Shown one piece after another: positions 1 to 64,000 of a DNA stretch of 64,000 bases. Positions within the stretch are counted from its first letter, which is position 1, and the number at the start of each line of letters is the position of its first letter. The notes beneath the pieces were generated by a model that did not search any database, was not told where the DNA came from, and saw only the letters and a program-made list of their open reading frames with translations. Source of the stretch: Escherichia phage arall; sequence record MN850584.1; one strand, written 5' to 3'. The position numbers and the translations under genes are program-made.

Positions 1-784
1 AGTACGGCAGCACAGGAGAACAGATAATAGGAAGACCCTTTGCACCTGCTTCCAAAATCTTCAAATTGCTTTTACAGTTGTTGAAGTCATTATCTACTAG
101 GGGAGCAATTGCAATACTGTGACCGTCATACACAGACATATACTCACCTAAATTTTTAATAGCTGGTTTATACTGTGCATTTGGAATTTTACGTTTTATT
201 TTAACCCACTCCGCAGTAGTTAGATACTGACTATTATTTCCAACAGGTGCAGAAGGATACACTTCATACCCTGCAATTGTCAATAGTGTATCATCAAATG
301 TATTAGCTACAAGAGATAAATCAGGCTCATGGCTTGCTCCTCCAGCCCAGATAATAGGTGTGTCAGAACTACGGTCTTTTGTCAAAGTAAATTGACCTTC
401 GTCGTAAGGTAGTGCGTTTCTAATAACGACAACATTACGATTTAAATGACGAATTTTGTAAGCTAGGTATTCTGTTGTTACAGTAACCACATCTGCTAAC
501 TTAATCATCTCTACAATAGTCTTTGAGTGATTAGTAAATACGCCAGCCATATAATGTTCAGGATTAAGCGAATAAAAATCATCTAAATCAACAATAATCT
601 TAACACCTTGTGCCTTCAGGCGTTTAACTTCGTCTGATCCACGAGAATACACTCTATTAAAAACTAAAACGTCTTTCTTAGGTTTAAACGTATTTCCAGC
701 AAATGGCATTACAATACGATGGTAATCACAACCACTGCCTAACTTATTATCACACTTAAGTACAGGAGTATTAGGATTTACCAT
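1..784 (-). CDS. Glycosyltransferase-like protein, N-terminal part (gene runs off window start)
   Basis: Open minus-strand frame from ATG at 784-782 to position 1, translated by eye; segment KILEAGAKGLPIICS resembles the GT-B family 1/4 EAxAxGxPVI motif. Not in ORF track because no stop lies in window. Confidence 0.4.
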   Translation of the reverse strand, partial: MVNPNTPVLKCDNKLGSGCDYHRIVMPFAGNTFKPKKDVLVFNRVYSRGSDEVKRLKAQGVKIIVDLDDFYSLNPEHYMAGVFTNHSKTIVEMIKLADVVTVTTEYLAYKIRHLNRNVVVIRNALPYDEGQFTLTKDRSSDTPIIWAGGASHEPDLSLVANTFDDTLLTIAGYEVYPSAPVGNNSQYLTTAEWVKIKRKIPNAQYKPAIKNLGEYMSVYDGHSIAIAPLVDNDFNNCKSNLKILEAGAKGLPIICSPVLPY

Positions 785-1457
785 ATTTTTGAGCCTCCTC
801 ATAAGAGATAAAAGTTTTACCATTGCGAAGATCCTCCAGTGATTGTTTATATTGTTCCCAGTTTACACCAATCCCCTGTTCTTTCTCTTCTTTTGACAGA
901 TTCGCAAAAGGTAAAGGATTATCTCCAAACACATCGTCAGGATGGATAAACGCCATAATTCGAATAGGACATGGTACACCGAGAATGCCTCGGTTCAAAC
1001 CTGCCAGTGGAACGCGCTGAATCCACTCTGCATCTTCATATCCATAACCGTGGGTGTATGAGCGGAAATAGCCAGCTTTCTCAATAACTGCACGGGAATA
1101 CATACCAAACTGGCACATACCTAGTTCCCAAATAACCACCTCCCCTTCAATACCTTTTACTTTATCTTTAAAGTATTCAGGCATACCAAAGAAATCCCAA
1201 CCATTTTCCTTTGCCTGTTTTACAAAATATGTTTCCCACCCTGGAACAACAGGATAGCAATCATCATCAAAAATAAACCAGTAGTCATACCCTTCATCAT
1301 AAAACTTTTTCATCAGTTCATTACGGGCATATGCAACACCTTTTCGTTCACGATCATACTGTACAACAAAAGTAGCATTAGGATCAGTCACAAGATAATC
1401 TTTAAGAGGACGCTTACCTACAGTAATAACACCAACACCAATTTTTGTATTTTCCAA
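771..1457 (-). CDS. GT-A fold glycosyltransferase-like protein
   Basis: 228 aa ORF; FIFDDDC (DxD) and YGYEDAEW motifs typical of GT-A enzymes; TTG start preceded by AAGGAG. Confidence 0.55.
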   Translation of the reverse strand: MENTKIGVGVITVGKRPLKDYLVTDPNATFVVQYDRERKGVAYARNELMKKFYDEGYDYWFIFDDDCYPVVPGWETYFVKQAKENGWDFFGMPEYFKDKVKGIEGEVVIWELGMCQFGMYSRAVIEKAGYFRSYTHGYGYEDAEWIQRVPLAGLNRGILGVPCPIRIMAFIHPDDVFGDNPLPFANLSKEEKEQGIGVNWEQYKQSLEDLRNGKTFISYEEAQKYGKS

Positions 1458-1466
1458 AATAACTCC

Positions 1467-2030
1467 TTAAATAATTTTATTCATGTCTTGACAATGTAAA
1501 AGGTGTGAAACAGCTTTTCTAGGATCATCATTACCTAAACGGTAGGTGTGAAATAAATATAACCCACGTAATAAACCTAGCCTTTTGTTGTTAGCATGTA
1601 ATGCTTTAGAGAAAATTATATCAAACTGTATTGATCTTTCCTCAAAAGGAATTTCATTCCACAGACTCTTACGAAAGAGAAGAAAGAATCCTGCTAAGAT
1701 AGCATCTGTAGGTACTTCCTCTATTGAGTTTCCCCATTCTAGATGTGCTCTTTTTGCAATCTCAATGTGGTGTAATATATTCGGATCTTCACTTCTTTCA
1801 TTATTAAATAATTGATATGTTGATCCCAATCTGTTACAAGATGCACCAAGAACATCAAAATCAGGATTTGAACGGACAATTGATTCCAGCCAAGCAGGTT
1901 GTTCTGGAAGAAGAAACATTGTATCAATGTCTCTTAGGCAAATCCAACTATCTTCTGGTAAGACACTTATTGTGTCATTGATACCTTTTCCAATATCTCC
2001 AGAAAGATAGGGAGTTATGTGAAATATCAT
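1467..2030 (-). CDS. Putative glycosyltransferase (GT-A-like)
   Basis: 187 aa ORF with CLRDID DxD-like motif; third consecutive glycosyltransferase-like gene. Confidence 0.4.
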   Translation of the reverse strand: MIFHITPYLSGDIGKGINDTISVLPEDSWICLRDIDTMFLLPEQPAWLESIVRSNPDFDVLGASCNRLGSTYQLFNNERSEDPNILHHIEIAKRAHLEWGNSIEEVPTDAILAGFFLLFRKSLWNEIPFEERSIQFDIIFSKALHANNKRLGLLRGLYLFHTYRLGNDDPRKAVSHLLHCQDMNKII

Positions 2031-2087
2031 ACTCCCTCCGTATTATTACTTTAGCATTTTTAGACTAAAAAGTCCAAATGGTTTTAC

Positions 2088-2282
2088 CTATTGATTACGT
2101 TTTGCGAGTTCCATTTGGATAGCTAAACTGTGATCTCGTGCTTCCATATACTCTTTATATGTTTCATTAAGATGATCACGACAAACATCACGCAGTTTAA
2201 TCAGTTTATCTGTAGGGATACCACTAAGATCATCCCAAGATTTTACAACTTCACCAGTATCATTGATCCCAATGGTTTTCAT
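2088..2282 (-). CDS. Hypothetical protein
   Basis: 64 aa ORF co-oriented in minus-strand block. Confidence 0.4.
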   Translation of the reverse strand: MKTIGINDTGEVVKSWDDLSGIPTDKLIKLRDVCRDHLNETYKEYMEARDHSLAIQMELAKRNQ

Positions 2283-2490
2283 CTACAACCTCCTTAATTG
2301 CTACAGCACAGTTTTTGCAGATACACTGCCCTTTACCTTTAGAAATCTGGATGTAAGGTTCATTTTCATTTTCGCCCTTACGTGAGTCATATATTACAGT
2401 ATTGAAGCACACAACGCAAATATTTTTTAAGATTGTATACTTATCAACTTTCTTTTTTGTTTTAAAGTTAACTTCAATAACATCAGCCAT
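2260..2490 (-). CDS. Small Cys-rich (zinc-ribbon-like) protein
   Basis: ATG at 2490 overlaps upstream stop (ATGA); CxxC...CxxC pattern (CVVC, CICKNC). Confidence 0.45.
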   Translation of the reverse strand: MADVIEVNFKTKKKVDKYTILKNICVVCFNTVIYDSRKGENENEPYIQISKGKGQCICKNCAVAIKEVVDENHWDQ

Positions 2491-2768
2491 CAGTGTAACA
2501 CTCCCAGTATGTTGTTTTGTGACATAACCATAGAACATTCAACATTATCGTGACTACGTGAAAAACGTTCCCAAACATCTTCATCGACTCGTAAAGCTAT
2601 ACAAGGATAGACGTTATCATTGATCATTTCAATTGAATAAACATCCACATTGTCTTCGTCTTCGATGAACATCATTGCAAACTGTTCTAAATGTTTCCTA
2701 ATGTAATGTACATCCTCTTCTGTAAGACCAATAACAAGATAACTTGCAACGATAACGCCATCTTTCAT
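2490..2768 (-). CDS. Hypothetical acidic protein
   Basis: 92 aa ORF in gene block. Confidence 0.5.
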   Translation of the reverse strand: MKDGVIVASYLVIGLTEEDVHYIRKHLEQFAMMFIEDEDNVDVYSIEMINDNVYPCIALRVDEDVWERFSRSHDNVECSMVMSQNNILGVLH

Positions 2769-2778
2769 CTATATCTCC

Positions 2779-3288
2779 TTAGCGATAGAATTGATGTTCT
2801 TTGTAGCGGTACACTAGAACCATATCTTTTTCCCAGTGTGCTCTTATTGTAGATTTTTTAAAGTATAATGCTCCTTTTGTAATATCTAATGCAATTCGTA
2901 ATTCTGGAAAATGGTTATCGAGATAAAGTAGACGTTCTGCTATAGCTTTAGCGTCTTTCCACTTATCGTGTTCCATAACGTTGAATGTCTTTGTGTAAGA
3001 GAATTGTCCTTTCTGAAACAAAACTTCTTTTATAGTATCAGGGAAATATGAATCTTTAGCCCTATTCAATACTACATTACCAACAGCAGACATACCGCGC
3101 TTTCCTTGATTACGACTTTCTGCATAGATTGCACAAGCTAATAGATTTTCTTTACTATCACGCTTTGTACACTTGTGAACTACTTTAGCAGTTTTTACGT
3201 TTGCAGCTTCGGCTTGCGCCACAACAGGTGTAAATGTAAAAGCAGTTAAGGATAGTAACGCAATTGCGACAAAGGTTTTTATTGACAA
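2779..3288 (-). CDS. Secreted SleB-like cell wall hydrolase
   Basis: N-terminal signal peptide (ALLSLTAFTFTPVVAQA); ACAIYAESRNQ...VGNVVLNRAKD...QKGQFS matches cell-wall hydrolase (Hydrolase_2/SleB) signature. Confidence 0.7.
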   Translation of the reverse strand: MSIKTFVAIALLSLTAFTFTPVVAQAEAANVKTAKVVHKCTKRDSKENLLACAIYAESRNQGKRGMSAVGNVVLNRAKDSYFPDTIKEVLFQKGQFSYTKTFNVMEHDKWKDAKAIAERLLYLDNHFPELRIALDITKGALYFKKSTIRAHWEKDMVLVYRYKEHQFYR

Positions 3289-3380
3289 ACTTGCCTCCTA
3301 TTTTGTTAAACGAACTTTTATTGTAACACAGAAGAGGCTATTTTGCAAGTGGAGGGGGACTATCCCCCTCTTACACTCTG

Positions 3381-3983
3381 TTAGATATTGTAAACCTTTG
3401 TATGAGTTACTACACCATCTTCTACAAAATCAATACGTTCTTGATCCGTGACTAGTGCAGACAACACTTTAAATTTAATTTTTACACGTTCAAAAGCTGG
3501 TTGACCATCTTTAAGATAATTATGTTCGGTTGTCACTGTCTTGTTTACAAAATCAACTTTTGCTTTACCGTTTTCGCGTAGGTGGAATGTTTTTCCTGCT
3601 TTATACACAATTTCAACATTACCTTCGAGAGTAATTCCTTCAAAAAGTTCACCCTCTTCTTCATTTTCTTCGCTTTTGAACAGACGACGAAACTCTTCCA
3701 TATCAAGATAAACAACATCTTCAGAATAACTATCAGTAAGGTATGTCTTACCATCCATTAACCCGAAATATTGCCAGATCGCAGAATAAACATCACTAGT
3801 TGATCCAAGGGTATCTCTGAGTTTAGTTCCACGGATTACTTCATAAACTTCAAAATTGAAACCAGACTGCAAAGCATCAAACAGCACATCACTAACTTCT
3901 AAAGCATAATCTTCATTGTTGTCAATATCTACAAGAAAATTGCCGCTACGAATAAGTTTTTGACCTTCTAAAGTAATACTCAT
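3381..3983 (-). CDS. Hypothetical protein
   Basis: 200 aa ORF in gene block. Confidence 0.55.
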   Translation of the reverse strand: MSITLEGQKLIRSGNFLVDIDNNEDYALEVSDVLFDALQSGFNFEVYEVIRGTKLRDTLGSTSDVYSAIWQYFGLMDGKTYLTDSYSEDVVYLDMEEFRRLFKSEENEEEGELFEGITLEGNVEIVYKAGKTFHLRENGKAKVDFVNKTVTTEHNYLKDGQPAFERVKIKFKVLSALVTDQERIDFVEDGVVTHTKVYNI

Positions 3984-4035
3984 TGTTTTCTCCTCTTCTA
4001 TTTAAAATATGCGCCCCGAAGGGCACTATGATTTA

Positions 4036-4632
4036 TTACTCGAACCAATCGTCGCCAGCGCCAAACGCTTTAACTACATCATAAATGTCAAGTCCAGCTT
4101 TACCTACACCATATGCTTTCAGTTTCCATTCACTATCTTCCCGCACCAGGGAGGCAACGTGGCAAATGGTATTACCTGCAAGTTCTGGAGCCAAGAAGTC
4201 AAAATCCAGCAGTTCAACGTTACGTTCATCATCGAAGATTTTAAGGAAACCTTCGGTAGCGTGACCAAGGCGTTTCTTACCCGTTTCGTCATCAATAGTA
4301 ATTACGAATGCAATTTCCTGTGCTTCAGCAGAGATATTATCCAGTGTAACATCAATCTGCTCCATTTGTCCTACACCGTCACGAACATCTTCACCTGCAA
4401 AAGTAGAACGTTCAGGGTCAAATTTCTGTGCGTAGCATACCAGGTGGCGAGGAGACAACAGTTCCGGCAGACCAGATGCATTGTGTCGGCAAATCAGAGC
4501 ACTAACATCCAGATCCAGTTTTTCGTTAGATTTCCAAGAGAATTCCAGACGAATGCGTTTCAGTGCTGGTGCAATCTTTTTCAGAGAAACTTTTTCGCTA
4601 GAACCTTTTTTCAGGGAAATTTTCTGAGTCAT
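4036..4632 (-). CDS. TerD-domain protein (tellurite resistance TerD/TerE/KlaB family)
   Basis: ISLKKG...VSLKK N-terminus, DLDVSA, AFVITIDD and SEWKLKAYGVGKAGL segments align by eye with E. coli TerD. Confidence 0.8.
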   Translation of the reverse strand: MTQKISLKKGSSEKVSLKKIAPALKRIRLEFSWKSNEKLDLDVSALICRHNASGLPELLSPRHLVCYAQKFDPERSTFAGEDVRDGVGQMEQIDVTLDNISAEAQEIAFVITIDDETGKKRLGHATEGFLKIFDDERNVELLDFDFLAPELAGNTICHVASLVREDSEWKLKAYGVGKAGLDIYDVVKAFGAGDDWFE

Positions 4633-4704
4633 AATTTATTATCTCCTTTGTTGTTAATTTACGTTATCTATTTTACTAATCTTTTCTACAAAGTCAAGCG
4701 TTTT

Positions 4705-5499
4705 TTACGCTTTTGCTCCGAATTTTTTAACCCACTCGCCAAACTCTTCGGATAGCAGTTTATCGTAAAGTTCTTCGTCAGACAAGGACAAATCTGCAAT
4801 ACCGATAAAGTCAACGTTATCGTATTCTTTTGCCAAGTCTTTCAGGAATTTAAAGTTTGCATTACCTACACCAACCATAAACCAGTAAACAGGAGTGTTG
4901 CGGTGTTTGTTCAGCAAACTACGTACTGCTGAAGTATCCATGTTCTCCCCGTCAGTTTGGAAGAAAATCATTGCAGGAGTACGATCAACTTGTGCATCAG
5001 TATCTACAACCTGTTCTACAACAGTACGTGTAACTTCTACAAGTTCTTTTTTACCAGTTAGTTTAGCAAGGAAACCCTTAGCCGGAACTTCTTCATACTC
5101 AACGACTTCGCGTGTAATATTTTTCATAGGTACACTACCGAAGTATGTATCATAGATCTCTTGCATTACTGGAGCATAAGCTGTACCACCATTGATGCAA
5201 ACGTTAGACATACAAGAGCCGACATAATCATCATATACATCAGCCGTAGCAGGAGGCAGTTCAAAAGAAGAACTATTGAAAGCCCACATGTCAATCTGTG
5301 CATTATCATCAAACTTCATACCAAACGGCAGCAGCTTACCTACAAAATCACTAACAGTGCCATCACGATACAGCTCACACATACTACCCGAAATATCTAA
5401 GGCGCTACCGACACGAAGAACAACATCGTTAATCTTTTTCTTACGCAGAGATACGGTAAGAGTTTCTTGACGTTTTTTAAGACTGATTTTATTGGACAT
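4705..5499 (-). CDS. vWA-domain protein (TerY/TerF-like)
   Basis: MIDAS-like LDISGSM motif; TerD-like ISLKK...VSLRKK leader; adjacent to TerD gene. Confidence 0.6.
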   Translation of the reverse strand: MSNKISLKKRQETLTVSLRKKKINDVVLRVGSALDISGSMCELYRDGTVSDFVGKLLPFGMKFDDNAQIDMWAFNSSSFELPPATADVYDDYVGSCMSNVCINGGTAYAPVMQEIYDTYFGSVPMKNITREVVEYEEVPAKGFLAKLTGKKELVEVTRTVVEQVVDTDAQVDRTPAMIFFQTDGENMDTSAVRSLLNKHRNTPVYWFMVGVGNANFKFLKDLAKEYDNVDFIGIADLSLSDEELYDKLLSEEFGEWVKKFGAKA

Positions 5500-5500
5500 A

Positions 5501-5770
5501 TTATTTCTCCTTTCTGAGTGTAATGTTAGTAACTTCTAAATCCACTTCTACCATTTCTGTATCATACGAAATACAGCTAAGTTGACCTCTTTGCGAACCG
5601 TTCAGACACATTGCTTGGTTTGTATTAACTTTAATAAACACTAAGTTTCTGAATGTATCTAAACCAGAATCTTGATAGGCAACATAATATACAAATGTAT
5701 CACCTGCGTCAAGTTCTCCAAAACATTTAGGTTCATCTGATTTGTCGTCTTTGATATTAAATTTAAGCAC
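5501..5770 (-). CDS. Hypothetical protein
   Basis: 89 aa ORF in block. Confidence 0.45.
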   Translation of the reverse strand: MLKFNIKDDKSDEPKCFGELDAGDTFVYYVAYQDSGLDTFRNLVFIKVNTNQAMCLNGSQRGQLSCISYDTEMVEVDLEVTNITLRKEK

Positions 5771-6326
5771 TGTCTTCTCCTTTACCTGCTCTCAAGCCTA
5801 AATAGAAAGCCTCTCTGGTGATCTTTTGCAACTCGTTTAAAGAGATAGTTACAACTAAATCATCTTCAATTTCTAGCTTTGAGTCTTCTTCTGTCTCAAT
5901 GCAAGTATTATGCACTTTGTGGTAAGGATTGTCAACACGTTTAAATTTATTATTTTCAGTGCTGAAGAAGCAATCTGGATCTTCTTCCCCATCACCCCAA
6001 CCCTGGTTAGGATCTTCTTCAGATCTTTCTGTTGGGATCTCGCCTGTAAAGTGCTCTTCTAATACCAGAGCAATCCCATCTCCAAGATCGGAAGAGAACA
6101 TCAAATTACAAACTTCTTCCCAAGGCATAGACCACTTAAATCTTTTACGATTGCCATGTTTATCTTCTTCGTTAGAGAAAACACTACCATAACTATCATA
6201 ATTCCCATACATCTCTTCGACAACCTTACCACCTTTCAAAAGAAATAGGTAGCAAGGAGAGCCATCGAAAGAGGTAGAAAGAGCAGCATTACCAGACTCT
6301 TTGCACAAGAAACTAAAACACCCCAT
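5763..6326 (-). CDS. Hypothetical acidic protein
   Basis: 187 aa ORF in block. Confidence 0.5.
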   Translation of the reverse strand: MGCFSFLCKESGNAALSTSFDGSPCYLFLLKGGKVVEEMYGNYDSYGSVFSNEEDKHGNRKRFKWSMPWEEVCNLMFSSDLGDGIALVLEEHFTGEIPTERSEEDPNQGWGDGEEDPDCFFSTENNKFKRVDNPYHKVHNTCIETEEDSKLEIEDDLVVTISLNELQKITREAFYLGLRAGKGEDSA

Positions 6327-6526
6327 TATACACCAGCCTTAAGATCAATTAAAGCCAAAGTTGTTTCAGAGTGTGTTTGCTCGTCTACAGGTGCAGTCAT
6401 ATGATAATACAAAAAATCTTCGGCATCATACCAATCTGATTCTTGACCTTGTTTCCAACCATCAATGAAAGCATCTTCCATAATGGTTTGCAATTCTTCA
6501 CGAGTTAAGTGAATATCTTTACTCAT
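6326..6526 (-). CDS. Hypothetical protein
   Basis: 66 aa ORF, start/stop overlap with neighbours. Confidence 0.4.
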   Translation of the reverse strand: MSKDIHLTREELQTIMEDAFIDGWKQGQESDWYDAEDFLYYHMTAPVDEQTHSETTLALIDLKAGV

Positions 6527-6759
6527 TACACATTCTCCTCTTTTACCAATTCCATCGTTGAATTGTCAAAACCATCTTTAGAAGAATAGGTATAGACAGA
6601 ACGTAGTTCTCGCAGGACAGTGAATACATTAGGATCATCTAACCAAGCATCCTGGAGGAGAACATAACGATCTTCATTGTCATACTGAACAGCAATCATA
6701 GAACCAGACAGTTTGTAAATTTTAATATTCATAATATATTTCTCCTTAAAGTAGACCAC
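6526..6759 (-). CDS. Hypothetical protein
   Basis: 77 aa ORF in block. Confidence 0.4.
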   Translation of the reverse strand: MVYFKEKYIMNIKIYKLSGSMIAVQYDNEDRYVLLQDAWLDDPNVFTVLRELRSVYTYSSKDGFDNSTMELVKEENV

Positions 6760-7849
6760 GTTTAACAGTTTGAATCATACCATCTTCAAGAGATTGCACT
6801 TCTTGAATGTAATCAATACGAGCAGCACGGGCTTCAGTGTTGATTCGGTTAGTTTCTTCCAACATTTTAACTAAGTTTTCTTGATCACGACGCAATGTTT
6901 CAATATCCAATACTTGACGATTAGCAAGTTGTGTAGCTTCAATCTGGTTTTGTGCAGCCAGATCACTACCCATTGCAATAGCAGCATTAAATTCATTCAG
7001 TACGTTGTTCTGTGTATCGGCTGCTTTCTTCTGGCGTAGACTTTCAATATACATAGAAAAGTTTGCAGAGTAAGCAGGAATAACATTATTCACAATATTA
7101 CGGGCTGATCGCATCAAACTTGCAGATACTTTCTGCATACTTTGTACACGTGGCCCCATCTGAACACATAGTAAGCGTAGGGCTTTCAGGTCTGCAATAC
7201 GAATTTCAAGCAGATCCATAGTATCACGAGTACGTTGACGCTCTTCTACCTCATTTTCAGGTAGTGTATTAAGGCGAATTTCTTCTTTTTCATAAGTAGC
7301 TGTTAGAAGCTCTATATCCCTGTTTAAGCTAAGGGCATATTTTGCAATAGCCTCTTCTAAACGTTGCAGATATCGTAAAGAATCTTCTTCTTTTTTCAAG
7401 TCTGTTTGGAGTGTCTTTACCAAACCTTCAATACGGTTATTGATGGTGTCAAATTCTCCAAACAAATCTTCTTTCATACCTAAAACTTTCTTAACTAGTT
7501 TACCTAAACCTTTAGATTGTTTAATAGAGTTAGGATCAAGTTGCTTTGCTTGCTTAATAAGTGCAGTTAAACGTTCACTCATTTCATCTCCCTGAGATGA
7601 ACGCTGGTGTTTAAGCACTTCAGCATTAAGGTTACGAAGAGTAAGTCCTGCATCAGCACCAACCTGTTCAATCTCTTCACGAGACATTGGAGGCAGCATT
7701 TGTACAGGGCGTGCAACAGCAGGGGCATATACAGGGCTTGCATCCATAGCACTTGGAGCAAACAAAGACTTACTTTTTTCTGTTGTTGCCGTGAATACAC
7801 TCATTTCAGACGGTTTGCTTTTTACGGCACTGATAAAAGGACTGGACAT
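6746..7849 (-). CDS. TelA/KlaA-like toxic-anion-resistance protein (tentative)
   Basis: 367 aa, strongly coiled-coil, size and context match TelA, which pairs with TerD-like KlaB in kilA-type operons; assignment is by context and composition. Confidence 0.4.
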   Translation of the reverse strand: MSSPFISAVKSKPSEMSVFTATTEKSKSLFAPSAMDASPVYAPAVARPVQMLPPMSREEIEQVGADAGLTLRNLNAEVLKHQRSSQGDEMSERLTALIKQAKQLDPNSIKQSKGLGKLVKKVLGMKEDLFGEFDTINNRIEGLVKTLQTDLKKEEDSLRYLQRLEEAIAKYALSLNRDIELLTATYEKEEIRLNTLPENEVEERQRTRDTMDLLEIRIADLKALRLLCVQMGPRVQSMQKVSASLMRSARNIVNNVIPAYSANFSMYIESLRQKKAADTQNNVLNEFNAAIAMGSDLAAQNQIEATQLANRQVLDIETLRRDQENLVKMLEETNRINTEARAARIDYIQEVQSLEDGMIQTVKRGLL

Positions 7850-7917
7850 TCAATTTCCTCCATATTCTTTAGTAGATGGTGATACCTCTGTACCACCATC
7901 ATAACACAAATTAAGTA

Positions 7918-8769
7918 TTAAACAAACATATCTAAATAATTTGTAGTAATAAATGCTCCATCTGCTTCCAGATTAACATAACCCGTGGTATTAGCAGTTA
8001 AGAAATCCAGATCGAAGGACTCTTTAACACCCCGTACCTCAACACGAGAGATATCGAATACAGGTAGTGTAACAGCCTCTTCGTGCAATACCGTACCTTT
8101 GTAGGTTGCCTTAATGATAAACTTGATATTACCTGTTCCAGCATCATATAAAACACTTTCAAACCCTTTGAGAGTATATTTATCACCAGAAGTGAAGTGC
8201 AAAGTTGCTTTGTTTACAGTACGTTTCTTACGAGGAGTTCCTTTCACACATTTATGATCACTACGTTTTTTGTATTTAGGAATGAATACAAACGATACAC
8301 TCTCAAGAAAGGTATCAACATCAAGGATTTTAATATCCTCTGTTGCAGCAAATTTTGAAGTCGTTGCATCAAAATGCTTTTCCCTGCGATCATACATAAA
8401 GATATCAAACCGATCTTCTAAATCAAACAAATTATGTATTTTAATTTCAGAATGCTTGCGCATTGCAGCAACCTTGAACTCTTCAAAACGTGGGTGTTCT
8501 ACAAGTTCTTCAAGTTTTACACCAAAGATAGTATATTGCTTCGAAGTCTTTTCTGGTGTTGGCATTACAGAAGCATAGTCCCCGATTGCGCTCTTAAAGC
8601 AAAATTGTTCTTGACCTGTATTTTTACCAACGAATTTACAGTATTCGTCATCGTGCATACTTTCCTTGGTAGTACCAACAAACTCAAAACCATCTTTATT
8701 CTTCTCAAGGATTTCTTGATTAAAGATCCAACCTTCCAGGCGATATACTTTACCAACTTCTAGTTTCAT
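7918..8769 (-). CDS. Hypothetical protein
   Basis: 283 aa ORF in block. Confidence 0.55.
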   Translation of the reverse strand: MKLEVGKVYRLEGWIFNQEILEKNKDGFEFVGTTKESMHDDEYCKFVGKNTGQEQFCFKSAIGDYASVMPTPEKTSKQYTIFGVKLEELVEHPRFEEFKVAAMRKHSEIKIHNLFDLEDRFDIFMYDRREKHFDATTSKFAATEDIKILDVDTFLESVSFVFIPKYKKRSDHKCVKGTPRKKRTVNKATLHFTSGDKYTLKGFESVLYDAGTGNIKFIIKATYKGTVLHEEAVTLPVFDISRVEVRGVKESFDLDFLTANTTGYVNLEADGAFITTNYLDMFV

Positions 8770-8804
8770 CTGTTTCTCCTTCTTATTTAATCTGTATTAA
8801 ATTA

Positions 8805-9395
8805 TTAACGACGACGTGAGCTACTAAAACTACGTTTCGACGAAGAATAACTTTTCGAAGACTTACTATAAGAGCTAATAGGGCTTGAGTAAGACTTACG
8901 AGCAGAGTAATCACTATTCACTTTTGTTGTTGACGGGCGTGAATACGTTTGTACACTTTGCTGCTTAATTGTGTTTTGTTTAGTGGTTGTATATGTATTT
9001 CCTTGTTTATCATAAAAACTATGCTTTTGTGTTGTATATGCTTTACTGTTAGTTGTAGGAGCAGCGTTGTTATTAATAATTGTTGTGCTGCTACCACCAT
9101 CTCTATAACCGCCACCGCCACTATTACCACTCAACATATGACCAAGAAGCATACCTGTAGCAAACTCACCTACACCAGACGAACCACTGCCGCCTCCTTG
9201 CACAACAACTGTTGAAGGTTGTGCAGGTGCTGCTTGAACAACTTGAGGTGCAGGCTGGTTTACATATTGTTCATCTACCATCTGATTTGGTGTTTGTTGG
9301 TAACGTTGATTTTGTACATTTTCAGAATCATCACAACCTACCAGCAATGCACTACCTAAAACAACTGCAACAATAAAAGATTTAATGTTTTTCAT
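8805..9395 (-). CDS. Lipoprotein with Gly/Ser/Tyr-rich low-complexity region
   Basis: ATG at 9395; signal peptide plus lipobox (LLVGC); glycine-zipper and S/T/Y-rich tail. Confidence 0.55.
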   Translation of the reverse strand: MKNIKSFIVAVVLGSALLVGCDDSENVQNQRYQQTPNQMVDEQYVNQPAPQVVQAAPAQPSTVVVQGGGSGSSGVGEFATGMLLGHMLSGNSGGGGYRDGGSSTTIINNNAAPTTNSKAYTTQKHSFYDKQGNTYTTTKQNTIKQQSVQTYSRPSTTKVNSDYSARKSYSSPISSYSKSSKSYSSSKRSFSSSRRR

Positions 9396-9588
9396 TTGTA
9401 ACCCTCTCATTTAAAGTCTCAACACAATTTTTAAAATCCCTAGAGAAACAATACATCTGTTCTCCGTTCCTGTTGATAGTAATTGTATGGTTATCAATAT
9501 ATGTTGTCAAGATAAAAATCAAACAAAACAACCCTAGAGCAAAACAAATATTTTCAAACAGAATCCAAAGAACACGTAAAACCACCAT
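9382..9588 (-). CDS. Small putative membrane protein
   Basis: 68 aa ORF with hydrophobic N-terminus; overlaps start of downstream gene. Confidence 0.3.
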   Translation of the reverse strand: MVVLRVLWILFENICFALGLFCLIFILTTYIDNHTITINRNGEQMYCFSRDFKNCVETLNERVTNEKH

Positions 9589-9628
9589 CAGATCACCTCA
9601 ACAAAGCCCCCCGAAGGGGCTTAATGAA

Positions 9629-10606
9629 TTAAGCAACAGTCTGGTCTTCTTTTTCAGGGAAGATTAAACTTGCAAGAACACCCAGCCCAAGAGTACCTAA
9701 CACAATATACATACTGATCGTCGGGTCAATGTGTGCTGGCAGGAAACTCATTTTTGCGTGCAGAGTTTCTGCAAACGGATGATACATCAGTTTTACACCA
9801 ACAAATACCAGGACTACGATAACTGCTTTCTCCAGATGAACCAAATACTTCAGTGCAACACTAAGAACAAAGAACAGAGCACGTAAACCTAAGATTGCAC
9901 AGAGCATCGAAGAGAACACCAGCAGAGGTTCTTGTGTCACTGCAATTACTGCTGGAACAGAGTCTACTGCAAAGATTACGTCAACCATTTCCATTACAAA
10001 CACACAAACCAGAGCCGGAGTTGCTACACGAACACCATTTTTTATTGTGAAGAACTTCTCACCATTCATCTGATCAGATACAGGGAACAGCTTACGAACA
10101 ATGCGAGTAGCCCAGTGTTTAGAGTAATCAACTTCTGCATCATCATCCCCAGCGAATACCATTTTAGCCGCACAGAAAAGGATGACAGCACCGAAGAAGA
10201 TATTAACATACCAGCCCAAACTCAACAAGTAAGTACCTACTGCTACAAACACACCTCGGAAGACAATCGCACCTGCAATACCCCAAAGTAGAATTTTGTG
10301 CTGCAAGTGTGTGCTTTTAATACCAAAACTTGCGAAGACTGCCACAAATACTACTAAGTTATCTACAGAAAGAGATTTCTCCAACACATACCCACTCAAG
10401 AACAAGCTCGCAAAATCAGCACCGTGTTGGAAGTATACAAAACCATAGTAGGCTAATGATACCCCAATCCAGAAAATTGACCAGCCAATTGCAGATTTAA
10501 ATGAAATTTCTTTGTTTTCTCTGTGTCCAAAGAAGTCAATACAAATCGACAAGACTAAAATACCCACTAAAACAACCACATCAATAATTGGGAAACCCAG
10601 TTGCAT
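9629..10606 (-). CDS. TerC-family integral membrane protein
   Basis: Multi-pass membrane protein with LSVDNLVVF TerC signature. Confidence 0.8.
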   Translation of the reverse strand: MQLGFPIIDVVVLVGILVLSICIDFFGHRENKEISFKSAIGWSIFWIGVSLAYYGFVYFQHGADFASLFLSGYVLEKSLSVDNLVVFVAVFASFGIKSTHLQHKILLWGIAGAIVFRGVFVAVGTYLLSLGWYVNIFFGAVILFCAAKMVFAGDDDAEVDYSKHWATRIVRKLFPVSDQMNGEKFFTIKNGVRVATPALVCVFVMEMVDVIFAVDSVPAVIAVTQEPLLVFSSMLCAILGLRALFFVLSVALKYLVHLEKAVIVVLVFVGVKLMYHPFAETLHAKMSFLPAHIDPTISMYIVLGTLGLGVLASLIFPEKEDQTVA

Positions 10607-10683
10607 TCTTTTCTCCTCTTTAATGCGGAGGACAATCCTCCGCTCTATGTCTTATACTATAAACTGTTTTTAAAGAAAGTCAA

Positions 10684-10932
10684 CTAGTTCAGTTCTGTAA
10701 TTTTAAGTTTATCTTCTTTGTTAATGATAGGGAAAGCTACAGCATCACCTACGTCATCAATAAAGCAAATAGCAAGACCACCTTCCACTTTGCTAATCTG
10801 ACCATTAAAGGCGTGATACGGGGCAGGAACTTGATCTCCATCTTCAAGGAGAATAGCCTCGTAAACCTTGCCGATAGTACAATCACGAGTGTTTCTAAAT
10901 TTTTCAAGCACTTCAACATTTACTTTACGCAT
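10684..10932 (-). CDS. Hypothetical protein
   Basis: 82 aa ORF in block. Confidence 0.45.
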   Translation of the reverse strand: MRKVNVEVLEKFRNTRDCTIGKVYEAILLEDGDQVPAPYHAFNGQISKVEGGLAICFIDDVGDAVAFPIINKEDKLKITELN

Positions 10933-10946
10933 ATAAAAATCCTCTC

Positions 10947-11153
10947 TTATTTGTTAGATTGAAAGATACCACGGAGTACCGCAAGAATGAACGTCACACA
11001 GACTACACTCCAAAACGTTACAGGAACATGATGCCAGTCTAAGCCGATAATGTCAATCATATAGTTGTATGCTAAAAGCAGTAGCCAACTAGGGATTAAC
11101 ACAATCAAAAACACAACAATAAAACAACCTAATACTGCTAAAACACCTGCCAT
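10947..11153 (-). CDS. Small membrane protein
   Basis: 68 aa, two hydrophobic segments. Confidence 0.45.
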   Translation of the reverse strand: MAGVLAVLGCFIVVFLIVLIPSWLLLLAYNYMIDIIGLDWHHVPVTFWSVVCVTFILAVLRGIFQSNK

Positions 11154-11162
11154 ACTTTCTCC

Positions 11163-11879
11163 TTATTTCAGTTTGTAAACAATTACATTTAAACCTTTGT
11201 TTACTAGAGTTTCTTCGATCATAAGTTTTACAATATTCCAAGAACCTCCAGCCAAACCACAACCAAGCATTGGTAAACCTACAATTTTACCGCCTGAAGA
11301 TACAACATCGTCTCCCATACTATCTAACGCATTGTAGATAGCTTCATAATTCAGGTCACGCTTACCTTCCTCACGACGACTATAACCATATTGTCCATAT
11401 AAATTATAAATTGTCAAATTGTTTTCTGTATACTTAGTAAACGTACCTAATTTTTTATAATCACCACGTTTAGTGGCACAATCTGCTTTAAACGCACCAG
11501 GCCACTTGCTTTTAATTTTTGGTGCAATACCACTACCCATAGTGCAAAAACAGTTACAGCAGTGTGCTATAGCGTCTATATCGCCTCTCTCGGCTGCTGC
11601 TAAAAGATCACCGTATACCTCAATGATACCTGCTAGATAACTTGTTACAATTTCATCTTCCCAGTACATTTGCTCTACACCACCGATCAGTGCAAAGTTT
11701 TGTGTAAGGCGATCATCAATATAGTTAAGACCTGAAACATACACAGCATATTCATCCTGTGCTGTAATACCTTGTACACGAATTCTTAAGACACCATCTT
11801 TATCTGTTGCTACACGCCCAAAATCTTTTTCTGTAATATTGGTGATAGGATCTCCGAAAGTCATTACTTTATTAGACAT
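11163..11879 (-). CDS. Macro-domain protein (putative ADP-ribose binding/hydrolase)
   Basis: ATG at 11879 overlapping upstream stop; GDIDAIAHCCNC...GSGIA...VGLPMLGCGLAGG follows macro-domain motif order. Confidence 0.5.
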   Translation of the reverse strand: MSNKVMTFGDPITNITEKDFGRVATDKDGVLRIRVQGITAQDEYAVYVSGLNYIDDRLTQNFALIGGVEQMYWEDEIVTSYLAGIIEVYGDLLAAAERGDIDAIAHCCNCFCTMGSGIAPKIKSKWPGAFKADCATKRGDYKKLGTFTKYTENNLTIYNLYGQYGYSRREEGKRDLNYEAIYNALDSMGDDVVSSGGKIVGLPMLGCGLAGGSWNIVKLMIEETLVNKGLNVIVYKLK

Positions 11880-12729
11880 AATAATCCCCTTTAACATTAG
11901 ATTTGTTGATAATGTTGCTTTCAAAAAATTGACGTAGGAAATCAAAGTTCTCTTTATATTTTTCAATGTTATTGTAGCCTTCTGCAAGGCAACCAAAGAA
12001 CAGTTGTTCTACATAATACAAAGGAAGCTGTGAAAGTGCAATTTTAAAATCAACTTCGCTTTGACTCATTAGATACTTAATAGGACGAACCAAACATTTA
12101 GCATCAGTTTCTTGCTTAATCATTTTAATAAAAGCTGCCAGGTTATTGATATAGTTGAAGTTAAGTGCAGCTTCGGTATTGGCTTCTGTACCTTCATACT
12201 TTGCAAAGTACAGGAAAAACGTATCGTTTTCAACACCTTCTTTGTCTAAAATTTCAATAAGTTTTTCTTCGTGCGTTCCTGTAATATTAACATCATCAAT
12301 GAAAATCAGAGTTTTATTACCCCAGAAATCACGATTGATAGAGAAAGTGTCACCATCGATCAAAGCCTTACGATCTTCTTTGCTAAGAAATCCATAATCA
12401 TTGATATAGCTCACTTTACGATGAACGATATCCCACTCCACTGCTTTACCTCCTTTGATAGAGATTAGGTAGTTGAGGTGATCTACAAAATGTTCAGATA
12501 ACACTGTAGCTGCATTTTTCACATAGTTATATGGAGATGGAATAACAACAAAACTTTCATTTACCAGTCGTTCTTCATACTTGGAAAAGAAACTTTCAGC
12601 CAGAATGCGTCCCATTCTTTTTGCTGCTTGGTTACTACCAAACTTTAGTTTGGAATAATCTGCAATGTTAAATTTTGCTTCCTTCAGGTTAGTAAAAGTA
12701 TTAGCAAAATGTTGAATTTGATTACGCAT
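11872..12729 (-). CDS. Type I phosphoribosyltransferase-fold protein
   Basis: KTLIFIDDVNITGTHEE matches the PRPP-binding loop of type I PRTases; unusual N- and C-terminal extensions. Confidence 0.55.
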   Translation of the reverse strand: MRNQIQHFANTFTNLKEAKFNIADYSKLKFGSNQAAKRMGRILAESFFSKYEERLVNESFVVIPSPYNYVKNAATVLSEHFVDHLNYLISIKGGKAVEWDIVHRKVSYINDYGFLSKEDRKALIDGDTFSINRDFWGNKTLIFIDDVNITGTHEEKLIEILDKEGVENDTFFLYFAKYEGTEANTEAALNFNYINNLAAFIKMIKQETDAKCLVRPIKYLMSQSEVDFKIALSQLPLYYVEQLFFGCLAEGYNNIEKYKENFDFLRQFFESNIINKSNVKGDYYV

Positions 12730-13378
12730 TAATAAGTTCCTCTTTTTTAAGTTTAGCCAACAAGTCTTCTGGATTAATAATATGACAGAACTTCATCCCT
12801 ATGTCAACAGCTTTTCCATCATAAATCAAACTATCCCCAACGTGTAAAATCTCCTCTGGTGCGAGATCAAACGTTACCATTTCATCAAAAGAGAGTTTAA
12901 AAAACCTAGGATCTGGTTTACACAAGCAAAACTCATCAGAAAAATGCATAAAGTCAAATGGTAATTTTGTCAAGCCAGAATATACAGCTAAGAAACTACC
13001 AGGTACAAAATTGGTATTGCTTTTAATACTCAAAGAATAGGTTGAACTTAGCTCTTCCAACTTCTTGCAAAGTTCAGGGTTTAATATTGGAGGATGTTTT
13101 ATAAACATTGCTAAACAGTCTCTTTTTAACCCATCTACTTTATCAAGATCAATGTTCAAATGAGCAGAAAGTGTTTCCCAAGCATTTCTAGATGTTCCAC
13201 AAATGCCTTTTTCTGCTCTTAAATCCAGGAGAGTTTTTACTTCTTTATATACGGTAGCTGCTTCTACCTCAGAACAAGAGGCATACTCGGCAATAACCTT
13301 GTTGCGTTCTTCTGCATACAAAGGATTAGCAGTAATAAGAGTATTCCATACATCAAAAGAAATATGCTTAACAGTCAT
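12722..13378 (-). CDS. HAD-superfamily hydrolase-like protein
   Basis: ISFDVWNTL (motif I-like), KPDP (motif III), HVGDSLIYDGKA (motif IV); ATG at 13378; overlaps downstream gene. Confidence 0.55.
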   Translation of the reverse strand: MTVKHISFDVWNTLITANPLYAEERNKVIAEYASCSEVEAATVYKEVKTLLDLRAEKGICGTSRNAWETLSAHLNIDLDKVDGLKRDCLAMFIKHPPILNPELCKKLEELSSTYSLSIKSNTNFVPGSFLAVYSGLTKLPFDFMHFSDEFCLCKPDPRFFKLSFDEMVTFDLAPEEILHVGDSLIYDGKAVDIGMKFCHIINPEDLLAKLKKEELINA

Positions 13379-13547
13379 TTTTAATCCTCCGTCCAAAAGA
13401 ATATCATCTGCTTAATTTTATTGATCTCTTGATGTAGTAACTTTCCAGCATGTGATTGATCTTTAATATTGACAGCAAGAATTTCAAGCTCCGTTAGTTT
13501 TTCTTGGATAGCTTTATATTCATCATCTGTAAGCATTTTCTTCCCCT

Positions 13548-13751
13548 TTAGAATGGTAATCTTTGTATGTCACTTATCCCCACACCAAGAAGTCTAGCAA
13601 TATCCTTATCTAAAAGCAACTCTTTTTGTTCTAAAATGTTAATCAGATCTCCTAATACTTCTTTAATGTCACGATCATTTTTAGCAACGTGACCACCTGC
13701 GGTATCAACTTTATCTTTAAAAACAAAATAATGATCCATAATACCCTCCAT
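13548..13751 (-). CDS. Hypothetical protein
   Basis: 67 aa ORF. Confidence 0.4.
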   Translation of the reverse strand: MEGIMDHYFVFKDKVDTAGGHVAKNDRDIKEVLGDLINILEQKELLLDKDIARLLGVGISDIQRLPF

Positions 13752-13785
13752 ATAAATAAAGGAGGCTTTCGCCTCCTTTTATCAC

Positions 13786-14946
13786 TTAGTAAGAACGACC
13801 ACCAAACACATACTCTGTGTAGTTTTTACGTTCTTTGTTTTTAATAACAACTTCAATGTTGTTACCTTTATCATCGGTGAACATAAAGTGATAGCCGTCA
13901 CCACCCATTGTACGAATGTGTTTTTCATCATACGTTAGCAAGATACGGTCTACACCCCAGTAGTAGTCACCTTCTTCATCTTTATCTTCTACGGTAACAA
14001 TCCCTTCCATTTCAGGAAGATGCTCTTCACCTAGTTTATGGTCTACAGCTACAACATAACGATTACCGCTAAACAAACCTTGTGCTGTCATACCGTCAAT
14101 ATCGGTATCTGACGAAACATCTCCTGTACGATCTACACCGTTAACTTTCAGAAGTTTAACCTCTTTTGCAGCATAGCGGTGTTCAGTAATACTGATACCC
14201 ATCAATGCAAGTGCATCAGAGAATTTGTCATTAGGGTAACGGTTAAGTTCTTCTACTAATGACTGAACAATATCAAAGTTCAAATCCACGGAGAGATTAT
14301 AAAGCGTTTCAAAATCTGGTAAGAAGGCTTTGTTCTCCAGATTTTTAGCCAGATAATCATCCATAGTAGCTTTAGGTAGTTTCTTATAGCTAAAACTGTA
14401 GAAAATACGGCTAGGACGATTACGCAAAAATTCTGATACATAACCATCATTTTTAGTCAATACAAACAGTTTGTCGTAGCCACCAACACCATCCAGCAGG
14501 GTAAGCAAACCATCTTGTGCATCTTTTTCAGCATACAGTTTATCAAATTCATCGATCATAATCATCACAGGTTGTGTGATTTTAGACATAAAATTGATAA
14601 AGCCTTCACCATTAAAAGCACTACCGATAGAAATAGTAGGAATACCCATTTCACGAAGAGCAGAAGACAGCATTTTAGCTTGCAAAGTTTTACCGCTACC
14701 TTTCGTACCTTCAAGGAGAACACCTGTGTTTTTACCTTTGCGGCTAAGGAACGTTTTGATAATACGTTCTGATTTATCATCAGTATCACCGTATGTTACT
14801 GAAGGGACTTCCATATCGTTTTTAGGATACAGGAAGAACTCACCACTTTGAGTAACACCTACACCAAAAGTTCCTGCTGGAATTTCTTCAATATCTGTAC
14901 CAGATTTCTGACGCAGAAAGATTTGATTGCCGAATACTGTAAACAT
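13786..14946 (-). CDS. AAA+/P-loop ATPase-like protein (paralog of 30965-32092)
   Basis: Walker A GTKGSGKT and Walker B MIMIDEFD; clearly alignable with the plus-strand ORF at 30965-32092. Confidence 0.6.
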   Translation of the reverse strand: MFTVFGNQIFLRQKSGTDIEEIPAGTFGVGVTQSGEFFLYPKNDMEVPSVTYGDTDDKSERIIKTFLSRKGKNTGVLLEGTKGSGKTLQAKMLSSALREMGIPTISIGSAFNGEGFINFMSKITQPVMIMIDEFDKLYAEKDAQDGLLTLLDGVGGYDKLFVLTKNDGYVSEFLRNRPSRIFYSFSYKKLPKATMDDYLAKNLENKAFLPDFETLYNLSVDLNFDIVQSLVEELNRYPNDKFSDALALMGISITEHRYAAKEVKLLKVNGVDRTGDVSSDTDIDGMTAQGLFSGNRYVVAVDHKLGEEHLPEMEGIVTVEDKDEEGDYYWGVDRILLTYDEKHIRTMGGDGYHFMFTDDKGNNIEVVIKNKERKNYTEYVFGGRSY

Positions 14947-14966
14947 AGTTTTCTCCTCTATTTAAT

Positions 14967-15437
14967 TTAGTCAGATTCCCAAATGTTGTCTTTCTTAACC
15001 CACATTCGTTGATTATCTGAACCTCTATAACGTTTCGTTGTTGGTTGATTCATATCATACTTACCATCTATCACTATGTCAACCAGTTTTTTAATTTTCT
15101 CTGGAATTTCTTCAAAAAGATATCCTGTATATAAGACAATATCTTTTTTGTTTCCAAAACAATCTCTTACCTTCTCAAGAACATACTCTACAGTGTCAAT
15201 GTTCTCTTTGTCAAGAGGTTCACCACCTAAAACTGTTAATCCTTTAATGAAAGGTCGAGATAAATCTTCCAAGATAAGATCTAATGTTTCAGCAGTGAAC
15301 TCTTGTCCGTAGTTATACGACCAGGCTTTCTGGTTAAAGCAGCCACGGCAACCGTGGCTACAACCGCTCACCCACAAAGAGCATCTTACACCGTCACCGT
15401 TGAGCATGTCAACAGGTTCATATCCGGCGTAATTCAA
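14967..15437 (-). CDS. nrdG: Anaerobic ribonucleotide reductase activating protein (radical SAM)
   Basis: CSHGCRGC cysteine motif, about 156 aa, immediately downstream of nrdD. Confidence 0.85.
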   Translation of the reverse strand: MNYAGYEPVDMLNGDGVRCSLWVSGCSHGCRGCFNQKAWSYNYGQEFTAETLDLILEDLSRPFIKGLTVLGGEPLDKENIDTVEYVLEKVRDCFGNKKDIVLYTGYLFEEIPEKIKKLVDIVIDGKYDMNQPTTKRYRGSDNQRMWVKKDNIWESD

Positions 15438-16375
15438 AAGTGTTTCTCCCTTTCTAGTACCTCTTGCATTTTACCTTTATTATAAGGGCGAGAGTTAGGG
15501 GCAGAAAGGTATCCTGACACTCTTCTGATCACAGATATGGATTCTTCTTCGTGATTACCGCAACTTGGACACTCGAAGCCTTTAGCTGTTGCCTTAAATT
15601 CACCATGAAAACCACATTTGAAACACTGATCTACAGGTTGGTTCACGCCAAAATAAGGGATTTTGTTGTAGGCATAATCTACAAGAGTTTCCAGTGCTTG
15701 CAAGTTATTTTTAAGGTTCGGTGTTTCTACATAACCTATGTTCCCACCATTACTAATTTGTGCAAAACCTTCCTCATAATCCCACTTTTGGAACGGGGTA
15801 GTGTGCATCCATACAGGTTGATGGAAAGAGTTTGTCAAGTAGTCACGATCAATAGAGCCAGGATAGCGATCATTTAACGCTTTGGCAAATTTATAGCACA
15901 AGGATTCTGCTGGTGTTCCATACAAACTAAAAGCTAAACCAGAACGTTCTTTAAATGTGCAACAGATATCCTTCATATATTGAAGGATGTTTTTACCCAT
16001 TGCTTTTGGATTGGTGTTACCTGGGTATAAAATCTCCATAGCTTCTGCTAAACCTACATAACCGATACTAATAGAGGCATAACCACCTTCGAATAGCTTA
16101 CCAATCTCTTCATTAGCTTCTAGTCGAGCTAAAGCCCCTTCCATAAACAATGTAGGGTTTTGAGATGCTTTGGTATGTCTAATACGGTTAACACGTAGCA
16201 TATGTGCCTTATACGCCATCTCCATATGTTGTTCCAACAGTTCAGTAAATAAGATGCCCTTTTCACGGGACTCTGCTGCAATGATAGGTAAGTTTAAAGA
16301 AACTACGCCTAAGTTGAAACGACCATCATATTTTTCACCTTGCTCTGTTGCATAGTATGACAAGAAACTTCTACA
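15434..16375 (-). CDS. nrdD: Anaerobic ribonucleoside-triphosphate reductase, exon 2
   Basis: Begins CRSFL..., contains C-terminal zinc-ribbon cysteines (CFKCG...CPSCG) and ends with the RVSGYL glycyl-radical-region motif; upstream part of the track ORF is intron sequence. Confidence 0.85.
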   Translation of the reverse strand, partial: CRSFLSYYATEQGEKYDGRFNLGVVSLNLPIIAAESREKGILFTELLEQHMEMAYKAHMLRVNRIRHTKASQNPTLFMEGALARLEANEEIGKLFEGGYASISIGYVGLAEAMEILYPGNTNPKAMGKNILQYMKDICCTFKERSGLAFSLYGTPAESLCYKFAKALNDRYPGSIDRDYLTNSFHQPVWMHTTPFQKWDYEEGFAQISNGGNIGYVETPNLKNNLQALETLVDYAYNKIPYFGVNQPVDQCFKCGFHGEFKATAKGFECPSCGNHEEESISVIRRVSGYLSAPNSRPYNKGKMQEVLEREKHF

Positions 16376-17144
16376 CATTATGTTCAAAGTGGCTCGCAAG
16401 GCCACTCCCGCACCATTACGTGCTGCTGCATGTCACCATGCAGATCAGACTATATCTTCATGCTTAAAGCATGTCTACCATTTGGGGTGTCATAGGCTTA
16501 CACCCTACGCTGCTACATTCATCACAGCTAGTCGTTAGGCATTTCGTAACAGAACTCATAATCATAATTATTTGGTGCTCCGCGCTTTAAGATTGCAGAT
16601 ATTCTTTTTCTGTCCAACCCTAAAGCGTCAGCACAACATCTCAGACTTTTAAAGTAAAAAACTTCACCAGTAGCCTTATGAGTAGCTTTTACACTGTGAC
16701 ACCTTGTGTAGAAAGCATAACAGTTATTATCGTAACCCTCTTGCGTGTTGTCTGGACAAGATCCCCACTCAAGATTGTATACACTGTTGTCTTTCCTATT
16801 GTCACCTTTATGCTTCACATAAGGTAAATTGTCTGGATTGGGTAAAAACGCTTCAGCTACAAGTCTGTGCACCCGAAAGCAAACAGTTTTCTTGTTTTTA
16901 CGTATTCTGACAAGTTGGTATCCTGTGTTTATTTCTTCCCACGAGCGAAGGATTCTTTCATCCTTATACCTGGTACAATAAACATTTCCAAGCTCGTCAA
17001 TTTCATACCCTTCAAAATCACGAATTTGTTTTCTCATACCAGTACCCCCTTCTTCTGTGTTGGGAGTTCTGTTACGTTTAGCACGGGATTGTCTCGTTGA
17101 GAGTTCCCCCGTTTAGGCAGATTTTACATGAGCAGTTATAGTTT
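16376..17144 (-). mobile_element. Group I intron interrupting nrdD, carrying an HNH endonuclease ORF
   Basis: Exon 1 frame stops 2 codons after ...VTSMG; exon 2 resumes CRSFL; intron has the group I core recalled from T4 td-type introns (CTAAACGGGG...GACAATCCCGTGCTAAA), exon ends in U, intron ends in G. Confidence 0.75.
16528..17037 (-). CDS. HNH homing endonuclease (intron-encoded)
   Basis: VHRLVAEAF...VKHKGDNRKDNSVYNLEW matches the HNH_3 motif; lies inside the nrdD intron. Confidence 0.8.
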   Translation of the reverse strand: MRKQIRDFEGYEIDELGNVYCTRYKDERILRSWEEINTGYQLVRIRKNKKTVCFRVHRLVAEAFLPNPDNLPYVKHKGDNRKDNSVYNLEWGSCPDNTQEGYDNNCYAFYTRCHSVKATHKATGEVFYFKSLRCCADALGLDRKRISAILKRGAPNNYDYEFCYEMPND

Positions 17145-18002
17145 ACCCATGCTTGTGACGCGACCATCTGAAGATCCTGTAACTTCTTTGTTTAAAGGTA
17201 CAGAGATAAAATCAGGATAAATGCGTTCAGCACAACACTCCATTGCCAGTTGCTTCAAATCATAGTTTGGATCGCCAGCTTTCATGTTAACACCATCTTC
17301 CAAGAAGAAGATAACTTTAGGAAACACAGGAGTTACCCTATCTTTTCCTAATCCTTGTTTGTGCACCATTAGGTAGTTTTTAGTGATCATTCTACCAAAA
17401 GCAGAGGTATCCAAACCTAAACTAATTGTTATAAAAGGTGACTGACCATTTACACTCATTAGAGTGTTCACCTGGTAGATTAAAGTTTGCATTGCATCAT
17501 AGACCTGTTTATCTACCATACGCATAGCAATATCATAATCGCCAACATCGGCATATATTTTATTAAAACTTGCTTTAACGTATTGACTAAGCCCAGTATC
17601 AACATGTGCACAAGTTTGTCCACCATATTGGCTAGAAGCTACTGCTTGAATAATTTGAGTTAGGACAGTAGTCGCTACACCGATAGATTTTGGTTTTTCA
17701 ATATGTGCATTACCAATACGGAAACCGTTCTCAAGCATATCTTGGTAATTTACCAGGCAACAATTAGTTAAAGGTGAGAGTAAATAATCTAAATCGTGAA
17801 TGTGACCATACCCACTTTTATGCCATTCTGCCAGATCTTCCGGTAAAATATGGGTCATTGCCATGTGCTTGCTTAGGATACCTGCTAGTAAGTCTCGGTG
17901 AGTATTAACAATCATTGCAGGTTTGTTTGCATTTTCACGAGTAAATTCTTCGGATGTTTGTTCGAGGAATCCGATTACATCCTCATATAGTTTTTGGGTC
18001 AT
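17145..18002 (-). CDS. nrdD: Anaerobic ribonucleoside-triphosphate reductase, exon 1
   Basis: 286 aa N-terminal NrdD portion ending ...EVTGSSDGRVTSMG; exon1+exon2 about 600 aa, typical NrdD size. Confidence 0.85.
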
Positions 18003-18091
18003 TAATCCTCCGTGGAAAATAAAAGCCAGCTTAATGCTGGCTTTAGGGTGGATCTTTATTTTAAATCTTTTTCGTAAGATTGTCCTTGATC

Positions 18092-19042
18092 TTAGTCAAG
18101 GTTTTTGGTAATACGTGTACAACCGTCAGAAGTCAAACCGTCAACTTGAGTTTCCCAAGTGCCATGAATATTTCGGAACAATGTTGTTACACCTTTTGGT
18201 TCATTAATAATGATTGCCATAACAAGTTTAGGATCGATAACAGACATAATCTTTTCCTCAATACCCTCTGTAATAACATTATTGCGCACAATATTAATTG
18301 CATCTTCTTGTACAGTAAGAGCACTTACATTCTTAAGAGTATATACCTGCTGTGTAGTGTAAATGATACGAACATAGCTTACAGAACGAGTAGGCACAGG
18401 TTTACGCGGTCGGCGAAAACGTGGTTTTGGTGAAGATTCAGTCTTACTTTCATTTTTTGAATAATACTCCTCAAACAGTTTAGTAAATGTTTTTACATCA
18501 ACTACAAACCGATCTTTCCTATATGGAGAATTCTTATGTGCACCATTAATACCACTGTTTTCATCGAAGAAAGTAATGTTTTCTTCAGTTGAATACATTA
18601 GATAATGATCTGCATTTTTCCAATGTGGTTGTGGACAACGAGGATTACAAACGGAAAGCAGATAACTAATATCTTCTTCCGTGGCATCAGTATCCAGGAA
18701 ACACGTATTATGCACAGTCAGTTGTACTTTTTCAGCCATATCTTTTTCTTTATCCTCTTTAGCAAGATATTCAGTACGAATAATCTCCAGAAAACCTTCA
18801 GGTGTTACTTCCATAAATTTATATTCAGGATGAAGCTCCATATATTCAAATCCACAACCATCTAATTGCTGTAGGAAGTTAGGGTAGAAGAACAAATCAT
18901 TAACACTGTGAATCAGATCATTGATTTCTGCTTCAGTTGTGTAACCAAAACTCTTGTGAATTGCTTCGTTAAGAATATGCAGGATACCCATCTCTTCTGC
19001 TGCTTTTTTAACTTCCAGTTTATTAGCGTAAAATGCAATCAT
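18092..19042 (-). CDS. Hypothetical protein
   Basis: 316 aa ORF. Confidence 0.55.
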   Translation of the reverse strand: MIAFYANKLEVKKAAEEMGILHILNEAIHKSFGYTTEAEINDLIHSVNDLFFYPNFLQQLDGCGFEYMELHPEYKFMEVTPEGFLEIIRTEYLAKEDKEKDMAEKVQLTVHNTCFLDTDATEEDISYLLSVCNPRCPQPHWKNADHYLMYSTEENITFFDENSGINGAHKNSPYRKDRFVVDVKTFTKLFEEYYSKNESKTESSPKPRFRRPRKPVPTRSVSYVRIIYTTQQVYTLKNVSALTVQEDAINIVRNNVITEGIEEKIMSVIDPKLVMAIIINEPKGVTTLFRNIHGTWETQVDGLTSDGCTRITKNLD

Positions 19043-19059
19043 TATGTTCTCCTTCTAAA

Positions 19060-19494
19060 TTAGTTTAAAATTTCTTTGGCAATGGTAGAAGCAAGTTTTC
19101 CATCATATTGATTAGGATACTCTGCTTTAAGGTGTTTCATCATATCTGGCATTTTCTTGCCTGTCAAGGCAAATTCTTCAGCAATCGCTCGAAGGTCATC
19201 TTCAGATAGCATTTCTGGTAAATATTTTTCCAGGGTGGTGATATCCCGCATAGCTCGCTCACATTTGCTAATGGAGGCATTAACTTTCTTAAGCGAGTCT
19301 AGTTCCTCTTTAGCGTGTGCAATACCAATCTTAACAATGTTAATCATAATATCATCTTCTGATTTATTCAGATTTGCCTTTTGAGTACGAGCAAGGTCAA
19401 ACTCACCAATAATATTAGTTAACAAAGCAAAAGCACCCTTATCGGTTGTACGTGCTAAGATACGATCTGCTTTCATTTGTGTCACAATAGACAT
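19060..19494 (-). CDS. GatB/YqeY-domain protein
   Basis: 144 aa; YLPEMLSEDDLRAIAEE...DGKLASTIAKEIL resembles YqeY-family C-terminus. Confidence 0.55.
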   Translation of the reverse strand: MSIVTQMKADRILARTTDKGAFALLTNIIGEFDLARTQKANLNKSEDDIMINIVKIGIAHAKEELDSLKKVNASISKCERAMRDITTLEKYLPEMLSEDDLRAIAEEFALTGKKMPDMMKHLKAEYPNQYDGKLASTIAKEILN

Positions 19495-19506
19495 TCTATT
19501 CTCCTC

Positions 19507-20079
19507 TTATTTGCCAATGCTTTGAATCTTATTTACAACACGGTTTATTGCCAGTGAAGCCCTAGGCTCCGCAATACCTGTTGCATAGATATAAGGATGA
19601 CCTTTTGGAGACTCCCTCATACCGAATGAACCTAATTCTAAACCATATTCATCCTCTACGTCAACCCCAATATTAGTGGGTACTAAATATGTTTTAACTC
19701 CATAATAAGTAGAGAAGAAACAGCGCATAGAGTTAGCATACTCTTCAATTGTAGCATCAGGGTAGAACTCAATCAACTCCAATTTCAAGAAAATATTAAA
19801 ATGGGTATCATCTAAATTTTCTTCTGTACGGTAACATGGCGTTAGTGCCATATACGGATTACCTGCTGCAAATTCAAAACCATCCTTCTCCATTTGCAGG
19901 AAAGATTGTTCTGCACTAGCTACATAGTATTTACCGTTAGGATGCCCTAATGGGCGATCCTCTTTATTTTCTGGTAGTGTGTACGCCAGTATATCAGCAT
20001 CCACGAGATATGGAACTTCTAACATTTGTGCAAATCGACCATAGTACTCAATAGCTTGAGCTATTACTGCAACATTCAT
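19507..20079 (-). CDS. Hypothetical protein
   Basis: 190 aa ORF. Confidence 0.55.
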   Translation of the reverse strand: MNVAVIAQAIEYYGRFAQMLEVPYLVDADILAYTLPENKEDRPLGHPNGKYYVASAEQSFLQMEKDGFEFAAGNPYMALTPCYRTEENLDDTHFNIFLKLELIEFYPDATIEEYANSMRCFFSTYYGVKTYLVPTNIGVDVEDEYGLELGSFGMRESPKGHPYIYATGIAEPRASLAINRVVNKIQSIGK

Positions 20080-20327
20080 GATCGACCTCCATTGCGGAAT
20101 GCACGTTTAGTAATGTTTGACATAGTGATCAAATCTTGAAGCGTCATATCAGGAAAATGCTGTTCAAGAACACCTTCAACAGCGCCTACAATATCTGATA
20201 ACTCAATAAGTTGCATCAGCTTGCAATCTTGATCAATAGCATCTTGAAGTTCATAAAGCTCTTCTTGAATCTTAGCAACAGAACCATATTCCTCTTTGCT
20301 AATCTCCTTCAAATGATACCCTGCCAC
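20076..20327 (-). CDS. Small acidic helical protein (possibly MazG-like NTP pyrophosphatase)
   Basis: 83 aa; EELYELQDA...ELSDIVGAVE resembles the EExxE...D pattern of all-alpha NTP-PPases; weak. Confidence 0.35.
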   Translation of the reverse strand: MAGYHLKEISKEEYGSVAKIQEELYELQDAIDQDCKLMQLIELSDIVGAVEGVLEQHFPDMTLQDLITMSNITKRAFRNGGRS

Positions 20328-20337
20328 TTTAACCCCC

Positions 20338-23112
20338 TTAGTTTACCAGTTTATTTATATCTGGTAAAAGATTTATTTCACCTAAGAAATCACCTTCACC
20401 TTCCTCTAGCCAACTCTCATATGCTTGTGCATGATTATAGTTACCATCAAAAGAATCTGCAACAAATTTTTCTACAGTTTTTCGAGATGTGCCAGCGCCA
20501 AATACACCAAGTTTAATACCATTGATCGGTAAAGTGGTGCTTGTGGGTACTTTCTCTGTTGCAACACGGTTGATATCTATAATCTCCTGTACGGTTGTAT
20601 TCCATTGTAAGCATTTAACACAACGGGTGTGCGCTACATACAGTAGGTTTCGCTCTGCCTCTTCCAGTCCTACCCATTCACCAGTCTTTTTATCATAGTT
20701 GGAAGGAAAATCATTAGCAACAATAACCTGATCCCACTCCAAACCTTTAGACTTGTGTGCTGTAGTAAGTGTGACTTTTGCTGTAGGAGAATTTCTATGC
20801 GTTCTAAGTGTATGTGCTATAGTGTTTGCCTTACCAGAAACTACGATGTTTAACAAGCGTTTAGCATCTGGATCAGCCTCTGCACACTCAACAAATTCAT
20901 CCCAGTCTGCGTAAGGTAATACAGTTTCATGTTTTACTTTCTCAATATCTCCTCTCCGAAGAGCATTAACACTATCTACCATAGAGATAAAATCCCTGGT
21001 ATCTACGTTAATAATAATTTCTTCCCCATCTGCAATACGATCCATTGCCTCCATAAGCAAGGTTAAATTCTTGCGAAAGATGATAGTGTAAGGTTTTGTA
21101 TAGTCTACAACATCTGATTTGTAGCTACCTACTACAGTATCAAAGCCTTTACCAACCAAAGGGTGACGCAAAGGTTCTTTATCGCTTAAAATCATATTGG
21201 CAATGTTTGCCACTTTGGGGCCAAAACGGAAGCAAGCAGTTAATGGAAGCTCTGCCCCATACTTAGCTGTTTCAATCATCATATTAGAGCTACCTCTAAA
21301 TTGATAAATGCAGTTGTGGCTAAGAATTTCATTGCCAAAGAAGTTAGCAGTATCCTCTACTTCAATATCATAATAGATACCCTCACTATCTACAATGTCC
21401 ACAATCTCTTCTGCCGTTACAGTATCACCATCTTTTACCAACACAGACATGCCTTTAAACAAACCCGCTGCCGGAATTAAGTTATATTTGGCACTGTTCA
21501 CAGAGGACATGCATTCTTTTAAAGATGCAAACGGAACTATTTCAAGGATCTTTTGTGCAAAACTCAATGCTTCACGATAAGAATTGAAATATTTACGTAC
21601 ACGGTAACGACCTTCCAATTTAGCAGCACTTACGCTTACACCTGCTTTAATCAGTGAAGAATAGATCGGCATTTCACTTTCTGTCCACTCAAAACTAACT
21701 TGTGTTCCTTTACAACTTTGTGCTCGCAAAGTCACTGTTAGCATTTTTCTTTCATCTACTGCACAATTGATGCTGTGCCAGTGTGGATAAGCAAAATGAT
21801 AATCTTTATCCTCTAAAAGTTTAAAACCATTTTGTCCGAATTGTTCAAAGATGTTATTGATCCTTTCTTGATTAATGCCGCGTGAACTTGCTTCAAATAC
21901 ACAAGTAGGAATGCCATATTGTAAACTGTATGCCATTTCTTTTTCCATAGCAGCTTCACGGTTTTCAACAATATCCAACACCCATAATTTCTGTGCTTTT
22001 TCAGAACGTGTACGTTGCCCCAGTTTAGAAAAACCTTCTTTATCATCGAATTTGTTAGTGATCCCTACTCGGAAACCTAAATCTTTCCTCCACATTAGGT
22101 ATACCACCATCTGATCATCTTTCAGAACATAGGATGAAGCCCAAATACGATGGTTATGTGTCATATCTAAAGTTTTACCTGTGGCAGTAATAATATTCCT
22201 ACCTTTTGTACGTGTAGATAAAGTCTTATTTGTTACTTTTCTAAATGTAACTTTACCATTAGAGTAAGACTCTACCTTATCACCGATTTGCAGGTCTTTC
22301 ATTGTAACCTGACCATTCTCGGTATTAAGTACCGTGTTTTCCGACACACATTGGAATTCATCGCCCACTACCACAATTTGTTTTGCAGATTTAGCATTTC
22401 GCAGAATAGACAAGAATGCAGGGTTAACATCCTGGAATTCATCACCAAAAATAATATCATAACCAAGATCAGCACCAGACAATTCAAACAATTTTACATA
22501 GGTGTCATGCGTCATCAAAGTATCTGTATTAGGATCAATGCGCTCTCGCCACAATTGTTTTGCATACTTAACTACTTCTGTAATTAGTTTGTGTTCGTTA
22601 ATACCTTTTCTTTTAATATCTGCAAGATGTACACTAGGAAAATGTTTACGGCTGATAAAAGGATCATCCGAAAATTCAAACTTACCTACGGTTTGTTTGA
22701 TCATTAAACCAATCATAGCACGAGTTAACAGTGTTTTCCCTCGTTTATCAATAAGATTATTAATCTTAAATTTCTTTGCTATCTCGCTACCTGTACCTGC
22801 AACGTTAACATACTGTCCTTCTGGTCGTGACAGTTTTGCACGTAAACGATGATCCAGGAATTGATAGCAAATAGAATGCAATGTACGGCATTCTACATTT
22901 AGTGGCATCTTACGTCGTGCTTCTTCTGCCATGCTTTTATTGAAAGCTAAGTAAAGAATGCGATCTTCTGTACTGTTAGCCAGCAAATAAAGTGTTGACG
23001 TTTTGCCTGATCCAGATTTAGCTTGGATAGTTAAAAAGCGATGGTCTGGAAAAGCCTCCTTAATAGCTGTTTGCTCTTCTGTTGGAGTGAAGCTCAACTC
23101 TTTCTTAGCCAT
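20338..23112 (-). CDS. UvrD/Rep-like SF1 DNA helicase interrupted by an intein
   Basis: Walker A AKSGSGKTS, motif II FGDEFQD, motif III VGDEFQ|CIYQFRG split by insert, motif VI TTAHKSKGLEWD; likely ATG start at 23112. Confidence 0.8.
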   Translation of the reverse strand: MAKKELSFTPTEEQTAIKEAFPDHRFLTIQAKSGSGKTSTLYLLANSTEDRILYLAFNKSMAEEARRKMPLNVECRTLHSICYQFLDHRLRAKLSRPEGQYVNVAGTGSEIAKKFKINNLIDKRGKTLLTRAMIGLMIKQTVGKFEFSDDPFISRKHFPSVHLADIKRKGINEHKLITEVVKYAKQLWRERIDPNTDTLMTHDTYVKLFELSGADLGYDIIFGDEFQDVNPAFLSILRNAKSAKQIVVVGDEFQCVSENTVLNTENGQVTMKDLQIGDKVESYSNGKVTFRKVTNKTLSTRTKGRNIITATGKTLDMTHNHRIWASSYVLKDDQMVVYLMWRKDLGFRVGITNKFDDKEGFSKLGQRTRSEKAQKLWVLDIVENREAAMEKEMAYSLQYGIPTCVFEASSRGINQERINNIFEQFGQNGFKLLEDKDYHFAYPHWHSINCAVDERKMLTVTLRAQSCKGTQVSFEWTESEMPIYSSLIKAGVSVSAAKLEGRYRVRKYFNSYREALSFAQKILEIVPFASLKECMSSVNSAKYNLIPAAGLFKGMSVLVKDGDTVTAEEIVDIVDSEGIYYDIEVEDTANFFGNEILSHNCIYQFRGSSNMMIETAKYGAELPLTACFRFGPKVANIANMILSDKEPLRHPLVGKGFDTVVGSYKSDVVDYTKPYTIIFRKNLTLLMEAMDRIADGEEIIINVDTRDFISMVDSVNALRRGDIEKVKHETVLPYADWDEFVECAEADPDAKRLLNIVVSGKANTIAHTLRTHRNSPTAKVTLTTAHKSKGLEWDQVIVANDFPSNYDKKTGEWVGLEEAERNLLYVAHTRCVKCLQWNTTVQEIIDINRVATEKVPTSTTLPINGIKLGVFGAGTSRKTVEKFVADSFDGNYNHAQAYESWLEEGEGDFLGEINLLPDINKLVN
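21313..22350 (-). mobile_element. Intein (about 346 aa) within helicase motif III
   Basis: Insert starts with Cys (CVSENTVL...), has block B TxxH (MTHNH) and ends ...FFGNEILSHN followed by Cys; flanks rejoin as GDEFQ-CIYQFRG. Confidence 0.7.
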
Positions 23113-23113
23113 T

Positions 23114-23590
23114 TCAACCTCTCTTAATTTGTTTAACAAGCATAGGAACAAAATCTCGTTTTAAAATTTGTTCAATAATATGATCAGGTAGCTGTTGGAA
23201 ATTATAATTAAAAGCTACTGTCTCACCTTTAGGTGTTTCTACCCGCACATATAACATGTTACGAAGTTTATCCACTTGTGCTGTGTATTCTAAACCATGT
23301 AATTGATGCATTGCAAACATCAAATCATCAGTTTCAGTTTGGAATCTATCATTTGCTTGCATTAAGGACAAGGTAAAAGGTAGATTTTCCCTAAGAGCCA
23401 CCTTCTTAGGAACTAGTGAAGGAAAATACTCACCAATAACTTCCTGTGTAAGCTGGATACACTCTTTTTCAAGTTGGTTTTGTTCCTTAAGTTCACAAAC
23501 ACTTTTTTGTAAAGTGTTAACCTCTTTTTGCAAAGCTGCTAGTTGAGCACTTAACTTTCTTTTTTGATTACGACCAAAACGTTTAGACAT
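23114..23590 (-). CDS. Hypothetical coiled-coil protein
   Basis: 158 aa ORF. Confidence 0.5.
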   Translation of the reverse strand: MSKRFGRNQKRKLSAQLAALQKEVNTLQKSVCELKEQNQLEKECIQLTQEVIGEYFPSLVPKKVALRENLPFTLSLMQANDRFQTETDDLMFAMHQLHGLEYTAQVDKLRNMLYVRVETPKGETVAFNYNFQQLPDHIIEQILKRDFVPMLVKQIKRG

Positions 23591-23598
23591 ATTTCCCC

Positions 23599-24114
23599 CT
23601 AGTAAAACCCTTTAACAATCTGTATTAACTCGGCACAACGGTTGACCAACTTTTCCTCATACAATACACGTTGTGGCATATGTTGTATAATATACTCCAT
23701 TTGCTCATGCCATGTCCACTTTTCTTTTTTGTCCGGGATAACATCACTAGCACGAGAATTATCTTTTAATGTTTGTATAATCCAATTGCTTGGAAAGTGC
23801 TCTCCACCTTTCTTAAATGGTTTATAGTGGCCTAGAGTGAATTGAGAATCCCCTGTTAGAGCACCCAATTTATTTAGATGGATAATCAAACTACGAAACA
23901 CATAGTATTCATAGATGTTATCCACCGTATAGCAAGCATAATATTTCAAGATGCCCTTATCTCGCGGATACTTACCAACATCCAGATTGCACCAGTTGAC
24001 ATTTTCTGGATCATAGTGGTGTTCCTTAAGCCATATTTCTCTTTCATCAAAGTCTGGATATATTACCGCTCTGCTTACAGAGTCAACAAGTGGAGATTGA
24101 GCATCAAAAAACAT
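23599..24114 (-). CDS. Hypothetical protein
   Basis: 171 aa ORF. Confidence 0.5.
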   Translation of the reverse strand: MFFDAQSPLVDSVSRAVIYPDFDEREIWLKEHHYDPENVNWCNLDVGKYPRDKGILKYYACYTVDNIYEYYVFRSLIIHLNKLGALTGDSQFTLGHYKPFKKGGEHFPSNWIIQTLKDNSRASDVIPDKKEKWTWHEQMEYIIQHMPQRVLYEEKLVNRCAELIQIVKGFY

Positions 24115-24135
24115 TATATTTTCCTTATTGGTTTG

Positions 24136-24501
24136 TTAAACGTTTTCTAAATCTTTTAAGGCATTACCCAACGTTAGAACAATAACATCGTTTGCTGCCT
24201 CTTCCCCATTGATATTGGTGAAATTTGGTGTGACAAAAGTAACCATATAAAACTCGTCCACCTGGAAGATAGCAATAACACCATCCATCTTAACATCTTG
24301 ACGAAAGGAAAAACCAAGCATCTTCTCTTGCAAAGGCATATCCCCTTCCTTCATTACTGCCAGGGAGTTTTCAGGAATGTTATATTTATCTGCTCCGATG
24401 TAGATGTACGTAATGTTATCTTTATCGTGATGATACAGGGTTGCTTTTTCCATATCTAAACCTGACAGATCAAATACGTTAATTTCTTGTGTAGTCTTCA
24501 T
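24136..24501 (-). CDS. Hypothetical protein
   Basis: Internal ATG (MKTTQEINVF) chosen to limit overlap with upstream gene. Confidence 0.45.
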   Translation of the reverse strand: MKTTQEINVFDLSGLDMEKATLYHHDKDNITYIYIGADKYNIPENSLAVMKEGDMPLQEKMLGFSFRQDVKMDGVIAIFQVDEFYMVTFVTPNFTNINGEEAANDVIVLTLGNALKDLENV

Positions 24502-24865
24502 AAATATCCTCCCAAATCCAATAATCATCTGTGTAAGTAGGATGCCTTTTATCCCACTCTGTTCTAGCCCAAGCAACCGCTGCTACCAACACATCACCAT
24601 GACAAGGTTGAGGTGCGCAGAAGCAAACTAAGTCTTTCCCTTCTAATTCTAACAAATCCTCAAGAGTGATTTTACCACAACGAATTTGTTCCCACAACCA
24701 CTCTTTATATCTTTGTATAGTTGATCCTCGTGGTTCATCATCCTTTAACTTAAAAGGATTTGCAAACTTTGAGGCTTTTAACCCCATATGAGGCATAGCT
24801 CTGCCAATGTAAACTGCACCTTCAGGTATTACTTTACCTAAGTGGTAAAAATTTAATACTTTCAT
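24479..24865 (-). CDS. DUF4326-like protein
   Basis: MKVLNFYHLGK...ANPF...CFCAPQPCHGDVL pattern; ATG at 24865. Confidence 0.5.
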   Translation of the reverse strand: MKVLNFYHLGKVIPEGAVYIGRAMPHMGLKASKFANPFKLKDDEPRGSTIQRYKEWLWEQIRCGKITLEDLLELEGKDLVCFCAPQPCHGDVLVAAVAWARTEWDKRHPTYTDDYWIWEDIYEDYTRN

Positions 24866-24866
24866 A

Positions 24867-25217
24867 TTAACCCAAACACATCTGTGCAATCAAGCCCTGT
24901 ATAAATTTATTAGCTTCTTTACTGTCGTAGTCAGTCTCTTCTGGATATCCATCTTCATCGTACACAACTGTACCTTCAATATACCCTGCCTCAATTAAGG
25001 CGCGGATCATATCAAATTGCCAGCATGAGTTACCAAATGGACGTTTACCATTAAAACACTCTTCTTCTCTCCATAACGTAGAGAGTAGTTGTCGGAAATA
25101 TTCCCGTACAGTGACAGTACCAAGATCTGAATCCTCAAACATAACATCCAGGGCATCAGGATTGCTTTTCTCTACATAAGGGATATATTTAACACCGTTA
25201 ATAGTTACATCAAGCAT
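24867..25217 (-). CDS. Hypothetical protein
   Basis: 116 aa ORF. Confidence 0.5.
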   Translation of the reverse strand: MLDVTINGVKYIPYVEKSNPDALDVMFEDSDLGTVTVREYFRQLLSTLWREEECFNGKRPFGNSCWQFDMIRALIEAGYIEGTVVYDEDGYPEETDYDSKEANKFIQGLIAQMCLG

Positions 25218-25580
25218 TTATTTCTCCTTATCATCATATTCTAAGAACATATCTGCACGATATGCTTTACGCTCTTCAAACTTAGCAGGATCTACAACAA
25301 TAAGCAATACAAGGTTAATATCTAAATACTTCTTAACAAATAGAAATAAATCTTTTCCACAGTTAAAACCTACACCAGTATAGGCATCCCCATATTGATC
25401 TACTGATTTAATCTTCTTACTAACCGTACACTCTATGCTATTCTTTTCTTCTTGGTATAAGGCTTTCCCACCCCAATATGTAAAGAATTTAGTACCGTCA
25501 GCACCAAGTTTAAAACCCTCTGTTGCATGTCCCGCAAATGAAAGTAAGCATAACCAAGTGATCATCAGGTACTTTAGCAT
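25218..25580 (-). CDS. Putative secreted protein
   Basis: ATG at 25580 gives N-terminal signal peptide (MLKYLMITWLCLLSFAGHA). Confidence 0.5.
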   Translation of the reverse strand: MLKYLMITWLCLLSFAGHATEGFKLGADGTKFFTYWGGKALYQEEKNSIECTVSKKIKSVDQYGDAYTGVGFNCGKDLFLFVKKYLDINLVLLIVVDPAKFEERKAYRADMFLEYDDKEK

Positions 25581-25581
25581 T

Positions 25582-26064
25582 TTAACCACCCAATTGCAAA
25601 TGTTTAGAAAGAACAATATCCCACTGATCACCACAACCGTTATCTATGCGGAACATAATGTACGTATCATCTTCTTCTACGACATATAATACCTCATAGG
25701 AATTACAACAGCCTTCCCAATTTTTAACAGCTTCTGGTGTATCATGTGTAAAAATTTCATTACCATCATATGACCAAAACAAAGGGGTAAGGTTTTCGAA
25801 GGTCAGTGAAGTAGGGTTTACTTCATCTTTAACTGCTTCCTCATATTCTTTATGCGTTTGTACTGCTTTAGTTAGTGTACTCATGTCTATCTCCTTTTCT
25901 CCTTCTTGACTATGGAGGATAGCAAACTCTCTAAACTCCACTTCACGCCATGTTTTCAGGTAGTGCTTTATAATTTTATCAACATCTGCCTGTTCAACAT
26001 TACTTTTCAAGCAATAGTAATCATGGTCTTCGCCCATTCTACCCCATATGCTATACATTGTCAT
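25582..26064 (-). CDS. Hypothetical protein
   Basis: 160 aa ORF. Confidence 0.5.
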   Translation of the reverse strand: MTMYSIWGRMGEDHDYYCLKSNVEQADVDKIIKHYLKTWREVEFREFAILHSQEGEKEIDMSTLTKAVQTHKEYEEAVKDEVNPTSLTFENLTPLFWSYDGNEIFTHDTPEAVKNWEGCCNSYEVLYVVEEDDTYIMFRIDNGCGDQWDIVLSKHLQLGG

Positions 26065-26332
26065 CTGATTGATCCTTTACATTGTTCTTGGCATACACAG
26101 GAATAACATCGTCGTGATCTTTATTACTTTCATCTGTTAAAGCCCAAAACAATTTACCTGCTGGATGTTTAAAGATGTAAGCAATAGGTTCCTCTTCCTG
26201 GGCTTCTTTGCTACGGATACCATCCCGCCAGGCAAGCCAAGTGTAGATCATCACTTCTTGACGTTCTTCTTCGTTAGGCCACATATGTGGTGGAAAGTTT
26301 TTATCAAACCATTGCTTAAATTCTTCAGTCAT
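26051..26332 (-). CDS. Hypothetical protein
   Basis: 93 aa ORF. Confidence 0.45.
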   Translation of the reverse strand: MTEEFKQWFDKNFPPHMWPNEEERQEVMIYTWLAWRDGIRSKEAQEEEPIAYIFKHPAGKLFWALTDESNKDHDDVIPVYAKNNVKDQSDDNV

Positions 26333-26342
26333 AGTCTACTCC

Positions 26343-26507
26343 TTAACGTACAAAGTTAACCTCTGCTTCTTTCAGCTTTGACACTTCTACATAACCACCA
26401 TGATCATCTTTAATCCATTCTTTTCCTTTACGGATGATAACAGGATATGTAGAGTGAGTAAGTTTAGGTACAGATCTTTTTGTTTTAGTGATAGAAATGT
26501 TTTGCAT
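26343..26507 (-). CDS. Small hypothetical protein (about 54 aa)
   Basis: ATG preceded by AAGGAG at 6 nt spacing; below ORF-track size cutoff; translated by eye. Confidence 0.35.
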   Translation of the reverse strand: MQNISITKTKRSVPKLTHSTYPVIIRKGKEWIKDDHGGYVEVSKLKEAEVNFVR

Positions 26508-26567
26508 AGTAGTCTCCTTAGTAAATTTTACAAAGAGTCTAGATTATTTAGTAGATAGAGTCAATAA

Positions 26568-26834
26568 CTAATTACTGTTAGATCTGTATTCTGTCTTCCA
26601 TTCACAATGGTAAACTTCAACAGGTTCTAACTTCCAATGTTCAGGAACTAATTCAGGACAATATCTACAAAAGAGAAATAGATAGATAACTAAGACAGGT
26701 ATTAAATAGTAAAATGGTATACGATCATAACCATACTTACGAGATAACATGTAGACGTATAGATAGGGTATAACAATTAATCCTATAACTATAAGTAAGA
26801 AGAGAAGTATAAACCTTAGTGTAGTAACATCCAT
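26568..26834 (-). CDS. Small membrane protein
   Basis: 88 aa, two hydrophobic helices. Confidence 0.45.
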   Translation of the reverse strand: MDVTTLRFILLFLLIVIGLIVIPYLYVYMLSRKYGYDRIPFYYLIPVLVIYLFLFCRYCPELVPEHWKLEPVEVYHCEWKTEYRSNSN

Positions 26835-26998
26835 AGTATTCTCCTATACAGTAATATACTCTGTTCCTGCCCCTCCATGAGTGACAGGAACAATATCTAT
26901 AGAGAATACTAACTCGCTTCGCTCGTCACCTTTCAGGTTTAGGGTAGCATGTTTTTCTGAAAAAGTCAATACTCTCCACAAAACTTTACAAAATACTT

Positions 26999-27271
26999 TT
27001 ACATAGGTACAACAGAGTCTGTTTTGAAGTCGTACATATGATTTACACCTGTGATTTTTGACATAGAGATTGCACGTTTAGCACCTGCAATTACCTGGTC
27101 TGTCTTCTTAATCTCTTCACGGAACTTACGTACAGTTAAAGAGAAGAAACGATGATCCATCCATTGACGATTCACACGATCACGCTTGAAGTGACGGAAA
27201 TCTTCAATCTGTTTATTGCGCAATCGGCGCAGTACATGCAATAGTTGATAGTAAGGGTGTTTATTTTTCAT
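26999..27271 (-). CDS. Hypothetical basic protein
   Basis: 90 aa ORF. Confidence 0.45.
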   Translation of the reverse strand: MKNKHPYYQLLHVLRRLRNKQIEDFRHFKRDRVNRQWMDHRFFSLTVRKFREEIKKTDQVIAGAKRAISMSKITGVNHMYDFKTDSVVPM

Positions 27272-27274
27272 AAA

Positions 27275-27703
27275 TTATTCTCCAAATCGAAAATCGTCAA
27301 TATCATCAAACCATACACAATGGCGAGTCCTTTCTTTTTCTGTTGCAGACATTGTTTCAACAGCTTTAGGACTAAGCACAACAGGAATGTAACGAACAGG
27401 TCGTTCATAATAGTAGCCATACTTTTCTGTATTAGCTGCCTCAAAGACTTTACGGCGTTCTTCAAGATCTTCTATGGTGAATCCTACCATATAACCATCA
27501 TGTTTGCTACCCCATCCTTCCTCACTTTCAACAATCGGGATATAAAAGCCGTTACGAGTCCCTGACACTGGTTTTTCTTGAGCCTGAAGGCAAGCCTCCC
27601 ATCCTGCTTTAAAGACGTTATAGAGCGATTTACGCACATTATGAGTGCCGCTTTCGCTTGCTGGATATAGTTCATTAAATTTGTCTTGAATTTGTTGTGT
27701 CAT
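27275..27703 (-). CDS. Hypothetical protein
   Basis: 142 aa ORF. Confidence 0.5.
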   Translation of the reverse strand: MTQQIQDKFNELYPASESGTHNVRKSLYNVFKAGWEACLQAQEKPVSGTRNGFYIPIVESEEGWGSKHDGYMVGFTIEDLEERRKVFEAANTEKYGYYYERPVRYIPVVLSPKAVETMSATEKERTRHCVWFDDIDDFRFGE

Positions 27704-27846
27704 ACTCGCCCCTTAGTGATTATTTGACCAGCTAAACAAATAGCTTGTAGTACAATAAAGAAGTAGCCTAATTTTACACTACCCAATACCCAAAATGCAA
27801 TGTTTGCAAACAAACAAAAAGCAATATTAAGTCTAAAGAATAACAT

Positions 27847-28047
27847 TTAATCCCCTTCATATTTAGGTAAAGGCATATATGCCACAATAGGAGGGTAATC
27901 AAAGTGAAAATGATGGTTCACCACAATAATCTTACCAGACATACTTTTATGCACTTCACAATACCCTTTTTCACCATCTTCCATTACCACCACATACTCA
28001 CCTAGTGGGATATCGTATGGATCTTCTACTTTTACCCATTCTGTCAT
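27847..28047 (-). CDS. Hypothetical protein
   Basis: 66 aa ORF. Confidence 0.4.
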   Translation of the reverse strand: MTEWVKVEDPYDIPLGEYVVVMEDGEKGYCEVHKSMSGKIIVVNHHFHFDYPPIVAYMPLPKYEGD

Positions 28048-28058
28048 TTTGGAAACAC

Positions 28059-28313
28059 CTATTGTCCATCTTCATGCATTTGTAGTAAAGTTTCACAGAT
28101 TTCATACACATCTTGGTATGTTACAACTGAGAGATCAGAGTCTTGATCTTCGACAAGCATAGCACAAAGAGCTTTAATATCAATACCTTTACAATGTTCC
28201 GTAGCTATACGGTACATTTCACCATCCTCCCAAACAATTGGTTGCGGAAGCAAAACGTCTGTACCATCTTCACAAGTTACAATGTAATCTGCAATATTAT
28301 CACGAATTTTCAT
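28059..28313 (-). CDS. Hypothetical acidic protein
   Basis: 84 aa ORF. Confidence 0.4.
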   Translation of the reverse strand: MKIRDNIADYIVTCEDGTDVLLPQPIVWEDGEMYRIATEHCKGIDIKALCAMLVEDQDSDLSVVTYQDVYEICETLLQMHEDGQ

Positions 28314-28567
28314 TGTACTACCCCCTTAAATCCAGATGTGCTGCCAGTTTTAACTTTTGCTTTAAGATGTTCCAACTCTACCATAGGTGTTGCTACTTGT
28401 ATAGGATTTTCCTCAACCTTATGAATATAATATTCATAATAAGCATACTTACCAATAGAGTGCAGATACTTAATTGCATGTTCAGGCGAATCTGCTTCGA
28501 CATACCCTAAATCTTTTGTGGTACGACCTTCGCAATCACCTTCGGTAGTTACATGATAAAGTGTCAT
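28310..28567 (-). CDS. Hypothetical protein
   Basis: 85 aa ORF. Confidence 0.4.
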   Translation of the reverse strand: MTLYHVTTEGDCEGRTTKDLGYVEADSPEHAIKYLHSIGKYAYYEYYIHKVEENPIQVATPMVELEHLKAKVKTGSTSGFKGVVQ

Positions 28568-28716
28568 AAAACCTCCTCATAGTAAGGTAAAGCCTTGATC
28601 AGTTGTTCTGAAGTGCCATTTTGCACCCACGTAACCCCGTTGTCAACAGAAACATACCCTTTTTTGTCAATAAATTTACGCAGACAGCCAGTGAACTTAT
28701 TTTTGTAGATAACCAT
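28564..28716 (-). CDS. Small hypothetical protein (about 50 aa)
   Basis: ATG with AAGGAG 5 nt upstream; stop overlaps next ATG (ATGA); translated by eye. Confidence 0.35.
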   Translation of the reverse strand: MVIYKNKFTGCLRKFIDKKGYVSVDNGVTWVQNGTSEQLIKALPYYEEVL

Positions 28717-28728
28717 GTTCACTCCTTG

Positions 28729-29082
28729 TTACATCCACAGATTATGAAAATACTTAGCAAACAAAATGCGACCTTCTAAACGATCTTGCCGCTGTTTTTC
28801 ATTAACCTCTTCTGGTGGAGTTGAGTCCTTAAAAGAAGACTCCATTTTTTCAAGAATTTCTAACCAGTGTTCTGCTGCTCGTTCTTCCATATAAGGTAGA
28901 TAGTCACCTTTAGCGTGTGGGTACATCCGACGAAGTAACCCACTAGGAATTTTAACATTGTTTGTGGCTATCACTTTTGCACGATATGCAGAAAGTGCAT
29001 TGTAGATCAGTTTACTTAGTGTCACATCTAGATCAAGAAGATCACTCTCTTCAAATTGAATTTCATCGTGTACAATTTTCAT
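28729..29082 (-). CDS. Hypothetical protein
   Basis: 117 aa ORF. Confidence 0.45.
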   Translation of the reverse strand: MKIVHDEIQFEESDLLDLDVTLSKLIYNALSAYRAKVIATNNVKIPSGLLRRMYPHAKGDYLPYMEERAAEHWLEILEKMESSFKDSTPPEEVNEKQRQDRLEGRILFAKYFHNLWM

Positions 29083-29093
29083 ATCACTCTCCT

Positions 29094-29384
29094 TTATAGT
29101 AAAACACGTTTTGCACTGCTTGGTGCATTGTCGAACATGTTTATCACTTTGTCAAGTTTGTGTATTAACTCGTTCGTAATGTTCCACTCTTTGTATGATC
29201 TCCATTGTTTCTTATTCTCACCTACCTGGTGTAAAACTTTGATGGGTGCATTCAAACGTACATTGCGTTCTTTGTCCTCTTCAAAAGAGGCTAACCATTT
29301 TTCGTTATGCCCATGAACAGCAATAATAATGCCAAAACCATCAAAAGTTTCTGTAATATTCTTAGTTGCTAGTGTGATGTTCAT
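29094..29384 (-). CDS. Hypothetical protein
   Basis: 96 aa ORF; first gene of the minus block at the strand-switch. Confidence 0.45.
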   Translation of the reverse strand: MNITLATKNITETFDGFGIIIAVHGHNEKWLASFEEDKERNVRLNAPIKVLHQVGENKKQWRSYKEWNITNELIHKLDKVINMFDNAPSSAKRVLL

Positions 29385-29443
29385 ATCTAACCTCTTTTGT
29401 TACGATGCACACAGAGTACCAGAAATTAATTTCAGATCAAGTA

Positions 29444-29471
29444 TTGACATACTGTTTTATTGTGCTAATCT
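29444..29471 (+). promoter_or_regulatory. Sigma70-like promoter (TTGACA-16-TAATCT) at the divergent strand-switch
   Basis: Read from sequence; drives plus-strand block starting 29504. Confidence 0.4.
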
Positions 29472-29503
29472 TAATGCATACACAAATGAGAGGAGATAAA
29501 CGA

Positions 29504-30055
29504 ATGCAAAACACCAATCTGACTTGGATAGAAGCCAAAGAAGCAATGTTAAAAGGCAAACGCGTTAAACATAAATACTTTTGCGAAGGAGAATGGTTTG
29601 AAATGCGTAACCGATCCCTTGTAGATGAAAAAGGGAATGACATGGAACAATGGTTCAAAAATGAAATTTGGCAGGGGACAGGTTGGTCTATAGTTGAAGA
29701 GCAGCCTAGCCCAAGCGCACTGTTTAGCCCTATTATGTATCGCGTTATCGGTGCTTTAGTTGTTGATCACGGAATTGCAGTGGAAAAAGAATGCTGGGAA
29801 AAGGTATCTTTTTTCAACCTGGCTTCTTATGCAAAAAGCCATATGCACTTGTTTGAAGAAGGGGATGAATTTGTTCTTCGTATGCGATATGGCAAAGAAT
29901 TCAGATTACCACTTGATAATGATGTAGACACTGTTGTAAAATGGTTAGCAGAGCATTACGCTTACGATGCAATTTGTGGTCGCAGCTTCGGCAACGAACG
30001 CTGGGACATGATTTGTGAAAAATATGATTTTGAGCCAGAGTACGGAGTTTTATAA
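29504..30055 (+). CDS. Hypothetical protein with possible N-terminal DUF2829 (Tad2-like) segment
   Basis: ATG at 29504 with GAGGAG upstream; LTWIEAKEAMLKGKRVKHKYFCEGEWF resembles the W-x-EA-x-K-G-K-x-V-R pattern of DUF2829; weak. Confidence 0.5.
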   Translation: MQNTNLTWIEAKEAMLKGKRVKHKYFCEGEWFEMRNRSLVDEKGNDMEQWFKNEIWQGTGWSIVEEQPSPSALFSPIMYRVIGALVVDHGIAVEKECWEKVSFFNLASYAKSHMHLFEEGDEFVLRMRYGKEFRLPLDNDVDTVVKWLAEHYAYDAICGRSFGNERWDMICEKYDFEPEYGVL

Positions 30056-30306
30056 TGTTAAGTATCAAACCTAAAATGATAACAGAAGACGAAGCAGACT
30101 TTATTTTCAAATGTGGACGTGTATGGAGAGAATTCACAAAAGGGAATGAAGTGGTTGTTGTTGTCGAACACAAGATATCTATCCAGGATCTGTTTGGACA
30201 ATATGTTGATGTTATTAAATTAGGTATTGACAAGGGTTTAGTTGAGGTGTTAACATTAGATCAAGTTGAAGCAGAGCACCTCGATAAAGTGGTGGTTGAA
30301 TTTTAA
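30055..30306 (+). CDS. Hypothetical protein
   Basis: 83 aa ORF. Confidence 0.45.
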   Translation: MLSIKPKMITEDEADFIFKCGRVWREFTKGNEVVVVVEHKISIQDLFGQYVDVIKLGIDKGLVEVLTLDQVEAEHLDKVVVEF

Positions 30307-30326
30307 AATACAGACGGGAGAAAGGT

Positions 30327-30500
30327 ATGAGTTTCTTTGTTACAGTATTTATGGCTATCTGGATTGTAGTCTCACTCGTTCTTTTCCTGGTGGGTTGTCT
30401 GGAAGAGATTAAGAAAGCGGTTATTTGCGGTTTCTTTGGCTTTATTATCTCTCCTGCCTGGATGTGGTTCTTCATTATGATTGGTTTCCTTAAAAGGTAA
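30327..30500 (+). CDS. Small membrane protein (57 aa)
   Basis: ATG after AGGT; two hydrophobic segments; below track cutoff. Confidence 0.35.
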   Translation: MSFFVTVFMAIWIVVSLVLFLVGCLEEIKKAVICGFFGFIISPAWMWFFIMIGFLKR

Positions 30501-30514
30501 GTGAGGAATAAAGA

Positions 30515-30952
30515 ATGAGTAAAACAAACGCAATCGCAGATAAAGCAACGGATGTACTTCTGAACATGGTTAACGTCACTATTCAAACAATGAGTGATGT
30601 TGTGGAGTTTGGAAAACAACAAATTCCAGAAGTAATCCATCAATTATTAGTGTGGAAAGCAGTATCCGCAGGTTTATGGCAACTTTTTAGTATTTGCTTT
30701 ATGTTTATTACTTTTATTGCTGTGCGGAACCTCGTAAAAGCAATTAAAGATAAAGAATGCCTGTGGTCACGAGATCGCTATGGTGAAGTATCTGCTTTAC
30801 CTATTGTTGGTCTTGTTGTCTGTGCTTTCTTTTTCTTTTTAGGATTTGTTATTTTCTTTTCGAATTTTGATTGGCTAAAAATTATTATTGCACCAAAAGT
30901 GTATCTGATTGAATTTGCTGCTGATTTAATTCGTTCATCTCAACAAAGATAA
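30515..30952 (+). CDS. Membrane protein
   Basis: 145 aa with two long hydrophobic helices. Confidence 0.5.
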   Translation: MSKTNAIADKATDVLLNMVNVTIQTMSDVVEFGKQQIPEVIHQLLVWKAVSAGLWQLFSICFMFITFIAVRNLVKAIKDKECLWSRDRYGEVSALPIVGLVVCAFFFFLGFVIFFSNFDWLKIIIAPKVYLIEFAADLIRSSQQR

Positions 30953-30964
30953 AAGGGGGTTAAA

Positions 30965-32092
30965 ATGAAATACACGATTTATGGTGATATTGTAAGTGTA
31001 AATAAAGATATGGGCGTGGAATCTAACTATCTTCCACCTGGATTCTATACTGTTAGTCGTGATCCCCTTGGCAATTACTTTTTAAGCCGTGGTAATCTAA
31101 CAGGTGTACCGGATGTTCTGTATGGTGAAACAGAAAAACGAGCAAATCACGTTATTCGTACATTCCATCGCCGGAGTGCACAAGGTAAAAATACAGGTTT
31201 GCTCCTGACAGGAACTAAGGGCAGTGGTAAAACTATGTTAGCCAAACTCATTAGTCGTGACCTTGTAGAAGAAGGTATTCCAACTATTATGGTTACTCAA
31301 GCCTACAGTGATGCTAATTTCATTGAACTTATTAGCAAGATCACAGACAAAGCAGTCATTATTTTTGACGAGTTTGATAAAGTATATGAGAAGAAACAAG
31401 ATCAAGAAGCACTTCTCACTTTGTTAGATGGTACTGGCAGTGGTAATAAACTGTTTATTCTGACTAAAAACAGTGGTTTTATCTCTGAATTCTTTTTAAA
31501 TCGTCCTAGTCGTGTGTTTTATAATTTTAATTATGATAAAATCTCACTAGAAACTATGATTGACTATTTAGATAAAAACCTGGATAACAAAGCACACTTT
31601 GATAATTTCCAAAGACTTTGGGATGTAAGTTTAGAGTTGTCCTTTGATGTGATCCAAGGTATAGTAGAAGAACTTAATTTCTATCCTGATTTATCCTTTA
31701 AAGAATGCATCTCTATGATGGGCGTTTCTTTGGGTGGTGGTAATAAATGGGATATCAGCAGCGTTGTTATTAATGGAAAACTTCAGAAAGTTAGCTGGGT
31801 ATCTAGTTGGCATAACTTCACACCTGCAATCTTTTTAGGTGGTTCGTGCACACTAGACGTGTACTTGTCATCTCCAAGTGATGCAGACTCTAAAGAAGCC
31901 CTTGCTAATAGCTCTTACGTGGTTTTTGATGATGAAGGCGATGCTCGAATTCCATTGAATGCGACAAAAATGAAAGCAGATCTTATTACAGGCGGTAAAA
32001 TCGTTGTGTTTAGTGATGATCCAGAAGATTCTTTCCGTATTGTTCTGGAACCAACTATCACCAATGGTGCAACTTTGGCAAGTGTGTTTTAA
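30965..32092 (+). CDS. AAA+/P-loop ATPase-like protein (paralog of 13786-14946)
   Basis: Walker A GTKGSGKT, Walker B IIFDEFD; collinear similarity to minus-strand paralog. Confidence 0.6.
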   Translation: MKYTIYGDIVSVNKDMGVESNYLPPGFYTVSRDPLGNYFLSRGNLTGVPDVLYGETEKRANHVIRTFHRRSAQGKNTGLLLTGTKGSGKTMLAKLISRDLVEEGIPTIMVTQAYSDANFIELISKITDKAVIIFDEFDKVYEKKQDQEALLTLLDGTGSGNKLFILTKNSGFISEFFLNRPSRVFYNFNYDKISLETMIDYLDKNLDNKAHFDNFQRLWDVSLELSFDVIQGIVEELNFYPDLSFKECISMMGVSLGGGNKWDISSVVINGKLQKVSWVSSWHNFTPAIFLGGSCTLDVYLSSPSDADSKEALANSSYVVFDDEGDARIPLNATKMKADLITGGKIVVFSDDPEDSFRIVLEPTITNGATLASVF

Positions 32093-32106
32093 GTAAGCCA
32101 GCAAAT

Positions 32107-32131
32107 AAAAACCCGCTTCGGCGGGTTTTCT
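32107..32131 (+). terminator. Rho-independent terminator
   Basis: AACCCGC-TTCG-GCGGGTT hairpin followed by TTTTCTTG; identical hairpin recurs at 57026. Confidence 0.6.
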
Positions 32132-32166
32132 TGCATTAATGCCAGATTTAATAAGAGGAGTAGTAG

Positions 32167-33360
32167 ATGGCAGCACCAAAATCATGGGAACAATATAAAG
32201 AAGAGTGTCAACCTATTGCGAATAATAAAGGGATTGAGATCCTAGGATATGTTGAACCGTTTATAGGTTGTGATACGAAAATGATTCTACGCTGTAGGCA
32301 GGAACATGAATGGAAGACTTGTAGTATTAGTAATTTCAAGCACGGTAACAGTTGTCCTATCTGTTCTGGTAAGAAGCCGTTAACATGGGAAACAGAATTG
32401 CCGATCTTGGAAGAGATAGCACAGAAGAAGGGGTATCAGGTGTTAGGGTACGTTGGAGAATGGAAAGGGAATAAAACAAAACTTGATTTGTTGTGCCATT
32501 GTGGGAATAGATGGCAAAGTACAGCAATTCATCAATTTAAAGGCGGTCGAGGTTGTCCACAATGTAGGGGGGAGAATACAAGGAAGGCACTAACAATGTC
32601 CGACGATCAACATATTGCAGATTTCTTTTCTACAGGGAAATTTAAGGAAGGCACTATCTTCACTAACACAGGAACACGGAGTAAAGGATGCAGGCATAGT
32701 ATCTGGATGGTTGAATGTCCTGTTTGCTCTCATGATGAATATGTTCAAGCAGGTGTTTGTGATGGTAAATTTTACTCTGAAGGAAATAACCTTAAACGAG
32801 GGTGCATTCCGTGTCGTTGTGGGAACTATCGGTATACAGAAGACCAGATCACCTATAGGGTAAAAAAGGAAGTAGAAGGGCAAGGGTATGTCTGGGTAGG
32901 TTGGATCGGTAAACCGTCTAGAAGTCACGGTAAGTTTAAATATCTTTGTCTTGTGCATGGGGAACAGACAGGGAGGGCTAATAACTTATTAAGCCTCGGT
33001 CAAGGTTGTCCACAGTGTGCTGGTCATAATCAACAGCAATTATATATTAATATTGTTAAAGATAATGATATTATAGTGGCTCTTAAGTTTGGTATAGCTA
33101 AAGATAGTGATAGGCGATTAAATAGTCAAAATAGTTGTAATATGTTTTTTATGGAGCGTATTTGTTTATATGATTTTAGCACAGTGAAACAATGTAAGGC
33201 TGCTGAAAGAGCTATAAAGAAAAAATTAAAAACTGGTATTTTAACGGAAAGAGAGTTGAAAGACGGTTATACAGAAACAGTAAGTGTTTCTGATTTGGAA
33301 AATCTTCAAGAAATTATTACACAACATGGTGGCAAATTAGTATATAATAAGGAGATGTAA
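32167..33360 (+). CDS. Zinc-ribbon repeat protein with C-terminal T5orf172/GIY-YIG-like domain (putative free-standing homing endonuclease)
   Basis: Four repeated modules each ending in a CPxC zinc ribbon (CPICSG, GCPQCRG, CPVCSH, GCPQCAG); C-terminal YINIVKDNDIIVALKFGIAKD...RR resembles T5orf172 domain. Confidence 0.45.
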   Translation: MAAPKSWEQYKEECQPIANNKGIEILGYVEPFIGCDTKMILRCRQEHEWKTCSISNFKHGNSCPICSGKKPLTWETELPILEEIAQKKGYQVLGYVGEWKGNKTKLDLLCHCGNRWQSTAIHQFKGGRGCPQCRGENTRKALTMSDDQHIADFFSTGKFKEGTIFTNTGTRSKGCRHSIWMVECPVCSHDEYVQAGVCDGKFYSEGNNLKRGCIPCRCGNYRYTEDQITYRVKKEVEGQGYVWVGWIGKPSRSHGKFKYLCLVHGEQTGRANNLLSLGQGCPQCAGHNQQQLYINIVKDNDIIVALKFGIAKDSDRRLNSQNSCNMFFMERICLYDFSTVKQCKAAERAIKKKLKTGILTERELKDGYTETVSVSDLENLQEIITQHGGKLVYNKEM

Positions 33361-33912
33361 ATGCGGATTACTGATAAGTATGTGTTCTTCTTTTCGGCAA
33401 AAGATGAATTTAGCAACTGGTATCTATCATCTTTTATTGAACCTTTAGCTCCCAAGTATAATAATTCTATCACAAGTTCTGTCGAATTTACTTGTGTGGA
33501 ACAATATATGATGTGGAGAAAAGCATGTTTGTTTTATGATTACAATATTGCATCTTCTATTTTAACCGGAGATCTAAGATATACAGGAGAAAAAGAACAA
33601 GCATATTATAAGCGACTAGGTAGATTAGTTAAAGATTATGATGAAGACACCTGGACTTCTTTACGGGAGAAGATTGTCAAACGTGGTTTGTATCTTAAAT
33701 ACACACAAAATGAAGATCTCAAAAATAAACTTATTGCTTACGCAGATAAGGAGTTCGTAGAGGCAAGCCCTTATGATTCTATTTATGGTATCAAAATGGG
33801 GATGTGGGATCGGGACGTGGAAAATAAGGATTGTTGGAAAGGACAAAATCTTTTAGGAAAATGGCATACAGACCTTGCTGTTTATCTAAAAACACAATCT
33901 GATATTTCCTGA
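33361..33912 (+). CDS. NADAR (DUF1768, YbiA-like) domain protein
   Basis: FFFS..DEFSNWY...EQYMMWRKA...EASPYDSIYGIKMG follows the NADAR pattern. Confidence 0.7.
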   Translation: MRITDKYVFFFSAKDEFSNWYLSSFIEPLAPKYNNSITSSVEFTCVEQYMMWRKACLFYDYNIASSILTGDLRYTGEKEQAYYKRLGRLVKDYDEDTWTSLREKIVKRGLYLKYTQNEDLKNKLIAYADKEFVEASPYDSIYGIKMGMWDRDVENKDCWKGQNLLGKWHTDLAVYLKTQSDIS

Positions 33913-34130
33913 TATTTTGAAAATTTTTATTTTTATAAAAAGGGGTGTGGTTTCATGTACGGAAATCCACCCTCTGAATAATATATCCAGAGTAAATATT
34001 ATTCTGTACTCTGTTAATAAAGTATTTAATTTGTTTGTTGGACTATGGTATCTGATCTTTAAAAGGTATACTATCTCTTAACTACTACTTATAACAGAAC
34101 AGTAAAATCATTTTTATAAAAAGGATAAAA

Positions 34131-34330
34131 TTATTTAAAGTTTTTACAGATTTTTGGATACAAATTTTGAAAATGAAAAGTTCAAGTTTGGTCAAAATTA
34201 TTTAAAGTTTTTGTACGTATTTCTATCCAGATTTTGAAAATGAAAACTTCAATTTTTTAAAAATTCCCCAGTTTATTTAAAGTTTTTTTGCCTTTTTCCG
34301 TAGAAAAATCAAAAATGAAAAGTTCAATTT
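34131..34330. repeat. Three iteron-like direct repeats (period about 66-75 bp)
   Basis: Each unit has TTATTTAAAGTTTTT followed by (A)TTTTGAAAATGAAAAGTTCAA-like motif (34164-34185, 34231-34252, 34308-34327). Confidence 0.6.
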
Positions 34331-34350
34331 CGTGTTTTTATGGGTGTGCG

Positions 34351-34412
34351 GATGATAATCATTCTCACTAAGAGAATGAGAATCATTAGCAAATGAGAAT
34401 TTTTCTCATTTA
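34351..34412. promoter_or_regulatory. Nested palindromes including two Fur-box-like sites
   Basis: GATGATAATCATTCTCAC and GAGAATGAGAATCATTAGC resemble the Fur consensus GATAATGATAATCATTATC; plus perfect palindrome AAATGAGAA-TTT-TTCTCATTT. Confidence 0.4.
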
Positions 34413-34429
34413 GAGAATAACGCGCAGGG

Positions 34430-34641
34430 GTGGTGTTTGTCTCGCGCTCCCGTGTCCCCTCGCCATACAATAAGAATAGCATAACCAACAACAAAAGCAA
34501 GCGATTATTTTTATCTTTACATTTCTTTACAAATTTATTTTAGACGAGCTACCGGCGATCAACCTTCCAACCAGTGCCCCCTGGTATGTTAGCCCCGCCT
34601 TTACGCCGTGGGGGTGGCGTTTCCTCTTCTGTATGTAAAAC
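34430..34641 (-). ncRNA. Candidate structured non-coding RNA downstream of a minus-strand promoter
   Basis: GC-rich segment in AT-rich context, no ORF, directly downstream of TTGACA-17-TATACT; speculative. Confidence 0.2.
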
Positions 34642-34670
34642 AGTATAAGCCCGATCCCTGGGCTTGTCAA
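34642..34670 (-). promoter_or_regulatory. Sigma70-like promoter (TTGACA-17-TATACT), minus strand
   Basis: Consensus -35 and near-consensus -10; spacer contains GC hairpin AAGCCC-AGGGATC-GGGCTT. Confidence 0.45.
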
Positions 34671-34672
34671 GA

Positions 34673-34939
34673 TTATTTTTTGTTTTCTTGCCAGGATAGG
34701 ACACCTAACCAAAAATACATGTCGCCCCGCGCCCCTGGCGGGATCTTGCTTTCCCCGCCGCCACTGCAAGCCCATAGATAACCATTTACGAACGTATCAA
34801 AGTGATCTATCTCTTCCACCTTATGATTGCCCAGGTTGAGAACGGTTTCAACCTTTAAGCCCGTTGCGCTTGCTACCTGGTGCACCGTGCCGCCTTGCCA
34901 GCCCAATGAGTGCATGAGGTGTAAAGTAGTATTTGTCAT
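34673..34939 (-). CDS. Hypothetical protein (88 aa) in GC-rich island
   Basis: ATG with AAAGGGCG SD-like sequence; own promoter and 5' hairpin upstream; local GC content higher than surroundings. Confidence 0.5.
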   Translation of the reverse strand: MTNTTLHLMHSLGWQGGTVHQVASATGLKVETVLNLGNHKVEEIDHFDTFVNGYLWACSGGGESKIPPGARGDMYFWLGVLSWQENKK

Positions 34940-34961
34940 GGTATCGCCCTTTCTTTGATGT

Positions 34962-34977
34962 GCGCCCTGGTTGGCGC
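34962..34977 (-). promoter_or_regulatory. 5'-UTR hairpin (GCGCC-AACCAG-GGCGC) of minus-strand gene
   Basis: Inverted repeat between promoter and start codon. Confidence 0.35.
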
Positions 34978-34986
34978 GGTAGAAAG

Positions 34987-35015
34987 ATAATAGCCCTTTC
35001 CTTTATAGATAGCAA
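34987..35015 (-). promoter_or_regulatory. Sigma70-like promoter (TTGCTA-17-TATTAT), minus strand
   Basis: Back-to-back with plus promoter at 35056; shared A-tract (35016-35050) could act as UP element for both. Confidence 0.45.
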
Positions 35016-35055
35016 GCAAAAAAAAAGAAATGAAAAAAAGATTAAAAAAAAGGGG

Positions 35056-35084
35056 TTGACGTTCCTCACCTGGTAGCGTATTAT
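35056..35084 (+). promoter_or_regulatory. Sigma70-like promoter (TTGACG-17-TATTAT), first plus-strand early promoter
   Basis: Preceded by long A-tract. Confidence 0.5.
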
Positions 35085-35211
35085 TCATCTTGTCGAGGGG
35101 GGCGAGGCACAACGACAATAAACAAAAGGAGGGCGCAATGTAGGACGGGCAAAGGTGAGGATCTCCATAATCCACCGTCACAATAACATTACTTATAAAA
35201 GGTTGATAACG

Positions 35212-35307
35212 ATGATCAAGAAAGAAAACAGCTTGACGGTTGGAACGATTAACGCTATCATTCTAGCCGTTCCATTTTGGGTTGTAGTAGCGGTTATTAT
35301 CTTTTAA
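35212..35307 (+). CDS. Small hydrophobic peptide (31 aa)
   Basis: ATG 9 nt after AAGG; single TM-like segment; low confidence. Confidence 0.25.
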   Translation: MIKKENSLTVGTINAIILAVPFWVVVAVIIF

Positions 35308-35315
35308 AAATATTC

Positions 35316-35343
35316 TTGACAACGTTTTTTAATCTGATAAGAT
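35316..35343 (+). promoter_or_regulatory. Sigma70-like promoter (TTGACA-16-TAAGAT)
   Basis: Upstream of hairpin and gene 35396. Confidence 0.45.
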
Positions 35344-35353
35344 GTATCACATA

Positions 35354-35373
35354 GGGCGGCAATAGTGCCGCTC
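35354..35373 (+). promoter_or_regulatory. Conserved 5'-UTR hairpin (family member 1)
   Basis: CATAGG-GCGGCA-ATAG-TGCCGC; 40-nt element identical to copy at 38448-38487. Confidence 0.6.
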
Positions 35374-35395
35374 ATAACAGAAGAGAGAAATAATC

Positions 35396-35668
35396 ATGGC
35401 ATCATATAGCGCATCAATGATCGTAATGGGTATCACTGGTAAACCTATGCGCGGTGGCGGATCTTTCGCTAACATCAATATTGATGGGCGTTTATCCCTG
35501 GATGCAGCGATCACCGTGGCACGGGAAACATTTAAAAAAGAATGTAATTTCAATAAACAAGATTATCTCGGTTTCGCTATTGAAAAAACCGCGCGCTTTG
35601 TTGATTATAAAAGCCCGAAAATGGTTGATACTACACTAAAAGCGCAAGATGTAGCATTTTTGCTTTAA
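35396..35668 (+). CDS. Hypothetical early protein
   Basis: 90 aa ORF, ATG start. Confidence 0.55.
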   Translation: MASYSASMIVMGITGKPMRGGGSFANINIDGRLSLDAAITVARETFKKECNFNKQDYLGFAIEKTARFVDYKSPKMVDTTLKAQDVAFLL

Positions 35669-35671
35669 GGC

Positions 35672-35701
35672 TTGACACTGAAAAATAATTTGGTAATATA
35701 T
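35672..35701 (+). promoter_or_regulatory. Sigma70-like promoter (TTGACA-17/18-AATATA)
   Basis: Upstream of hairpin and gene 35755. Confidence 0.45.
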
Positions 35702-35710
35702 ACTACATAG

Positions 35711-35732
35711 GGCGGGGAAATGGTTTCCCGCC
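35711..35732 (+). promoter_or_regulatory. Conserved 5'-UTR hairpin (family member 2)
   Basis: GGCGGGGAA-ATGG-TTTCCCGCC, 9-bp stem. Confidence 0.6.
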
Positions 35733-35754
35733 AAATCAAAGAAAGGGTAACACA

Positions 35755-36117
35755 ATGAGCAAGCAAATCAATACTATCATGTTAAACCTGGTATCTTTCC
35801 GCGACGACGTGAAAAATCTTCCACGTGATGCAGTGGATGCACGTATCGAAAGCTATCGCTCACAGATCGCAACGCTACCGCTAAAACGTGATCAACATGC
35901 CGCTAATATGATGCTTAATGCTATGCTTAAAAAGATGATTCAATGTGATCTTACCCTGGCTTATGAATATGCTGGCGATCTCTTTGTAACATATAGCAAG
36001 CCCGTACCAGGTATGAGCACAACCGAAGAATTGCATGCCTTAAATCTGCGACAAGATGCATGGGATAACATGCGCCGTGTTATGGTATGGGTAGAAAGCG
36101 GTAAAATTTACGAATAA
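35755..36117 (+). CDS. Hypothetical early protein
   Basis: 120 aa ORF. Confidence 0.55.
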   Translation: MSKQINTIMLNLVSFRDDVKNLPRDAVDARIESYRSQIATLPLKRDQHAANMMLNAMLKKMIQCDLTLAYEYAGDLFVTYSKPVPGMSTTEELHALNLRQDAWDNMRRVMVWVESGKIYE

Positions 36118-36123
36118 AAACGG

Positions 36124-36151
36124 TTGACATTGCACTAAAACCTGATAAGCT
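36124..36151 (+). promoter_or_regulatory. Sigma70-like promoter (TTGACA-16-TAAGCT)
   Basis: Upstream of hairpin 36158. Confidence 0.4.
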
Positions 36152-36157
36152 ATCTTA

Positions 36158-36178
36158 AAGCGGGAATAGTTCCCGCTT
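36158..36178 (+). promoter_or_regulatory. Conserved 5'-UTR hairpin (family member 3)
   Basis: AAGCGGGAA-TAG-TTCCCGCTT, 9-bp stem, 3-nt loop. Confidence 0.6.
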
Positions 36179-36195
36179 ACATAGGATAAAACTTT

Positions 36196-36342
36196 ATGAA
36201 ACAATATGTAATGAGTATTCACACCAAAAACGGCGCTACTGTTACGACTCCGGCACGGTTTGCACTTGTAAACCGTTGCAAGAGACTAAAACGAGAGCTA
36301 AAAAACAACCGTGCAACGGGCTTTAAACGCTGGGGAGGATAA
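36196..36342 (+). CDS. Small basic protein (48 aa)
   Basis: ATG downstream of hairpin; below track cutoff. Confidence 0.4.
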   Translation: MKQYVMSIHTKNGATVTTPARFALVNRCKRLKRELKNNRATGFKRWGG

Positions 36343-36344
36343 TC

Positions 36345-36605
36345 TTGTTTTTTCTAAAAGTTTTTGATAATGTGATCGCTTTTGAACATGCTGCAACGTT
36401 CAACCTGGCGAGATACGCTATCAGGTTTAAAGATAATGTTTATCCCCGTGCTGGTGGCGGTTACACTATCTTTAATCATCGTAACGCTCAATTAACGGAT
36501 ATAACGAATCCAGATCCTGGAGTGTATCGCATAGGTTGGCTACCGTCAAAAGACGCGGCAAGCATGTTTAAGGTATGTAAACTACTAACAGAAGAGGCAA
36601 ATTAG
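36345..36605 (+). CDS. Hypothetical protein (start uncertain, TTG or GTG)
   Basis: 86 aa ORF with no in-frame ATG near 5' end. Confidence 0.4.
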   Translation: MFFLKVFDNVIAFEHAATFNLARYAIRFKDNVYPRAGGGYTIFNHRNAQLTDITNPDPGVYRIGWLPSKDAASMFKVCKLLTEEAN

Positions 36606-36606
36606 C

Positions 36607-37161
36607 ATGGGGCGTGAGTATGTGATCCAGTCCTGGGTAAAGCATGACGCTAATGATCCGCGCATAATACCAGATGACATGATCGATCACATGGTAGGGT
36701 ATAGCGGGGAGCAGATAGGAAATCGAGCGGCAAAGAGCAACGGCAACACAAAGGCGCGATCCGTTCGCCCTGGTTGGCTGGCAAATGGTAACGCTGACAT
36801 TACAAGCGCCGCAGATCCAAGCGATGACGCTAAAAATAATCCCTTATACAGCATTGATCCGGCTTTTAAGGTGTTAGAAGAATATCCCGCTAAATTAGCC
36901 GCACTAGATAAAGCATACGAAGAAAAACGGGTGGCATGGACTGTATACAACACCGCTAAAATGGTGCTAGATGCAAAATTGATTAAAGCCCAGGAGAAGA
37001 TCAATAAACTTGTTACCATAGCGCAAGAGGAAGACCAGGACGACCAGGAGGAAGAGGAAGAAATCATGCCTATCCTGGAAGAGGAAGAGATCCAGCCATA
37101 CATGCCGACGGAAGAGGAAAAAAGACAAGCCTTAAAAAATTACGAAAATTGTATTGTGTAA
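36607..37161 (+). CDS. Hypothetical protein with acidic C-terminal tail
   Basis: 184 aa ORF. Confidence 0.55.
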   Translation: MGREYVIQSWVKHDANDPRIIPDDMIDHMVGYSGEQIGNRAAKSNGNTKARSVRPGWLANGNADITSAADPSDDAKNNPLYSIDPAFKVLEEYPAKLAALDKAYEEKRVAWTVYNTAKMVLDAKLIKAQEKINKLVTIAQEEDQDDQEEEEEIMPILEEEEIQPYMPTEEEKRQALKNYENCIV

Positions 37162-37164
37162 GGC

Positions 37165-37193
37165 TTGACATATGCAAACAAGCCCCGTAATAT
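37165..37193 (+). promoter_or_regulatory. Sigma70-like promoter (TTGACA-17-TAATAT), first of tandem pair
   Basis: Followed by hairpin but no ORF before second promoter. Confidence 0.4.
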
Positions 37194-37207
37194 GTACCAC
37201 ATAAAGC

Positions 37208-37220
37208 GGGGCAACGCCCC
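37208..37220 (+). promoter_or_regulatory. 5'-UTR-type hairpin (family member 4)
   Basis: GGGGC-AAC-GCCCC. Confidence 0.4.
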
Positions 37221-37242
37221 ATAAGGTGAAATAAAAAATCAC

Positions 37243-37270
37243 TTGACACCTGAAATCAGTAAGCTATAAT
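37243..37270 (+). promoter_or_regulatory. Consensus sigma70 promoter (TTGACA-16-TATAAT)
   Basis: Perfect -35 and -10 hexamers. Confidence 0.6.
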
Positions 37271-37307
37271 GCTTATATAAATTAAAGCGTTACTAAGGAA
37301 TAAAATC

Positions 37308-37673
37308 ATGGCTAAAAATATCAATGTTTCTGCTTATGCTACCCTGGCTAACACTGCTAAAATTGAACTATCCAGCATTGAAGCGGTACATATTAGCGCC
37401 CGTCGCTGGTTTCAAAAGTCTTATGGTAATACTTATTTCTCTTTGATGGTTGACGTTGAGATCGGCGGTAAATTGGTCGAAGTGGTTAACGTTCCGTTTC
37501 AATATGGTTATGGTGATCATTTTGATACCGTCGCCCTGGAAGAGTTTAGCAAGGTTATCAACCTGGAAGGTAAAGACTTTTCAAATTATGCTTACCTTTC
37601 CCGTTTTTGCCGTGACAATGGGATCGCTGTATACAGTCATGCAAGCGATGTTAAACGTAAAAAAGATTTATAA
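37308..37673 (+). CDS. Hypothetical early protein
   Basis: 121 aa ORF. Confidence 0.55.
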   Translation: MAKNINVSAYATLANTAKIELSSIEAVHISARRWFQKSYGNTYFSLMVDVEIGGKLVEVVNVPFQYGYGDHFDTVALEEFSKVINLEGKDFSNYAYLSRFCRDNGIAVYSHASDVKRKKDL

Positions 37674-37679
37674 AAAGCA

Positions 37680-37707
37680 TTGACAGCACGAATAAAAAGC
37701 ATATAAT
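37680..37707 (+). promoter_or_regulatory. Consensus sigma70 promoter (TTGACA-16-TATAAT)
   Basis: Perfect hexamers. Confidence 0.6.
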
Positions 37708-37720
37708 ACTTATATCGAGA

Positions 37721-37737
37721 GCGGGAATAGTTCCCGC
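37721..37737 (+). promoter_or_regulatory. Conserved 5'-UTR hairpin (family member 5)
   Basis: GCGGGAA-TAG-TTCCCGC. Confidence 0.6.
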
Positions 37738-37761
37738 CTCACTGAAAAAGAGATTAACATC

Positions 37762-38001
37762 ATGGCTAAATCTAAAATGTACAACGGTCACAAAAATAAA
37801 ACTCATTGGAATGTAAGCCTTTGGATCAACAACGATGAAGGTTTTTATAATCTTGCGCGTGAATTTATCGCAGCTAACACCAATAAGAATGACGCAGCGC
37901 GTGATATGATGTTATTTCTTGAAAGTATGGATCAAGATAAAACGCCAGACGGATTCAAGTTCAGTAAAACCGCGATCCGTGCCGCTATGGTTGGAATGTA
38001 A
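37762..38001 (+). CDS. Hypothetical early protein
   Basis: 79 aa ORF. Confidence 0.5.
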   Translation: MAKSKMYNGHKNKTHWNVSLWINNDEGFYNLAREFIAANTNKNDAARDMMLFLESMDQDKTPDGFKFSKTAIRAAMVGM

Positions 38002-38014
38002 AGGAGACATAAAA

Positions 38015-38095
38015 ATGAAACATCGTTCGACCTATCTCACAAAACGTTTTAGCTTAGATCATAAATTGGGCTACTACGGAAGAAATAGAAAATAA
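38015..38095 (+). CDS. Small basic peptide (26 aa)
   Basis: AAGGAG 8 nt upstream of ATG; very short. Confidence 0.25.
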   Translation: MKHRSTYLTKRFSLDHKLGYYGRNRK

Positions 38096-38096
38096 T

Positions 38097-38124
38097 TTGA
38101 CAACGTTTTAAATTAGTGTAAGAT
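38097..38124 (+). promoter_or_regulatory. Sigma70-like promoter (TTGACA-16-TAAGAT)
   Basis: Upstream of hairpin 38136. Confidence 0.45.
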
Positions 38125-38135
38125 ATATCACATAA

Positions 38136-38156
38136 GGCGGGAAATGGTTTCCCGCC
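38136..38156 (+). promoter_or_regulatory. Conserved 5'-UTR hairpin (family member 6)
   Basis: GGCGGGAA-ATGG-TTTCCCGCC; near-identical to member 2. Confidence 0.6.
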
Positions 38157-38178
38157 AAATCAAAGAAAGGTTATAATT

Positions 38179-38406
38179 ATGGCTATCGTTATTGTTCGCG
38201 TATCCGGTACGGTTGGAAGCTCCCAGGTAGTAGCAGTTATCACAGAGAAGAAAGGGGATGATCTTCACTCTTCCTTGAATAGCTGGGCGGTCGCTAATTT
38301 TGGTCAGTGGTCGAGCGTCGAGTATATCGAATCCTACCAGGTGCCAACGATTAGCCTGACCGATCTCAACGTTGATCGTCTGTTATGCCTGGATGAATTA
38401 ATCTGA
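38179..38406 (+). CDS. Hypothetical early protein
   Basis: 75 aa ORF. Confidence 0.5.
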   Translation: MAIVIVRVSGTVGSSQVVAVITEKKGDDLHSSLNSWAVANFGQWSSVEYIESYQVPTISLTDLNVDRLLCLDELI

Positions 38407-38415
38407 AAAAGATTG

Positions 38416-38443
38416 TTGACACGGGAAAGAAAAAGAGTAAACT
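38416..38443 (+). promoter_or_regulatory. Sigma70-like promoter (TTGACA-16-TAAACT)
   Basis: Upstream of hairpin 38454. Confidence 0.4.
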
Positions 38444-38453
38444 GTATTACATA

Positions 38454-38473
38454 GGGCGGCAATAGTGCCGCTC
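38454..38473 (+). promoter_or_regulatory. Conserved 5'-UTR hairpin (family member 7)
   Basis: Identical to member 1. Confidence 0.6.
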
Positions 38474-38496
38474 ATAACAGAAGAGAGATTATCACG

Positions 38497-38712
38497 ATGG
38501 CTAATATCCGCACACTGTTAAAAAATGCAAAGCAAGTTTTATTTTCAGATGACGAATATTTTAATAAAGATATCACAGGCGTGAAAAATCTTAAAGATGT
38601 GAAAGATGTGATAGGTATTCGCGGATCTTTACGTAAAGGTGACACATACGGTAACAAGGTGCAATATAAGTTAGATCAGTTTTATGATTTTACTTTGACA
38701 ATTATTTCATAA
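38497..38712 (+). CDS. Hypothetical early protein
   Basis: 71 aa ORF. Confidence 0.5.
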   Translation: MANIRTLLKNAKQVLFSDDEYFNKDITGVKNLKDVKDVIGIRGSLRKGDTYGNKVQYKLDQFYDFTLTIIS

Positions 38713-38718
38713 AACCGC

Positions 38719-38746
38719 TTGCAATCTTAATAAAATAAAGTAAACT
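38719..38746 (+). promoter_or_regulatory. Sigma70-like promoter (TTGCAA-16-TAAACT)
   Basis: Upstream of hairpin 38757. Confidence 0.35.
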
Positions 38747-38756
38747 AAATTCATCA

Positions 38757-38780
38757 AGGCGGTGGAATAGCCCACCGCCT
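38757..38780 (+). promoter_or_regulatory. Conserved 5'-UTR hairpin (family member 8)
   Basis: AGGCGGTGG-AATAGC-CCACCGCCT, 9-10 bp stem, different stem sequence. Confidence 0.55.
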
Positions 38781-38803
38781 AACAAAGAGAAGAGGAAAAT
38801 ATC

Positions 38804-38974
38804 ATGATCACTTTCGCCACCCGTGAAGCCGCTCGCAACGTTGCACGTAAAGTTAACGCCGCCAACCTGGGCGCTACGCTTAAAGCCCCGGTGAAAGATG
38901 AATCAGGTAAATGGATCTTCCCTGGTCTGCGTCACGCTGATAAGCTGGGAACGTTAACGCTAAAAAATAAATAA
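38804..38974 (+). CDS. Small hypothetical protein (56 aa)
   Basis: ATG after AGAGGAAAA; below track cutoff. Confidence 0.45.
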   Translation: MITFATREAARNVARKVNAANLGATLKAPVKDESGKWIFPGLRHADKLGTLTLKNK

Positions 38975-38981
38975 GATCCGC

Positions 38982-39010
38982 TTGACAGTAGCATCATTTA
39001 TAAGTAAAGT
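38982..39010 (+). promoter_or_regulatory. Sigma70-like promoter (TTGACA-17-TAAAGT)
   Basis: Upstream of hairpin 39020. Confidence 0.4.
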
Positions 39011-39019
39011 AACAACAAC

Positions 39020-39040
39020 GGCGGGAAATGGTTTCCCGCC
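39020..39040 (+). promoter_or_regulatory. Conserved 5'-UTR hairpin (family member 9)
   Basis: GGCGGGAAA-TGG-TTTCCCGCC. Confidence 0.6.
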
Positions 39041-39060
39041 ATCAATAAAGAGATAAAATC

Positions 39061-39420
39061 ATGAAATCAGTAAAAGCAATTAAAACCTACATTGTGTCGG
39101 CTATTTCTTTTGAAGGTACTACAACAGAAAAAGAAAAGATCACCGAACTGATGCGCCGTTTTAACTCTGAATACTGGTATCCCGATAATCAAAAACGTTA
39201 CAATTATAACGTGATCAAGGCGATAGCCTCATGGTTACAAGGTTTACCGTCAGACATTAACATCGCCTTTGATTATAACGAGATTGATCATTTATTAATT
39301 GAATGGAAGTACATAAAAGAAACAAGCAAAGAAACAACCGTTACCCGTGAGCGGGAAAATTATTGGTTATATATTGCAAGCATGATCGTAATCCTGGCAA
39401 AACAGCATAACGTGGCGTAA
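39061..39420 (+). CDS. Hypothetical early protein
   Basis: 119 aa ORF. Confidence 0.55.
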   Translation: MKSVKAIKTYIVSAISFEGTTTEKEKITELMRRFNSEYWYPDNQKRYNYNVIKAIASWLQGLPSDINIAFDYNEIDHLLIEWKYIKETSKETTVTRERENYWLYIASMIVILAKQHNVA

Positions 39421-39435
39421 TTAAGAGGAAGAAAC

Positions 39436-39573
39436 ATGAACGCATCACAGCAGATCGAAAAATTCAACCGCAGCAAGGCGCGTAAAGATTGGAACGAAGA
39501 GATCACCAAAAAAGGCGACAAGCGGAACAAAACAAAGAGAGATCGCAGCACAAAAAGATACTGGAACGAATAA
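39436..39573 (+). CDS. Small highly basic protein (45 aa)
   Basis: AAGAGGA SD; Lys/Arg-rich; followed by terminator. Confidence 0.4.
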   Translation: MNASQQIEKFNRSKARKDWNEEITKKGDKRNKTKRDRSTKRYWNE

Positions 39574-39574
39574 C

Positions 39575-39602
39575 AAAAAAGGGCGCAATAAGCGCCCTTT
39601 TA
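39575..39602 (+). terminator. Rho-independent terminator
   Basis: AAAAAAGGGCGC-AATAA-GCGCCCTTTT. Confidence 0.65.
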
Positions 39603-39612
39603 GCTTATATAG

Positions 39613-39654
39613 AGGCTTGTTACCCATAGGCAATGGTAACGCCAGGATAAGCCT
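39613..39654 (+). promoter_or_regulatory. Nested inverted repeats upstream of gene 39693
   Basis: AGGCTT-GTTACC-cataggcaat-GGTAAC-gccaggata-AGCCT. Confidence 0.3.
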
Positions 39655-39692
39655 ATAAATCAACGTTAAACGGCTTTACAGGAGCTTTAAAA

Positions 39693-39875
39693 ATGAAATT
39701 AGACGAAATAAGCAAGGCACTAGCCCAGGGGCAAAGGTTATGCGCCCGATATCGTGATCAATATGGCTTCATAACTAGCGGCGTGATCCTGGGGATTGAA
39801 GGCAATAAGATTTTTATTGACACGTTGAAAAACGTTGTATATAGTGACAATATAATCTCAATAAAACATATATGA
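39693..39875 (+). CDS. Hypothetical protein
   Basis: 60 aa ORF, GGAG SD. Confidence 0.45.
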   Translation: MKLDEISKALAQGQRLCARYRDQYGFITSGVILGIEGNKIFIDTLKNVVYSDNIISIKHI

Positions 39876-39883
39876 GGCAAGAA

Positions 39884-40285
39884 ATGAAAAAATTATTGAT
39901 CGCTGGTTTAATCTCTTTTGGCATGGTTGGAACATCTAGCGCGGCGATATCCTCCACAGTAGCAGAATTAAGCGCCGTTGATGCAATGGAAAACGTCATG
40001 CTTATTAATAATGCGATCCCCGATGAAATCATGGAGGATTCACACATGATCGCTTATGGTGCTGTTACACAACTAACGGCAAAAATAGATAAATCTATTG
40101 TTAACGGCTTAAATGAAGATGTGCCATGTGAAATTATTACCAGTGTGCTGACTACTCAAAATTTTACGCCGTGGTTAAAAAGTATTCAAAAAGTACACAG
40201 TACAGCCGCAGATCGTAGCAATGAAAAACTAGTGTCAGCACTTGCAACGTATACCCTAGCAAAATGCACCGAGATAAAAGATTGA
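39884..40285 (+). CDS. Putative secreted/periplasmic protein
   Basis: Signal peptide MKKLLIAGLISFGMVGTSSA; ATG at 39884 (alternative 39872 overlaps upstream stop). Confidence 0.55.
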   Translation: MKKLLIAGLISFGMVGTSSAAISSTVAELSAVDAMENVMLINNAIPDEIMEDSHMIAYGAVTQLTAKIDKSIVNGLNEDVPCEIITSVLTTQNFTPWLKSIQKVHSTAADRSNEKLVSALATYTLAKCTEIKD

Positions 40286-40310
40286 CAACATAGAAAGCAC
40301 GTTATAAGAT
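40282..40310 (+). promoter_or_regulatory. Sigma70-like promoter (TTGACA-17-TAAGAT)
   Basis: No hairpin in this 5' UTR. Confidence 0.45.
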
Positions 40311-40332
40311 ACACACAACAAAGGAGAACTAC

Positions 40333-40635
40333 ATGAACGGCATAGCTAAAACGTTTTTTCTTTTTTCTGGTGTAAATGATCCATCAATAAAAGTCGATAG
40401 TGTAAAAGAAAACAATACTATCACCGCTAAATTGTTTCAAGATGAAACAAATAACGTGCTAATCATTAATCTTAAAGAAATAACGAAAGGTTATTATACT
40501 ATTGCTTACCATGCGATCTATCATGCGGGTACTAGTGAGGAAGTGCAAACAAGCAACAACGAAAGCGCGGCGCTACCTGGTGATCTGGTGCTGGGCGTTA
40601 TCAGTTTAATTGTCAATGATTTTTTTAAGGAGTAA
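40333..40635 (+). CDS. Hypothetical protein
   Basis: 100 aa ORF, AAGGAG SD. Confidence 0.5.
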   Translation: MNGIAKTFFLFSGVNDPSIKVDSVKENNTITAKLFQDETNNVLIINLKEITKGYYTIAYHAIYHAGTSEEVQTSNNESAALPGDLVLGVISLIVNDFFKE

Positions 40636-40639
40636 AACC

Positions 40640-40735
40640 ATGCCCTATTTACATTTATTTTTCGGTATCTTATTGACAGGATCTTTTTTCTTCTGTATGC
40701 TTGTTTCTATTGTAAACCACGTTTTAAGACATTAA
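40640..40735 (+). CDS. Small hydrophobic peptide (31 aa)
   Basis: AAGGAG 7 nt upstream. Confidence 0.3.
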   Translation: MPYLHLFFGILLTGSFFFCMLVSIVNHVLRH

Positions 40736-40744
40736 GGAAACAGC

Positions 40745-40864
40745 ATGAAAATTATTCCCGTACAGTATAGCGTAATAAATCCAGCATATGAGGAAGGAAG
40801 GAAAACAAGCATGGCTTTATGTTGTATTGCTACTATAGCCATGTTGTTATATATTGTGTTTTAA
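40745..40864 (+). CDS. Small hydrophobic peptide (39 aa)
   Basis: AAGGAA upstream; C-terminal TM segment. Confidence 0.3.
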   Translation: MKIIPVQYSVINPAYEEGRKTSMALCCIATIAMLLYIVF

Positions 40865-40964
40865 TAGGTTTTATAGTTGTACGCTTTAAAGGCTTGACAA
40901 TTTTTTGTTATGCTTTAAAATATATCTTGAAAACGGCAAAGGCCGCAAACAAAAGGGTAAAATT

Positions 40965-41288
40965 ATGAAATCTGTGATCGGTGTTTATTTGGATAACTCT
41001 GATTTTTTCTATCATCGCGCTCGTTTCCTTGATGCGATTGAAATGATAGAATCAGGCTTTAAAGAGTATCGCCTTGCACATGATGACCTAGAAGCATTAC
41101 AGGGCAATAGTGTTTTTACATTGCAAGCGAAAGCACTATGCAAAAGCCGGATCGACATTGCGAGCAAAAAGATAGAACGCGGCATGTCCTGGTTACGCAC
41201 CGCAGAAATCAACATGGGGCAATGGTACGGCGAAAACTTAGAAAATAAACGCACTTTTGTAAATGTAGAAAATCTTAAAGATTATTGA
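40965..41288 (+). CDS. Hypothetical protein
   Basis: ATG at 40965 (track start 40905 is inside the promoter). Confidence 0.5.
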   Translation: MKSVIGVYLDNSDFFYHRARFLDAIEMIESGFKEYRLAHDDLEALQGNSVFTLQAKALCKSRIDIASKKIERGMSWLRTAEINMGQWYGENLENKRTFVNVENLKDY

Positions 41289-41317
41289 TTGACAGCACAC
41301 CTAACAGATAGTATATT
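41289..41317 (+). promoter_or_regulatory. Sigma70-like promoter (TTGACA-17-TATATT)
   Basis: Upstream of hairpin 41330. Confidence 0.5.
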
Positions 41318-41329
41318 GTATCTCATAGA

Positions 41330-41350
41330 GCGGGGAAATGGTTTCCCCGC
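41330..41350 (+). promoter_or_regulatory. Conserved 5'-UTR hairpin (family member 10)
   Basis: GCGGGGAAA-TGG-TTTCCCCGC. Confidence 0.6.
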
Positions 41351-41370
41351 CTTAACAGAAGAGATAAGCT

Positions 41371-41655
41371 ATGAAGATCACAAAAGCACTTTCCAACTAT
41401 GCAGCACGTCGCGGATTATGTTTAACCGTTGAAAATTTAGGGAAAGAAGATTTTTTGTGCTTTTGGGAGCTTGAGAATGATAATGAGTGGATCTTCTCTT
41501 ATTCTATCTGCGAAGATCAAAACGGTTGTTTATTAACCTGGCGCGGTAATATCTATCTACCGGAAGAAATCAAAGAAGAATTACCAGGCACGATCATGAC
41601 TGAGAAACAGCTTAAGGAAGTGATCAATTTTGTAGGGCAAAACATTAAAAAATAA
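41371..41655 (+). CDS. Hypothetical early protein
   Basis: 94 aa ORF. Confidence 0.5.
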   Translation: MKITKALSNYAARRGLCLTVENLGKEDFLCFWELENDNEWIFSYSICEDQNGCLLTWRGNIYLPEEIKEELPGTIMTEKQLKEVINFVGQNIKK

Positions 41656-41656
41656 T

Positions 41657-41685
41657 TTGACACTAGGCAAACAACGTAGTAAAGT
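41657..41685 (+). promoter_or_regulatory. Sigma70-like promoter (TTGACA-17-TAAAGT)
   Basis: Upstream of hairpin 41696. Confidence 0.45.
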
Positions 41686-41695
41686 TTATCACATA

Positions 41696-41718
41696 GGGCG
41701 GGAAATGGTTTCCCGCTC
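41696..41718 (+). promoter_or_regulatory. Conserved 5'-UTR hairpin (family member 11)
   Basis: GCGGGAAA-TGG-TTTCCCGC. Confidence 0.6.
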
Positions 41719-41739
41719 ACAACAGAAGAGAAACAAATC

Positions 41740-41910
41740 ATGATCCCAACTATGTTTTATGTATCGCGCAAAGGTCACAATATTTTTTGGTCTGAAGATT
41801 TAAATGAAGCCATGACGTTTGCCCGTGATCGTGTTGCTATCGGTGGCGTTAACATTACTGTAACCGATGAAAACGGCATTGAATACTATAACGGCGACGA
41901 TGAAGAGTAA
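41740..41910 (+). CDS. Small hypothetical protein (56 aa)
   Basis: ATG after hairpin; below track cutoff. Confidence 0.45.
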   Translation: MIPTMFYVSRKGHNIFWSEDLNEAMTFARDRVAIGGVNITVTDENGIEYYNGDDEE

Positions 41911-41917
41911 TTAATGA

Positions 41918-41939
41918 GGCGGGGGGAGTATTCCCCGCC
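41918..41939 (+). promoter_or_regulatory. Hairpin (family member 12) between co-transcribed genes
   Basis: GGCGGGGGG-AGTA-TTCCCCGCC directly after stop codon, no promoter of its own. Confidence 0.5.
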
Positions 41940-41958
41940 GTCAATAAAGAGGTAAATC

Positions 41959-42228
41959 ATGAAAATATCATTGGACGTTGCAATCAAGGCCATCGAATCC
42001 GGTTACACCCTGGTAAAAGATGATAAGGCTAAAATAGTGCATCATGTTAACAAGGAAACAGGCGAAAGCATGATCACATATAAAGCCGCCTACTTTCTCC
42101 AATCAGTAGCAGATCCGCGCGTACAACGCCAGGTTACAGCGGCTATTGCTAAAAAATTATGTGCTTTACAGGGCACAAGTTTTAACGAGATCGCCCCGTG
42201 TTTTGACTGGTCGAGCTTGAAAAAATAG
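41959..42228 (+). CDS. Hypothetical early protein
   Basis: 89 aa ORF. Confidence 0.5.
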   Translation: MKISLDVAIKAIESGYTLVKDDKAKIVHHVNKETGESMITYKAAYFLQSVADPRVQRQVTAAIAKKLCALQGTSFNEIAPCFDWSSLKK

Positions 42229-42229
42229 T

Positions 42230-42257
42230 TTGATAATATGCTGTTATCTGGTAAAGT
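42230..42257 (+). promoter_or_regulatory. Sigma70-like promoter (TTGATA-16-TAAAGT)
   Basis: Upstream of hairpin 42268. Confidence 0.35.
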
Positions 42258-42267
42258 GTACGACATA

Positions 42268-42291
42268 GGGCGAGGCAATAAGGCAACGCCC
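42268..42291 (+). promoter_or_regulatory. 5'-UTR hairpin variant (family member 13, large loop)
   Basis: GGGCG-(14 nt)-CGCCC. Confidence 0.35.
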
Positions 42292-42310
42292 ATTAATGAG
42301 GGGTAGAATC

Positions 42311-42415
42311 ATGTTAGAGAAAATTTTCACGGTTGTAATAGTGGGCCTGGCGTTATCGGTTGGATTGGTTGCAACTATGGCTAACATGATCCTATCTTCC
42401 CACGGTATCGGCTAA
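42311..42415 (+). CDS. Small membrane peptide (34 aa)
   Basis: Single hydrophobic helix. Confidence 0.3.
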   Translation: MLEKIFTVVIVGLALSVGLVATMANMILSSHGIG

Positions 42416-42429
42416 AAGAGAAACACAAC

Positions 42430-42594
42430 ATGAAAACAGAAATCATTATTGAAATCATCAACGGTTATAAAGAAGCCTTTATTTTTGCCGAACCAGCGAC
42501 GGATAACAATGGGGAATATATTGAGAATCTAGACGATTATGATTTTTCTCCTAGCGCCCTGAAATATACACTACTAACACCGCCAACCGTTTAA
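42430..42594 (+). CDS. Small acidic protein (54 aa)
   Basis: ATG after AAGAG; below track cutoff. Confidence 0.35.
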   Translation: MKTEIIIEIINGYKEAFIFAEPATDNNGEYIENLDDYDFSPSALKYTLLTPPTV

Positions 42595-42671
42595 CTGATG
42601 CAGCTAAATTAATGCCATCGGTGCATGCTTACATTGGTGAAGATAATTTGATTTATATTGAATAAAAAGTA

Positions 42672-42699
42672 TTGACACCGATCCCCAATATGTTATTAT
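42672..42699 (+). promoter_or_regulatory. Sigma70-like promoter (TTGACA-16-TATTAT)
   Basis: Upstream of hairpin 42710. Confidence 0.5.
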
Positions 42700-42709
42700 T
42701 TACCACGTA

Positions 42710-42730
42710 AGCGGGAAATGGTTTCCCGCT
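42710..42730 (+). promoter_or_regulatory. Conserved 5'-UTR hairpin (family member 14)
   Basis: AGCGGGAAA-TGG-TTTCCCGCT. Confidence 0.6.
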
Positions 42731-42753
42731 AGGTAATCAAAAAGGTAAATACT

Positions 42754-43143
42754 ATGCGCAACCTGGTTTCTGTTTCTAACGTTGAAAAATTCCAATCTTT
42801 ACATGGTATCGTTAACAACGTGGCGCCTTTTTTAGTAAACGGCTTGATTGCAAAGATGAAAAATAAACATCATGCGGCATGGTCTGCTTACTGCTTTGAT
42901 AATGATGAAAAAGCGGCTGAAATGATGTTAAATATGCTGTTAGACAGTGTAGAATCATCTTTACCGGAAAACATCGCAGAAGAGATCACCTATCGTTATA
43001 ATATGGCGATCACTTACCAGGAGGTTGCGCAATTCAATATGATGGACGATGACGAACAACAGGATCAGGAAATGTTTTGGGAGTATGCAGATCGTAAATC
43101 GGCTTTTGATGAAAAGTTAGCGATGTATTATAACGAATATTAA
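42754..43143 (+). CDS. Hypothetical early protein
   Basis: 129 aa ORF. Confidence 0.55.
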   Translation: MRNLVSVSNVEKFQSLHGIVNNVAPFLVNGLIAKMKNKHHAAWSAYCFDNDEKAAEMMLNMLLDSVESSLPENIAEEITYRYNMAITYQEVAQFNMMDDDEQQDQEMFWEYADRKSAFDEKLAMYYNEY

Positions 43144-43156
43144 TACACGGTAAAAG

Positions 43157-43184
43157 AAAGGGGCGCACTAAGCGCCCTTTTTTG
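43157..43184 (+). terminator. Rho-independent terminator
   Basis: AAAGGGGCGC-ACTA-AGCGCCCTTTTTT. Confidence 0.65.
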
Positions 43185-43528
43185 TATTCTTTTTTCACAA
43201 TGGAAGCGACACGTAAAGAATAGGCGTAAAGGTGGCGTAAAACCATCTAAAACCGACTGTAACCGCTTAAACAAGGTAGGAATGATTAATCACCTTACCA
43301 GGATGAAAAAGCTGTTATAAAGCTATCTAGGGCGTTTAAAGCACATAGGAAATAATTTGCTTTTTATCTTGCCTTTTATCCTGCTTTTGATTATTATTAT
43401 GGAACGGGCGGCACCTGGGGACAGGGGAAGATAATCACCGGAAGATCCCGCTATATATTAATAGCTAATACCTATTAAACAACAAAACATCAAAGGTATA
43501 AACTATCAAATCTTTACAATTCTACCTA

Positions 43529-43557
43529 TTGACACCGGATCACGCTTACACTATTAT
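43529..43557 (+). promoter_or_regulatory. Sigma70-like promoter (TTGACA-17-TATTAT)
   Basis: No hairpin here. Confidence 0.5.
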
Positions 43558-43603
43558 TTATCACGTAGGGCAAATCATTTTAAACGGTAAACGAGGAATC
43601 ACC

Positions 43604-43987
43604 ATGAGCAATATCATCAACCTGGCAGCGACTGTAAACGGTAAAGATTTTAACGGCGCTGTAGATCGTGATCCTATGTGGTGCTTATCAGTGTTTAAAG
43701 GCGATCTGGTTGAAGTTAGAACAACCGAAGGTTATAGCGACGATTATAAATGCGAGATCCATTTACATAACTGGTACACGGGTAAAACTTATGCGCTGAA
43801 TCATGCGTTTATCGGGAAAATTGAATATCGCGAGATGATCGACGAAGAAACCGGGCAAGATTTTAGCGAAAACGTTTATATTCGTTCAGAAACATTAGCC
43901 GAACGTTTGATCGAGAAAATGAAAGCAAAAAATAAAATTAATTTAACTCATTGGATTGATATAACAAACGATCCAGCTTATCAGTAA
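43604..43987 (+). CDS. Hypothetical protein
   Basis: ATG at 43604 (track start 43529 is the TTG of the -35 hexamer). Confidence 0.55.
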   Translation: MSNIINLAATVNGKDFNGAVDRDPMWCLSVFKGDLVEVRTTEGYSDDYKCEIHLHNWYTGKTYALNHAFIGKIEYREMIDEETGQDFSENVYIRSETLAERLIEKMKAKNKINLTHWIDITNDPAYQ

Positions 43988-44001
43988 ATAACATTCCATA
44001 C

Positions 44002-44029
44002 AAGGGCGCACAAAGCGCCCTTTCTTTTT
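44002..44029 (+). terminator. Rho-independent terminator
   Basis: AAGGGCGC-ACAAA-GCGCCCTTTCTTTTT. Confidence 0.65.
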
Positions 44030-44233
44030 ACCTCAATAAAGATGATAGCTTTTACCTATCAAAAACGTTCACCGAAAAAAGTGAATAGATCGCGGTATCG
44101 AGCTAATCAAGGAGCAGATGAATAACCATACCATGAAGATCATAAGGCGCTTACAACGTGTTTTAGACCGCTTATTTTTAATTTCTTCATGCAACTATCT
44201 GGCAAAAACAGCCTTTTTCTTGTCTTTCCTCTT

Positions 44234-44250
44234 AAATGATAATCATTCTT
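44234..44250. promoter_or_regulatory. Fur-box-like site
   Basis: AAATGATAATCATTCTT; core AATGATAATCATT matches Fur consensus. Confidence 0.35.
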
Positions 44251-44290
44251 ATTTATAGCTGATTATTTATGCAATAAACTGCATAATTCA

Positions 44291-44308
44291 ATAATGATAA
44301 TCATTCTT
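44291..44308. promoter_or_regulatory. Fur-box-like site
   Basis: ATAATGATAATCATTCTT. Confidence 0.35.
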
Positions 44309-44329
44309 AACTTATGACCATCTAACCTA

Positions 44330-44640
44330 TAAAATAATAAGTTATCTAACTAAATTAAAACTAATTATCTTACTTTTATTTATAACTTACTGTTACTATC
44401 TCATTGATAACCTTATATTAAACAACAATAACTAATATAAATCATTACTAAGCTAACTATAATCTATCTAACCCTTAAAACTACAACTATAATCTATCGA
44501 ATTGTTGCACAAAGTAACTATTAAATTGTTAGTAACATTGCTAAATAATTAATATCCTATCTATTTATGATCTAATCTTTACCTTCCTATTTATTACCTA
44601 ACTAATCATTTCATACAGTAATCATTGCATACAGTAACTA
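44330..44640. repeat. G-depleted AT-rich repeat tract
   Basis: Plus strand almost lacks G; repeated CTAACT/AACTATAATCTATC (44454-44467, 44486-44499) and AATCATT-CATACAGTAA (44605-44640) motifs. Confidence 0.5.
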
Positions 44641-44676
44641 TGACAAGAAATATAATTCGCAAGCGTATCATTAGCA

Positions 44677-44845
44677 GCCTATGCCGGACACATAGGCGGC
44701 TAATATTAACGCAACTACACACCCCACATAATAACCATCGGTGATGGTTATTATTTGTGTTTATGTAGCTTGCAACAATTGCAAGCGCAACAATATACAT
44801 GGTATATTGTATTCCCTTACATTGTTGCGGTGCGTTAATATTAGC
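44677..44845. repeat. Cluster of perfect palindromes flanked by an 18-bp inverted repeat
   Basis: Hairpin GCCTATG-ccggaca-CATAGGC (44677-44697); flanking IR GGCTAATATTAACGCAAC / GTTGCG(gtgc)GTTAATATTAGC; internal palindromes ATAACCATC-ggt-GATGGTTAT (44731-44751), CTTGCAA-caa-TTGCAAG (44769-44785), CAATATAC-atg-GTATATTG (44791-44809). Confidence 0.6.
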
Positions 44846-45112
44846 TAATGTTTAGAACATTGGCTATAATATAAGCTGCATATAATAAGCTATACAATAA
44901 TAAACATGGTGAATAATGACCCTGATGATCATAATGCGCCACCCTCCAGGGGGCGCTATGTGTACACAAAAAATCTTTCTTGTCAAGAAAATATTAACAC
45001 TATTGCGCAAAATTATTTACAACTGAATAGATGATTTTTCATACTATTGCCCCTATAACATACCTCATTTGTTGAGCCTACTTTCTTAAAAGCGCAATAA
45101 ATCAGAATTATC

Positions 45113-45141
45113 TTGATTTTTAGGGCGTTTTATAGTATAGA
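45113..45141 (+). promoter_or_regulatory. Candidate promoter (TTGATT-17-TATAGA) with Fur box at predicted start site
   Basis: Weak hexamers; Fur-like 19-mer immediately downstream. Confidence 0.25.
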
Positions 45142-45147
45142 AAATAT

Positions 45148-45166
45148 GCAAATGATAATCATTATC
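45148..45166. promoter_or_regulatory. Fur-box-like operator (best match)
   Basis: GCAAATGATAATCATTATC vs Fur consensus GATAATGATAATCATTATC, 17/19. Confidence 0.45.
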
Positions 45167-45330
45167 AGCTATCTTCCACGGGTGGCACTATTTCACGCCA
45201 GATCATTTCATTTGGCAAGGTGTATATAGATGTTTAGACTTGCCAAGCCATTGATTTACTTAGAATTTATCTGTTTTGTTGTGAGTAGTACCTTTCTTGC
45301 TTAGAAAATAATCAAAAGTCTTATAAGTCA

Positions 45331-45365
45331 TTGAATGATAATGCAAATGATAATTATTCTCATTG
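45331..45365 (+). promoter_or_regulatory. Candidate promoter overlapped by tandem GATAAT Fur-like repeats
   Basis: TTGAATGATAATGCAAATGATAATTATTCTCATTG; -35-like TTGAAT, AT-rich -10 region. Confidence 0.35.
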
Positions 45366-45445
45366 ATATTTGAGGGGGACGGTCGGCAGAAATCGGGGGG
45401 CGCTGAAAATCGCGTTAAGCACCTCTCGCAAGCGAGCAGTGTTTT
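45366..45445 (+). ncRNA. Candidate small RNA (about 80 nt) between Fur-like operator and terminator-like hairpin
   Basis: GC-rich segment with no ORF, ending in CACCTCTCGC-AA-GCGAGCAGTG hairpin followed by TTTT (45420-45445); speculative. Confidence 0.25.
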
Positions 45446-45809
45446 GCGGCAAGTTATTGATATTATTGACTTTACGCTTATGAAAAGGGGGTGTGTCGAA
45501 ATAAATCGGGTATACCGGAAAATTTTTGTGGCATAGATATTTATTTGTCTATATTATGTACAAAGGGGTGTATTAAAAATAATAGGTATATATAGAATAA
45601 TTGATAGGGAAATCCTATACTAAATCCTTCATTAATGATGTTCCTATGTTGCTGTTCTTGTAACAGATGAAAAGACGCTATATGATGTGTGGCATGAGAC
45701 GTAAATTTATAAGATGCAAATAATGCTTGCATTGAATAGAAATGTCTATACACTGTGTTTCATAAGATATGCAATATCGCGCATAACAAACTACTAATGA
45801 GAGGTGTAA

Positions 45810-46127
45810 ATGAGAACCTTAGCTTTGTATATTGATCCTCACTCCATTCGAGAAATGCGAGATGTACAACAGGATTACGAATTCTACCCAGAAATTTGTG
45901 AACGCTATGAAACTATTCTTAGTTCTGTAGAAGATCCAGATACTAGTGAAACAGGTGCTTCCCACTTACTGTGGATGTTGAATGAAATTCAGGATGTGTG
46001 TAATGGTATGTCTGAAACCAAACACCATCGTTGGCTAGGCTATATTCAGGGTGTTATGGTTATGAAAAACCTTATTACAGTGAACGATGAACGTAATGCT
46101 ACACGCCCCGTCTTTAATGGAGCATAA
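45810..46127 (+). CDS. Hypothetical protein
   Basis: 105 aa ORF, ATG with GAGAGG SD. Confidence 0.55.
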   Translation: MRTLALYIDPHSIREMRDVQQDYEFYPEICERYETILSSVEDPDTSETGASHLLWMLNEIQDVCNGMSETKHHRWLGYIQGVMVMKNLITVNDERNATRPVFNGA

Positions 46128-46128
46128 C

Positions 46129-46344
46129 ATGAAAAGCATTCAGGTGTGTATTGAAAATAATTGTGGTTATCTGGGATTGACACACGTTGCTTTCCCTCTT
46201 ATGTTAGATGCCGATATCGCTTACAGCGGAGTTGCTTATGTGTCATTCAAGACAATGAGCCAAGTACCTGGCTGGAAGTGGGGAGTAGTTGATGTTGTTG
46301 AAGGAGAAGATTATGTTTTCCTTCCACACGAATATACTGTTTAA
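46129..46344 (+). CDS. Hypothetical protein
   Basis: ATG at 46129 with GGAG upstream. Confidence 0.5.
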   Translation: MKSIQVCIENNCGYLGLTHVAFPLMLDADIAYSGVAYVSFKTMSQVPGWKWGVVDVVEGEDYVFLPHEYTV

Positions 46345-46359
46345 AGAGAGGAAAAGAAG

Positions 46360-46530
46360 ATGGATAAACAAACTACTGTGTACTTAGTAACAAAGAATAC
46401 CCCAGGCTGGAGCCAATGCAGCACTGTCCCTTACAAGATCTGTGCAACACTAGCACAACGTGCAGAAGCAGAAGTGAATGCCATGCAATACAGCTATGGT
46501 GAGATCATTCCTTTTACTCTTGAACAATAA
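46360..46530 (+). CDS. Small hypothetical protein (56 aa)
   Basis: ATG after GAGAGGAAAAG; below track cutoff. Confidence 0.4.
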   Translation: MDKQTTVYLVTKNTPGWSQCSTVPYKICATLAQRAEAEVNAMQYSYGEIIPFTLEQ

Positions 46531-46541
46531 GGAGTTGTGTA

Positions 46542-46994
46542 ATGTTTGAAATTGGTAAAGTGTATCGTTTTAAGAACGCATCTTATATCCGTAAGTTTGC
46601 TAATGTGTCTGAGTGCAATAGCAGGATTGCTTCTTTCTTAGGTGATTCCTATTTTCGTGTATTAGATGTGGATGACTGGTATGGTGTCACTGCTTTGCAA
46701 TCCTTAGCAGGAGAACAAGAAATTATCGCTCAAAATGAAGGAGACTTTCTTCAGTGTTACACGTTACTTGCAAAAAGTGAGTTTGAGTATTTTGTAGAAG
46801 TCTTAGAGGAAGCACCAAAAAGTAAACACGAAGAGAAATACCTGCTTGTAGTGGATGGAGTTCCGATCATGGAAACCATCTCCCGTGAGGAAGTTGAAAA
46901 AGAGGCAAAACGTTACAAGCTGGATCGTACACAGAGTGTAGTTGAAGTCTATTCTCTTGTTGGTGTTGCAGATATTAATGTGACCATTGTATAA
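46542..46994 (+). CDS. Hypothetical protein
   Basis: 150 aa ORF. Confidence 0.55.
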   Translation: MFEIGKVYRFKNASYIRKFANVSECNSRIASFLGDSYFRVLDVDDWYGVTALQSLAGEQEIIAQNEGDFLQCYTLLAKSEFEYFVEVLEEAPKSKHEEKYLLVVDGVPIMETISREEVEKEAKRYKLDRTQSVVEVYSLVGVADINVTIV

Positions 46995-46997
46995 TAT

Positions 46998-47210
46998 ATG
47001 TGTAATGACAGATACATTCTTCGTGTATCTGATAAGTCTCCTATGTTTGACTGGCGGGGCTGGTGGCTACTAGCTCCGATGCAAGGTCTGACAGACGTGG
47101 AAAAGGAGGCTTATGTGTATACAAAAGAAGAGATAGAAGATAACCTTTATTTGACAGATAACATTAAGAATGGTATCTTTGAGTGTAAATTGAAAGGAGA
47201 GGAAGAATGA
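46998..47210 (+). CDS. Hypothetical protein
   Basis: 70 aa ORF. Confidence 0.45.
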   Translation: MCNDRYILRVSDKSPMFDWRGWWLLAPMQGLTDVEKEAYVYTKEEIEDNLYLTDNIKNGIFECKLKGEEE

Positions 47211-47506
47211 CTATTACAGAAAAACTGCGCTGTATTGCAAAGCAAAGTGGAGAAGGTTTATGGTTTCCTATTGAGGAAATTATTCAGGACTGTTATGATC
47301 AGGCTAAGACTGGCAAATACTCCAAAGCATTTAAACCATCTGTTTTCGGTTTGGATGATTATCCAAAAAATAAACAAGCAAAGAAACGCCAAGTTGATTT
47401 GATTGATCTTGCTATGGAAGCACTACGAGAGCGTGGACTTAGTAAGGTGTATGCTTTAAACACCAAAGAGGGTTTTGTAGATTCAGTGATCGTAGATTGG
47501 CATTAA
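47207..47506 (+). CDS. Hypothetical protein
   Basis: 99 aa ORF, ATGA overlap with upstream. Confidence 0.5.
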   Translation: MTITEKLRCIAKQSGEGLWFPIEEIIQDCYDQAKTGKYSKAFKPSVFGLDDYPKNKQAKKRQVDLIDLAMEALRERGLSKVYALNTKEGFVDSVIVDWH

Positions 47507-47515
47507 GGAGAAACC

Positions 47516-47884
47516 ATGCAAGAGAATAGTAAAGTGTGTAGCATGAAAAGCAGCCCCTATTTGCTACAATTTTATGAGTGGTGGTTAGAACAAGAAGATA
47601 CAAACTTTAGCAAAAAGCATTATGGTCTTTGCACGTGTCTTGTAGACTTTTTGTACAATATTGCTTGGATAAAAGATGTTGAGAATGTATCAAAGCTCCA
47701 ATCCTCTGTACGAGAGGAAATGAAGGAACAATTTAAGAAAGCGGGTTTGAACCATTTACATCCGTTTAATACGGATTTCTCGCACTACTTTACGGAAACA
47801 GAACTAGGCATTGCACACCTTAATAAAGAACGTGTACAATGGGTGATTGATCGTATTCGTGATATGGAGGAATACAATGGTTAA
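47516..47884 (+). CDS. Hypothetical protein (paralog of 48794-49378)
   Basis: Shared LLQFY...HPFN...HLN..R..WV..R pattern with 48794 ORF. Confidence 0.55.
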   Translation: MQENSKVCSMKSSPYLLQFYEWWLEQEDTNFSKKHYGLCTCLVDFLYNIAWIKDVENVSKLQSSVREEMKEQFKKAGLNHLHPFNTDFSHYFTETELGIAHLNKERVQWVIDRIRDMEEYNG

Positions 47885-48086
47885 GTTTAAAACTTTCTGT
47901 GCAATCACTGTTTGTCTTATTCTTGCATACGTGTTATTCTCTAGTATCATTCGTTTAGGTGAGTATATGGCAAGAGAAGCTCGTGAAAGTGAAGCTAAAA
48001 AAGAACAGTGCATCGTGTTAAAGCACCAAAGGGATGCTGAAAAATTTCTTGAACAGGATTGTGGGCGCTATGTGAATTATAATTAG
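47877..48086 (+). CDS. Small membrane-anchored protein (paralog of 52875-53099)
   Basis: ATG at 47877 with GGAGG SD; N-terminal TM; shared KE(K/Q)CI(I/V)LKH...AE.FL...C..Y(I/V).Y with 52875 ORF. Confidence 0.5.
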   Translation: MVKFKTFCAITVCLILAYVLFSSIIRLGEYMAREARESEAKKEQCIVLKHQRDAEKFLEQDCGRYVNYN

Positions 48087-48095
48087 GAGGGAAGT

Positions 48096-48344
48096 ATGTT
48101 AGATATTTTTACCTTTGATCGTGTTGGTACACCGATTACCGAAGAAGAACGTACCAAAATTGAACAAGAATTGGATGCTTTACGTGCGTCTCTTACAGAC
48201 ACAGCCTCACTACAACGTGAAGCTGCACATCTCACAGAGATCACTGGTATTCAGTGGAGCACGGAGTGGGTTGTAATTACAATTGAAGCGGATATTTGGG
48301 GACATGAAGAGACGCTACGTACCGGAGTAGTAACGGTTTGGTGA
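48096..48344 (+). CDS. Hypothetical protein
   Basis: 82 aa ORF. Confidence 0.5.
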   Translation: MLDIFTFDRVGTPITEEERTKIEQELDALRASLTDTASLQREAAHLTEITGIQWSTEWVVITIEADIWGHEETLRTGVVTVW

Positions 48345-48390
48345 TAGATGTTATTCTTTTGTGTTTCTTGATATATAAATAGGAGGGTTT

Positions 48391-48615
48391 ATGGTAAAAC
48401 GTCTGGAATGGGATGCGTGTACTGCTCACGCTTGCCACTGTGATATTGTTGAAGATCCTAATGGAGAGATGGTGTATTATGAAGATTACGAAGCATTGCA
48501 CAATGCTGTGATTGCTTTACTGGATGATATTAGCTCACGCTATCCAGGACAACAATTCACGTGTCCACATATCCAACTATTAGCCGAACTTACGGAGTAT
48601 CCAAGTGTTCCATAA
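48391..48615 (+). CDS. Hypothetical protein
   Basis: 74 aa ORF. Confidence 0.5.
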   Translation: MVKRLEWDACTAHACHCDIVEDPNGEMVYYEDYEALHNAVIALLDDISSRYPGQQFTCPHIQLLAELTEYPSVP

Positions 48616-48793
48616 TATGGGTGTCCCTGAACAACTGCTCTTTATTGTAGGATTAGTAGGCTTATTGGCGGCTGGCGCTAAAGCCGCTTCTCACACGCAT
48701 CACATAATGTTAAGATTTCTGTTCCTACTCCCTTCTATCCTTGTATTATTAGTCATATTGATTGATAACATTTTTCACAATTAAGGAGAGGTT

Positions 48794-49378
48794 ATGAATA
48801 AAATTATACCAAGCAGTTATGAATTATTGCAGTTTTATGTATATTACTTAGACTGGGTTAATAGATCGAATGTTAAAGACAATGCGATGTTTAGTAAAAA
48901 CATCTGTTTAACAGAAAGTATCTTCCGTTATTGGCACACAGGTAGAAAGTGTACACACAGTGAAGCTATGCGCATTGTAGGAGAATATCTGGAGCAATTG
49001 CAAAAAGCAGAGCTACCTGTCCTTCACCCATTCAATGAATCTAAAGAAGAATTAGAACAAGAGTGTAGAGAAGGTAAGTGCCATTTGAATGAAAAACGTA
49101 TCGAATGGGTGAGGCAACGTTTAGCCGATGCAGGAAAGCCTCCTAGTGACTCTGACTATACGTGGTATGATGTAGAGGGTTTAGTTCAAGGTTTTGAGGC
49201 TTGTGCTATAGATAATACCAACTTTGCCAAAGTTTTATGTGAGGCTTATGATCTGGCAGATAAAATCCGAAATCACGGATGGAAACAAGAGCATAAAGAA
49301 TCATATGAACGCCTTGACAAGATTTTCAAACAGATCTATTCTAACCACAAGAAGATGTTCCAAATGGAGGATGTGTAA
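48794..49378 (+). CDS. Hypothetical protein (paralog of 47516-47884)
   Basis: 194 aa ORF. Confidence 0.55.
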   Translation: MNKIIPSSYELLQFYVYYLDWVNRSNVKDNAMFSKNICLTESIFRYWHTGRKCTHSEAMRIVGEYLEQLQKAELPVLHPFNESKEELEQECREGKCHLNEKRIEWVRQRLADAGKPPSDSDYTWYDVEGLVQGFEACAIDNTNFAKVLCEAYDLADKIRNHGWKQEHKESYERLDKIFKQIYSNHKKMFQMEDV

Positions 49379-50064
49379 TGAAAGAGATTATGTTTGAAGG
49401 GCATTGTTACGAAGTTCCAGACAATGCAAATTTCATGGCTCGTGATATCACTGGAGATGTGTTCTGGTTTGAAGATGAACCTATGTTTTCTTCGAACAAA
49501 CACTGGTTTTCACAACAATCTTCTTCGGAAAATATGACTTTTGGCTACGTAGAGCCTAAAGTGCGCTGCAAAGCAGCTTCTTCTTTGGTAAAAATTTCCC
49601 AAGATGATCAAGAAAATACTCAAGATGTTGTTAGTGCGCTACTGAAGTACATTGCAGAACTTGAGAAGAAAATTAAAGAAGCAGAAACTAAGGTGAAAGC
49701 ACGATCAGCAATCATCGAAGCCATGTCTGAACGTATTTTAGAACTAGAAGATTTGTGTGGAGAGGCTTATCAAGTGGTTGGTGCGCTGGCTTGTGAAGCA
49801 CAAATGTTTGAAACTTCAGAACAAGTTTCACATATGTTAGATAATTTGAGTGAATGTAAAATGATTCATGATGATGTATTGCCATTTTGTTGCAATGTTA
49901 ACAAAACAGAGCAAACACAAGATTCAGAAACAGTTTATGTTCCGCTAATGTGTGTTCCAGATCATCTAAAAGGTGTATTCTCTTGTAAATGGTCGCTGTT
50001 GAGCGTTACTAATTGTGGTGAAAACTATTCTGCCAACATTGAATTGCTAAAACACGTTAAATAA
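49378..50064 (+). CDS. Hypothetical protein
   Basis: 228 aa ORF, ATG overlapping upstream stop. Confidence 0.55.
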   Translation: MKEIMFEGHCYEVPDNANFMARDITGDVFWFEDEPMFSSNKHWFSQQSSSENMTFGYVEPKVRCKAASSLVKISQDDQENTQDVVSALLKYIAELEKKIKEAETKVKARSAIIEAMSERILELEDLCGEAYQVVGALACEAQMFETSEQVSHMLDNLSECKMIHDDVLPFCCNVNKTEQTQDSETVYVPLMCVPDHLKGVFSCKWSLLSVTNCGENYSANIELLKHVK

Positions 50065-50074
50065 GGAGAGTAAT

Positions 50075-50479
50075 ATGTGGTCTGTTAAAATCAAATATAA
50101 TGCGCAGTATTATGGTGGAAAGCCTTACGAAGTTGTTATTTGTGACTGTATCTCTAAAGAAGTTGCACAGCTTTGTGGCGCTGGTGTTAGTGAAGCTATG
50201 AACAAAATGCATAACTCTACTGTGCGTTACCTGGATCAAGATATTCCAGAAGATGTAAATGACTATGCTTACGAAATTATTTACAGTGAAGGTAAAAAGC
50301 TCTCTATTGAAGATGCACTTAAAGCACTACCTGCTATGTGCAACCCGACACCAGAAGCAGTTAAAGAGATTTTACCAGAATCCAACCCCGATGAATATGC
50401 CTCTATGGTTGCTTCAGATATGTGGAATCTCTGTCGAGAAACTATGATTAAAAATCTGGTGGAAATGGCGCATGAGTAA
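50075..50479 (+). CDS. Hypothetical protein
   Basis: 134 aa ORF. Confidence 0.55.
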   Translation: MWSVKIKYNAQYYGGKPYEVVICDCISKEVAQLCGAGVSEAMNKMHNSTVRYLDQDIPEDVNDYAYEIIYSEGKKLSIEDALKALPAMCNPTPEAVKEILPESNPDEYASMVASDMWNLCRETMIKNLVEMAHE

Positions 50480-50690
50480 AACGCACTTTATACATCCGTT
50501 TGATCCAAAGAACAAGGCGGTTATACACCGCCGTTGGACTGAAACGCGCATTACAAAATGTCCTGTGCCAGCAGCACAGGAATATAACAAAACATATAAA
50601 GCAGAATTTGTGGAGTACACCTTTGTAAATAACAAAGGGAAGGAGGTTTATGTTCCAGAATACTGCCTTTGGATAAAATGGGAGGAATAA
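50472..50690 (+). CDS. Hypothetical protein
   Basis: 72 aa ORF. Confidence 0.45.
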   Translation: MSKTHFIHPFDPKNKAVIHRRWTETRITKCPVPAAQEYNKTYKAEFVEYTFVNNKGKEVYVPEYCLWIKWEE

Positions 50691-50857
50691 TGCAAACATT
50701 TTTTATCGACAAGTTTAATAAAAATATGAACACGTGGATGGCAACATTCACTATGCAATTTGCGTCATTTAAAGAGGCTCAAGAATGGTGCGATCAGCAC
50801 AAGGATTTTGATTTTTACTATCAAATTAATACAAATCTTTCTCCAGAGGATAAATAA
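50690..50857 (+). CDS. Small hypothetical protein
   Basis: ATG at 50690 with GGGAGG SD, overlapping upstream stop. Confidence 0.45.
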   Translation: MQTFFIDKFNKNMNTWMATFTMQFASFKEAQEWCDQHKDFDFYYQINTNLSPEDK

Positions 50858-50858
50858 T

Positions 50859-51203
50859 ATGTTGGCTGATATTGAAATCCTTATGTACCGCCAAGGTATG
50901 ATCAAAATGTGGCTGGATTCTTTTAGCAACATATACTGCACAGTGCGATCAGCAGAGGAGCGTAAAACGCTTATTTTATCTGCTATTGTTGATAAACAAC
51001 GTTTCTTCAAAGAAGTTTTGCAAACAGGCTTCTCCGATGCAGGAGTAGAGATTGCAACTCTTAGTCTTGGGGTGCTGTCTTACTTGGAATCCGTTGTTTT
51101 ATATGTCTTCTCTTTAGAAGAACACTTGCAATTTGAAGCATTAAAACTTATCTTAGACGCTGCAATTGACATAGAACAAAATCGAATTGATTCTTTTGAA
51201 TAA
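50859..51203 (+). CDS. Hypothetical protein
   Basis: ATG at 50859 just after upstream stop. Confidence 0.5.
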   Translation: MLADIEILMYRQGMIKMWLDSFSNIYCTVRSAEERKTLILSAIVDKQRFFKEVLQTGFSDAGVEIATLSLGVLSYLESVVLYVFSLEEHLQFEALKLILDAAIDIEQNRIDSFE

Positions 51204-51219
51204 AAATAAGGAGAAAACC

Positions 51220-51678
51220 ATGCAAGAGGTTAAACATTATCCACATGGTCGTAGTTTTGTAGCTGTATGGCATGTTCCTGCTCGTAATGAACTGTTTTGT
51301 GCATCTTTTCATTACAAAGATGGACAATATTTCACCTATGACGAGACGATGGATGATTTTATCCCAGAGTGCGATCATGGGTATACACCAATGTTCTTTA
51401 AACGTATGAAAGCTCGTTTCTTCGTTACAGATGTTGATGGTGAACCTACTTGGCACATCGAAGAAGATTGGCAAGATTCTGTGGATATTAAAGAAGCCCC
51501 AGAATGGGCTACACTACTGGTACACGTGAAAACCCCTACCCTTGACATTATGGCGTGGGTTAATCATGATGATACCCATTACCAATACATAAACAGTAGC
51601 ACAGAGATTTCTGGTGAGATTATTGGTCGTTGGAAGCCTACGAATCAGGTTGCTATTGTCGGATATAAGACAGTATAA
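51220..51678 (+). CDS. Hypothetical protein
   Basis: ATG at 51220 with AAGGAG SD. Confidence 0.55.
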   Translation: MQEVKHYPHGRSFVAVWHVPARNELFCASFHYKDGQYFTYDETMDDFIPECDHGYTPMFFKRMKARFFVTDVDGEPTWHIEEDWQDSVDIKEAPEWATLLVHVKTPTLDIMAWVNHDDTHYQYINSSTEISGEIIGRWKPTNQVAIVGYKTV

Positions 51679-51679
51679 T

Positions 51680-51874
51680 ATGAAAAGTAGCGTAGATTGG
51701 GATGATTTATCCGCTTTTGAAAAATGGTTCTTAGGTAGTGGTTGTTATGCAGATGGGGATCTCGAAAGAGATCCTTCTGGAAACTACATTATGCCATTAA
51801 CCCAAGGTTTTTATGAGTGCTGGTGCGCAGCACAAAACAACGTACTGAATAAGGAGACAACACAATGCAATTAA
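51680..51874 (+). CDS. Small hypothetical protein
   Basis: ATG at 51680. Confidence 0.45.
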   Translation: MKSSVDWDDLSAFEKWFLGSGCYADGDLERDPSGNYIMPLTQGFYECWCAAQNNVLNKETTQCN

Positions 51875-52104
51875 ACATCGGACAACCAATTTTTGATGCA
51901 GATACTGGTCAATATGCAGTGATTGTTGCTCGTATGAGCGGTGATGACTTTATTGTTTCAGAACTACTGGAATCAGATCCGCAACTGCGTGTGGTTTGTG
52001 ACCTATATCTTCGAGACGAAAGTGATCGCATTGCACTGAAAGAAGATGGTATGCTTTACTACACCTGGACTAGAGATCCTGGTGTAAAGGAGGTAGAGGT
52101 ATAA
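51865..52104 (+). CDS. Hypothetical protein
   Basis: 79 aa ORF. Confidence 0.5.
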   Translation: MQLNIGQPIFDADTGQYAVIVARMSGDDFIVSELLESDPQLRVVCDLYLRDESDRIALKEDGMLYYTWTRDPGVKEVEV

Positions 52105-52403
52105 TGGTAAGGAATAGGGGTTTACATAAAAGAAGACACCTTACTTACTGGCATCGCAAAGTACATGAACCTGTATCAAAGAAAGAATGGCAATACCTTC
52201 CTTATGGAAAGGAGCGAAGGAAGTATTTGTTAGCTCATTTAAGGGTACATGGTTCGCTTCCTGTTAACAGTAAGTGGCAATTGCAAACAGCTTATGACGA
52301 AGATATGAAATATCTGTTAAAGAGAGGCATTATTTGCCTTGTTAAGATAGGACGATGGAAATCTCGTCAATCTTATATCGTACTTAAACAGGAGAAACGA
52401 TGA
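52104..52403 (+). CDS. Basic protein (possible nucleic-acid binding)
   Basis: 99 aa, Arg/Lys/His-rich. Confidence 0.5.
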   Translation: MVRNRGLHKRRHLTYWHRKVHEPVSKKEWQYLPYGKERRKYLLAHLRVHGSLPVNSKWQLQTAYDEDMKYLLKRGIICLVKIGRWKSRQSYIVLKQEKR

Positions 52404-52651
52404 ATATCAAAGATGTTGTAGCATACGTAGAAGATGAAGTTAAAAACCATACAAGTTTACTGAAAGTAATGGTTGTGGTTAAAGATGGTATTGGACAAGT
52501 AAACGTACAACATGTCTTATCTGACACTGTATATAATGTGTTTGAATGTAAAGAAACACCTCATGGAGTACGTGTGGTTTATATTGATAACAATTTCAAA
52601 GAATGTGTGAGACATACCTTAGAAAATGAACTAAGGATCACAATCTTATGA
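52400..52651 (+). CDS. Hypothetical protein
   Basis: 83 aa ORF. Confidence 0.5.
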   Translation: MNIKDVVAYVEDEVKNHTSLLKVMVVVKDGIGQVNVQHVLSDTVYNVFECKETPHGVRVVYIDNNFKECVRHTLENELRITIL

Positions 52652-52821
52652 GTTATTATGTTGTACCTTATGCCAATAAGTGGAGAGTAAGAGAAACTTG
52701 TTTTCTGTTCTCCTGGTGGGCTACATTCGGAGATGGCTGTGGAAATGATACAGGGAAGCCTGTAGAGTATGACACAAAAGAAGAATGTGAACAGTGGATA
52801 AAATTAACACAAAGATGTTGA
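52648..52821 (+). CDS. Small hypothetical protein (57 aa)
   Basis: ATGA overlap with upstream gene. Confidence 0.35.
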   Translation: MSYYVVPYANKWRVRETCFLFSWWATFGDGCGNDTGKPVEYDTKEECEQWIKLTQRC

Positions 52822-52846
52822 CACGATCTTAACTTCTTGTTAGTAT
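52818..52846 (+). promoter_or_regulatory. Sigma70-like promoter (TTGACA-17-TAGTAT)
   Basis: Upstream of gene 52875. Confidence 0.45.
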
Positions 52847-52874
52847 CAATGTGTACTAACGATAAGGAGGGTTT

Positions 52875-53099
52875 ATGAAGTCTGTAAACAAGTTGCAACA
52901 ATTTTTGTTATCAACAGCAATCTTTTTGCTTTTGTTAATTGGTATTCTGTATGGTGCATCTAACTTATACAATCTACATAATGATGTAGAACAGAATAAA
53001 GAGAAGTGCATCATTCTAAAACACAAGAAACAAGCAGAAGATTTCTTAAAGAATAAGTGTTACAACTACATTGATTATGAGGAGACAAACAATGATTAA
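52875..53099 (+). CDS. Small membrane-anchored protein (paralog of 47877-48086)
   Basis: N-terminal TM; conserved C-terminal motif. Confidence 0.5.
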   Translation: MKSVNKLQQFLLSTAIFLLLLIGILYGASNLYNLHNDVEQNKEKCIILKHKKQAEDFLKNKCYNYIDYEETNND

Positions 53100-53334
53100 A
53101 GAATTAGGTATGCGAGTATACAGTGAGTGGACTCCAAGCAATGGCCCAGGAGTTGTTGCAGCTAAATGTATCAATGGTCGTATTGAGTACCTGGAAGGGT
53201 ATGAAGATAATGAAGAATTAGTAGATTATGCTAAATCTTTTATTGAAGATGATACAGACTTTATTGTATTATATGATACAGGAGAGTTAGAGTATGGATA
53301 TGATGGAGATGGGGATATCTTTGAACTTCAATAA
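53092..53334 (+). CDS. Hypothetical acidic protein
   Basis: ATG at 53092 with GAGGAG SD. Confidence 0.5.
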   Translation: MIKELGMRVYSEWTPSNGPGVVAAKCINGRIEYLEGYEDNEELVDYAKSFIEDDTDFIVLYDTGELEYGYDGDGDIFELQ

Positions 53335-53352
53335 GAGTAGTAAGTAAGGTAT

Positions 53353-53416
53353 AAAGAGTATATAGTTAGTTATAGAGTTAGTAACATTACATATACTCTT
53401 TCCATGTATAACATGG
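53353..53416. repeat. Inverted repeat plus near-palindrome in intergenic gap
   Basis: AAGAGTATAT...ATATACTCTT (10-bp arms) followed by CCATGTATAACATGG. Confidence 0.4.
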
Positions 53417-53541
53417 AATATTCTCTACCTCGCTATCGCTCGGTATATAAGATTAGGGTAGCATGTTTTTTACGAAAAGTAAAACTGTTTATACCGATTG
53501 ATAGCAGGTTTTTAATAGATTCTATCTGTGAGGAGTAGAAA

Positions 53542-53760
53542 GTGTACAAATTATATAAAGGAAAAGATAAGTTTACGGGTAATACATCTGGTTTCTATGT
53601 AACACCACGCGGCGTTGCCGTATTTGATTGGATTCCTGGTACTCCAGATCGTGAAATGATCTCTCTTGTAAAACTGTCGGAACAAGAGTACACTTACGGT
53701 GACATTACAACATTCTATTCTCGTGCAGAAAATCCAAAACTGATTGCGGAGTGGGAATAA
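53542..53760 (+). CDS. Hypothetical protein (GTG start)
   Basis: GAGGAG SD upstream of GTG. Confidence 0.45.
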   Translation: MYKLYKGKDKFTGNTSGFYVTPRGVAVFDWIPGTPDREMISLVKLSEQEYTYGDITTFYSRAENPKLIAEWE

Positions 53761-54023
53761 TGGTTACACGATATGATTTAGAGGTGTACAGCCAAGGTGC
53801 TGCTGGTCAATGTGATATTGTACCAGATCCAGAAGGAGACTATGTTCTTCTTGCTGATTACAACAAGCTAGAAGAAAGACTTCTGGCTGTGTATGCTAAA
53901 GAGAACAAAACAATCTGTCCTTATTGCAATGGAATGGGTTGGGTGGTTGCAGATGTTGGACAAATGTATGAGTGTGTACCTTGTAAAACCACAGGCTTTA
54001 TTGAAAAGGATACTGACAAATGA
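53760..54023 (+). CDS. Cys-containing hypothetical protein
   Basis: ATG at 53760; CPYCNG...CVPC motif suggests zinc ribbon. Confidence 0.5.
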   Translation: MVTRYDLEVYSQGAAGQCDIVPDPEGDYVLLADYNKLEERLLAVYAKENKTICPYCNGMGWVVADVGQMYECVPCKTTGFIEKDTDK

Positions 54024-54268
54024 CTGTAGCAGATAAAATGAGAGAACTGGCAGAAAACGCAGAACTTAACAAAGCAAAGGAGAGTTTACAAAACATCTAC
54101 GCGTATATTGAAAGAGCAGCTAAAGATGGAGACAGAGAAGCCGCTATATACACGCTTTATCCAACTTTTGTAAAAGTTAGTTTGGATGCTGAAGGTTTTT
54201 CAACTTTTATTGATACAGAAACATCTCATTACGATGAAAACTTTACTCGAATAGTTATTCGATGGTAA
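54020..54268 (+). CDS. Hypothetical protein
   Basis: 82 aa ORF. Confidence 0.5.
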   Translation: MTVADKMRELAENAELNKAKESLQNIYAYIERAAKDGDREAAIYTLYPTFVKVSLDAEGFSTFIDTETSHYDENFTRIVIRW

Positions 54269-54373
54269 ATTTCTGATATTTATGCGCCCTGGCTACCTGG
54301 GCGTAATAAATTCAGCTTATATTTGATCCGCGCCTTCGGCGCTTAGGCAAAGCCACGCCACATAGGAGAGTTT

Positions 54374-54784
54374 ATGTTCAAATGGTTAAAAGAGTTTCTA
54401 ACATCTTTGGCAGAACCTAAGCAAGATGTTATTAAAAGCTCTATCACAGGAAAACCGCTTGTTATAGTTACAGGCGTCTTTGGTCATGGGTTTTCTCTTA
54501 AACAAACAGACATAGGTTTACAGGGATGTTTGATTAGTTTTAGAATCACTCAATTAGGAGATAATAGACAAACAATCTTAGACCTTTTCAATGGGGAGTT
54601 TGATGATTATTTATCTAAGAGTGGTAAAGAACGTCTGATCGAACATATAAAACACCGCTATGAGCATGGTGGTTACTACTTAGATACAAAACGTAATGCA
54701 CAAGGTGATCTTGACATAGTTCGTATAGCGTGGGATAATGAATTTAAAACTAAACTTGGTAAACTTCTGGAGGAGTTGTGGTAA
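54374..54784 (+). CDS. Hypothetical protein
   Basis: 136 aa ORF. Confidence 0.55.
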   Translation: MFKWLKEFLTSLAEPKQDVIKSSITGKPLVIVTGVFGHGFSLKQTDIGLQGCLISFRITQLGDNRQTILDLFNGEFDDYLSKSGKERLIEHIKHRYEHGGYYLDTKRNAQGDLDIVRIAWDNEFKTKLGKLLEELW

Positions 54785-54960
54785 ATATTAAAACAGGTGA
54801 TATTGTACGTCTTGCCAGTGAAGAAATGTTAATGACTGTAATGGTATCTACCTATGATACTTGCGAAGTGGTATGGTTTGATGTTAATGAACAACTACAG
54901 AAAGCTACATTTGATAAACGTATGCTTCGTAAAGTTGAAGAAGTGAAGGAGGAAGAATAA
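54778..54960 (+). CDS. Small hypothetical protein (GTG start)
   Basis: 60 aa ORF. Confidence 0.4.
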   Translation: MVNIKTGDIVRLASEEMLMTVMVSTYDTCEVVWFDVNEQLQKATFDKRMLRKVEEVKEEE

Positions 54961-54961
54961 T

Positions 54962-55174
54962 ATGACAATGTTGCTTCGTATGTTTGTGTTTCTTATGTTC
55001 TGGATTATCGTTGGTAACGGTATTGTGTTTTTGATTTTTCCTGAAGTAATGACAGGTAATGAAAATAAGGCAGTGCCTTACATTATGCTTATCGGTTACG
55101 GTATTGGTACACTCGGATTACTGTTTGCTGACTGGTTAGTCAATACTTTGTTCTCTAAGTACAGGAACAACTAA
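54962..55174 (+). CDS. Small membrane protein
   Basis: 70 aa, two TM helices. Confidence 0.45.
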   Translation: MTMLLRMFVFLMFWIIVGNGIVFLIFPEVMTGNENKAVPYIMLIGYGIGTLGLLFADWLVNTLFSKYRNN

Positions 55175-55175
55175 T

Positions 55176-55448
55176 ATGTCGGAAAAATTACCTAATGTTT
55201 TCTTTTGTTTTGTAGATTGTGTTACACAAGAAATTATAGTTGACGAAGAAGGTATGTTTACTTATTTTGCATCTGAAGAAGAGGCAAAACTGTCAGCTAT
55301 GAAATGTATAAGCCAATTGTCAGTACCTGCTGTCAACAGGTTCGGTATTGCACAGGTGTATAAAACAGTAACAGAGTTTACACCAGATCGAAAACTAACT
55401 TTTCTTAACGTTCACTTTGTTTGTAAGTTTAGTGAACTACGACATTAA
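55176..55448 (+). CDS. Hypothetical protein
   Basis: 90 aa ORF. Confidence 0.5.
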   Translation: MSEKLPNVFFCFVDCVTQEIIVDEEGMFTYFASEEEAKLSAMKCISQLSVPAVNRFGIAQVYKTVTEFTPDRKLTFLNVHFVCKFSELRH

Positions 55449-55461
55449 ATCAGGAGTGAAA

Positions 55462-56061
55462 ATGAAAGAATATTGGAGTGGTGAGAAGGGCTTACTAAAG
55501 CCAGGAATGCTTTTGCGAGTAAAGAACATGTTGATCACACAGGATTACATAATGCCTAATCCTGGGGCATTAGTAGAATTCCTTACTGCACGAGATCAAC
55601 CTGGGGTTGGTGAAATGTGGATTGTAACGTGGATATCTCTTGATGGTAAGTTGCGCGTTGCTCCTATCGACCCAAAACATTTGGAATCTCCTTACGCCAG
55701 CATTGATTCTCGGATCATAGATTTGGCTAGAGTTTATAAGGCTAGGACTGGTGTAGAATTAGATGTAGAAATTTTAAATCAATGTATTGACTTCTTACCT
55801 GAAAAAGTGCATAATGCACAACAAGAAGATAGCGGTTTAGAAGTTATTCTTCTGAATGATGGGATGTTCTCTGGTTTGGCATCTGTAGATTTTCCAATAA
55901 CATTAAGATTGTTACCTGGGGAATACGTACTGGATGAAACAACTATTGCTATATCCTCTAAAATTTTAGAACTCATTCCAGGTGCAAGGTGTGTTGGTGA
56001 TACCTCTTCCTTGCTGTTTACTCTGAATGAAGAAGCCATTATAGTTAAAAAGGAGAAGTAA
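55462..56061 (+). CDS. Hypothetical protein
   Basis: ATG at 55462 with AGGAG SD. Confidence 0.55.
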   Translation: MKEYWSGEKGLLKPGMLLRVKNMLITQDYIMPNPGALVEFLTARDQPGVGEMWIVTWISLDGKLRVAPIDPKHLESPYASIDSRIIDLARVYKARTGVELDVEILNQCIDFLPEKVHNAQQEDSGLEVILLNDGMFSGLASVDFPITLRLLPGEYVLDETTIAISSKILELIPGARCVGDTSSLLFTLNEEAIIVKKEK

Positions 56062-56166
56062 ATGATGACGTTTATTGTTGGTGTTGTTGTTGGTTATTTT
56101 GGTCACAAGTACCAGGATGTTATCATCGCTAAAGTTGACGAAGTAATCGAAAAATTTAAACACTAA
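56062..56166 (+). CDS. Small peptide (34 aa)
   Basis: ATG immediately after upstream stop; hydrophobic N-terminus. Confidence 0.3.
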   Translation: MMTFIVGVVVGYFGHKYQDVIIAKVDEVIEKFKH

Positions 56167-56176
56167 TTTTCTAAAA

Positions 56177-56196
56177 GGCTGTACTATTGTGCAGCC
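56177..56196 (+). terminator. Possible terminator hairpin
   Basis: GGCTGTAC-TATT-GTGCAGCC followed by TATCTTT; weak U-tract. Confidence 0.3.
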
Positions 56197-56217
56197 TATC
56201 TTTCAAAGGAGAGTAAA

Positions 56218-56391
56218 ATGTTCAAAGATACCAATTATAAATGTGTACATTGTGGTAAATCTTTTGGTGATCACCAAGCTAAAACATTCAATTGTCCACG
56301 AAAAGGGCGAGGTAGCTTTAAAGGTTTTAATCCATCCCACGTTTATTCTCCCAACTACGAGAAACCAGAAGAAGAAAAATTTGTAATCTGA
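56218..56391 (+). CDS. Small zinc-ribbon-like protein (57 aa)
   Basis: AAGGAGAG SD; CVHCG...CPRKG cysteine pairs. Confidence 0.4.
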   Translation: MFKDTNYKCVHCGKSFGDHQAKTFNCPRKGRGSFKGFNPSHVYSPNYEKPEEEKFVI

Positions 56392-56400
56392 GGAGGCAAT

Positions 56401-56688
56401 ATGGAACTAGTACAAGAAGTTTATGAAAAACTAAAAGAAGAGAATCTTGATTGGCCTGAACATGCTCTTATTGTCGTCAAAGATACTAATGGTGAAATAA
56501 AATTCTCAAGTGTAAGTGAAGACGATGTTGTTTTAAGTCCTACAGGATATTATATGAGAGGTGTTACGTGCCTATTCAACACCAAAGTGTATCCTGAAGT
56601 TAAACTTAGTTACGGTGAACCTGATCATCCAGAAATCGTTACACGTAATGAATATGAAAATTATTATTTTGCTCGTGAAAGCAAATAA
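56401..56688 (+). CDS. Hypothetical protein
   Basis: 95 aa ORF. Confidence 0.5.
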   Translation: MELVQEVYEKLKEENLDWPEHALIVVKDTNGEIKFSSVSEDDVVLSPTGYYMRGVTCLFNTKVYPEVKLSYGEPDHPEIVTRNEYENYYFARESK

Positions 56689-56696
56689 GGAAAGCT

Positions 56697-57020
56697 ATGC
56701 AAAAAATAAACACTGGTTCTCGTCCTAAACAGAAGCAAACAAAAGCAAGGGTATCTTATGTTGACAACTCTTGTTATAATTTCAAAAATGTTAAAGAAGT
56801 TATCATTGATGAAAAAGAAGGTTTGATTCACATTTCATCTGAACGTTTGAAAGGTAGTGTTACTCTTCGTGAGAATGTATCTATACCTATGAAAGTTGTG
56901 GCTACACTCTGTGTTGATAAACCAGATGTTGTTAACTACTATGTGTTCCGTGATAGTTGTATTTCATTACATAATAAGATTTTTAAATCTTCGCACGTTA
57001 AAACAAAACACATTGTATAA
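56697..57020 (+). CDS. Hypothetical protein
   Basis: 107 aa ORF. Confidence 0.5.
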   Translation: MQKINTGSRPKQKQTKARVSYVDNSCYNFKNVKEVIIDEKEGLIHISSERLKGSVTLRENVSIPMKVVATLCVDKPDVVNYYVFRDSCISLHNKIFKSSHVKTKHIV

Positions 57021-57025
57021 CACAT

Positions 57026-57047
57026 AAACCCGCTTCGGCGGGTTTTC
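57026..57047 (+). terminator. Rho-independent terminator
   Basis: AAACCCGC-TTCG-GCGGGTTTTCTTG; same hairpin as 32107. Confidence 0.6.
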
Positions 57048-57094
57048 TTGTATGTGTGTTTTTATTTGTCTTAGCATAAACAATAGGAGGTATT

Positions 57095-57316
57095 ATGTCT
57101 GTAGTTGTAGAAGGTAGTATTGGTTTCTTAGTAGATAACCCTCACCCTTTCGTGGTTAAGGTTCATATTCAAGAAAAGGTAAGCAACAATACGTGGTTGT
57201 GCTTGTTAGATAGTAAGATACACTCTTATACAGAGGTTTATCTTCACACTTGGCAAATTGGTACGATAACAGCAGAGGATGAATTGATAATTGAACTATA
57301 TGAACGAGATCTGTAG
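57095..57316 (+). CDS. Hypothetical protein
   Basis: 73 aa ORF; last gene of plus block. Confidence 0.5.
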   Translation: MSVVVEGSIGFLVDNPHPFVVKVHIQEKVSNNTWLCLLDSKIHSYTEVYLHTWQIGTITAEDELIIELYERDL

Positions 57317-57397
57317 ATGACTTTATTAGAGAGTATCGTAGTGTTAATCATCTTTATCATTGTTGTCATAGGATATTTTACAGAAGACTAAAATAAA

Positions 57398-57430
57398 GCC
57401 CCTAGAATCGCTTCTAGGGGCTTTTGTTTG
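57398..57430. terminator. Bidirectional rho-independent terminator at convergence point
   Basis: 11-bp perfect stem AGCCCCTAGAA-tcgc-TTCTAGGGGCT with T-runs on both strands. Confidence 0.6.
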
Positions 57431-57491
57431 CATTAGATAGGGAAACGTATTACTAAAATAAAAAGTGCGTTAGAATGCGTTACAGGAGGTT

Positions 57492-57749
57492 TTAAGAATG
57501 CATAAAATCTTCTTCAGGGCAGGTTGAGAGATAAGAGATGCACGTTGGGACAACAACAACATTATCTTTAAGGTTTGCAACCAAGCCTTTTGTGATTCCA
57601 GCCACTGCCCCGTTAATATCTGCTTGACGGATACCAAAACCTTGTTGTGCGGATAGATAACAAAATCCCTCACCTTTCTGTTGATTATTATTGAAGTAAT
57701 AAACGTAGTGCATCATAAAATGGTCTTTAACGATTTGTTCTGTGGTCAT
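57492..57749 (-). CDS. Hypothetical protein
   Basis: 85 aa ORF. Confidence 0.45.
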   Translation of the reverse strand: MTTEQIVKDHFMMHYVYYFNNNQQKGEGFCYLSAQQGFGIRQADINGAVAGITKGLVANLKDNVVVVPTCISYLSTCPEEDFMHS

Positions 57750-57792
57750 AATATTCTCCTATAAGAAAAGGGGCTTTCGCCCCTTGGTCAAG

Positions 57793-58605
57793 TTACTTAG
57801 TCAAATGATCTTCTATCATTTTTATGAAAGCAGGATTGCTAAAAGCATCTGCTGCCTTTTCTCTGTAAACAAAGACTCCTCTATCTTCGTAAAGAAGAGT
57901 TTCTTCGTAATTAATTCCTGGGTTAACAACAATCATTTTTGTACCCATATTAAGTGCAGGGAATAATTCCCAATTAAAATTGATAACTTGGTTTGAACAT
58001 CCTACTACAACAACCAAATCTTGCATGGTCAAAGTATCAAACAAGTGAGCCATATCTGCATACAAAGGTGCAGCCTCACCAAAAAATACAACATTAGGCT
58101 TCACCCAGTTATAATCATCTATGTTTATACTATTGTAACCAATATCTACCAGTGTTTTGTAATCTCCAGGATGCATACGGTAAACTACTTCAGGAAGATA
58201 CCCGTGCACGTGAATAACAGAATCCCTGTCCACACCTGCTCGCTCTAGTAGATCATCAACGTTTGTTGTCAAGTTTACTACTTGGTTAGGATATTCCTTA
58301 AACCACTTTGCTATTTGAATATGTGCAGCATTAGGTTGTACATCTTTAAGCTCAACACGTCTTTTGTTATAAAATTCGTGTGTTTTGGCATACAAGTCCA
58401 TACCGTTCTCGTCTACACCACCGACCACTGGAAGATCTGGAGATGTTCTCACACGATAACCTGCTTGGAAAGCTCCAATATCGCAGACCTCTTCTAAGTC
58501 ATATTCTTCCCATAAGGCACGACCACTATCTGTGTCTGTTCGGAACGTTCGAATCCCACTGTCTGCACTTAAACCTGCGCCACTAACAAAAATTACTCTT
58601 CGCAT
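57793..58605 (-). CDS. Sir2-family (sirtuin-like) protein lacking the zinc-binding module
   Basis: GAGLSADSGIRTFR, TTNVDDLLERAG, VHG, KPNVVFFGE and VVGCS motifs in sirtuin order; no CxxC...CxxC. Confidence 0.75.
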   Translation of the reverse strand: MRRVIFVSGAGLSADSGIRTFRTDTDSGRALWEEYDLEEVCDIGAFQAGYRVRTSPDLPVVGGVDENGMDLYAKTHEFYNKRRVELKDVQPNAAHIQIAKWFKEYPNQVVNLTTNVDDLLERAGVDRDSVIHVHGYLPEVVYRMHPGDYKTLVDIGYNSINIDDYNWVKPNVVFFGEAAPLYADMAHLFDTLTMQDLVVVVGCSNQVINFNWELFPALNMGTKMIVVNPGINYEETLLYEDRGVFVYREKAADAFSNPAFIKMIEDHLTK

Positions 58606-58616
58606 TCAATATCCTC

Positions 58617-59147
58617 TTAGTAATCATCATCCCAAGAAGATGCGTCGTAACGCTCTTCCTCTTCGAAATCCCAATTAATTTCTACTCCAAAATCTAAAAA
58701 CAATTTAACAATGTTTTCTGTAGAGTAGTATTTATCATAAGCATTAGCTAGTTCCCAATACTTGTCACTCAATTTTTTATATTTAGGATCATTATAGTCA
58801 TAATCTACTTTATAACCATAATCATACATCTCTTGTTTAGCTTTAAGCATAGCTTCTGGTGTAAGAAGATTAGGGAACGGACGATTTCTTTCTTTTAACT
58901 TAGAAGCAATCCAGTTTGCAACATTCGCCACTTCACCATCTCGATTATCACCTAAACAACTTGCATAATCTCCATCTTCGTAAGTGCCTAAATCCCCACA
59001 GACCACATGTACAATACTTGAATACGATCCACACGTTTCACAATCTGAAAAAGTGTCTACTGTTGTAATATCAATAGATAAAACTGGTAAAGCCATAGCT
59101 TCTTTCACACAAGCCTCCTCATATAATAACATATCATCAAAACCCAT
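58617..59147 (-). CDS. Hypothetical acidic protein
   Basis: ATG at 59147 with GGAGG upstream (track start is TTG). Confidence 0.5.
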   Translation of the reverse strand: MGFDDMLLYEEACVKEAMALPVLSIDITTVDTFSDCETCGSYSSIVHVVCGDLGTYEDGDYASCLGDNRDGEVANVANWIASKLKERNRPFPNLLTPEAMLKAKQEMYDYGYKVDYDYNDPKYKKLSDKYWELANAYDKYYSTENIVKLFLDFGVEINWDFEEEERYDASSWDDDY

Positions 59148-59201
59148 ATATCCTCCACACAAATAAAGCCCCTGATTGGGGCTTTGGTTAAGTTTTATGG
59201 A

Positions 59202-59813
59202 TTATACCAGACTTTTAAGGTACTTGTCAAGGGCTTCTTGATCACCTTGACAAACATAGCAACGGAAGTCTTGAGCAGAAGGTTCTTTGTCCTCGTCCCA
59301 ATCCCAATAAACAGTACCTTTATAACGTGAACCTGGGAACTCGAAATATGCCACATGAGTAATATGGTGTGGGCCACCCCAAAATTCTGTAAAAGTAAAT
59401 TGAGGATACGCTGCTTTAACTGTATTCTCAAACCAAGTTTTACGATCTAATGCTTCGTTTATAAAATAAGCATGGCGTTCCATTTCATCCCAATCTTTCC
59501 AAACGCATTTTTCATCCAGAGAAAAAACAAAATCTTCACTGTTAAAATCGTCTGTATCTGATTCCAAAATATCATAATCATGTGCACTAGGTATCCACCA
59601 TCCAGCTTCTAATAGTGCTTTTGCAGGTACAAAACCTTTTTCAGCATATTGATCAAATTCTTTTACTCTACGTACAGTGCAGTATTCATCTTCACCACCA
59701 ATGTCCAGCAGACAAGCACCTTTGCGTCTTGCTGCAAGACCATGTGTATCAAAAACTACAACACTACCTTCACCATCTTCACGATCTACTTGATATGCAA
59801 CTTTTTGAGTCAT
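59202..59813 (-). CDS. Hypothetical protein
   Basis: 203 aa ORF. Confidence 0.5.
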   Translation of the reverse strand: MTQKVAYQVDREDGEGSVVVFDTHGLAARRKGACLLDIGGEDEYCTVRRVKEFDQYAEKGFVPAKALLEAGWWIPSAHDYDILESDTDDFNSEDFVFSLDEKCVWKDWDEMERHAYFINEALDRKTWFENTVKAAYPQFTFTEFWGGPHHITHVAYFEFPGSRYKGTVYWDWDEDKEPSAQDFRCYVCQGDQEALDKYLKSLV

Positions 59814-59936
59814 ATTACCCCCAATGTATATGGGAAATTAACCAAAAGATAAATTCCCAAAAACACCAACCAAGAAAAGTTAATGGAATTATAAAAGCTA
59901 TCAGAGCAGTCTTCCAGCCTTTCCACAATGTTTCCA

Positions 59937-60926
59937 CTATTCCTCCATACATTTAAGAATATGTGCAATGACAGGTATAGTCCAACCGTTGCCTAACATC
60001 TTATATGCTTGTGTGTTACTACTCACTTTAAAGTAATCATCTGGAACACCTTGTAAGCGGCAACACTCTTTAACCGTTAACTTTCTGTAATGTACGCCTT
60101 CACTCAATTTTTCAAAGGCATCTAGATATCTTCCAGGTGGAATGTAAGCTAATAGTACGTCTTTCGGCACAGTCGTGAGGCAACGAGTTTTTTCACTGTC
60201 CTGAACTTCCAAACAATGTACCAAACGATCAGTTTTAGATGTACTACGTTTGCCATTCTCATTAATTCTACGCCCATATATTGCTGCCGGATAAAAAACC
60301 AGTTGTCTGCGACTCTTTTCAAAATACTGTTCTATATTACCACCTTTGGCATAATTTGCATCTATGCAATAAGCCTTATCTCTGTCTACAATACTATCAT
60401 CTTCAATAATATCTTGCAACACTTCATTGGTAATCTCCCAGGGTTTTATTTCCCAGTTGCACCAGTATAAACGTTGTCTATTCTGTGCCGTGAAATCTGC
60501 GGAGTTAATGAATACGGGATCAACACCTAAGTAACTTGTGATCACGTTTTCCCACTCCACTTTCATCTTAACGTTTTCAAGCATGAACTTAACATTAGGA
60601 TTAAACTTTTTAATATGTTCAAGAATTTCAACATATTCGAAGAATAGCTTAGATCGCGGATCTTGAAAGTTCAAACCCTTACCAGAAGAAGAGAAGCCTT
60701 GACACGGACTACCACCTAACAAAAGATCAATTTCTCCCCACGGGATATCCCATTCTCTCCATTTTGTAACATCACCTAACTGAATAATATCTGGAAAATT
60801 TGCTTGGCTTTCAGCTATGGCAAATTTGTCTAATTCTGAAGCATAATATGTATCTACTTCAATACCTGCACTTTTTAGCGCAAGCATTCCTCCTGACATA
60901 CCATCAAAAAGACTTAAAACTTTCAT
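59937..60926 (-). CDS. DNA (cytosine-5)-methyltransferase
   Basis: Motif I LSLFDGMSGG, motif IV GGSPCQGFS, motif VI ENV, motif X GNGWTIPV. Confidence 0.85.
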   Translation of the reverse strand: MKVLSLFDGMSGGMLALKSAGIEVDTYYASELDKFAIAESQANFPDIIQLGDVTKWREWDIPWGEIDLLLGGSPCQGFSSSGKGLNFQDPRSKLFFEYVEILEHIKKFNPNVKFMLENVKMKVEWENVITSYLGVDPVFINSADFTAQNRQRLYWCNWEIKPWEITNEVLQDIIEDDSIVDRDKAYCIDANYAKGGNIEQYFEKSRRQLVFYPAAIYGRRINENGKRSTSKTDRLVHCLEVQDSEKTRCLTTVPKDVLLAYIPPGRYLDAFEKLSEGVHYRKLTVKECCRLQGVPDDYFKVSSNTQAYKMLGNGWTIPVIAHILKCMEE

Positions 60927-60928
60927 TA

Positions 60929-61339
60929 TTACTTCTTCTCCTTAACACTAGCTGGTAATTCTGCCTTGAGGCAGAAGTTTAAACGGTAAGCCTCATTCTC
61001 ATTTAAAAGTACAGATTCACACGATAACCAGAACAAGAGATCCTCAATACCAGGGCTGTTAAGCCAACAGTGCAGAAGAGAATGTTGTTCTATATCAATG
61101 TAATTTAGTAACAAGGCTTGTAAGGCGTAACTAGTTCCTGTCGTTTTTGCTTTTTCAAGGATGATATTGTGTTTACTAACAACTTTCTTCTTAAGACCAA
61201 ACCATTTATTAACAACAACAGTCTCTTCTTGTAGTTGTTTTCTTATTTTCTCACATTCTTTAACTACAATCTGCATCTTATCCACTGCTGATTGAAGTTG
61301 TTCTTTTGTTGGGTTTACAAAATAGTCACTATAGTACAT
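60929..61339 (-). CDS. Hypothetical protein
   Basis: 136 aa ORF. Confidence 0.5.
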   Translation of the reverse strand: MYYSDYFVNPTKEQLQSAVDKMQIVVKECEKIRKQLQEETVVVNKWFGLKKKVVSKHNIILEKAKTTGTSYALQALLLNYIDIEQHSLLHCWLNSPGIEDLLFWLSCESVLLNENEAYRLNFCLKAELPASVKEKK

Positions 61340-61398
61340 GCTAATCTTCTCCTCTTCTGTTTTTCTGTAGTTTATTCGAAAAAACTGGTGTTGTCAAC

Positions 61399-61421
61399 AA
61401 AAAACCCGCCGAAGCGGGTTT
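61399..61421 (-). terminator. Rho-independent terminator (minus strand)
   Basis: On minus strand AACCCGC-TTCG-GCGGGTTTTTTG; same stem as plus-strand terminators at 32107 and 57026. Confidence 0.55.
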
Positions 61422-61424
61422 ATA

Positions 61425-61682
61425 TTATTCTACAGGAACTTCTTCACCAAGAGAAACTTCTAAACGGAATGCTTTACTTTCAATACACTCACTACCTTTT
61501 AGAAAATCAAATTGCACTATAGACTGACTTAATAGGATAGATAGAATCACATCACAATCTTCACTAGGAGCTAGATGTTTGTATTCTTCCTTCAAGGTAA
61601 CATCATAAAAACATAAATCCCCTACTCCTAGTTCATCCCATCCTTCCCACGCATCTACAAAGTTAAACTCTAAACCTTTCAT
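61425..61682 (-). CDS. Hypothetical protein
   Basis: 85 aa ORF. Confidence 0.45.
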   Translation of the reverse strand: MKGLEFNFVDAWEGWDELGVGDLCFYDVTLKEEYKHLAPSEDCDVILSILLSQSIVQFDFLKGSECIESKAFRLEVSLGEEVPVE

Positions 61683-62203
61683 ACAACCTCCTCGTAGTTG
61701 TTATTGTGTTTTACTGTCTCAACATACAATAAAGATTCCATCTGTAATACATTACCAGAAATAATAAACCCGTAAGCCATTTCAGATGTGTCTATATCAT
61801 ATGCCCCGTCTTCCGGTTTAGCAAAGTGTAAAACTATTTCATCTGGGTTTTCTTCATCCCATAGTTTAGAAATTTTCCGAACCAGAATGTTAGCTAAAAT
61901 AGTTGACATTCGGGATAAAGCTGTATCCTCGTATCTTTTAAAACCTAACCAATAGAGGTTAAGAATTTCTACTTCTTCTTGTGTTAAGTTTTTGTCTAAA
62001 GTAATCAGATCTGTAGGATACATCGTTTTTGTTGAACCTACTGTTACAAAACCTGGAGTGTTATGAAAAACAATCTTAACTTTATCACGTATAAAGTTTA
62101 AACCTTGTGCCTCAACTATATATTGTATTGTAGGTACAATATCGTTTGTTACATCAATAAAACTATCTTTAATGACGCTTATATTATTTCTGGACAAGAC
62201 CAT
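61679..62203 (-). CDS. Hypothetical protein
   Basis: 174 aa ORF. Confidence 0.5.
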   Translation of the reverse strand: MVLSRNNISVIKDSFIDVTNDIVPTIQYIVEAQGLNFIRDKVKIVFHNTPGFVTVGSTKTMYPTDLITLDKNLTQEEVEILNLYWLGFKRYEDTALSRMSTILANILVRKISKLWDEENPDEIVLHFAKPEDGAYDIDTSEMAYGFIISGNVLQMESLLYVETVKHNNNYEEVV

Positions 62204-62762
62204 TCTCCTCTAAAATAGGCTTAATAAATTCGAAAATTTGTTTTTTACTTTTATCTCGAATATTAAAACAAGGAACATTAAACTTTTTAGCCAACATCCA
62301 AGCTGTTCTTGTACCACCTAAAGGATCTCCATTTTTATCTGTATTTGCACAAGCTAAAAGAAAACAAGATGGTTTTGGATTCTCAAGATCTCTTCCAAGA
62401 ACTTGGTGGATATTTCTTTGATGTAATTTTTTAGCACCTTGAGATAATCTGTCCCAAGCTGGATGCAATTCTTTTGCATATTGCAAGGTTAGAGCATAGT
62501 TTACACTATCTGGTCTGTCAAGAACAATAACCTCTCCCTCTATTTCATTACCTTTAAACGAGAGCCAAGGGATGTATATTTCTTTCTTTGTATTGTTCCC
62601 ACTATCATATACCCCGCATTCAAATGCGGAATCTGCACCTTCTGCTTTACCAGATCGCAAAATGAACCATGTAGATAACCATTTTGCAACAGATACCATA
62701 GTATCCCATTCTTCGTCTGTAATATCTCTGCTACCAACACCTGTGTAGAATAAATCGCTCAT
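62184..62762 (-). CDS. SLOG-superfamily (DprA/Smf-like) Rossmann-fold protein (tentative)
   Basis: ATG at 62762; YTGVGSRDIT...SGKAEGADSAFE resembles the GSR...G.A.G.D pattern of DprA/SLOG domains; weak. Confidence 0.35.
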   Translation of the reverse strand: MSDLFYTGVGSRDITDEEWDTMVSVAKWLSTWFILRSGKAEGADSAFECGVYDSGNNTKKEIYIPWLSFKGNEIEGEVIVLDRPDSVNYALTLQYAKELHPAWDRLSQGAKKLHQRNIHQVLGRDLENPKPSCFLLACANTDKNGDPLGGTRTAWMLAKKFNVPCFNIRDKSKKQIFEFIKPILEENGLVQK

Positions 62763-62772
62763 GGTTTTCTCC

Positions 62773-63093
62773 TTAACAAGTAATATTGGGAGTAACAATT
62801 GGATTAACAATTGGAGTAATAGGGTACGTAAACCAAGGGCTTCCAATTTCCCAAGGATAATAAGGTCTACGAGGATCGTATGGAGGAGTTACTTCAGGCT
62901 TTTTCCAAATCTCCGCTAATTGTTTCTTCCATTTATCCCTTGCTGTCTCATTATCTTCATCCAACTGTTCATCATTATCTTTTATTTCTGGTTTTGGAAA
63001 TAAAAGCTCTTTGACTAATTCAACATCTTCCGTCTCAATAGTAGTTTCTTTCGTAAGTTCTCCTACTGTTTCTTTAATTGTGATTTTATACAT
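62773..63093 (-). CDS. Pro-rich hypothetical protein
   Basis: 106 aa ORF. Confidence 0.4.
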   Translation of the reverse strand: MYKITIKETVGELTKETTIETEDVELVKELLFPKPEIKDNDEQLDEDNETARDKWKKQLAEIWKKPEVTPPYDPRRPYYPWEIGSPWFTYPITPIVNPIVTPNITC

Positions 63094-63836
63094 TAGTCCT
63101 CCTCTAAAGTAGAATAAAATTGTAACGTATTTGAATCATCAAAATATGCAAAGGTTAAATTACCATTGAAGCAAGATCCTGTGTCCATATATACCCTATT
63201 ACTGCTAATCACAGGTTTAGGAACATAAGAATGCCCGTGAAATACATAATCTACTCCTGAAACCCTAGGAAGAAGAATCCCTTCAAGTGCGCAATCTATC
63301 ATATCACGATCCCACATTAAAGATTCTGTGAATTGAGAAACTTGCTCTTTATTCATATTCAAACAAAATGGCAAAACTTCTGTCACTGGTAAATGTTCCA
63401 AAACTGAAGGATACCCACCGTGAATAAAGCCTAGTTTCATATTACGATAATTGACAACAAGTACAACAGGTAAATCTTCTAGCATCAAAGCAAGAGCAGT
63501 TGCACCCTCTTCTCCACACTCGTCTAGAACTGTATGGCCTCCGTTCTGAAACCAACATTCGTAATATCGTCTATCACCTTCTAACAACCCTTTAATCATC
63601 ATATCTTCATGATTTCCACGAATACCATAACGATTTAGCTTTCTGGTGAATTCAACAACACAACGAAAATTCTGCTTGCCGCGATCTGTAAGATCTCCTA
63701 AAGATACAACAACATCTTGATCTCGGATACCTAAAGTATTAACACCTTTCTGGTACAAATCAAAGCAACCATGTAAATCACCAATAATAAACAGGTCTTG
63801 ATCATCTTTTACACTAATTTCTTGATATACTAACAT
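63093..63836 (-). CDS. PPP-family metallophosphatase (Ser/Thr protein phosphatase-like)
   Basis: GDLHGC, GDLTDRG and GNHE motifs in canonical order; ATG at 63836. Confidence 0.8.
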   Translation of the reverse strand: MLVYQEISVKDDQDLFIIGDLHGCFDLYQKGVNTLGIRDQDVVVSLGDLTDRGKQNFRCVVEFTRKLNRYGIRGNHEDMMIKGLLEGDRRYYECWFQNGGHTVLDECGEEGATALALMLEDLPVVLVVNYRNMKLGFIHGGYPSVLEHLPVTEVLPFCLNMNKEQVSQFTESLMWDRDMIDCALEGILLPRVSGVDYVFHGHSYVPKPVISSNRVYMDTGSCFNGNLTFAYFDDSNTLQFYSTLEED

Positions 63837-64000
63837 CAACTCTCCTCAAAATCCATAAGTATAAAGATATTAACTTTACCTTCTATATTATGTTCTACAA
63901 CAAGATCTGCAAATTCTTTGTAGGCTTTTTCTTCTATTTGTTCAATGTGAGACGCTACATCTTTGTATATAGCGTCACCATCTACTTTAACAAGGAGGAA
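63836..64000 (-). CDS. Hypothetical protein, C-terminal fragment (gene starts beyond window end)
   Basis: Open minus-strand frame ending at TGA overlapping downstream ATG (ATGA). Confidence 0.35.
   Translation of the reverse strand, partial: FLLVKVDGDAIYKDVASHIEQIEEKAYKEFADLVVEHNIEGKVNIFILMDFEES

What the first reader, a model, noticed from the sequence alone, without database searches (positions are those of the whole stretch)
1..2030. Three consecutive glycosyltransferase-like genes
A GT-B-like protein (partial), a GT-A protein with DDD and YGYEDAEW motifs, and a third DxD-containing protein sit in a row. A C5-cytosine methyltransferase elsewhere argues against T-even-style hydroxymethylcytosine glucosylation, so the targets may be another DNA modification, virion proteins or host surface polysaccharide.
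Basis: partly seen in the sequence, partly recalled or inferred. Interest (0 to 1): 0.45.

Follow-up and report, generated by a model that had tools for sequence, protein, structure and literature searches.

The report
Phage glycosyltransferase cassette, probably glycosylating capsid
Three adjacent sugar-transferase genes of a phi92-like E. coli phage belong to a gene cassette that in many other phages sits beside the capsid gene and tracks with capsid proteins ending in Thr-Thr, so it most likely puts sugars on the virus particle rather than on its DNA.

Summary
On the minus strand lie ORF3 (2030..1467, 187 aa), ORF2 (1457..771, 228 aa) and ORF1 (784..<1, first 261 of 324 aa). AlphaFold models of ORF3 and ORF2 match only GT-A glycosyltransferases. 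ORF1 belongs to a GT4-like GT-B family. The window is a phi92-like phage (Justusliebigvirus), where these genes are already annotated as glycosyltransferases. A fourth, paralogous GT-B gene lies just beyond the window edge, and rmlABCD (dTDP-L-rhamnose synthesis) lies elsewhere in the genome.

New here: the three families form a mobile cassette. Outside the large myophages it usually sits in the head module, directly after the major capsid gene or between terminase and portal. Across three capsid subfamilies, capsid proteins ending in Thr-Thr co-occur with these genes (17 with, 0 without), while 54 of 58 non-TT homologues lack them. Putative tail-tube proteins there also end in -TT. In the window's lineage the capsid protein ends -LTTA and the decoration protein -TS.

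Best explanation, inferred and not shown: O-glycosylation of virion proteins at C-terminal Thr/Ser. DNA glycosylation, as speculated in the literature, is disfavoured: these phages are restriction-sensitive, and no hydroxymethylase or TET was found.

The parts
1467..2030 (-). ORF3, 187 aa: minimal GT-A glycosyltransferase (phrog_14179) and first gene of the cassette. It is the candidate priming protein O-glycosyltransferase.
1923..1931 (-). DxD motif of ORF3 (D34-I-D36, within LRDIDTMF)
   Evidence: D34 and D36 are invariant in 29 homologues.
771..1457 (-). ORF2, 228 aa, TTG start: GT-A glycosyltransferase (phrog_2456), probably an inverting enzyme that extends the glycan.
1260..1268 (-). DDD motif of ORF2 (D64-D66), the predicted metal and nucleotide-sugar binding site
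   Evidence: Invariant in 18 homologues; sequence read directly.
1023..1046 (-). YGYEDAEW motif of ORF2 (residues 138-145). E141-D142 is the predicted catalytic-base region, as in GT2/GT7-type GT-A enzymes.
   Evidence: Y138, G139, E141 and D142 are invariant. A weak Glyco_transf_7C match covers residues 128-155.
1..784 (-). ORF1, first 261 of 324 aa (cut by the window edge): GT4-like GT-B glycosyltransferase (phrog_7162). Its paralogue (41% identity) follows immediately outside the window.
   Evidence: PHROG E 4.6e-119. Its own Pfam Glyco_trans_1_4 and Glyco_trans_1_2 matches fall below cut-off. Many homologues and the paralogue carry PF13524, PF13692 or PF13439; the paralogue scores 27 bits against a cut-off of 25. 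The full length and the paralogue were read from phages ALITA and PaulScherrer.

Best explanation
The three genes, plus a fourth paralogous GT-B gene just beyond the window edge, are a phage glycosyltransferase cassette encoding soluble cytoplasmic enzymes. I propose that these enzymes build a short O-linked glycan on abundant virion proteins at C-terminal Thr/Ser residues during late infection.

The proposed order is this. The small GT-A enzyme ORF3 primes the protein hydroxyl. ORF2 (GT-A) and the one or two GT-B enzymes then extend the glycan. At least one step probably uses dTDP-L-rhamnose made by the phage's own RmlABCD.

In this phage the candidate acceptors are the major capsid protein (ends ...VVKLTTA), the head decoration protein (...VVFTS) and possibly the tail sheath (...SSTVSS). 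The result would be a sugar coat on the particle, analogous to the glycosylated capsid and tail-tube C-termini of mycobacteriophages.

Shown: the glycosyltransferase folds, the conservation and mobility of the cassette, its position in head modules, and its statistical link to capsid proteins ending in -TT. Inferred: the acceptor, the order of action, the sugars and the biological benefit.

For: Cassette. The three families co-occur in several fixed orders in 54 locus groups from unrelated phages and prophages: O3-O2-GTB-GTB, O3-O2-GTB, O2-GTB-O3, and O3 with a distant GT-A. Among the best 145 new representatives returned for ORF3, 52 are longer than 300 aa, and a few of these carry a recognisable ORF2-like domain fused to an ORF3-like domain, e.g. 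P0278 and P0237.

Context. The most recurrent neighbour families are portal (19 groups), HK97-type major capsid protein (16), prohead protease (14) and TerL (11). In at least 21 groups the genes lie inside or at the edge of the head module: 15 directly after the capsid gene on the same strand, 4 between TerL and portal, and 2 just upstream of the terminase genes. The neighbour family 'u188' that follows is a head-tail connector.

Acceptor signature. Of 16 capsid-protein groups next to the cassette, 11 end in -TT. In three capsid subfamilies with cassette-less controls, the deduplicated counts are TT with GT 17, TT without GT 0, non-TT with GT 4 and non-TT without GT 54. Fisher p is 2e-13, and the association is significant within each subfamily. 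The nearest cassette-less homologues end in -TP, -AP or -PSV. Other capsid sequences not recovered in the PF05065 BLAST cluster show the same ending: a Pseudomonas prophage Gp13-like capsid protein ends ...SSSTT and a Serratia prophage protease-capsid fusion ends ...ANPTT. The ORFs in the tail-tube position of cassette-bearing siphophages also end in -TT, namely ...TSEPTT...GAPTT...GGPTT and ...WTTT. In L012 that ORF carries Pfam Phage_tail_3.

Window lineage. All cassette-bearing contigs, including a clade with only 56% capsid identity, keep capsid ...LTTA and decoration protein ...V(F/V)TS. Relatives at 37-43% identity in which no cassette was detected end ...STGTFA...STGKFTA or ...ATLKGD. 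In cassette-less Vequintavirus JohannBauhin the capsid, decoration and sheath proteins end -GGE, -GEE and -MTE.

Protein properties. None has a transmembrane segment, and three of the four proteins are acidic: ORF3 pI 5.6, ORF2 5.1, paralogue 5.4, ORF1 8.2.

Sugar supply. rmlBACD are in the same genome, and NDP-hexose 4,6-dehydratase genes sit inside the cassette in other lineages.
Against: There is no direct evidence that phi92-like virions carry glycans. In the large myophages the cassette sits next to primase-helicase and DNA polymerase, not next to the head genes.

Klebsiella phage 05F01 has the cassette but its capsid protein ends ...KLSDANP; only its decoration protein keeps -TS. In the window phage the TT is followed by Ala rather than being terminal.

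The TT statistics are not corrected for phylogeny, and the controls are the best 80 hits of pattern-based scans. In the window lineage, cassette absence was judged only by failure of those scans, not by whole-contig searches.

ORF2 has a weak sub-threshold match to the TET-associated DNA glycosyltransferase family. Loci with only ORF2 and GT-B have no capsid protein ending in -TT, so those two enzymes may serve other acceptors.
Confidence: 0.55

Rival explanations
1. DNA hypermodification. The enzymes would glycosylate, for example rhamnosylate, hydroxymethylated pyrimidines in phage DNA. The precursor would be made either before replication, as in T-even phages, or after replication from 5mC through a TET-type dioxygenase. 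The purpose would be protection against nucleases.
For: This is the literature's speculation for phi92- and phAPEC8-like phages (PMC7552041; PMC10844046). In the large myophages the cassette abuts primase-helicase and DNA polymerase. ORF2 has weak matches to Pfam TAGT (E 6.7e-5) and to the PHROG family of the T2/T6 beta-glucosyl-HMC alpha-glucosyltransferase (E 5e-5). ORF2 also shares the R...DDD...ED layout described for phage DNA GT-A enzymes. A C5-methyltransferase is present.
Confidence: 0.1
2. Remodelling of a host envelope glycan. The enzymes would add sugars to Und-PP-linked LPS, O-antigen, ECA or capsule intermediates. This could block superinfection or stop progeny from adsorbing to debris; in prophages it could act as serotype conversion.
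Against: There are no membrane-spanning or Gtr-type components and all the proteins are soluble. The cassette is shared by phages of E. coli, Klebsiella, Serratia and Pseudomonas and by many environmental phage contigs of unknown host, and the named genera share no common surface glycan acceptor. This explanation does not account for the link to capsid and tail-tube proteins ending in -TT, or for the position inside late head operons.
Confidence: 0.15
3. Glycosylation of another cytoplasmic target. This could be a host protein as part of host take-over (toxin-like glucosylation, or EarP-like rhamnosylation), an RNA, or a small molecule such as the nucleoside-like product predicted for the neighbouring Ter-type gene cluster.
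For: The enzymes are soluble and are encoded in the early/middle region of the genome. They lie about 1.4 kb downstream of a cluster encoding TerD, vWA-TerF, TelA, TerC, PRTase, HAD and Macro proteins, running from 3.4 to 15 kb. The function is untested.
Against: The Ter-type genes do not travel with the cassette outside the large myophages. No EarP or toxin-type family match was found. This explanation does not account for the capsid association.
Confidence: 0.08

Closest known systems
Mycobacteriophage virion glycosylation (Freeman et al. 2023, Cell Host Microbe 31:1216), known to me only through its description in PMC12619734
   Same: [quoted passage not shown] Those are the two protein classes whose C-termini carry the -TT signature next to this cassette.
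   Different: The hosts here are Gram-negative. tblastn with ORF3 found no Mycobacterium phage records, so the enzymes appear unrelated at sequence level. The putative acceptor is a bare C-terminal Thr-Thr, or -TTA and -TS in this phage. I do not know the mycobacteriophage acceptor sequence. No glycan has been demonstrated here. The original paper was not available to read.
Chlorovirus PBCV-1 capsid protein (Vp54) glycosylation by virus-encoded cytosolic glycosyltransferases such as A064R
   Different: That is a eukaryotic giant virus with atypical N-linked glycans and no detectable sequence relationship. Here the predicted linkage is O-linked at the C-terminus.
Phage DNA glycosyltransferases: T4 alpha/beta-GT, the T2/T6 gentiobiosyl transferase, and TET-associated GTs (TAGT, PF20691; Pyle et al., bioRxiv 10.1101/2023.12.21.572611)
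   Same: These are phage-encoded, and some are GT-A enzymes with R...DDD...ED motifs and TarP as a structural neighbour. ORF2 gives weak sub-threshold hits to TAGT and to phrog_842.
   Different: The Pfam threshold is not met. No hydroxymethylase or TET partner was found and there is no clustering with the methyltransferase. The phages are restriction-sensitive.
Prophage serotype-conversion and teichoic-acid glycosyltransferases (Gtr systems, TarP)
   Different: There are no GtrA- or GtrC-type membrane proteins, and the cassette is embedded in late head operons and also occurs in strictly lytic phages.
STIV A197, a minimal viral GT-A glycosyltransferase (PDB 2c0n)
   Different: It comes from an archaeal virus, shares only 16% identity, and has no shared gene context.

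Membership tests
GT-A fold nucleotide-sugar glycosyltransferases (ORF2, ORF3) | Single Rossmann-like alpha/beta/alpha domain that superposes on solved GT-A enzymes | tested here: met
GT-A fold nucleotide-sugar glycosyltransferases (ORF2, ORF3) | Conserved DxD (metal and diphosphate binding) motif | tested here: met
   ORF2 D64-D65-D66 and ORF3 D34 and D36 are invariant across homologues.
GT-A fold nucleotide-sugar glycosyltransferases (ORF2, ORF3) | Transfer of a sugar from a nucleotide sugar to an acceptor | not testable with these tools
   This needs an enzyme assay.
GT-B fold, GT4-like glycosyltransferases (ORF1 and its paralogue) | Match to the Glyco_trans_1 / Glyco_transf_4 profile families above threshold | tested here: inconclusive
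   ORF1 itself scores 18 bits against a cut-off of 27. Its paralogue scores 27 against 25 for PF13524. Many ORF1 homologues carry PF13524, PF13692, PF13439, PF13579 or PF00534. A profile search against PDB sequences gave only a marginal hit to MshA, E 0.36.
TET-associated glycosyltransferases (TAGT, PF20691) and the methyltransferase-5mYOX-GT DNA hypermodification clusters | Profile match above the gathering score | tested here: not met
   ORF2 scores 23.3 bits against a cut-off of 27.5, and only residues 16-75 align.
TET-associated glycosyltransferases (TAGT, PF20691) and the methyltransferase-5mYOX-GT DNA hypermodification clusters | Adjacent C5-methyltransferase and TET/JBP dioxygenase | tested here: not met
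   The methyltransferase lies 58 kb away at 59937-60926. No TET_JBP hit was found in 20 ORFs scanned, including the neighbours of the methyltransferase and of the cassette. Not every ORF of the genome was scanned.
T-even type hmC DNA glucosylation | ThyA-family dCMP (or dUMP) hydroxymethylase that supplies the acceptor base | tested here: not met
   The only annotated thymidylate synthase in the genome is ThyX-like (TIGR02170, 35 bits, itself below that model's cut-off of 87.9) with no ThyA-family match.
T-even type hmC DNA glucosylation | DNA resistant to restriction enzymes | not testable with these tools
   Published phenotyping reports that phi92-like phages are exceptionally susceptible to restriction-modification systems (PMC8594841).
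Virion glycosylation systems of the mycobacteriophage type | Phage-encoded glycosyltransferases genetically linked to the capsid and tail-tube subunits that carry the acceptor at their C-terminus | tested here: met
   At cassette-family level the genes sit in head modules and co-occur with capsid proteins ending in -TT (17/0 versus 4/54) and with putative tail-tube proteins ending in -TT. For the window phage itself the support is only suggestive: capsid -LTTA and decoration -TS, with 05F01 as an exception.
Virion glycosylation systems of the mycobacteriophage type | Glycans detected on virion proteins | not testable with these tools
   This needs mass spectrometry or glycostaining of virions.
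Gtr-type serotype-converting systems | Membrane proteins: GtrA flippase, GtrB bactoprenol glucosyltransferase, GtrC | tested here: not met
   No hydrophobic segment is present (maximum 19-residue Kyte-Doolittle mean 1.21 or less), and there is no such family hit.

The most novel reading that the evidence does not exclude
The ORF3/ORF2/GT-B cassette would be a widespread, so far unrecognised system by which phages of Gram-negative bacteria O-glycosylate the extreme C-terminal Thr-Thr of their major capsid and tail-tube proteins. The ORF3 family, with about 1200 clusters at 50% identity and no Pfam model, would be a new protein O-glycosyltransferase that reads a C-terminal -TT tag. phi92 and the BASEL phages Bas60-62 would then be rhamnose-coated E. 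coli phages in which this can be tested genetically.
Probability: 0.45. Interest if true: 0.75.

Novelty: new variant of a known kind. Interest (0 to 1): 0.6.

Why it matters
The genes themselves are ordinary and are already annotated in GenBank. Their purpose is not known. The only published idea is rhamnosylated DNA, which conflicts with the restriction sensitivity of these phages.

The comparative result gives a concrete and cheap test: mass spectrometry of the C-terminal peptides of the capsid, decoration and sheath proteins in phi92 or Bas60, with and without the cassette.

If the prediction holds, virion glycosylation would extend from mycobacteriophages to many phages of Gram-negative bacteria, including broad-host-range coliphages considered for therapy. 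A glycan coat there could affect immunogenicity, clearance, stability and adhesion to mucus. It would also define a minimal acceptor tag (C-terminal Thr-Thr) and a small enzyme set that might be used to glycosylate phage particles or other proteins on purpose.

Tried and rejected
- Sequence and profile searches against PDB sequences gave nothing significant for any of the three proteins. The hits were an AI-designed TIM barrel, MtrB, and MshA at E 0.36. NCBIfam gave no hits.
- The promoter and terminator scan of 1-3400 found 14 promoter-like sites against 13.5 expected and no terminators. It therefore gives no operon information beyond the tight gene spacing.
- The genome-contig scan with the ORF2 alignment returned only two loci because the search pattern was too narrow.
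- An alignment of eleven divergent capsid proteins was too diverse to search with. I used one closer subset and two single capsid proteins instead.
- The T-even route was considered and rejected: ThyX-like synthase only, and restriction-sensitive phages. The TET route was also rejected: no TET_JBP hit, distant methyltransferase, sub-threshold TAGT match.
- An EarP-like arginine rhamnosyltransferase was considered for the GT-B, but no such Pfam or NCBIfam match exists.
- A functional link to the adjacent Ter-type cluster was considered and set aside, because those genes do not accompany the cassette elsewhere.
- The 64-aa ORF at 2088-2282, labelled 'glycosyltransferase' in phage ALITA, has no family match and is too small. 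I treat that label as an annotation error.
- The primary papers on phi92 (PMC3457257) and on mycobacteriophage glycosylation (PMC10527164) are not held.
- Literature searches found no report of this cassette or of glycosylated capsids in Gram-negative phages in the held library. That is absence in the library, not proof of absence.
Full report
**What is there.** The window is a phi92-like E. coli myophage (Justusliebigvirus, Stephanstirmvirinae). Bases 1-6000 are 98-99% identical to phages Paula, ALITA, PaulScherrer (BASEL Bas60), alia and phi92. The finding's genes are all on the minus strand:
- ORF3 is 2030..1467, 187 aa.
- ORF2 is 1457..771, 228 aa, with a TTG start behind an AAGGAG ribosome-binding site.
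- ORF1 is 784..<1. The window holds 261 of the 324 residues seen in relatives.

The genes are packed tightly, with a 9-nt gap and a 14-nt overlap. No terminator-like site lies between them, and promoter-like sites are no more frequent than chance. In complete relatives the row continues with a fourth gene, a 311-314-aa paralogue of ORF1 at 41% identity. Then come an 89-aa ORF, primase-helicase, an endonuclease and DNA polymerase. GenBank records already call these genes glycosyltransferases or 'putative disaccharide synthase'.

**Are they glycosyltransferases?** Yes.
- All three match PHROG families annotated as glycosyltransferase at E 5e-113 to 5e-119 for ORF3 and ORF1 and 1e-78 for ORF2.
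- Pfam is weak. ORF3 has no hit. ORF2 has sub-threshold TAGT and Glyco_transf_7C matches. ORF1 has sub-threshold Glyco_trans_1_4 and Glyco_trans_1_2 matches.
- NCBIfam and PDB sequence or profile searches are empty.
- AlphaFold2 models built from family alignments are confident: ORF3 pLDDT 93.5 and ORF2 pLDDT 87.
ORF2 has D64-D66 and Y138, G139, E141 and D142. ORF3 has D34 and D36, plus an invariant N66, R67, H88, E131, D137, H161, Y163, R164 and H176.
- The ORF1 family is a GT4-like GT-B. The paralogue passes Pfam's Glyco_trans_1_2 threshold, and many homologues carry PF13524, PF13692 or PF13439.
- None of the proteins has a hydrophobic segment. The pI values are 5.6 for ORF3, 5.1 for ORF2, 8.2 for ORF1 and 5.4 for the paralogue.

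**What the literature says.** The phi92- and phAPEC8-like phages carry a complete dTDP-L-rhamnose pathway, at bas60_0210-0213 in PaulScherrer, about 7 kb beyond the far (64-kb) end of the window. Olsen et al. speculated that rhamnose glycosylates hydroxymethylated nucleotides (PMC7552041), and others repeat 'rhamnose modification' (PMC10844046). Maffei et al. found these phages 'exceptionally susceptible' to restriction-modification systems 'despite a putative dTDP glycosylation machinery' (PMC8594841). No experiment on these genes turned up in the held library.

**The DNA-target idea tested.**
- The genome's annotated thymidylate synthase is ThyX-like, not a ThyA-type enzyme that could be a hydroxymethylase.
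- Twenty ORFs, including the neighbours of the cassette and of the Dcm-like methyltransferase (59937-60926), gave no TET/JBP domain.
- The methyltransferase is 58 kb from the cassette, whereas methyltransferase-TET-GT pathways are normally clustered.
- ORF2's TAGT match is below Pfam's cut-off and covers only the nucleotide-binding part of the protein.
- Together with the restriction sensitivity, this makes genome-wide DNA glycosylation unlikely. A rare, site-specific modification is not excluded.

**The cassette is mobile.** Homologues of the three proteins occur together elsewhere in the order ORF3-like, ORF2-like, GT-B:
- In a 135-kb phage contig, with an NDP-hexose 4,6-dehydratase inserted and followed by primase-helicase and PolA.
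- In a Pseudomonas alliivorans prophage, directly after the Gp13-like major capsid gene.
- In a Serratia sp. M24T3 prophage, between the lysis genes and terS.

Identities are 34-50%.

I then collected 96 loci from IMG/VR and other sources, falling into 54 groups at less than 80% identity, and searched them with HMMs of the three families. The families co-occur in several fixed arrangements: O3-O2-GTB-GTB, O3-GTB-GTB, O3-O2-GTB, O2-GTB-O3, O2-GTB, and O3 with a distant GT-A of about 450 aa.

The ORF3 family is large, with 1218 clusters at 50% identity. Of the best 145 new representatives, 52 are longer than 300 aa, mostly with an extra N-terminal region. In a few of these that region is recognisably ORF2-like.

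**Where the cassette sits.** Clustering of all neighbouring ORFs, followed by Pfam annotation, showed the most recurrent neighbours:

| Neighbour family | Locus groups |
|---|---|
| Portal | 19 |
| HK97-type major capsid protein | 16 |
| Prohead protease | 14 |
| TerL | 11 |
| Methyltransf_24 | 10 |
| Head-tail connector ('u188') | 10 |
| NDP-sugar 4,6-dehydratase | 6 |
| Mu F-like | 6 |

In at least 21 groups the glycosyltransferase genes lie inside or at the edge of the head module. In 15 they directly follow the capsid gene on the same strand, before the connector. In 4 they lie between TerL and portal. In 2 they lie just upstream of the terminase genes. Only in the large myophages (7 groups) is the cassette beside the replication genes.

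**A candidate acceptor signature.** Of the 16 capsid-protein groups encoded next to the cassette, 11 end in Thr-Thr. The others end in -AT, -LT, -VS, -GS or -AS.

To get controls I retrieved homologues of three of these capsid subfamilies from IMG/VR. I scored each for the C-terminus and for cassette genes, and counted absence only where at least 5.5 kb of flank was available on both sides. The deduplicated counts are:

| Capsid C-terminus | With GT genes | Without GT genes |
|---|---|---|
| Ends in -TT | 17 | 0 |
| Other ending | 4 | 54 |

- Fisher p is 2e-13. Within the three subfamilies it is 6e-6, 3e-4 and 3.5e-3.
- Of the four non-TT loci with GT genes, one ends -AT and has the full cassette. 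The other three have weak ORF2-like hits about 8 kb away.
- The closest cassette-less homologues differ mainly at the tip, for example ...PFAAPTT against ...EFAAPTP.
- Other capsid sequences not recovered in that BLAST cluster show the same ending. The Pseudomonas prophage Gp13-like protein ends ...SSSTT, and the Serratia protease-capsid fusion ends ...ANPTT.
- The ORFs in the tail-tube position of cassette-bearing siphophages also end in -TT...TSEPTT...GAPTT...GGPTT and ...WTTT. In L012 that ORF carries Pfam Phage_tail_3.
- Loci with only ORF2 and GT-B have no -TT capsid protein, and ORF3 is present in most loci that combine TT with GT genes. ORF3 is therefore the family tied to the tag.
- Caveats: the test is not phylogenetically corrected, and the controls are the best hits of pattern scans. 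The association does recur in at least eight separate lineages.

**The window's own lineage.**
- PaulScherrer and phAPEC8 capsid proteins end ...VVKLTTA, their decoration proteins ...VVFTS and the sheath ...SSTVSS.
- All cassette-bearing contigs, including a clade with only 56% capsid identity, keep ...LTTA and ...V(F/V)TS. Relatives at 37-43% identity in which no cassette was detected end ...STGTFA...STGKFTA or ...ATLKGD.
- In cassette-less Vequintavirus JohannBauhin the three proteins end -GGE, -GEE and -MTE.
- One exception weakens this. Klebsiella phage 05F01 has O3-O2-GTB, but its capsid protein ends ...KLSDANP; only its decoration protein keeps -TS.

**Interpretation.** The best-supported reading is a virion-protein O-glycosylation cassette. 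ORF3 would prime a C-terminal Thr/Ser, ORF2 and the GT-B enzymes would extend the glycan, and phage-made dTDP-L-rhamnose would be one donor. NDP-hexose 4,6-dehydratase genes inside the cassette in other lineages suggest that 6-deoxyhexoses are a recurring component.

This parallels the reported glycosylation of capsid and tail-tube C-termini in mycobacteriophages (described in PMC12619734) and capsid glycosylation in chloroviruses. The enzymes, the tag and the hosts differ.

Everything beyond the folds, the context and the correlation is inference. I give this explanation 0.55 for this phage. The rivals are host envelope glycan remodelling at 0.15, DNA modification at 0.10 and another cytoplasmic target at 0.08.

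**Verdict.** The genes themselves are already annotated and ordinary. The comparative evidence turns an open question, namely why these coliphages carry four glycosyltransferases and a rhamnose pathway, into a sharp and cheap experiment.

Noticed in passing
window 15434-18002 (-): The anaerobic ribonucleotide reductase gene nrdD is split into an N-terminal half (18002..17136) and a C-terminal half (16405..15434). Between them lie a 169-aa ORF with an I-HmuI NUMOD-like domain (17037..16528) and a group-I-intron-like match (16533..16426; RF00028, 39.3 bits, below the gathering score of 50; E 7.5e-8). Phages ALITA and PaulScherrer have an uninterrupted nrdD, so this looks like a mobile intron with a homing endonuclease that is specific to this isolate.
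   Followed up: partly
window 3381-14946 (-): A Ter-type 'stress response' gene cluster sits in a lytic phage: TerD (4036-4632), vWA-TerF-like (4705-5499), TelA (6746-7849), TerC (9629-10606), Macro (11163-11996), ComF-like PRTase (11872-12729), HAD hydrolase (12722-13396) and an AAA ATPase (13786-14946). Its function in phage infection is unknown.
   Followed up: partly
window 33361-33912 (+): This 183-aa protein has a strong NADAR domain match (PF08719, E 2.5e-36). NADAR domains are linked to reversal of ADP-ribosylation, so it is a possible counter-defence gene.
   Followed up: no
window 59937-60926 (-) and 57793-58605 (-): A Dcm-like C5-cytosine methyltransferase (PF00145, 150 bits) lies two genes from a gene annotated in relatives as a SIR2/sirtuin family protein. 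No TET/JBP domain was found in the five surrounding ORFs.
   Followed up: partly
window 20338-23151 (-): This 937-aa ORF corresponds to the UvrD/Rep helicase that is annotated as intein-containing in PaulScherrer. The DNA polymerase just outside the window also carries an intein in PaulScherrer but not in ALITA.
   Followed up: no
window 2088-2282 (-): This 64-aa ORF directly upstream of the cassette is labelled 'glycosyltransferase' in phage ALITA but has no family match and is far too small. It is probably an annotation carry-over. It is conserved only in the large myophages.
   Followed up: partly
GenBank MG065645, MG065650, MG065635 ('Campylobacter phage' A145, B15, C12): These records match Stephanstirmvirinae or Vequintavirus coliphages at the same identity as bona fide coliphages of those groups: A145 matches ORF3 at 99.5%, B15 at 66.3% (the Phapecoctavirus level), and C12 matches the capsid protein at the Vequintavirus level. 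The host labels are probably wrong, or the preparations were contaminated.
   Followed up: no
L007 and L008 (metagenomic phage contigs), about 9-20 kb: Distant ORF3 homologues sit in large phage-borne sugar clusters. These encode UDP-galactopyranose mutase, GT2, a polysaccharide deacetylase, two Methyltransf_24 proteins, a DegT aminotransferase, an NDP-sugar dehydratase, GT-D-like and TOD1/MUCI70-like proteins, and a protein with a faint (sub-threshold) Stealth_CR2 match. In L007 the cluster lies between terminase and portal. This suggests much more elaborate virion glycans in some phages.
   Followed up: partly
L013 (Burkholderia dolosa contig), 3025-8440: A 411-aa homologue of the GT-B, without the two GT-A partners, lies next to an intimin/invasin-like inverse autotransporter and a 571-aa protein. 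This may be a bacterial use of the same enzyme on an adhesin.
   Followed up: no

What the first reader, a model, noticed from the sequence alone, without database searches (positions are those of the whole stretch)
4036..10606. Phage-borne tellurite-resistance-like module (TerD, vWA/TerY-like, TelA-like, TerC)
A virulent-phage gene block encodes a clear TerD-domain protein, a vWA protein with a TerD-like leader, a long coiled-coil TelA-like protein and a TerC membrane protein, with a lipoprotein between. Ter/Tel modules are best known from bacterial chromosomes and plasmids, where they confer tellurite, colicin and phage resistance. In a lytic phage they could modulate host envelope stress or superinfection exclusion.
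Basis: partly seen in the sequence, partly recalled or inferred. Interest (0 to 1): 0.6.

Follow-up and report, generated by a model that had tools for sequence, protein, structure and literature searches.

The report
Phage-borne Ter stress module, already known
This stretch of a phi92-like E. coli phage really does carry TerD, a TerF-type vWA protein, TelA and TerC, but the cluster has been annotated and discussed in this phage group for over a decade, so it is a correct yet ordinary finding whose role in infection is still untested.

Summary
All four proteins match their Pfam families strongly (E 5e-28 to 1e-38), at exactly the stated coordinates and all on the minus strand. The window is a Justusliebigvirus (98-99% identical to VEcB and phi92). 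The phi92 record already calls gp172 a stress protein, gp178 tellurite resistance and gp182 a membrane-bound tellurium resistance protein. Published papers describe the same TerC/TerD/TerF-vWA/TelA set in many virulent phages and propose superinfection exclusion.

Corrections and additions:
- The vWA protein is TerF-type, not TerY-type.
- The functional unit probably extends upstream to a HAD-PRTase_3 gene pair (11872-13378). That pair recurs next to Ter genes in unrelated phages and parallels the PRTase/HAD genes upstream of bacterial terZABCDE.
- The intervening ORFs are lineage-specific passengers.
- The phage TerC keeps all five acidic residues required for Mn2+ export by E. coli Alx, and the vWA MIDAS site is intact.
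- The TerD Ca2+ loop has lost acidic residues.
- TerB, TerZ, TerA and TerE are absent.
- The Ter genes are under strong purifying selection (dN/dS 0-0.09).

Best reading: a trimmed Ter hub transcribed from host-type promoters that alters inner-membrane and metal physiology of the infected cell, most likely to exclude rival phages and colicins. The gene identities are secure; the function is inferred.

The parts
4011..4026 (-). Terminator-like GC hairpin just after the terD stop codon; likely 3' end of the block
   Evidence: GTGCCCTTCGGGGCGC followed by an A/T-rich tail; sequence read. Consensus scan only.
4036..4632 (-). TerD-domain protein (198 aa; phi92 gp172 orthologue)
   Evidence: PF02342 E 5e-28. 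Matches solved TerD structures 2KXT and 3IBZ at E 9e-15 and 3e-13. The DLD motif is kept, but the acidic Ca2+ loop is shortened and DD is replaced by QM. 13 synonymous and 0 nonsynonymous differences against phi92.
4670..4697 (-). Sigma-70-like promoter candidate upstream of terD (TTGACT-N16-TAAAAT)
   Evidence: Consensus match only; promoter-like sites in the region are not enriched over shuffles (38 found against 33.9 +/- 6.3).
4705..5499 (-). Standalone TerF-type vWA protein (264 aa; gp173 orthologue) with an intact MIDAS site
   Evidence: PF10138 E 1e-38. D35-x-S37-G-S39, G104-G-T106 and T182-D183-G184 are invariant in three phage lineages. dN/dS 0.03.
5501..6732 (-). Four small ORFs (gp174-gp177 orthologues) lying between vWA and TelA; lineage-specific and not Ter-specific
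   Evidence: No Pfam hits. Conserved in phAPEC8 but absent from distant phage Ter clusters. gp175 homologues elsewhere have no Ter neighbours.
6746..7849 (-). TelA-family protein (367 aa; gp178 orthologue), all-alpha with long helices and no TM segment
   Evidence: PF05816 E 8e-34. phrog_5890 'tellurite resistance' E 8e-137. AF2 model is all-helical but low confidence (pLDDT 56). No hydrophobic segment. dN/dS 0.02.
7918..8769 (-). 283-aa ORF of unknown function (gp179 orthologue), poorly conserved
   Evidence: No Pfam or NCBIfam hit. Only 41% identity over 71 aa to phAPEC8.
8805..9395 (-). Predicted inner-membrane lipoprotein (lipobox LVGC, Asp at +2 and +3), low-complexity Q/S/G-rich body
   Evidence: Sequence read directly. 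Signal peptide annotated in phi92 gp180. 35% identical homologue in phAPEC8. Inner-membrane retention inferred from the E. coli Asp+2 rule.
9382..9588 (-). 68-aa single-pass membrane protein (gp181 orthologue)
   Evidence: One strong hydrophobic segment. 49% identical in phAPEC8.
9629..10606 (-). TerC/Alx-family integral membrane protein (325 aa; gp182 orthologue)
   Evidence: PF03741 E 1e-38. TIGR03718 323 bits, above cutoff. 8-9 TM segments. Alx residues E86, D92, E213, D216 and D222 are all invariant in the alignment. 48% identical to plasmid TerC, including pRBL16.
10625..10683 (-). Sigma-70-like promoter (TTGACT-N16-TATAGT, 10683-10656) followed by an 8-bp GC hairpin (10643-10625) in the terC leader
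   Evidence: The -35 box and the hairpin are conserved in phAPEC8, with one compensatory A-T to G-C change. The phAPEC8 record annotates a 'putative host dependent promoter' at the same place. No riboswitch was found.
11163..11879 (-). Macro-domain protein (gp185 orthologue) lying between the HAD-PRTase pair and terC; link to the Ter module uncertain
   Evidence: PF01661 E 3e-7. PADLOC DarG E 1.6e-13. NCBIfam DarG 49 bits, far below its cutoff of 250.
11872..12729 (-). PRTase_3 (ComF-like phosphoribosyltransferase, 285 aa); probable small-molecule arm of the Ter system
   Evidence: PF15610 E 1e-41. PRPP loop IFIDDVNITGT read directly. Always adjacent to the HAD gene. Next to TerC/TerD/vWA-TerF genes in independent contigs L007 and L010. 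dN/dS 0.03.
12722..13378 (-). HAD-fold hydrolase (218 aa) overlapping the PRTase start; motif I is DxWxT rather than DxDxT
   Evidence: PF00702 26.1 bits, just under its cutoff of 26.4. HAD motifs I-IV are invariant in 8 phage lineages, with W at the D+2 position.

Best explanation
The block is the conserved Ter 'hub' of Stephanstirmvirinae phages (phi92 gp172-gp182). It comprises a TerC/Alx-type metal-transporting inner-membrane protein, a cytosolic TerD-domain protein, a standalone TerF-type vWA (MIDAS) protein and a TelA coiled-coil protein. It most probably works together with the HAD-PRTase_3 pair just upstream, which would make a nucleoside-like small molecule.

Shown here: the family identities, intact transport and MIDAS residues, strong purifying selection, synteny across two phage genera, and recurrence of the same gene set in unrelated phages.

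Inferred: the genes are transcribed by host RNA polymerase from sigma-70-like promoters early in infection. The products then assemble at the inner membrane and change its metal and ion physiology. This would reproduce in the infected cell the phenotypes that bacterial terC/terD confer, namely inhibition of other phages and resistance to pore-forming colicins and toxic ions. The phage would thereby protect its 'virocell' from competitors and envelope insults until lysis. Tellurite resistance itself would be a side effect, not the selected function.
For: Identity:
- Pfam, NCBIfam and PHROG matches.
- TerD matches solved TerD structures.

Functional integrity:
- All five acidic transmembrane residues needed for Mn2+ export by E. 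coli Alx (PMC10197570) are invariant in phage TerC.
- MIDAS residues are invariant.
- The PRPP loop and HAD motifs are conserved.

Selection:
- Against phi92, synonymous/nonsynonymous differences are TerD 13/0, vWA 9/1, TelA 15/1, TerC 16.7/5.3 and PRTase 18/2, giving dN/dS of 0-0.09.

Conservation:
- The whole HAD-PRT-macro-TerC...TelA...vWA...TerD order is kept in phAPEC8, with Ter proteins 66-81% identical.
- TelA is present in 244 phage records and PRTase_3 in 156.
- TerC/TerD/vWA-TerF lie next to HAD-PRTase_3 in independent metagenomic phage contigs.

Bacterial parallel:
- The plasmid pRBL16 locus reads PRTase...HAD-TerZ-TerA-TerB-TerC-TerD-TerE.
- terC plus terD is the minimal functional pair there (PMC8779313).
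- terC, terD and terZ insertions abolish phage inhibition and colicin resistance, and a K. pneumoniae terC deletion lowers Te, Zn, Mn and phage resistance (PMC12054061).

Expression:
- The promoter-like site and leader hairpin upstream of terC are conserved in phAPEC8, and the phAPEC8 record independently annotates a promoter at that position.
- Ter genes of another phage were reported as early-expressed (bioRxiv 10.1101/2025.10.29.685362).

Published hypothesis:
- The same superinfection-exclusion idea is published for phage Ter systems (PMC7824862).
Against: - No experiment on any phage Ter gene was found; papers on this genus say the function is unknown (PMC11162368).
- TerB, TerZ, TerA and TerE are absent, although terZ insertions abolish phage inhibition in the plasmid system.
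- The TerD acidic Ca2+ loop has a 2-residue deletion and QM in place of DD, so Ca2+ binding may be altered.
- No PADLOC defence model matches any Ter protein.
- Promoter-like sites are not enriched over shuffled sequence.
- HAD-PRTase_3 also occurs with no detectable Ter gene in the 6-10 kb of flank held on each side, in CcrColossus, XaC1, Rhizobium phage RHph_TM61 and contig L008.
- The phage HAD is unrelated in sequence to the pRBL16 HAD.
Confidence: 0.5

Rival explanations
1. Metal-homeostasis auxiliary genes. The phage TerC acts mainly as a Mn2+/Zn2+ exporter or as a metalation chaperone for exported proteins, as Alx, MeeF and MeeY do. TerD, vWA and TelA would be its cytosolic regulators. 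The module would tune metal pools or metalate phage or host envelope enzymes for the benefit of replication, with no role in excluding competitors.
For: - Phage TerC falls in the TerC/Alx subfamily above the curated cutoff.
- It keeps every acidic residue required for Alx Mn2+ export (PMC10197570).
- TerC proteins metalate exoenzymes during secretion (PMC10550928 abstract).
- K. pneumoniae terC contributes to Zn and Mn resistance.
- The phage encodes metal-dependent enzymes nearby (NrdD/NrdG) and a signal-peptide-bearing endolysin.
Against: - This does not explain why TelA, the vWA protein and the HAD-PRTase pair travel with TerC in several phage lineages.
- The yybP-ykoY Mn2+ riboswitch that controls alx and other Mn exporters is absent.
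- The host already has Alx and MntP.
Confidence: 0.25
2. Host-takeover or lysis-timing device. TerC plus TerD without TerZ/TerA is growth-inhibitory in E. coli. The trimmed phage set may therefore deliberately perturb membrane energetics or ion balance, to arrest host growth or to set the time of lysis. The nearby membrane proteins (lipoprotein, gp181, gp184) and the endolysin would take part.
For: - terCD or terCE alone give tiny colonies unless terA or terZ is added (PMC8779313), and the phage lacks terA and terZ.
- The block ends about 750 bases from the endolysin gene (2779-3288).
- It contains three small membrane-targeted proteins.
Against: - The small membrane ORFs are poorly conserved and absent from distant phage Ter clusters.
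- No holin or spanin signature was identified in the block.
- The toxicity data come from a 48%-identical plasmid TerC and a roughly 30%-identical TerD.
Confidence: 0.12
3. The HAD-PRTase_3(-macro) genes are a separate nucleotide-metabolism or counter-defence unit that merely sits beside the Ter genes. On this view the Ter module is only the four genes named by the first reader.
For: - HAD-PRTase_3 is found with no detectable Ter gene in the 6-10 kb of flank held on each side, in CcrColossus, XaC1, RHph_TM61 and L008.
- There it often sits near nucleotide or RNA-repair genes such as NMN adenylyltransferase/Nudix, adenylosuccinate synthetase and RNA ligase.
- Pseudomonas and Erwinia phages appear in the TelA hit list but not among the listed organism names for PRTase_3.
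- A promoter-like site and a hairpin separate the two blocks.
- The macro protein resembles DarG.
Against: - The two sets are adjacent in Justusliebigvirus, in Phapecoctavirus and in two unrelated metagenomic phage contigs.
- Bacterial ter loci also carry PRTase and HAD genes immediately upstream.
- The published Ter-system description lists PRTases and HAD enzymes as components (PMC7824862).
Confidence: 0.35
4. Bona fide tellurite resistance is the selected function.
For: The family names, and the fact that terC+terD suffice for tellurite resistance in E. coli.
Against: - A lytic phage with a short infection cycle gains little from tellurite resistance.
- Published authors judge it unlikely for the same four-gene set (PMC9796965).
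- Tellurite is rare in the gut and sewage habitats of these phages.
Confidence: 0.03

Closest known systems
Escherichia phage phi92 gp172-gp182 (and gp185-gp187), and the same block in about 54 Justusliebigvirus records
   Same: Same genes in the same order at 98-99% nucleotide identity. phi92 annotations already read 'putative stress protein', 'tellurite resistance' and 'putative membrane bound tellurium resistance protein'. RAST called gp172 and gp173 TerD and gp178 tellurite resistance in 2015 (PMC4690881).
   Different: Only point differences, almost all synonymous in the Ter genes. gp179 carries an 18-base indel relative to phi92.
Phapecoctavirus phAPEC8 gp048-gp066
   Same: Full synteny HAD-PRT-macro-TerC-...-TelA-...-vWA-...-TerD-endolysin. 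Ter proteins are 66-81% identical. The terC promoter and leader hairpin are conserved.
   Different: The intervening small ORFs differ or are only 35-50% identical, and the AAA ATPase is absent.
Ter clusters of other virulent phages (PhiPsa374 terC/terD/terF/telA; phiKp34; Caulobacter jumbo phages; Acinetobacter phage ME3)
   Same: The same four-family set, and in ME3 also PRTase plus HAD, as described in PMC9796965, PMC8386662 and PMC7824862.
   Different: Only about 20-25% TelA identity. Gene order and accessory genes differ. Some have two TerD paralogues or TerB.
Bacterial terZABCDEF determinants (IncHI2 R478; P. citronellolis pRBL16)
   Same: TerC is 48% identical and TerD about 30% identical. 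PRTase and HAD genes lie upstream of the ter genes. terC+terD is the functional core.
   Different: The phage has no TerB, TerZ, TerA or TerE. It adds TelA and a standalone TerF-type vWA. Its PRTase is the PRTase_3 family, and its HAD is unrelated in sequence and has DxW instead of DxD. It has no HpcH/CitE lyase or StiP protease.
E. coli Alx (Mn2+ exporter, TerC family)
   Same: Same NCBIfam subfamily, and all five essential acidic residues are conserved.
   Different: Only 35% identity. There is no yybP-ykoY/PRE riboswitch upstream; the phage leader has a simple hairpin instead.

Membership tests
TerD domain (PF02342) | Full-length profile match above the curated threshold | tested here: met
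   98.2 bits against a cutoff of 25.3, profile 3-178 of 187. phmmer hits to solved TerD structures 2KXT and 3IBZ.
TerD domain (PF02342) | Acidic Ca2+-binding loop (GDN-x-TG-x-GDGDDE-type signature; the exact motif is recalled from the K. pneumoniae TerD structure paper and was not re-read here) plus the DLD dyad | tested here: inconclusive
   The DLD dyad is kept. The loop reads G-E-D-V-R-D-(2-residue gap)-G-V-G-Q-M-E, against GDNRTGEGDGDDE in 2KXT. Three acidic positions are lost, and the same holds in phAPEC8. Actual Ca2+ binding is not testable here.
TerC/Alx family (PF03741, TIGR03718) | Profile match above curated thresholds and a multi-pass membrane topology | tested here: met
   133 bits against 27.8 and 322.9 bits against 246.4. 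Eight strong hydrophobic segments plus one weaker.
TerC/Alx family (PF03741, TIGR03718) | Acidic transmembrane residues required for Mn2+ export in Alx (E86, D92, E213, D216, D222) | tested here: met
   All five are invariant columns in the alignment of Alx, window TerC, pRBL16 TerC, phAPEC8 TerC and L007 TerC. Residue roles are from PMC10197570.
alx-type regulation | yybP-ykoY / PRE riboswitch in the leader | tested here: not met
   No Rfam match at E<=1 in 3000-15000, nor at gathering score in the whole window.
TelA (PF05816) | Full-length profile match; soluble all-helical protein | tested here: met
   117.6 bits against a cutoff of 30, profile 13-330 of 332. No TM segment. All-helical AF2 model, though low confidence.
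TerF (TerD domain + C-terminal vWA) | vWA-TerF-like domain with a MIDAS site | tested here: met
   PF10138 133.8 bits against 29.4. The DxSxS, GGT and TDG motifs are invariant.
TerF (TerD domain + C-terminal vWA) | N-terminal TerD domain fused to the vWA | tested here: not met
   No TerD Pfam hit on this protein. Only the first 20 residues resemble TerD (11/20 identical, E 0.087). It is a standalone TerF-type vWA.
TerY / TerY-P defence triad | TerY-type vWA with an adjacent PP2C phosphatase and Ser/Thr kinase | tested here: not met
   No PADLOC hit for the vWA protein. No phosphatase or kinase Pfam hit in any neighbour.
terZABCDEF tellurite/phage/colicin resistance determinant | terC + terD core pair | tested here: met
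   Both are present and intact. The definition of the core pair is from PMC8779313.
terZABCDEF tellurite/phage/colicin resistance determinant | TerB and the TerD paralogues TerZ, TerA and TerE | tested here: not met
   No TerB hit in any ORF from 771 to 15437. No second TerD-like sequence anywhere in the 64-kb window.
terZABCDEF tellurite/phage/colicin resistance determinant | Confers tellurite resistance, phage inhibition and colicin resistance | not testable with these tools
   Requires expression in E. coli with MIC, plating-efficiency and colicin assays.
Ter-linked nucleoside-like metabolite arm (PRTase + HAD) | A PRTase with a PRPP-binding loop, adjacent to a HAD-fold enzyme | tested here: met
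   PF15610 143.5 bits against 28.7. IFIDDVNITGT read directly. The HAD gene overlaps it in every lineage examined.
Ter-linked nucleoside-like metabolite arm (PRTase + HAD) | HAD enzyme is a canonical DxDxT phosphatase | tested here: not met
   Motif I is an invariant D-x-W-x-T in 8 phage lineages. The Pfam HAD score is just below its cutoff (26.1 against 26.4). The bacterial pRBL16 HAD has FDFDGTL.
Ter-linked nucleoside-like metabolite arm (PRTase + HAD) | Genomic linkage to Ter genes in independent lineages | tested here: inconclusive
   Linked in Justusliebigvirus, Phapecoctavirus, L007 and L010. Not linked within the 6-10 kb of flank held on each side in CcrColossus, XaC1, RHph_TM61 and L008.

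The most novel reading that the evidence does not exclude
The phage carries a self-contained small-molecule-gated membrane switch. The unusual DxW HAD enzyme and PRTase_3 would make a nucleoside-like metabolite during infection. A TerD with a remodelled (no longer Ca2+-type) loop would sense it, and in turn control a TerC-vWA-TelA complex that seals the inner membrane against incoming phage DNA and colicins, or that times lysis. This would be a virus-encoded version of the still-unsolved bacterial Ter signalling pathway. It would sit in a genetically tractable E. coli phage with only six core genes and no TerB/Z/A/E redundancy.
Probability: 0.15. Interest if true: 0.7.

Novelty: already known. 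Interest (0 to 1): 0.22.

Why it matters
What the Ter system really does has been an open question since the 1990s. The bacterial loci are large and full of paralogues.

The phage version is a naturally minimised set (TerC, one TerD, a TerF-type vWA, TelA, and a HAD-PRTase pair) under strong purifying selection in an easily grown E. coli phage. It could therefore serve as a simple model for working out the mechanism, and for testing whether virulent phages deploy a defence-like system to guard the infected cell.

There is also a practical angle. phi92-like phages are present in therapeutic cocktails (PMC4690881), where genes labelled 'resistance' attract regulatory attention.

None of this is new information about the sequence itself. 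The annotation and the hypothesis are already published.

Tried and rejected
- Riboswitch control of terC, as in alx: no Rfam hit at E<=1 in 3000-15000 or at gathering score in the whole window.
- TelA fold assignment: the AF2 model from a 19-sequence alignment was poor (pLDDT 56). Foldseek against the PDB returned only generic long coiled coils (chemoreceptor, BAR, YscO, IpaB), all with E > 0.02, so nothing is concluded from it. There was no sequence match of TelA or of the vWA protein to any PDB chain.
- Known defence-system models: PADLOC gave no hit for any Ter protein.
- Were the intervening ORFs Ter accessories, such as a hidden TerB? No Pfam or NCBIfam hits. They are not conserved in distant phage Ter clusters. 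gp175 homologues sit in unrelated contexts. Rejected.
- Is the 389-aa ORF between TerC and TerD in contig L007 a divergent TelA? BLASTP E 0.025 and no Pfam TelA hit. Not established.
- Is the phage HAD orthologous to the bacterial Ter-linked HAD? No similarity.
- The primary Ter comparative-genomics paper (PMC4104200) is not held, so its content is cited only through later papers.
- The afdb50 fold library was unavailable.
- A first script failed because the locus files were bundled differently from what I expected. It was rerun successfully.

Full report
**1. What is in the sequence**

All genes between 771 and about 30 kb of the window are on the minus strand. Within the finding's coordinates, four ORFs give strong full-length Pfam matches:
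- 4036-4632: TerD, E 5.1e-28.
- 4705-5499: vWA-TerF-like PF10138, E 1.2e-38.
- 6746-7849: TelA, E 7.9e-34.
- 9629-10606: TerC, E 1.3e-38.

TerC also passes NCBIfam's curated cutoff for the TerC/Alx metal-homeostasis subfamily (323 against 246 bits). TerD matches the two solved TerD structures by sequence (2KXT and 3IBZ).

Six further ORFs lie between the Ter genes and have no Pfam, NCBIfam or PADLOC assignment. One of them (8805-9395) starts MKNIKSFIVAVVLGSALLVGC-DD. That is a lipobox with Asp at +2, which by the established E. coli sorting rule predicts an inner-membrane lipoprotein; this last step is inference.

**2. Where the window comes from**

The 6.6-kb block is 98.9% identical to Escherichia phage VEcB and 98.1% identical to phi92. 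It is present at 95-99% identity in 54 records of the genus Justusliebigvirus (Stephanstirmvirinae), which are virulent E. coli myophages of about 147 kb.

The phi92 record already labels gp172 'putative stress protein', gp178 'tellurite resistance / toxic anion resistance' and gp182 'putative membrane bound tellurium resistance protein'. A 2015 analysis of the Intesti therapeutic cocktail listed phi92 gp172 and gp173 as TerD and gp178 as tellurite resistance (PMC4690881). A 2024 paper states that phi92 and a relative 'carry alx-like ter cluster genes... [quoted passage not shown]

**3. How widespread it is**

tblastn finds TelA relatives in 244 phage records. These include Escherichia, Pseudomonas PhiPsa374-like, Klebsiella, Caulobacter, Brevundimonas, Erwinia and Yersinia jumbo phages.

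The same four-family set has been reported for PhiPsa374 (PMC9796965), phiKp34 (PMC8386662) and jumbo phages. For the jumbo phages, Iyer and colleagues describe the Ter system's components (PRTase/HAD biosynthesis, TerB/TerD sensors, TerC membrane component, TelA and TerF-vWA sub-membrane components). They propose that phages use it against superinfecting phages (PMC7824862). The finding is therefore correct but already known.

**4. Extent of the module**

Upstream on the same strand lie a macro-domain gene (11163-11879), a PRTase_3 gene (11872-12729; PF15610, E 1e-41) and an overlapping HAD-fold gene (12722-13378).

The sister genus Phapecoctavirus (phAPEC8) keeps the whole order HAD-PRTase-macro-gp184-TerC-gp181-lipoprotein-...-TelA-...-gp175-gp174-vWA-...-TerD-endolysin. 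Its Ter proteins are 66-81% identical, the PRTase 65% and the HAD 50%.

The HAD-PRTase_3 pair is adjacent in every lineage examined: CcrColossus, XaC1, Rhizobium phage RHph_TM61 and three metagenomic contigs. In two of the three metagenomic contigs, whose PRTases are only about 47% identical to the window's, the pair sits within 2-8 kb of TerC, TerD or vWA-TerF genes (L007 and L010).

The experimentally studied bacterial locus on plasmid pRBL16 likewise has PRTase and HAD genes immediately upstream of terZ-terA-terB-terC-terD-terE. I therefore think the pair is the small-molecule arm of the same system.

The linkage is not universal, however. Four contexts have the pair with no detectable Ter gene in the 6-10 kb of flank held on each side. 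In addition, the phage HAD is not orthologous to the plasmid HAD.

The ORFs lying between the Ter genes are lineage-specific. None is found in the distant phage Ter clusters. The best-conserved one, gp175, belongs to a large phage family that elsewhere has no Ter neighbours.

**5. Are the proteins functional?**

Against phi92 the Ter genes show almost only synonymous change: TerD 13 synonymous / 0 nonsynonymous, vWA 9/1, TelA 15/1, TerC 16.7/5.3, PRTase 18/2. This gives dN/dS of 0-0.09, as low as or lower than most neighbouring genes.

Phage TerC has 8-9 hydrophobic segments. It conserves all five acidic transmembrane residues (E86, D92, E213, D216, D222) that are required for Mn2+ export by E. 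coli Alx (PMC10197570; alignment). It is 48% identical to plasmid TerC but only 35% identical to host Alx, so it is not a recent capture of the host alx gene.

The vWA protein keeps a complete MIDAS site (DxSxS, GGT, TDG).

TerD keeps the DLD dyad, but its acidic loop is shortened by two residues and reads ...GVGQME where bacterial TerD has ...GDGDDE. phAPEC8 shows the same pattern (GTGSME). Its Ca2+ binding may therefore differ; I could not test this.

The HAD enzyme has an invariant D-x-W-x-T in place of the phosphatase D-x-D-x-T in eight phage lineages. Calling it a phosphatase is therefore unsafe.

TerB, TerZ, TerA and TerE are absent. The vWA protein is TerF-type, not TerY-type. Its 'TerD-like leader' is only 11/20 identities at the N-terminus.

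**6. Transcription signals**

A TTGACT-N16-TATAGT site (10683-10656) followed by an 8-bp GC hairpin (10643-10625) precedes terC. The -35 box and the hairpin are conserved in phAPEC8, with one compensatory A-T to G-C change, and the phAPEC8 record independently annotates a host-dependent promoter at that position.

A second TTGACT-N16-TAAAAT site precedes terD. A terminator-like hairpin follows terD.

The scan as a whole is not enriched over shuffled sequence, so these sites are candidates only. No Rfam family, including the Mn2+ riboswitch that controls alx, is present.

**7. Most likely mechanism**

Shown: the family memberships, intact transport and MIDAS residues, purifying selection, and recurrent co-localisation.

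From the literature:
- terC+terD are the minimal functional pair for the plasmid system, and they are growth-inhibitory without terA or terZ (PMC8779313).
- Insertions in terC, terD or terZ abolish phage inhibition and colicin resistance.
- A K. pneumoniae terC deletion lowers Te, Zn, Mn and phage resistance (PMC12054061).
- TerC-family proteins export Mn2+ or metalate exported enzymes.

Inferred: the phage expresses the trimmed hub early from host-type promoters. The products assemble at the inner membrane and alter ion and metal flux and membrane state. The selected benefit would be protection of the infected cell from rival phages, colicins and envelope stress.

I put about 0.5 on this overall. 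The gene identities are above 0.95; the exclusion or protection function is about 0.45.

Rivals are pure metal homeostasis (0.25), host takeover or lysis timing through TerCD toxicity (0.12) and tellurite resistance as such (0.03). A separate question is whether the HAD-PRTase pair is really part of the system. I give 0.35 to the view that it is independent.

**8. Verdict**

However, the feature has been annotated since the phi92 genome was deposited and has been discussed repeatedly, so novelty is 'already known' and interest is low (0.22).

The residual value lies in the details assembled here:
- a six-gene minimal Ter system in an E. coli phage;
- conserved Alx transport residues;
- a remodelled TerD loop;
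- a DxW HAD enzyme.

Together these make the long-standing question of Ter function experimentally approachable.

Noticed in passing
[not shown]
   Followed up: partly
window 11163-11879 (-): The macro-domain protein matches the DarG antitoxin models (PADLOC E 1.6e-13; NCBIfam 49 bits, far below its cutoff of 250). It is a candidate phage counter-defence against DarT-type DNA ADP-ribosylation, or a part of the HAD-PRTase pathway. A macro gene also lies 8 kb from the HAD-PRTase pair in Xanthomonas phage XaC1.
   Followed up: partly
window 12722-13378 (-): The HAD-fold enzyme has an invariant D-x-W-x-T motif I (Trp in place of the general acid/base Asp) in eight distant phage lineages. Its chemistry may not be that of a simple phosphatase.
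   Followed up: partly
window 15434-18002 (-): The anaerobic ribonucleotide reductase gene nrdD is split at Pfam profile position 263 into 17136-18002 and 15434-16405. The roughly 730-base insert carries an I-HmuI-like HNH endonuclease ORF (16528-17037). Rfam found no group I intron. phi92 annotates a shorter gap with a 'spliced variant', and phage Paula has an uninterrupted gene.
   Followed up: partly
window 13786-14946 (-) and 30971-31732 (+): The AAA-type ATPase next to the HAD gene has a 47%-identical paralogue 17 kb away on the other strand. It is absent from the corresponding region of phAPEC8.
   Followed up: no
window 10625-10643: An 8-bp GC hairpin lies in the terC leader with no U-tract. 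It is conserved in phAPEC8 with a compensatory A-T to G-C change. It may be an mRNA 5' stabiliser or a regulatory element.
   Followed up: partly
window 771-2030 (-): Two of the four glycosyltransferase genes annotated in phi92 lie here. One gives a weak, sub-threshold hit to the TET-associated glycosyltransferase family PF20691 (23.3 against 27.5 bits), which hints at possible DNA sugar modification.
   Followed up: no
GenBank records MG065645.1 and MG065639.1 (hits H33, H77): Records named 'Campylobacter phage A145/A150' (host C. jejuni, about 146 kb) carry TelA and PRTase proteins 99.7-100% identical to these E. coli phages. They are probably mislabelled or contaminant phi92-like phages.
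   Followed up: no
window 8805-9395, 9382-9588, 10947-11153 (-): Three small envelope-targeted proteins are interspersed with the Ter genes: a lipoprotein with Asp at +2, a one-TM 68-aa protein and a two-TM 68-aa protein. They are conserved only within Stephanstirmvirinae at 35-60% identity.
   Followed up: partly
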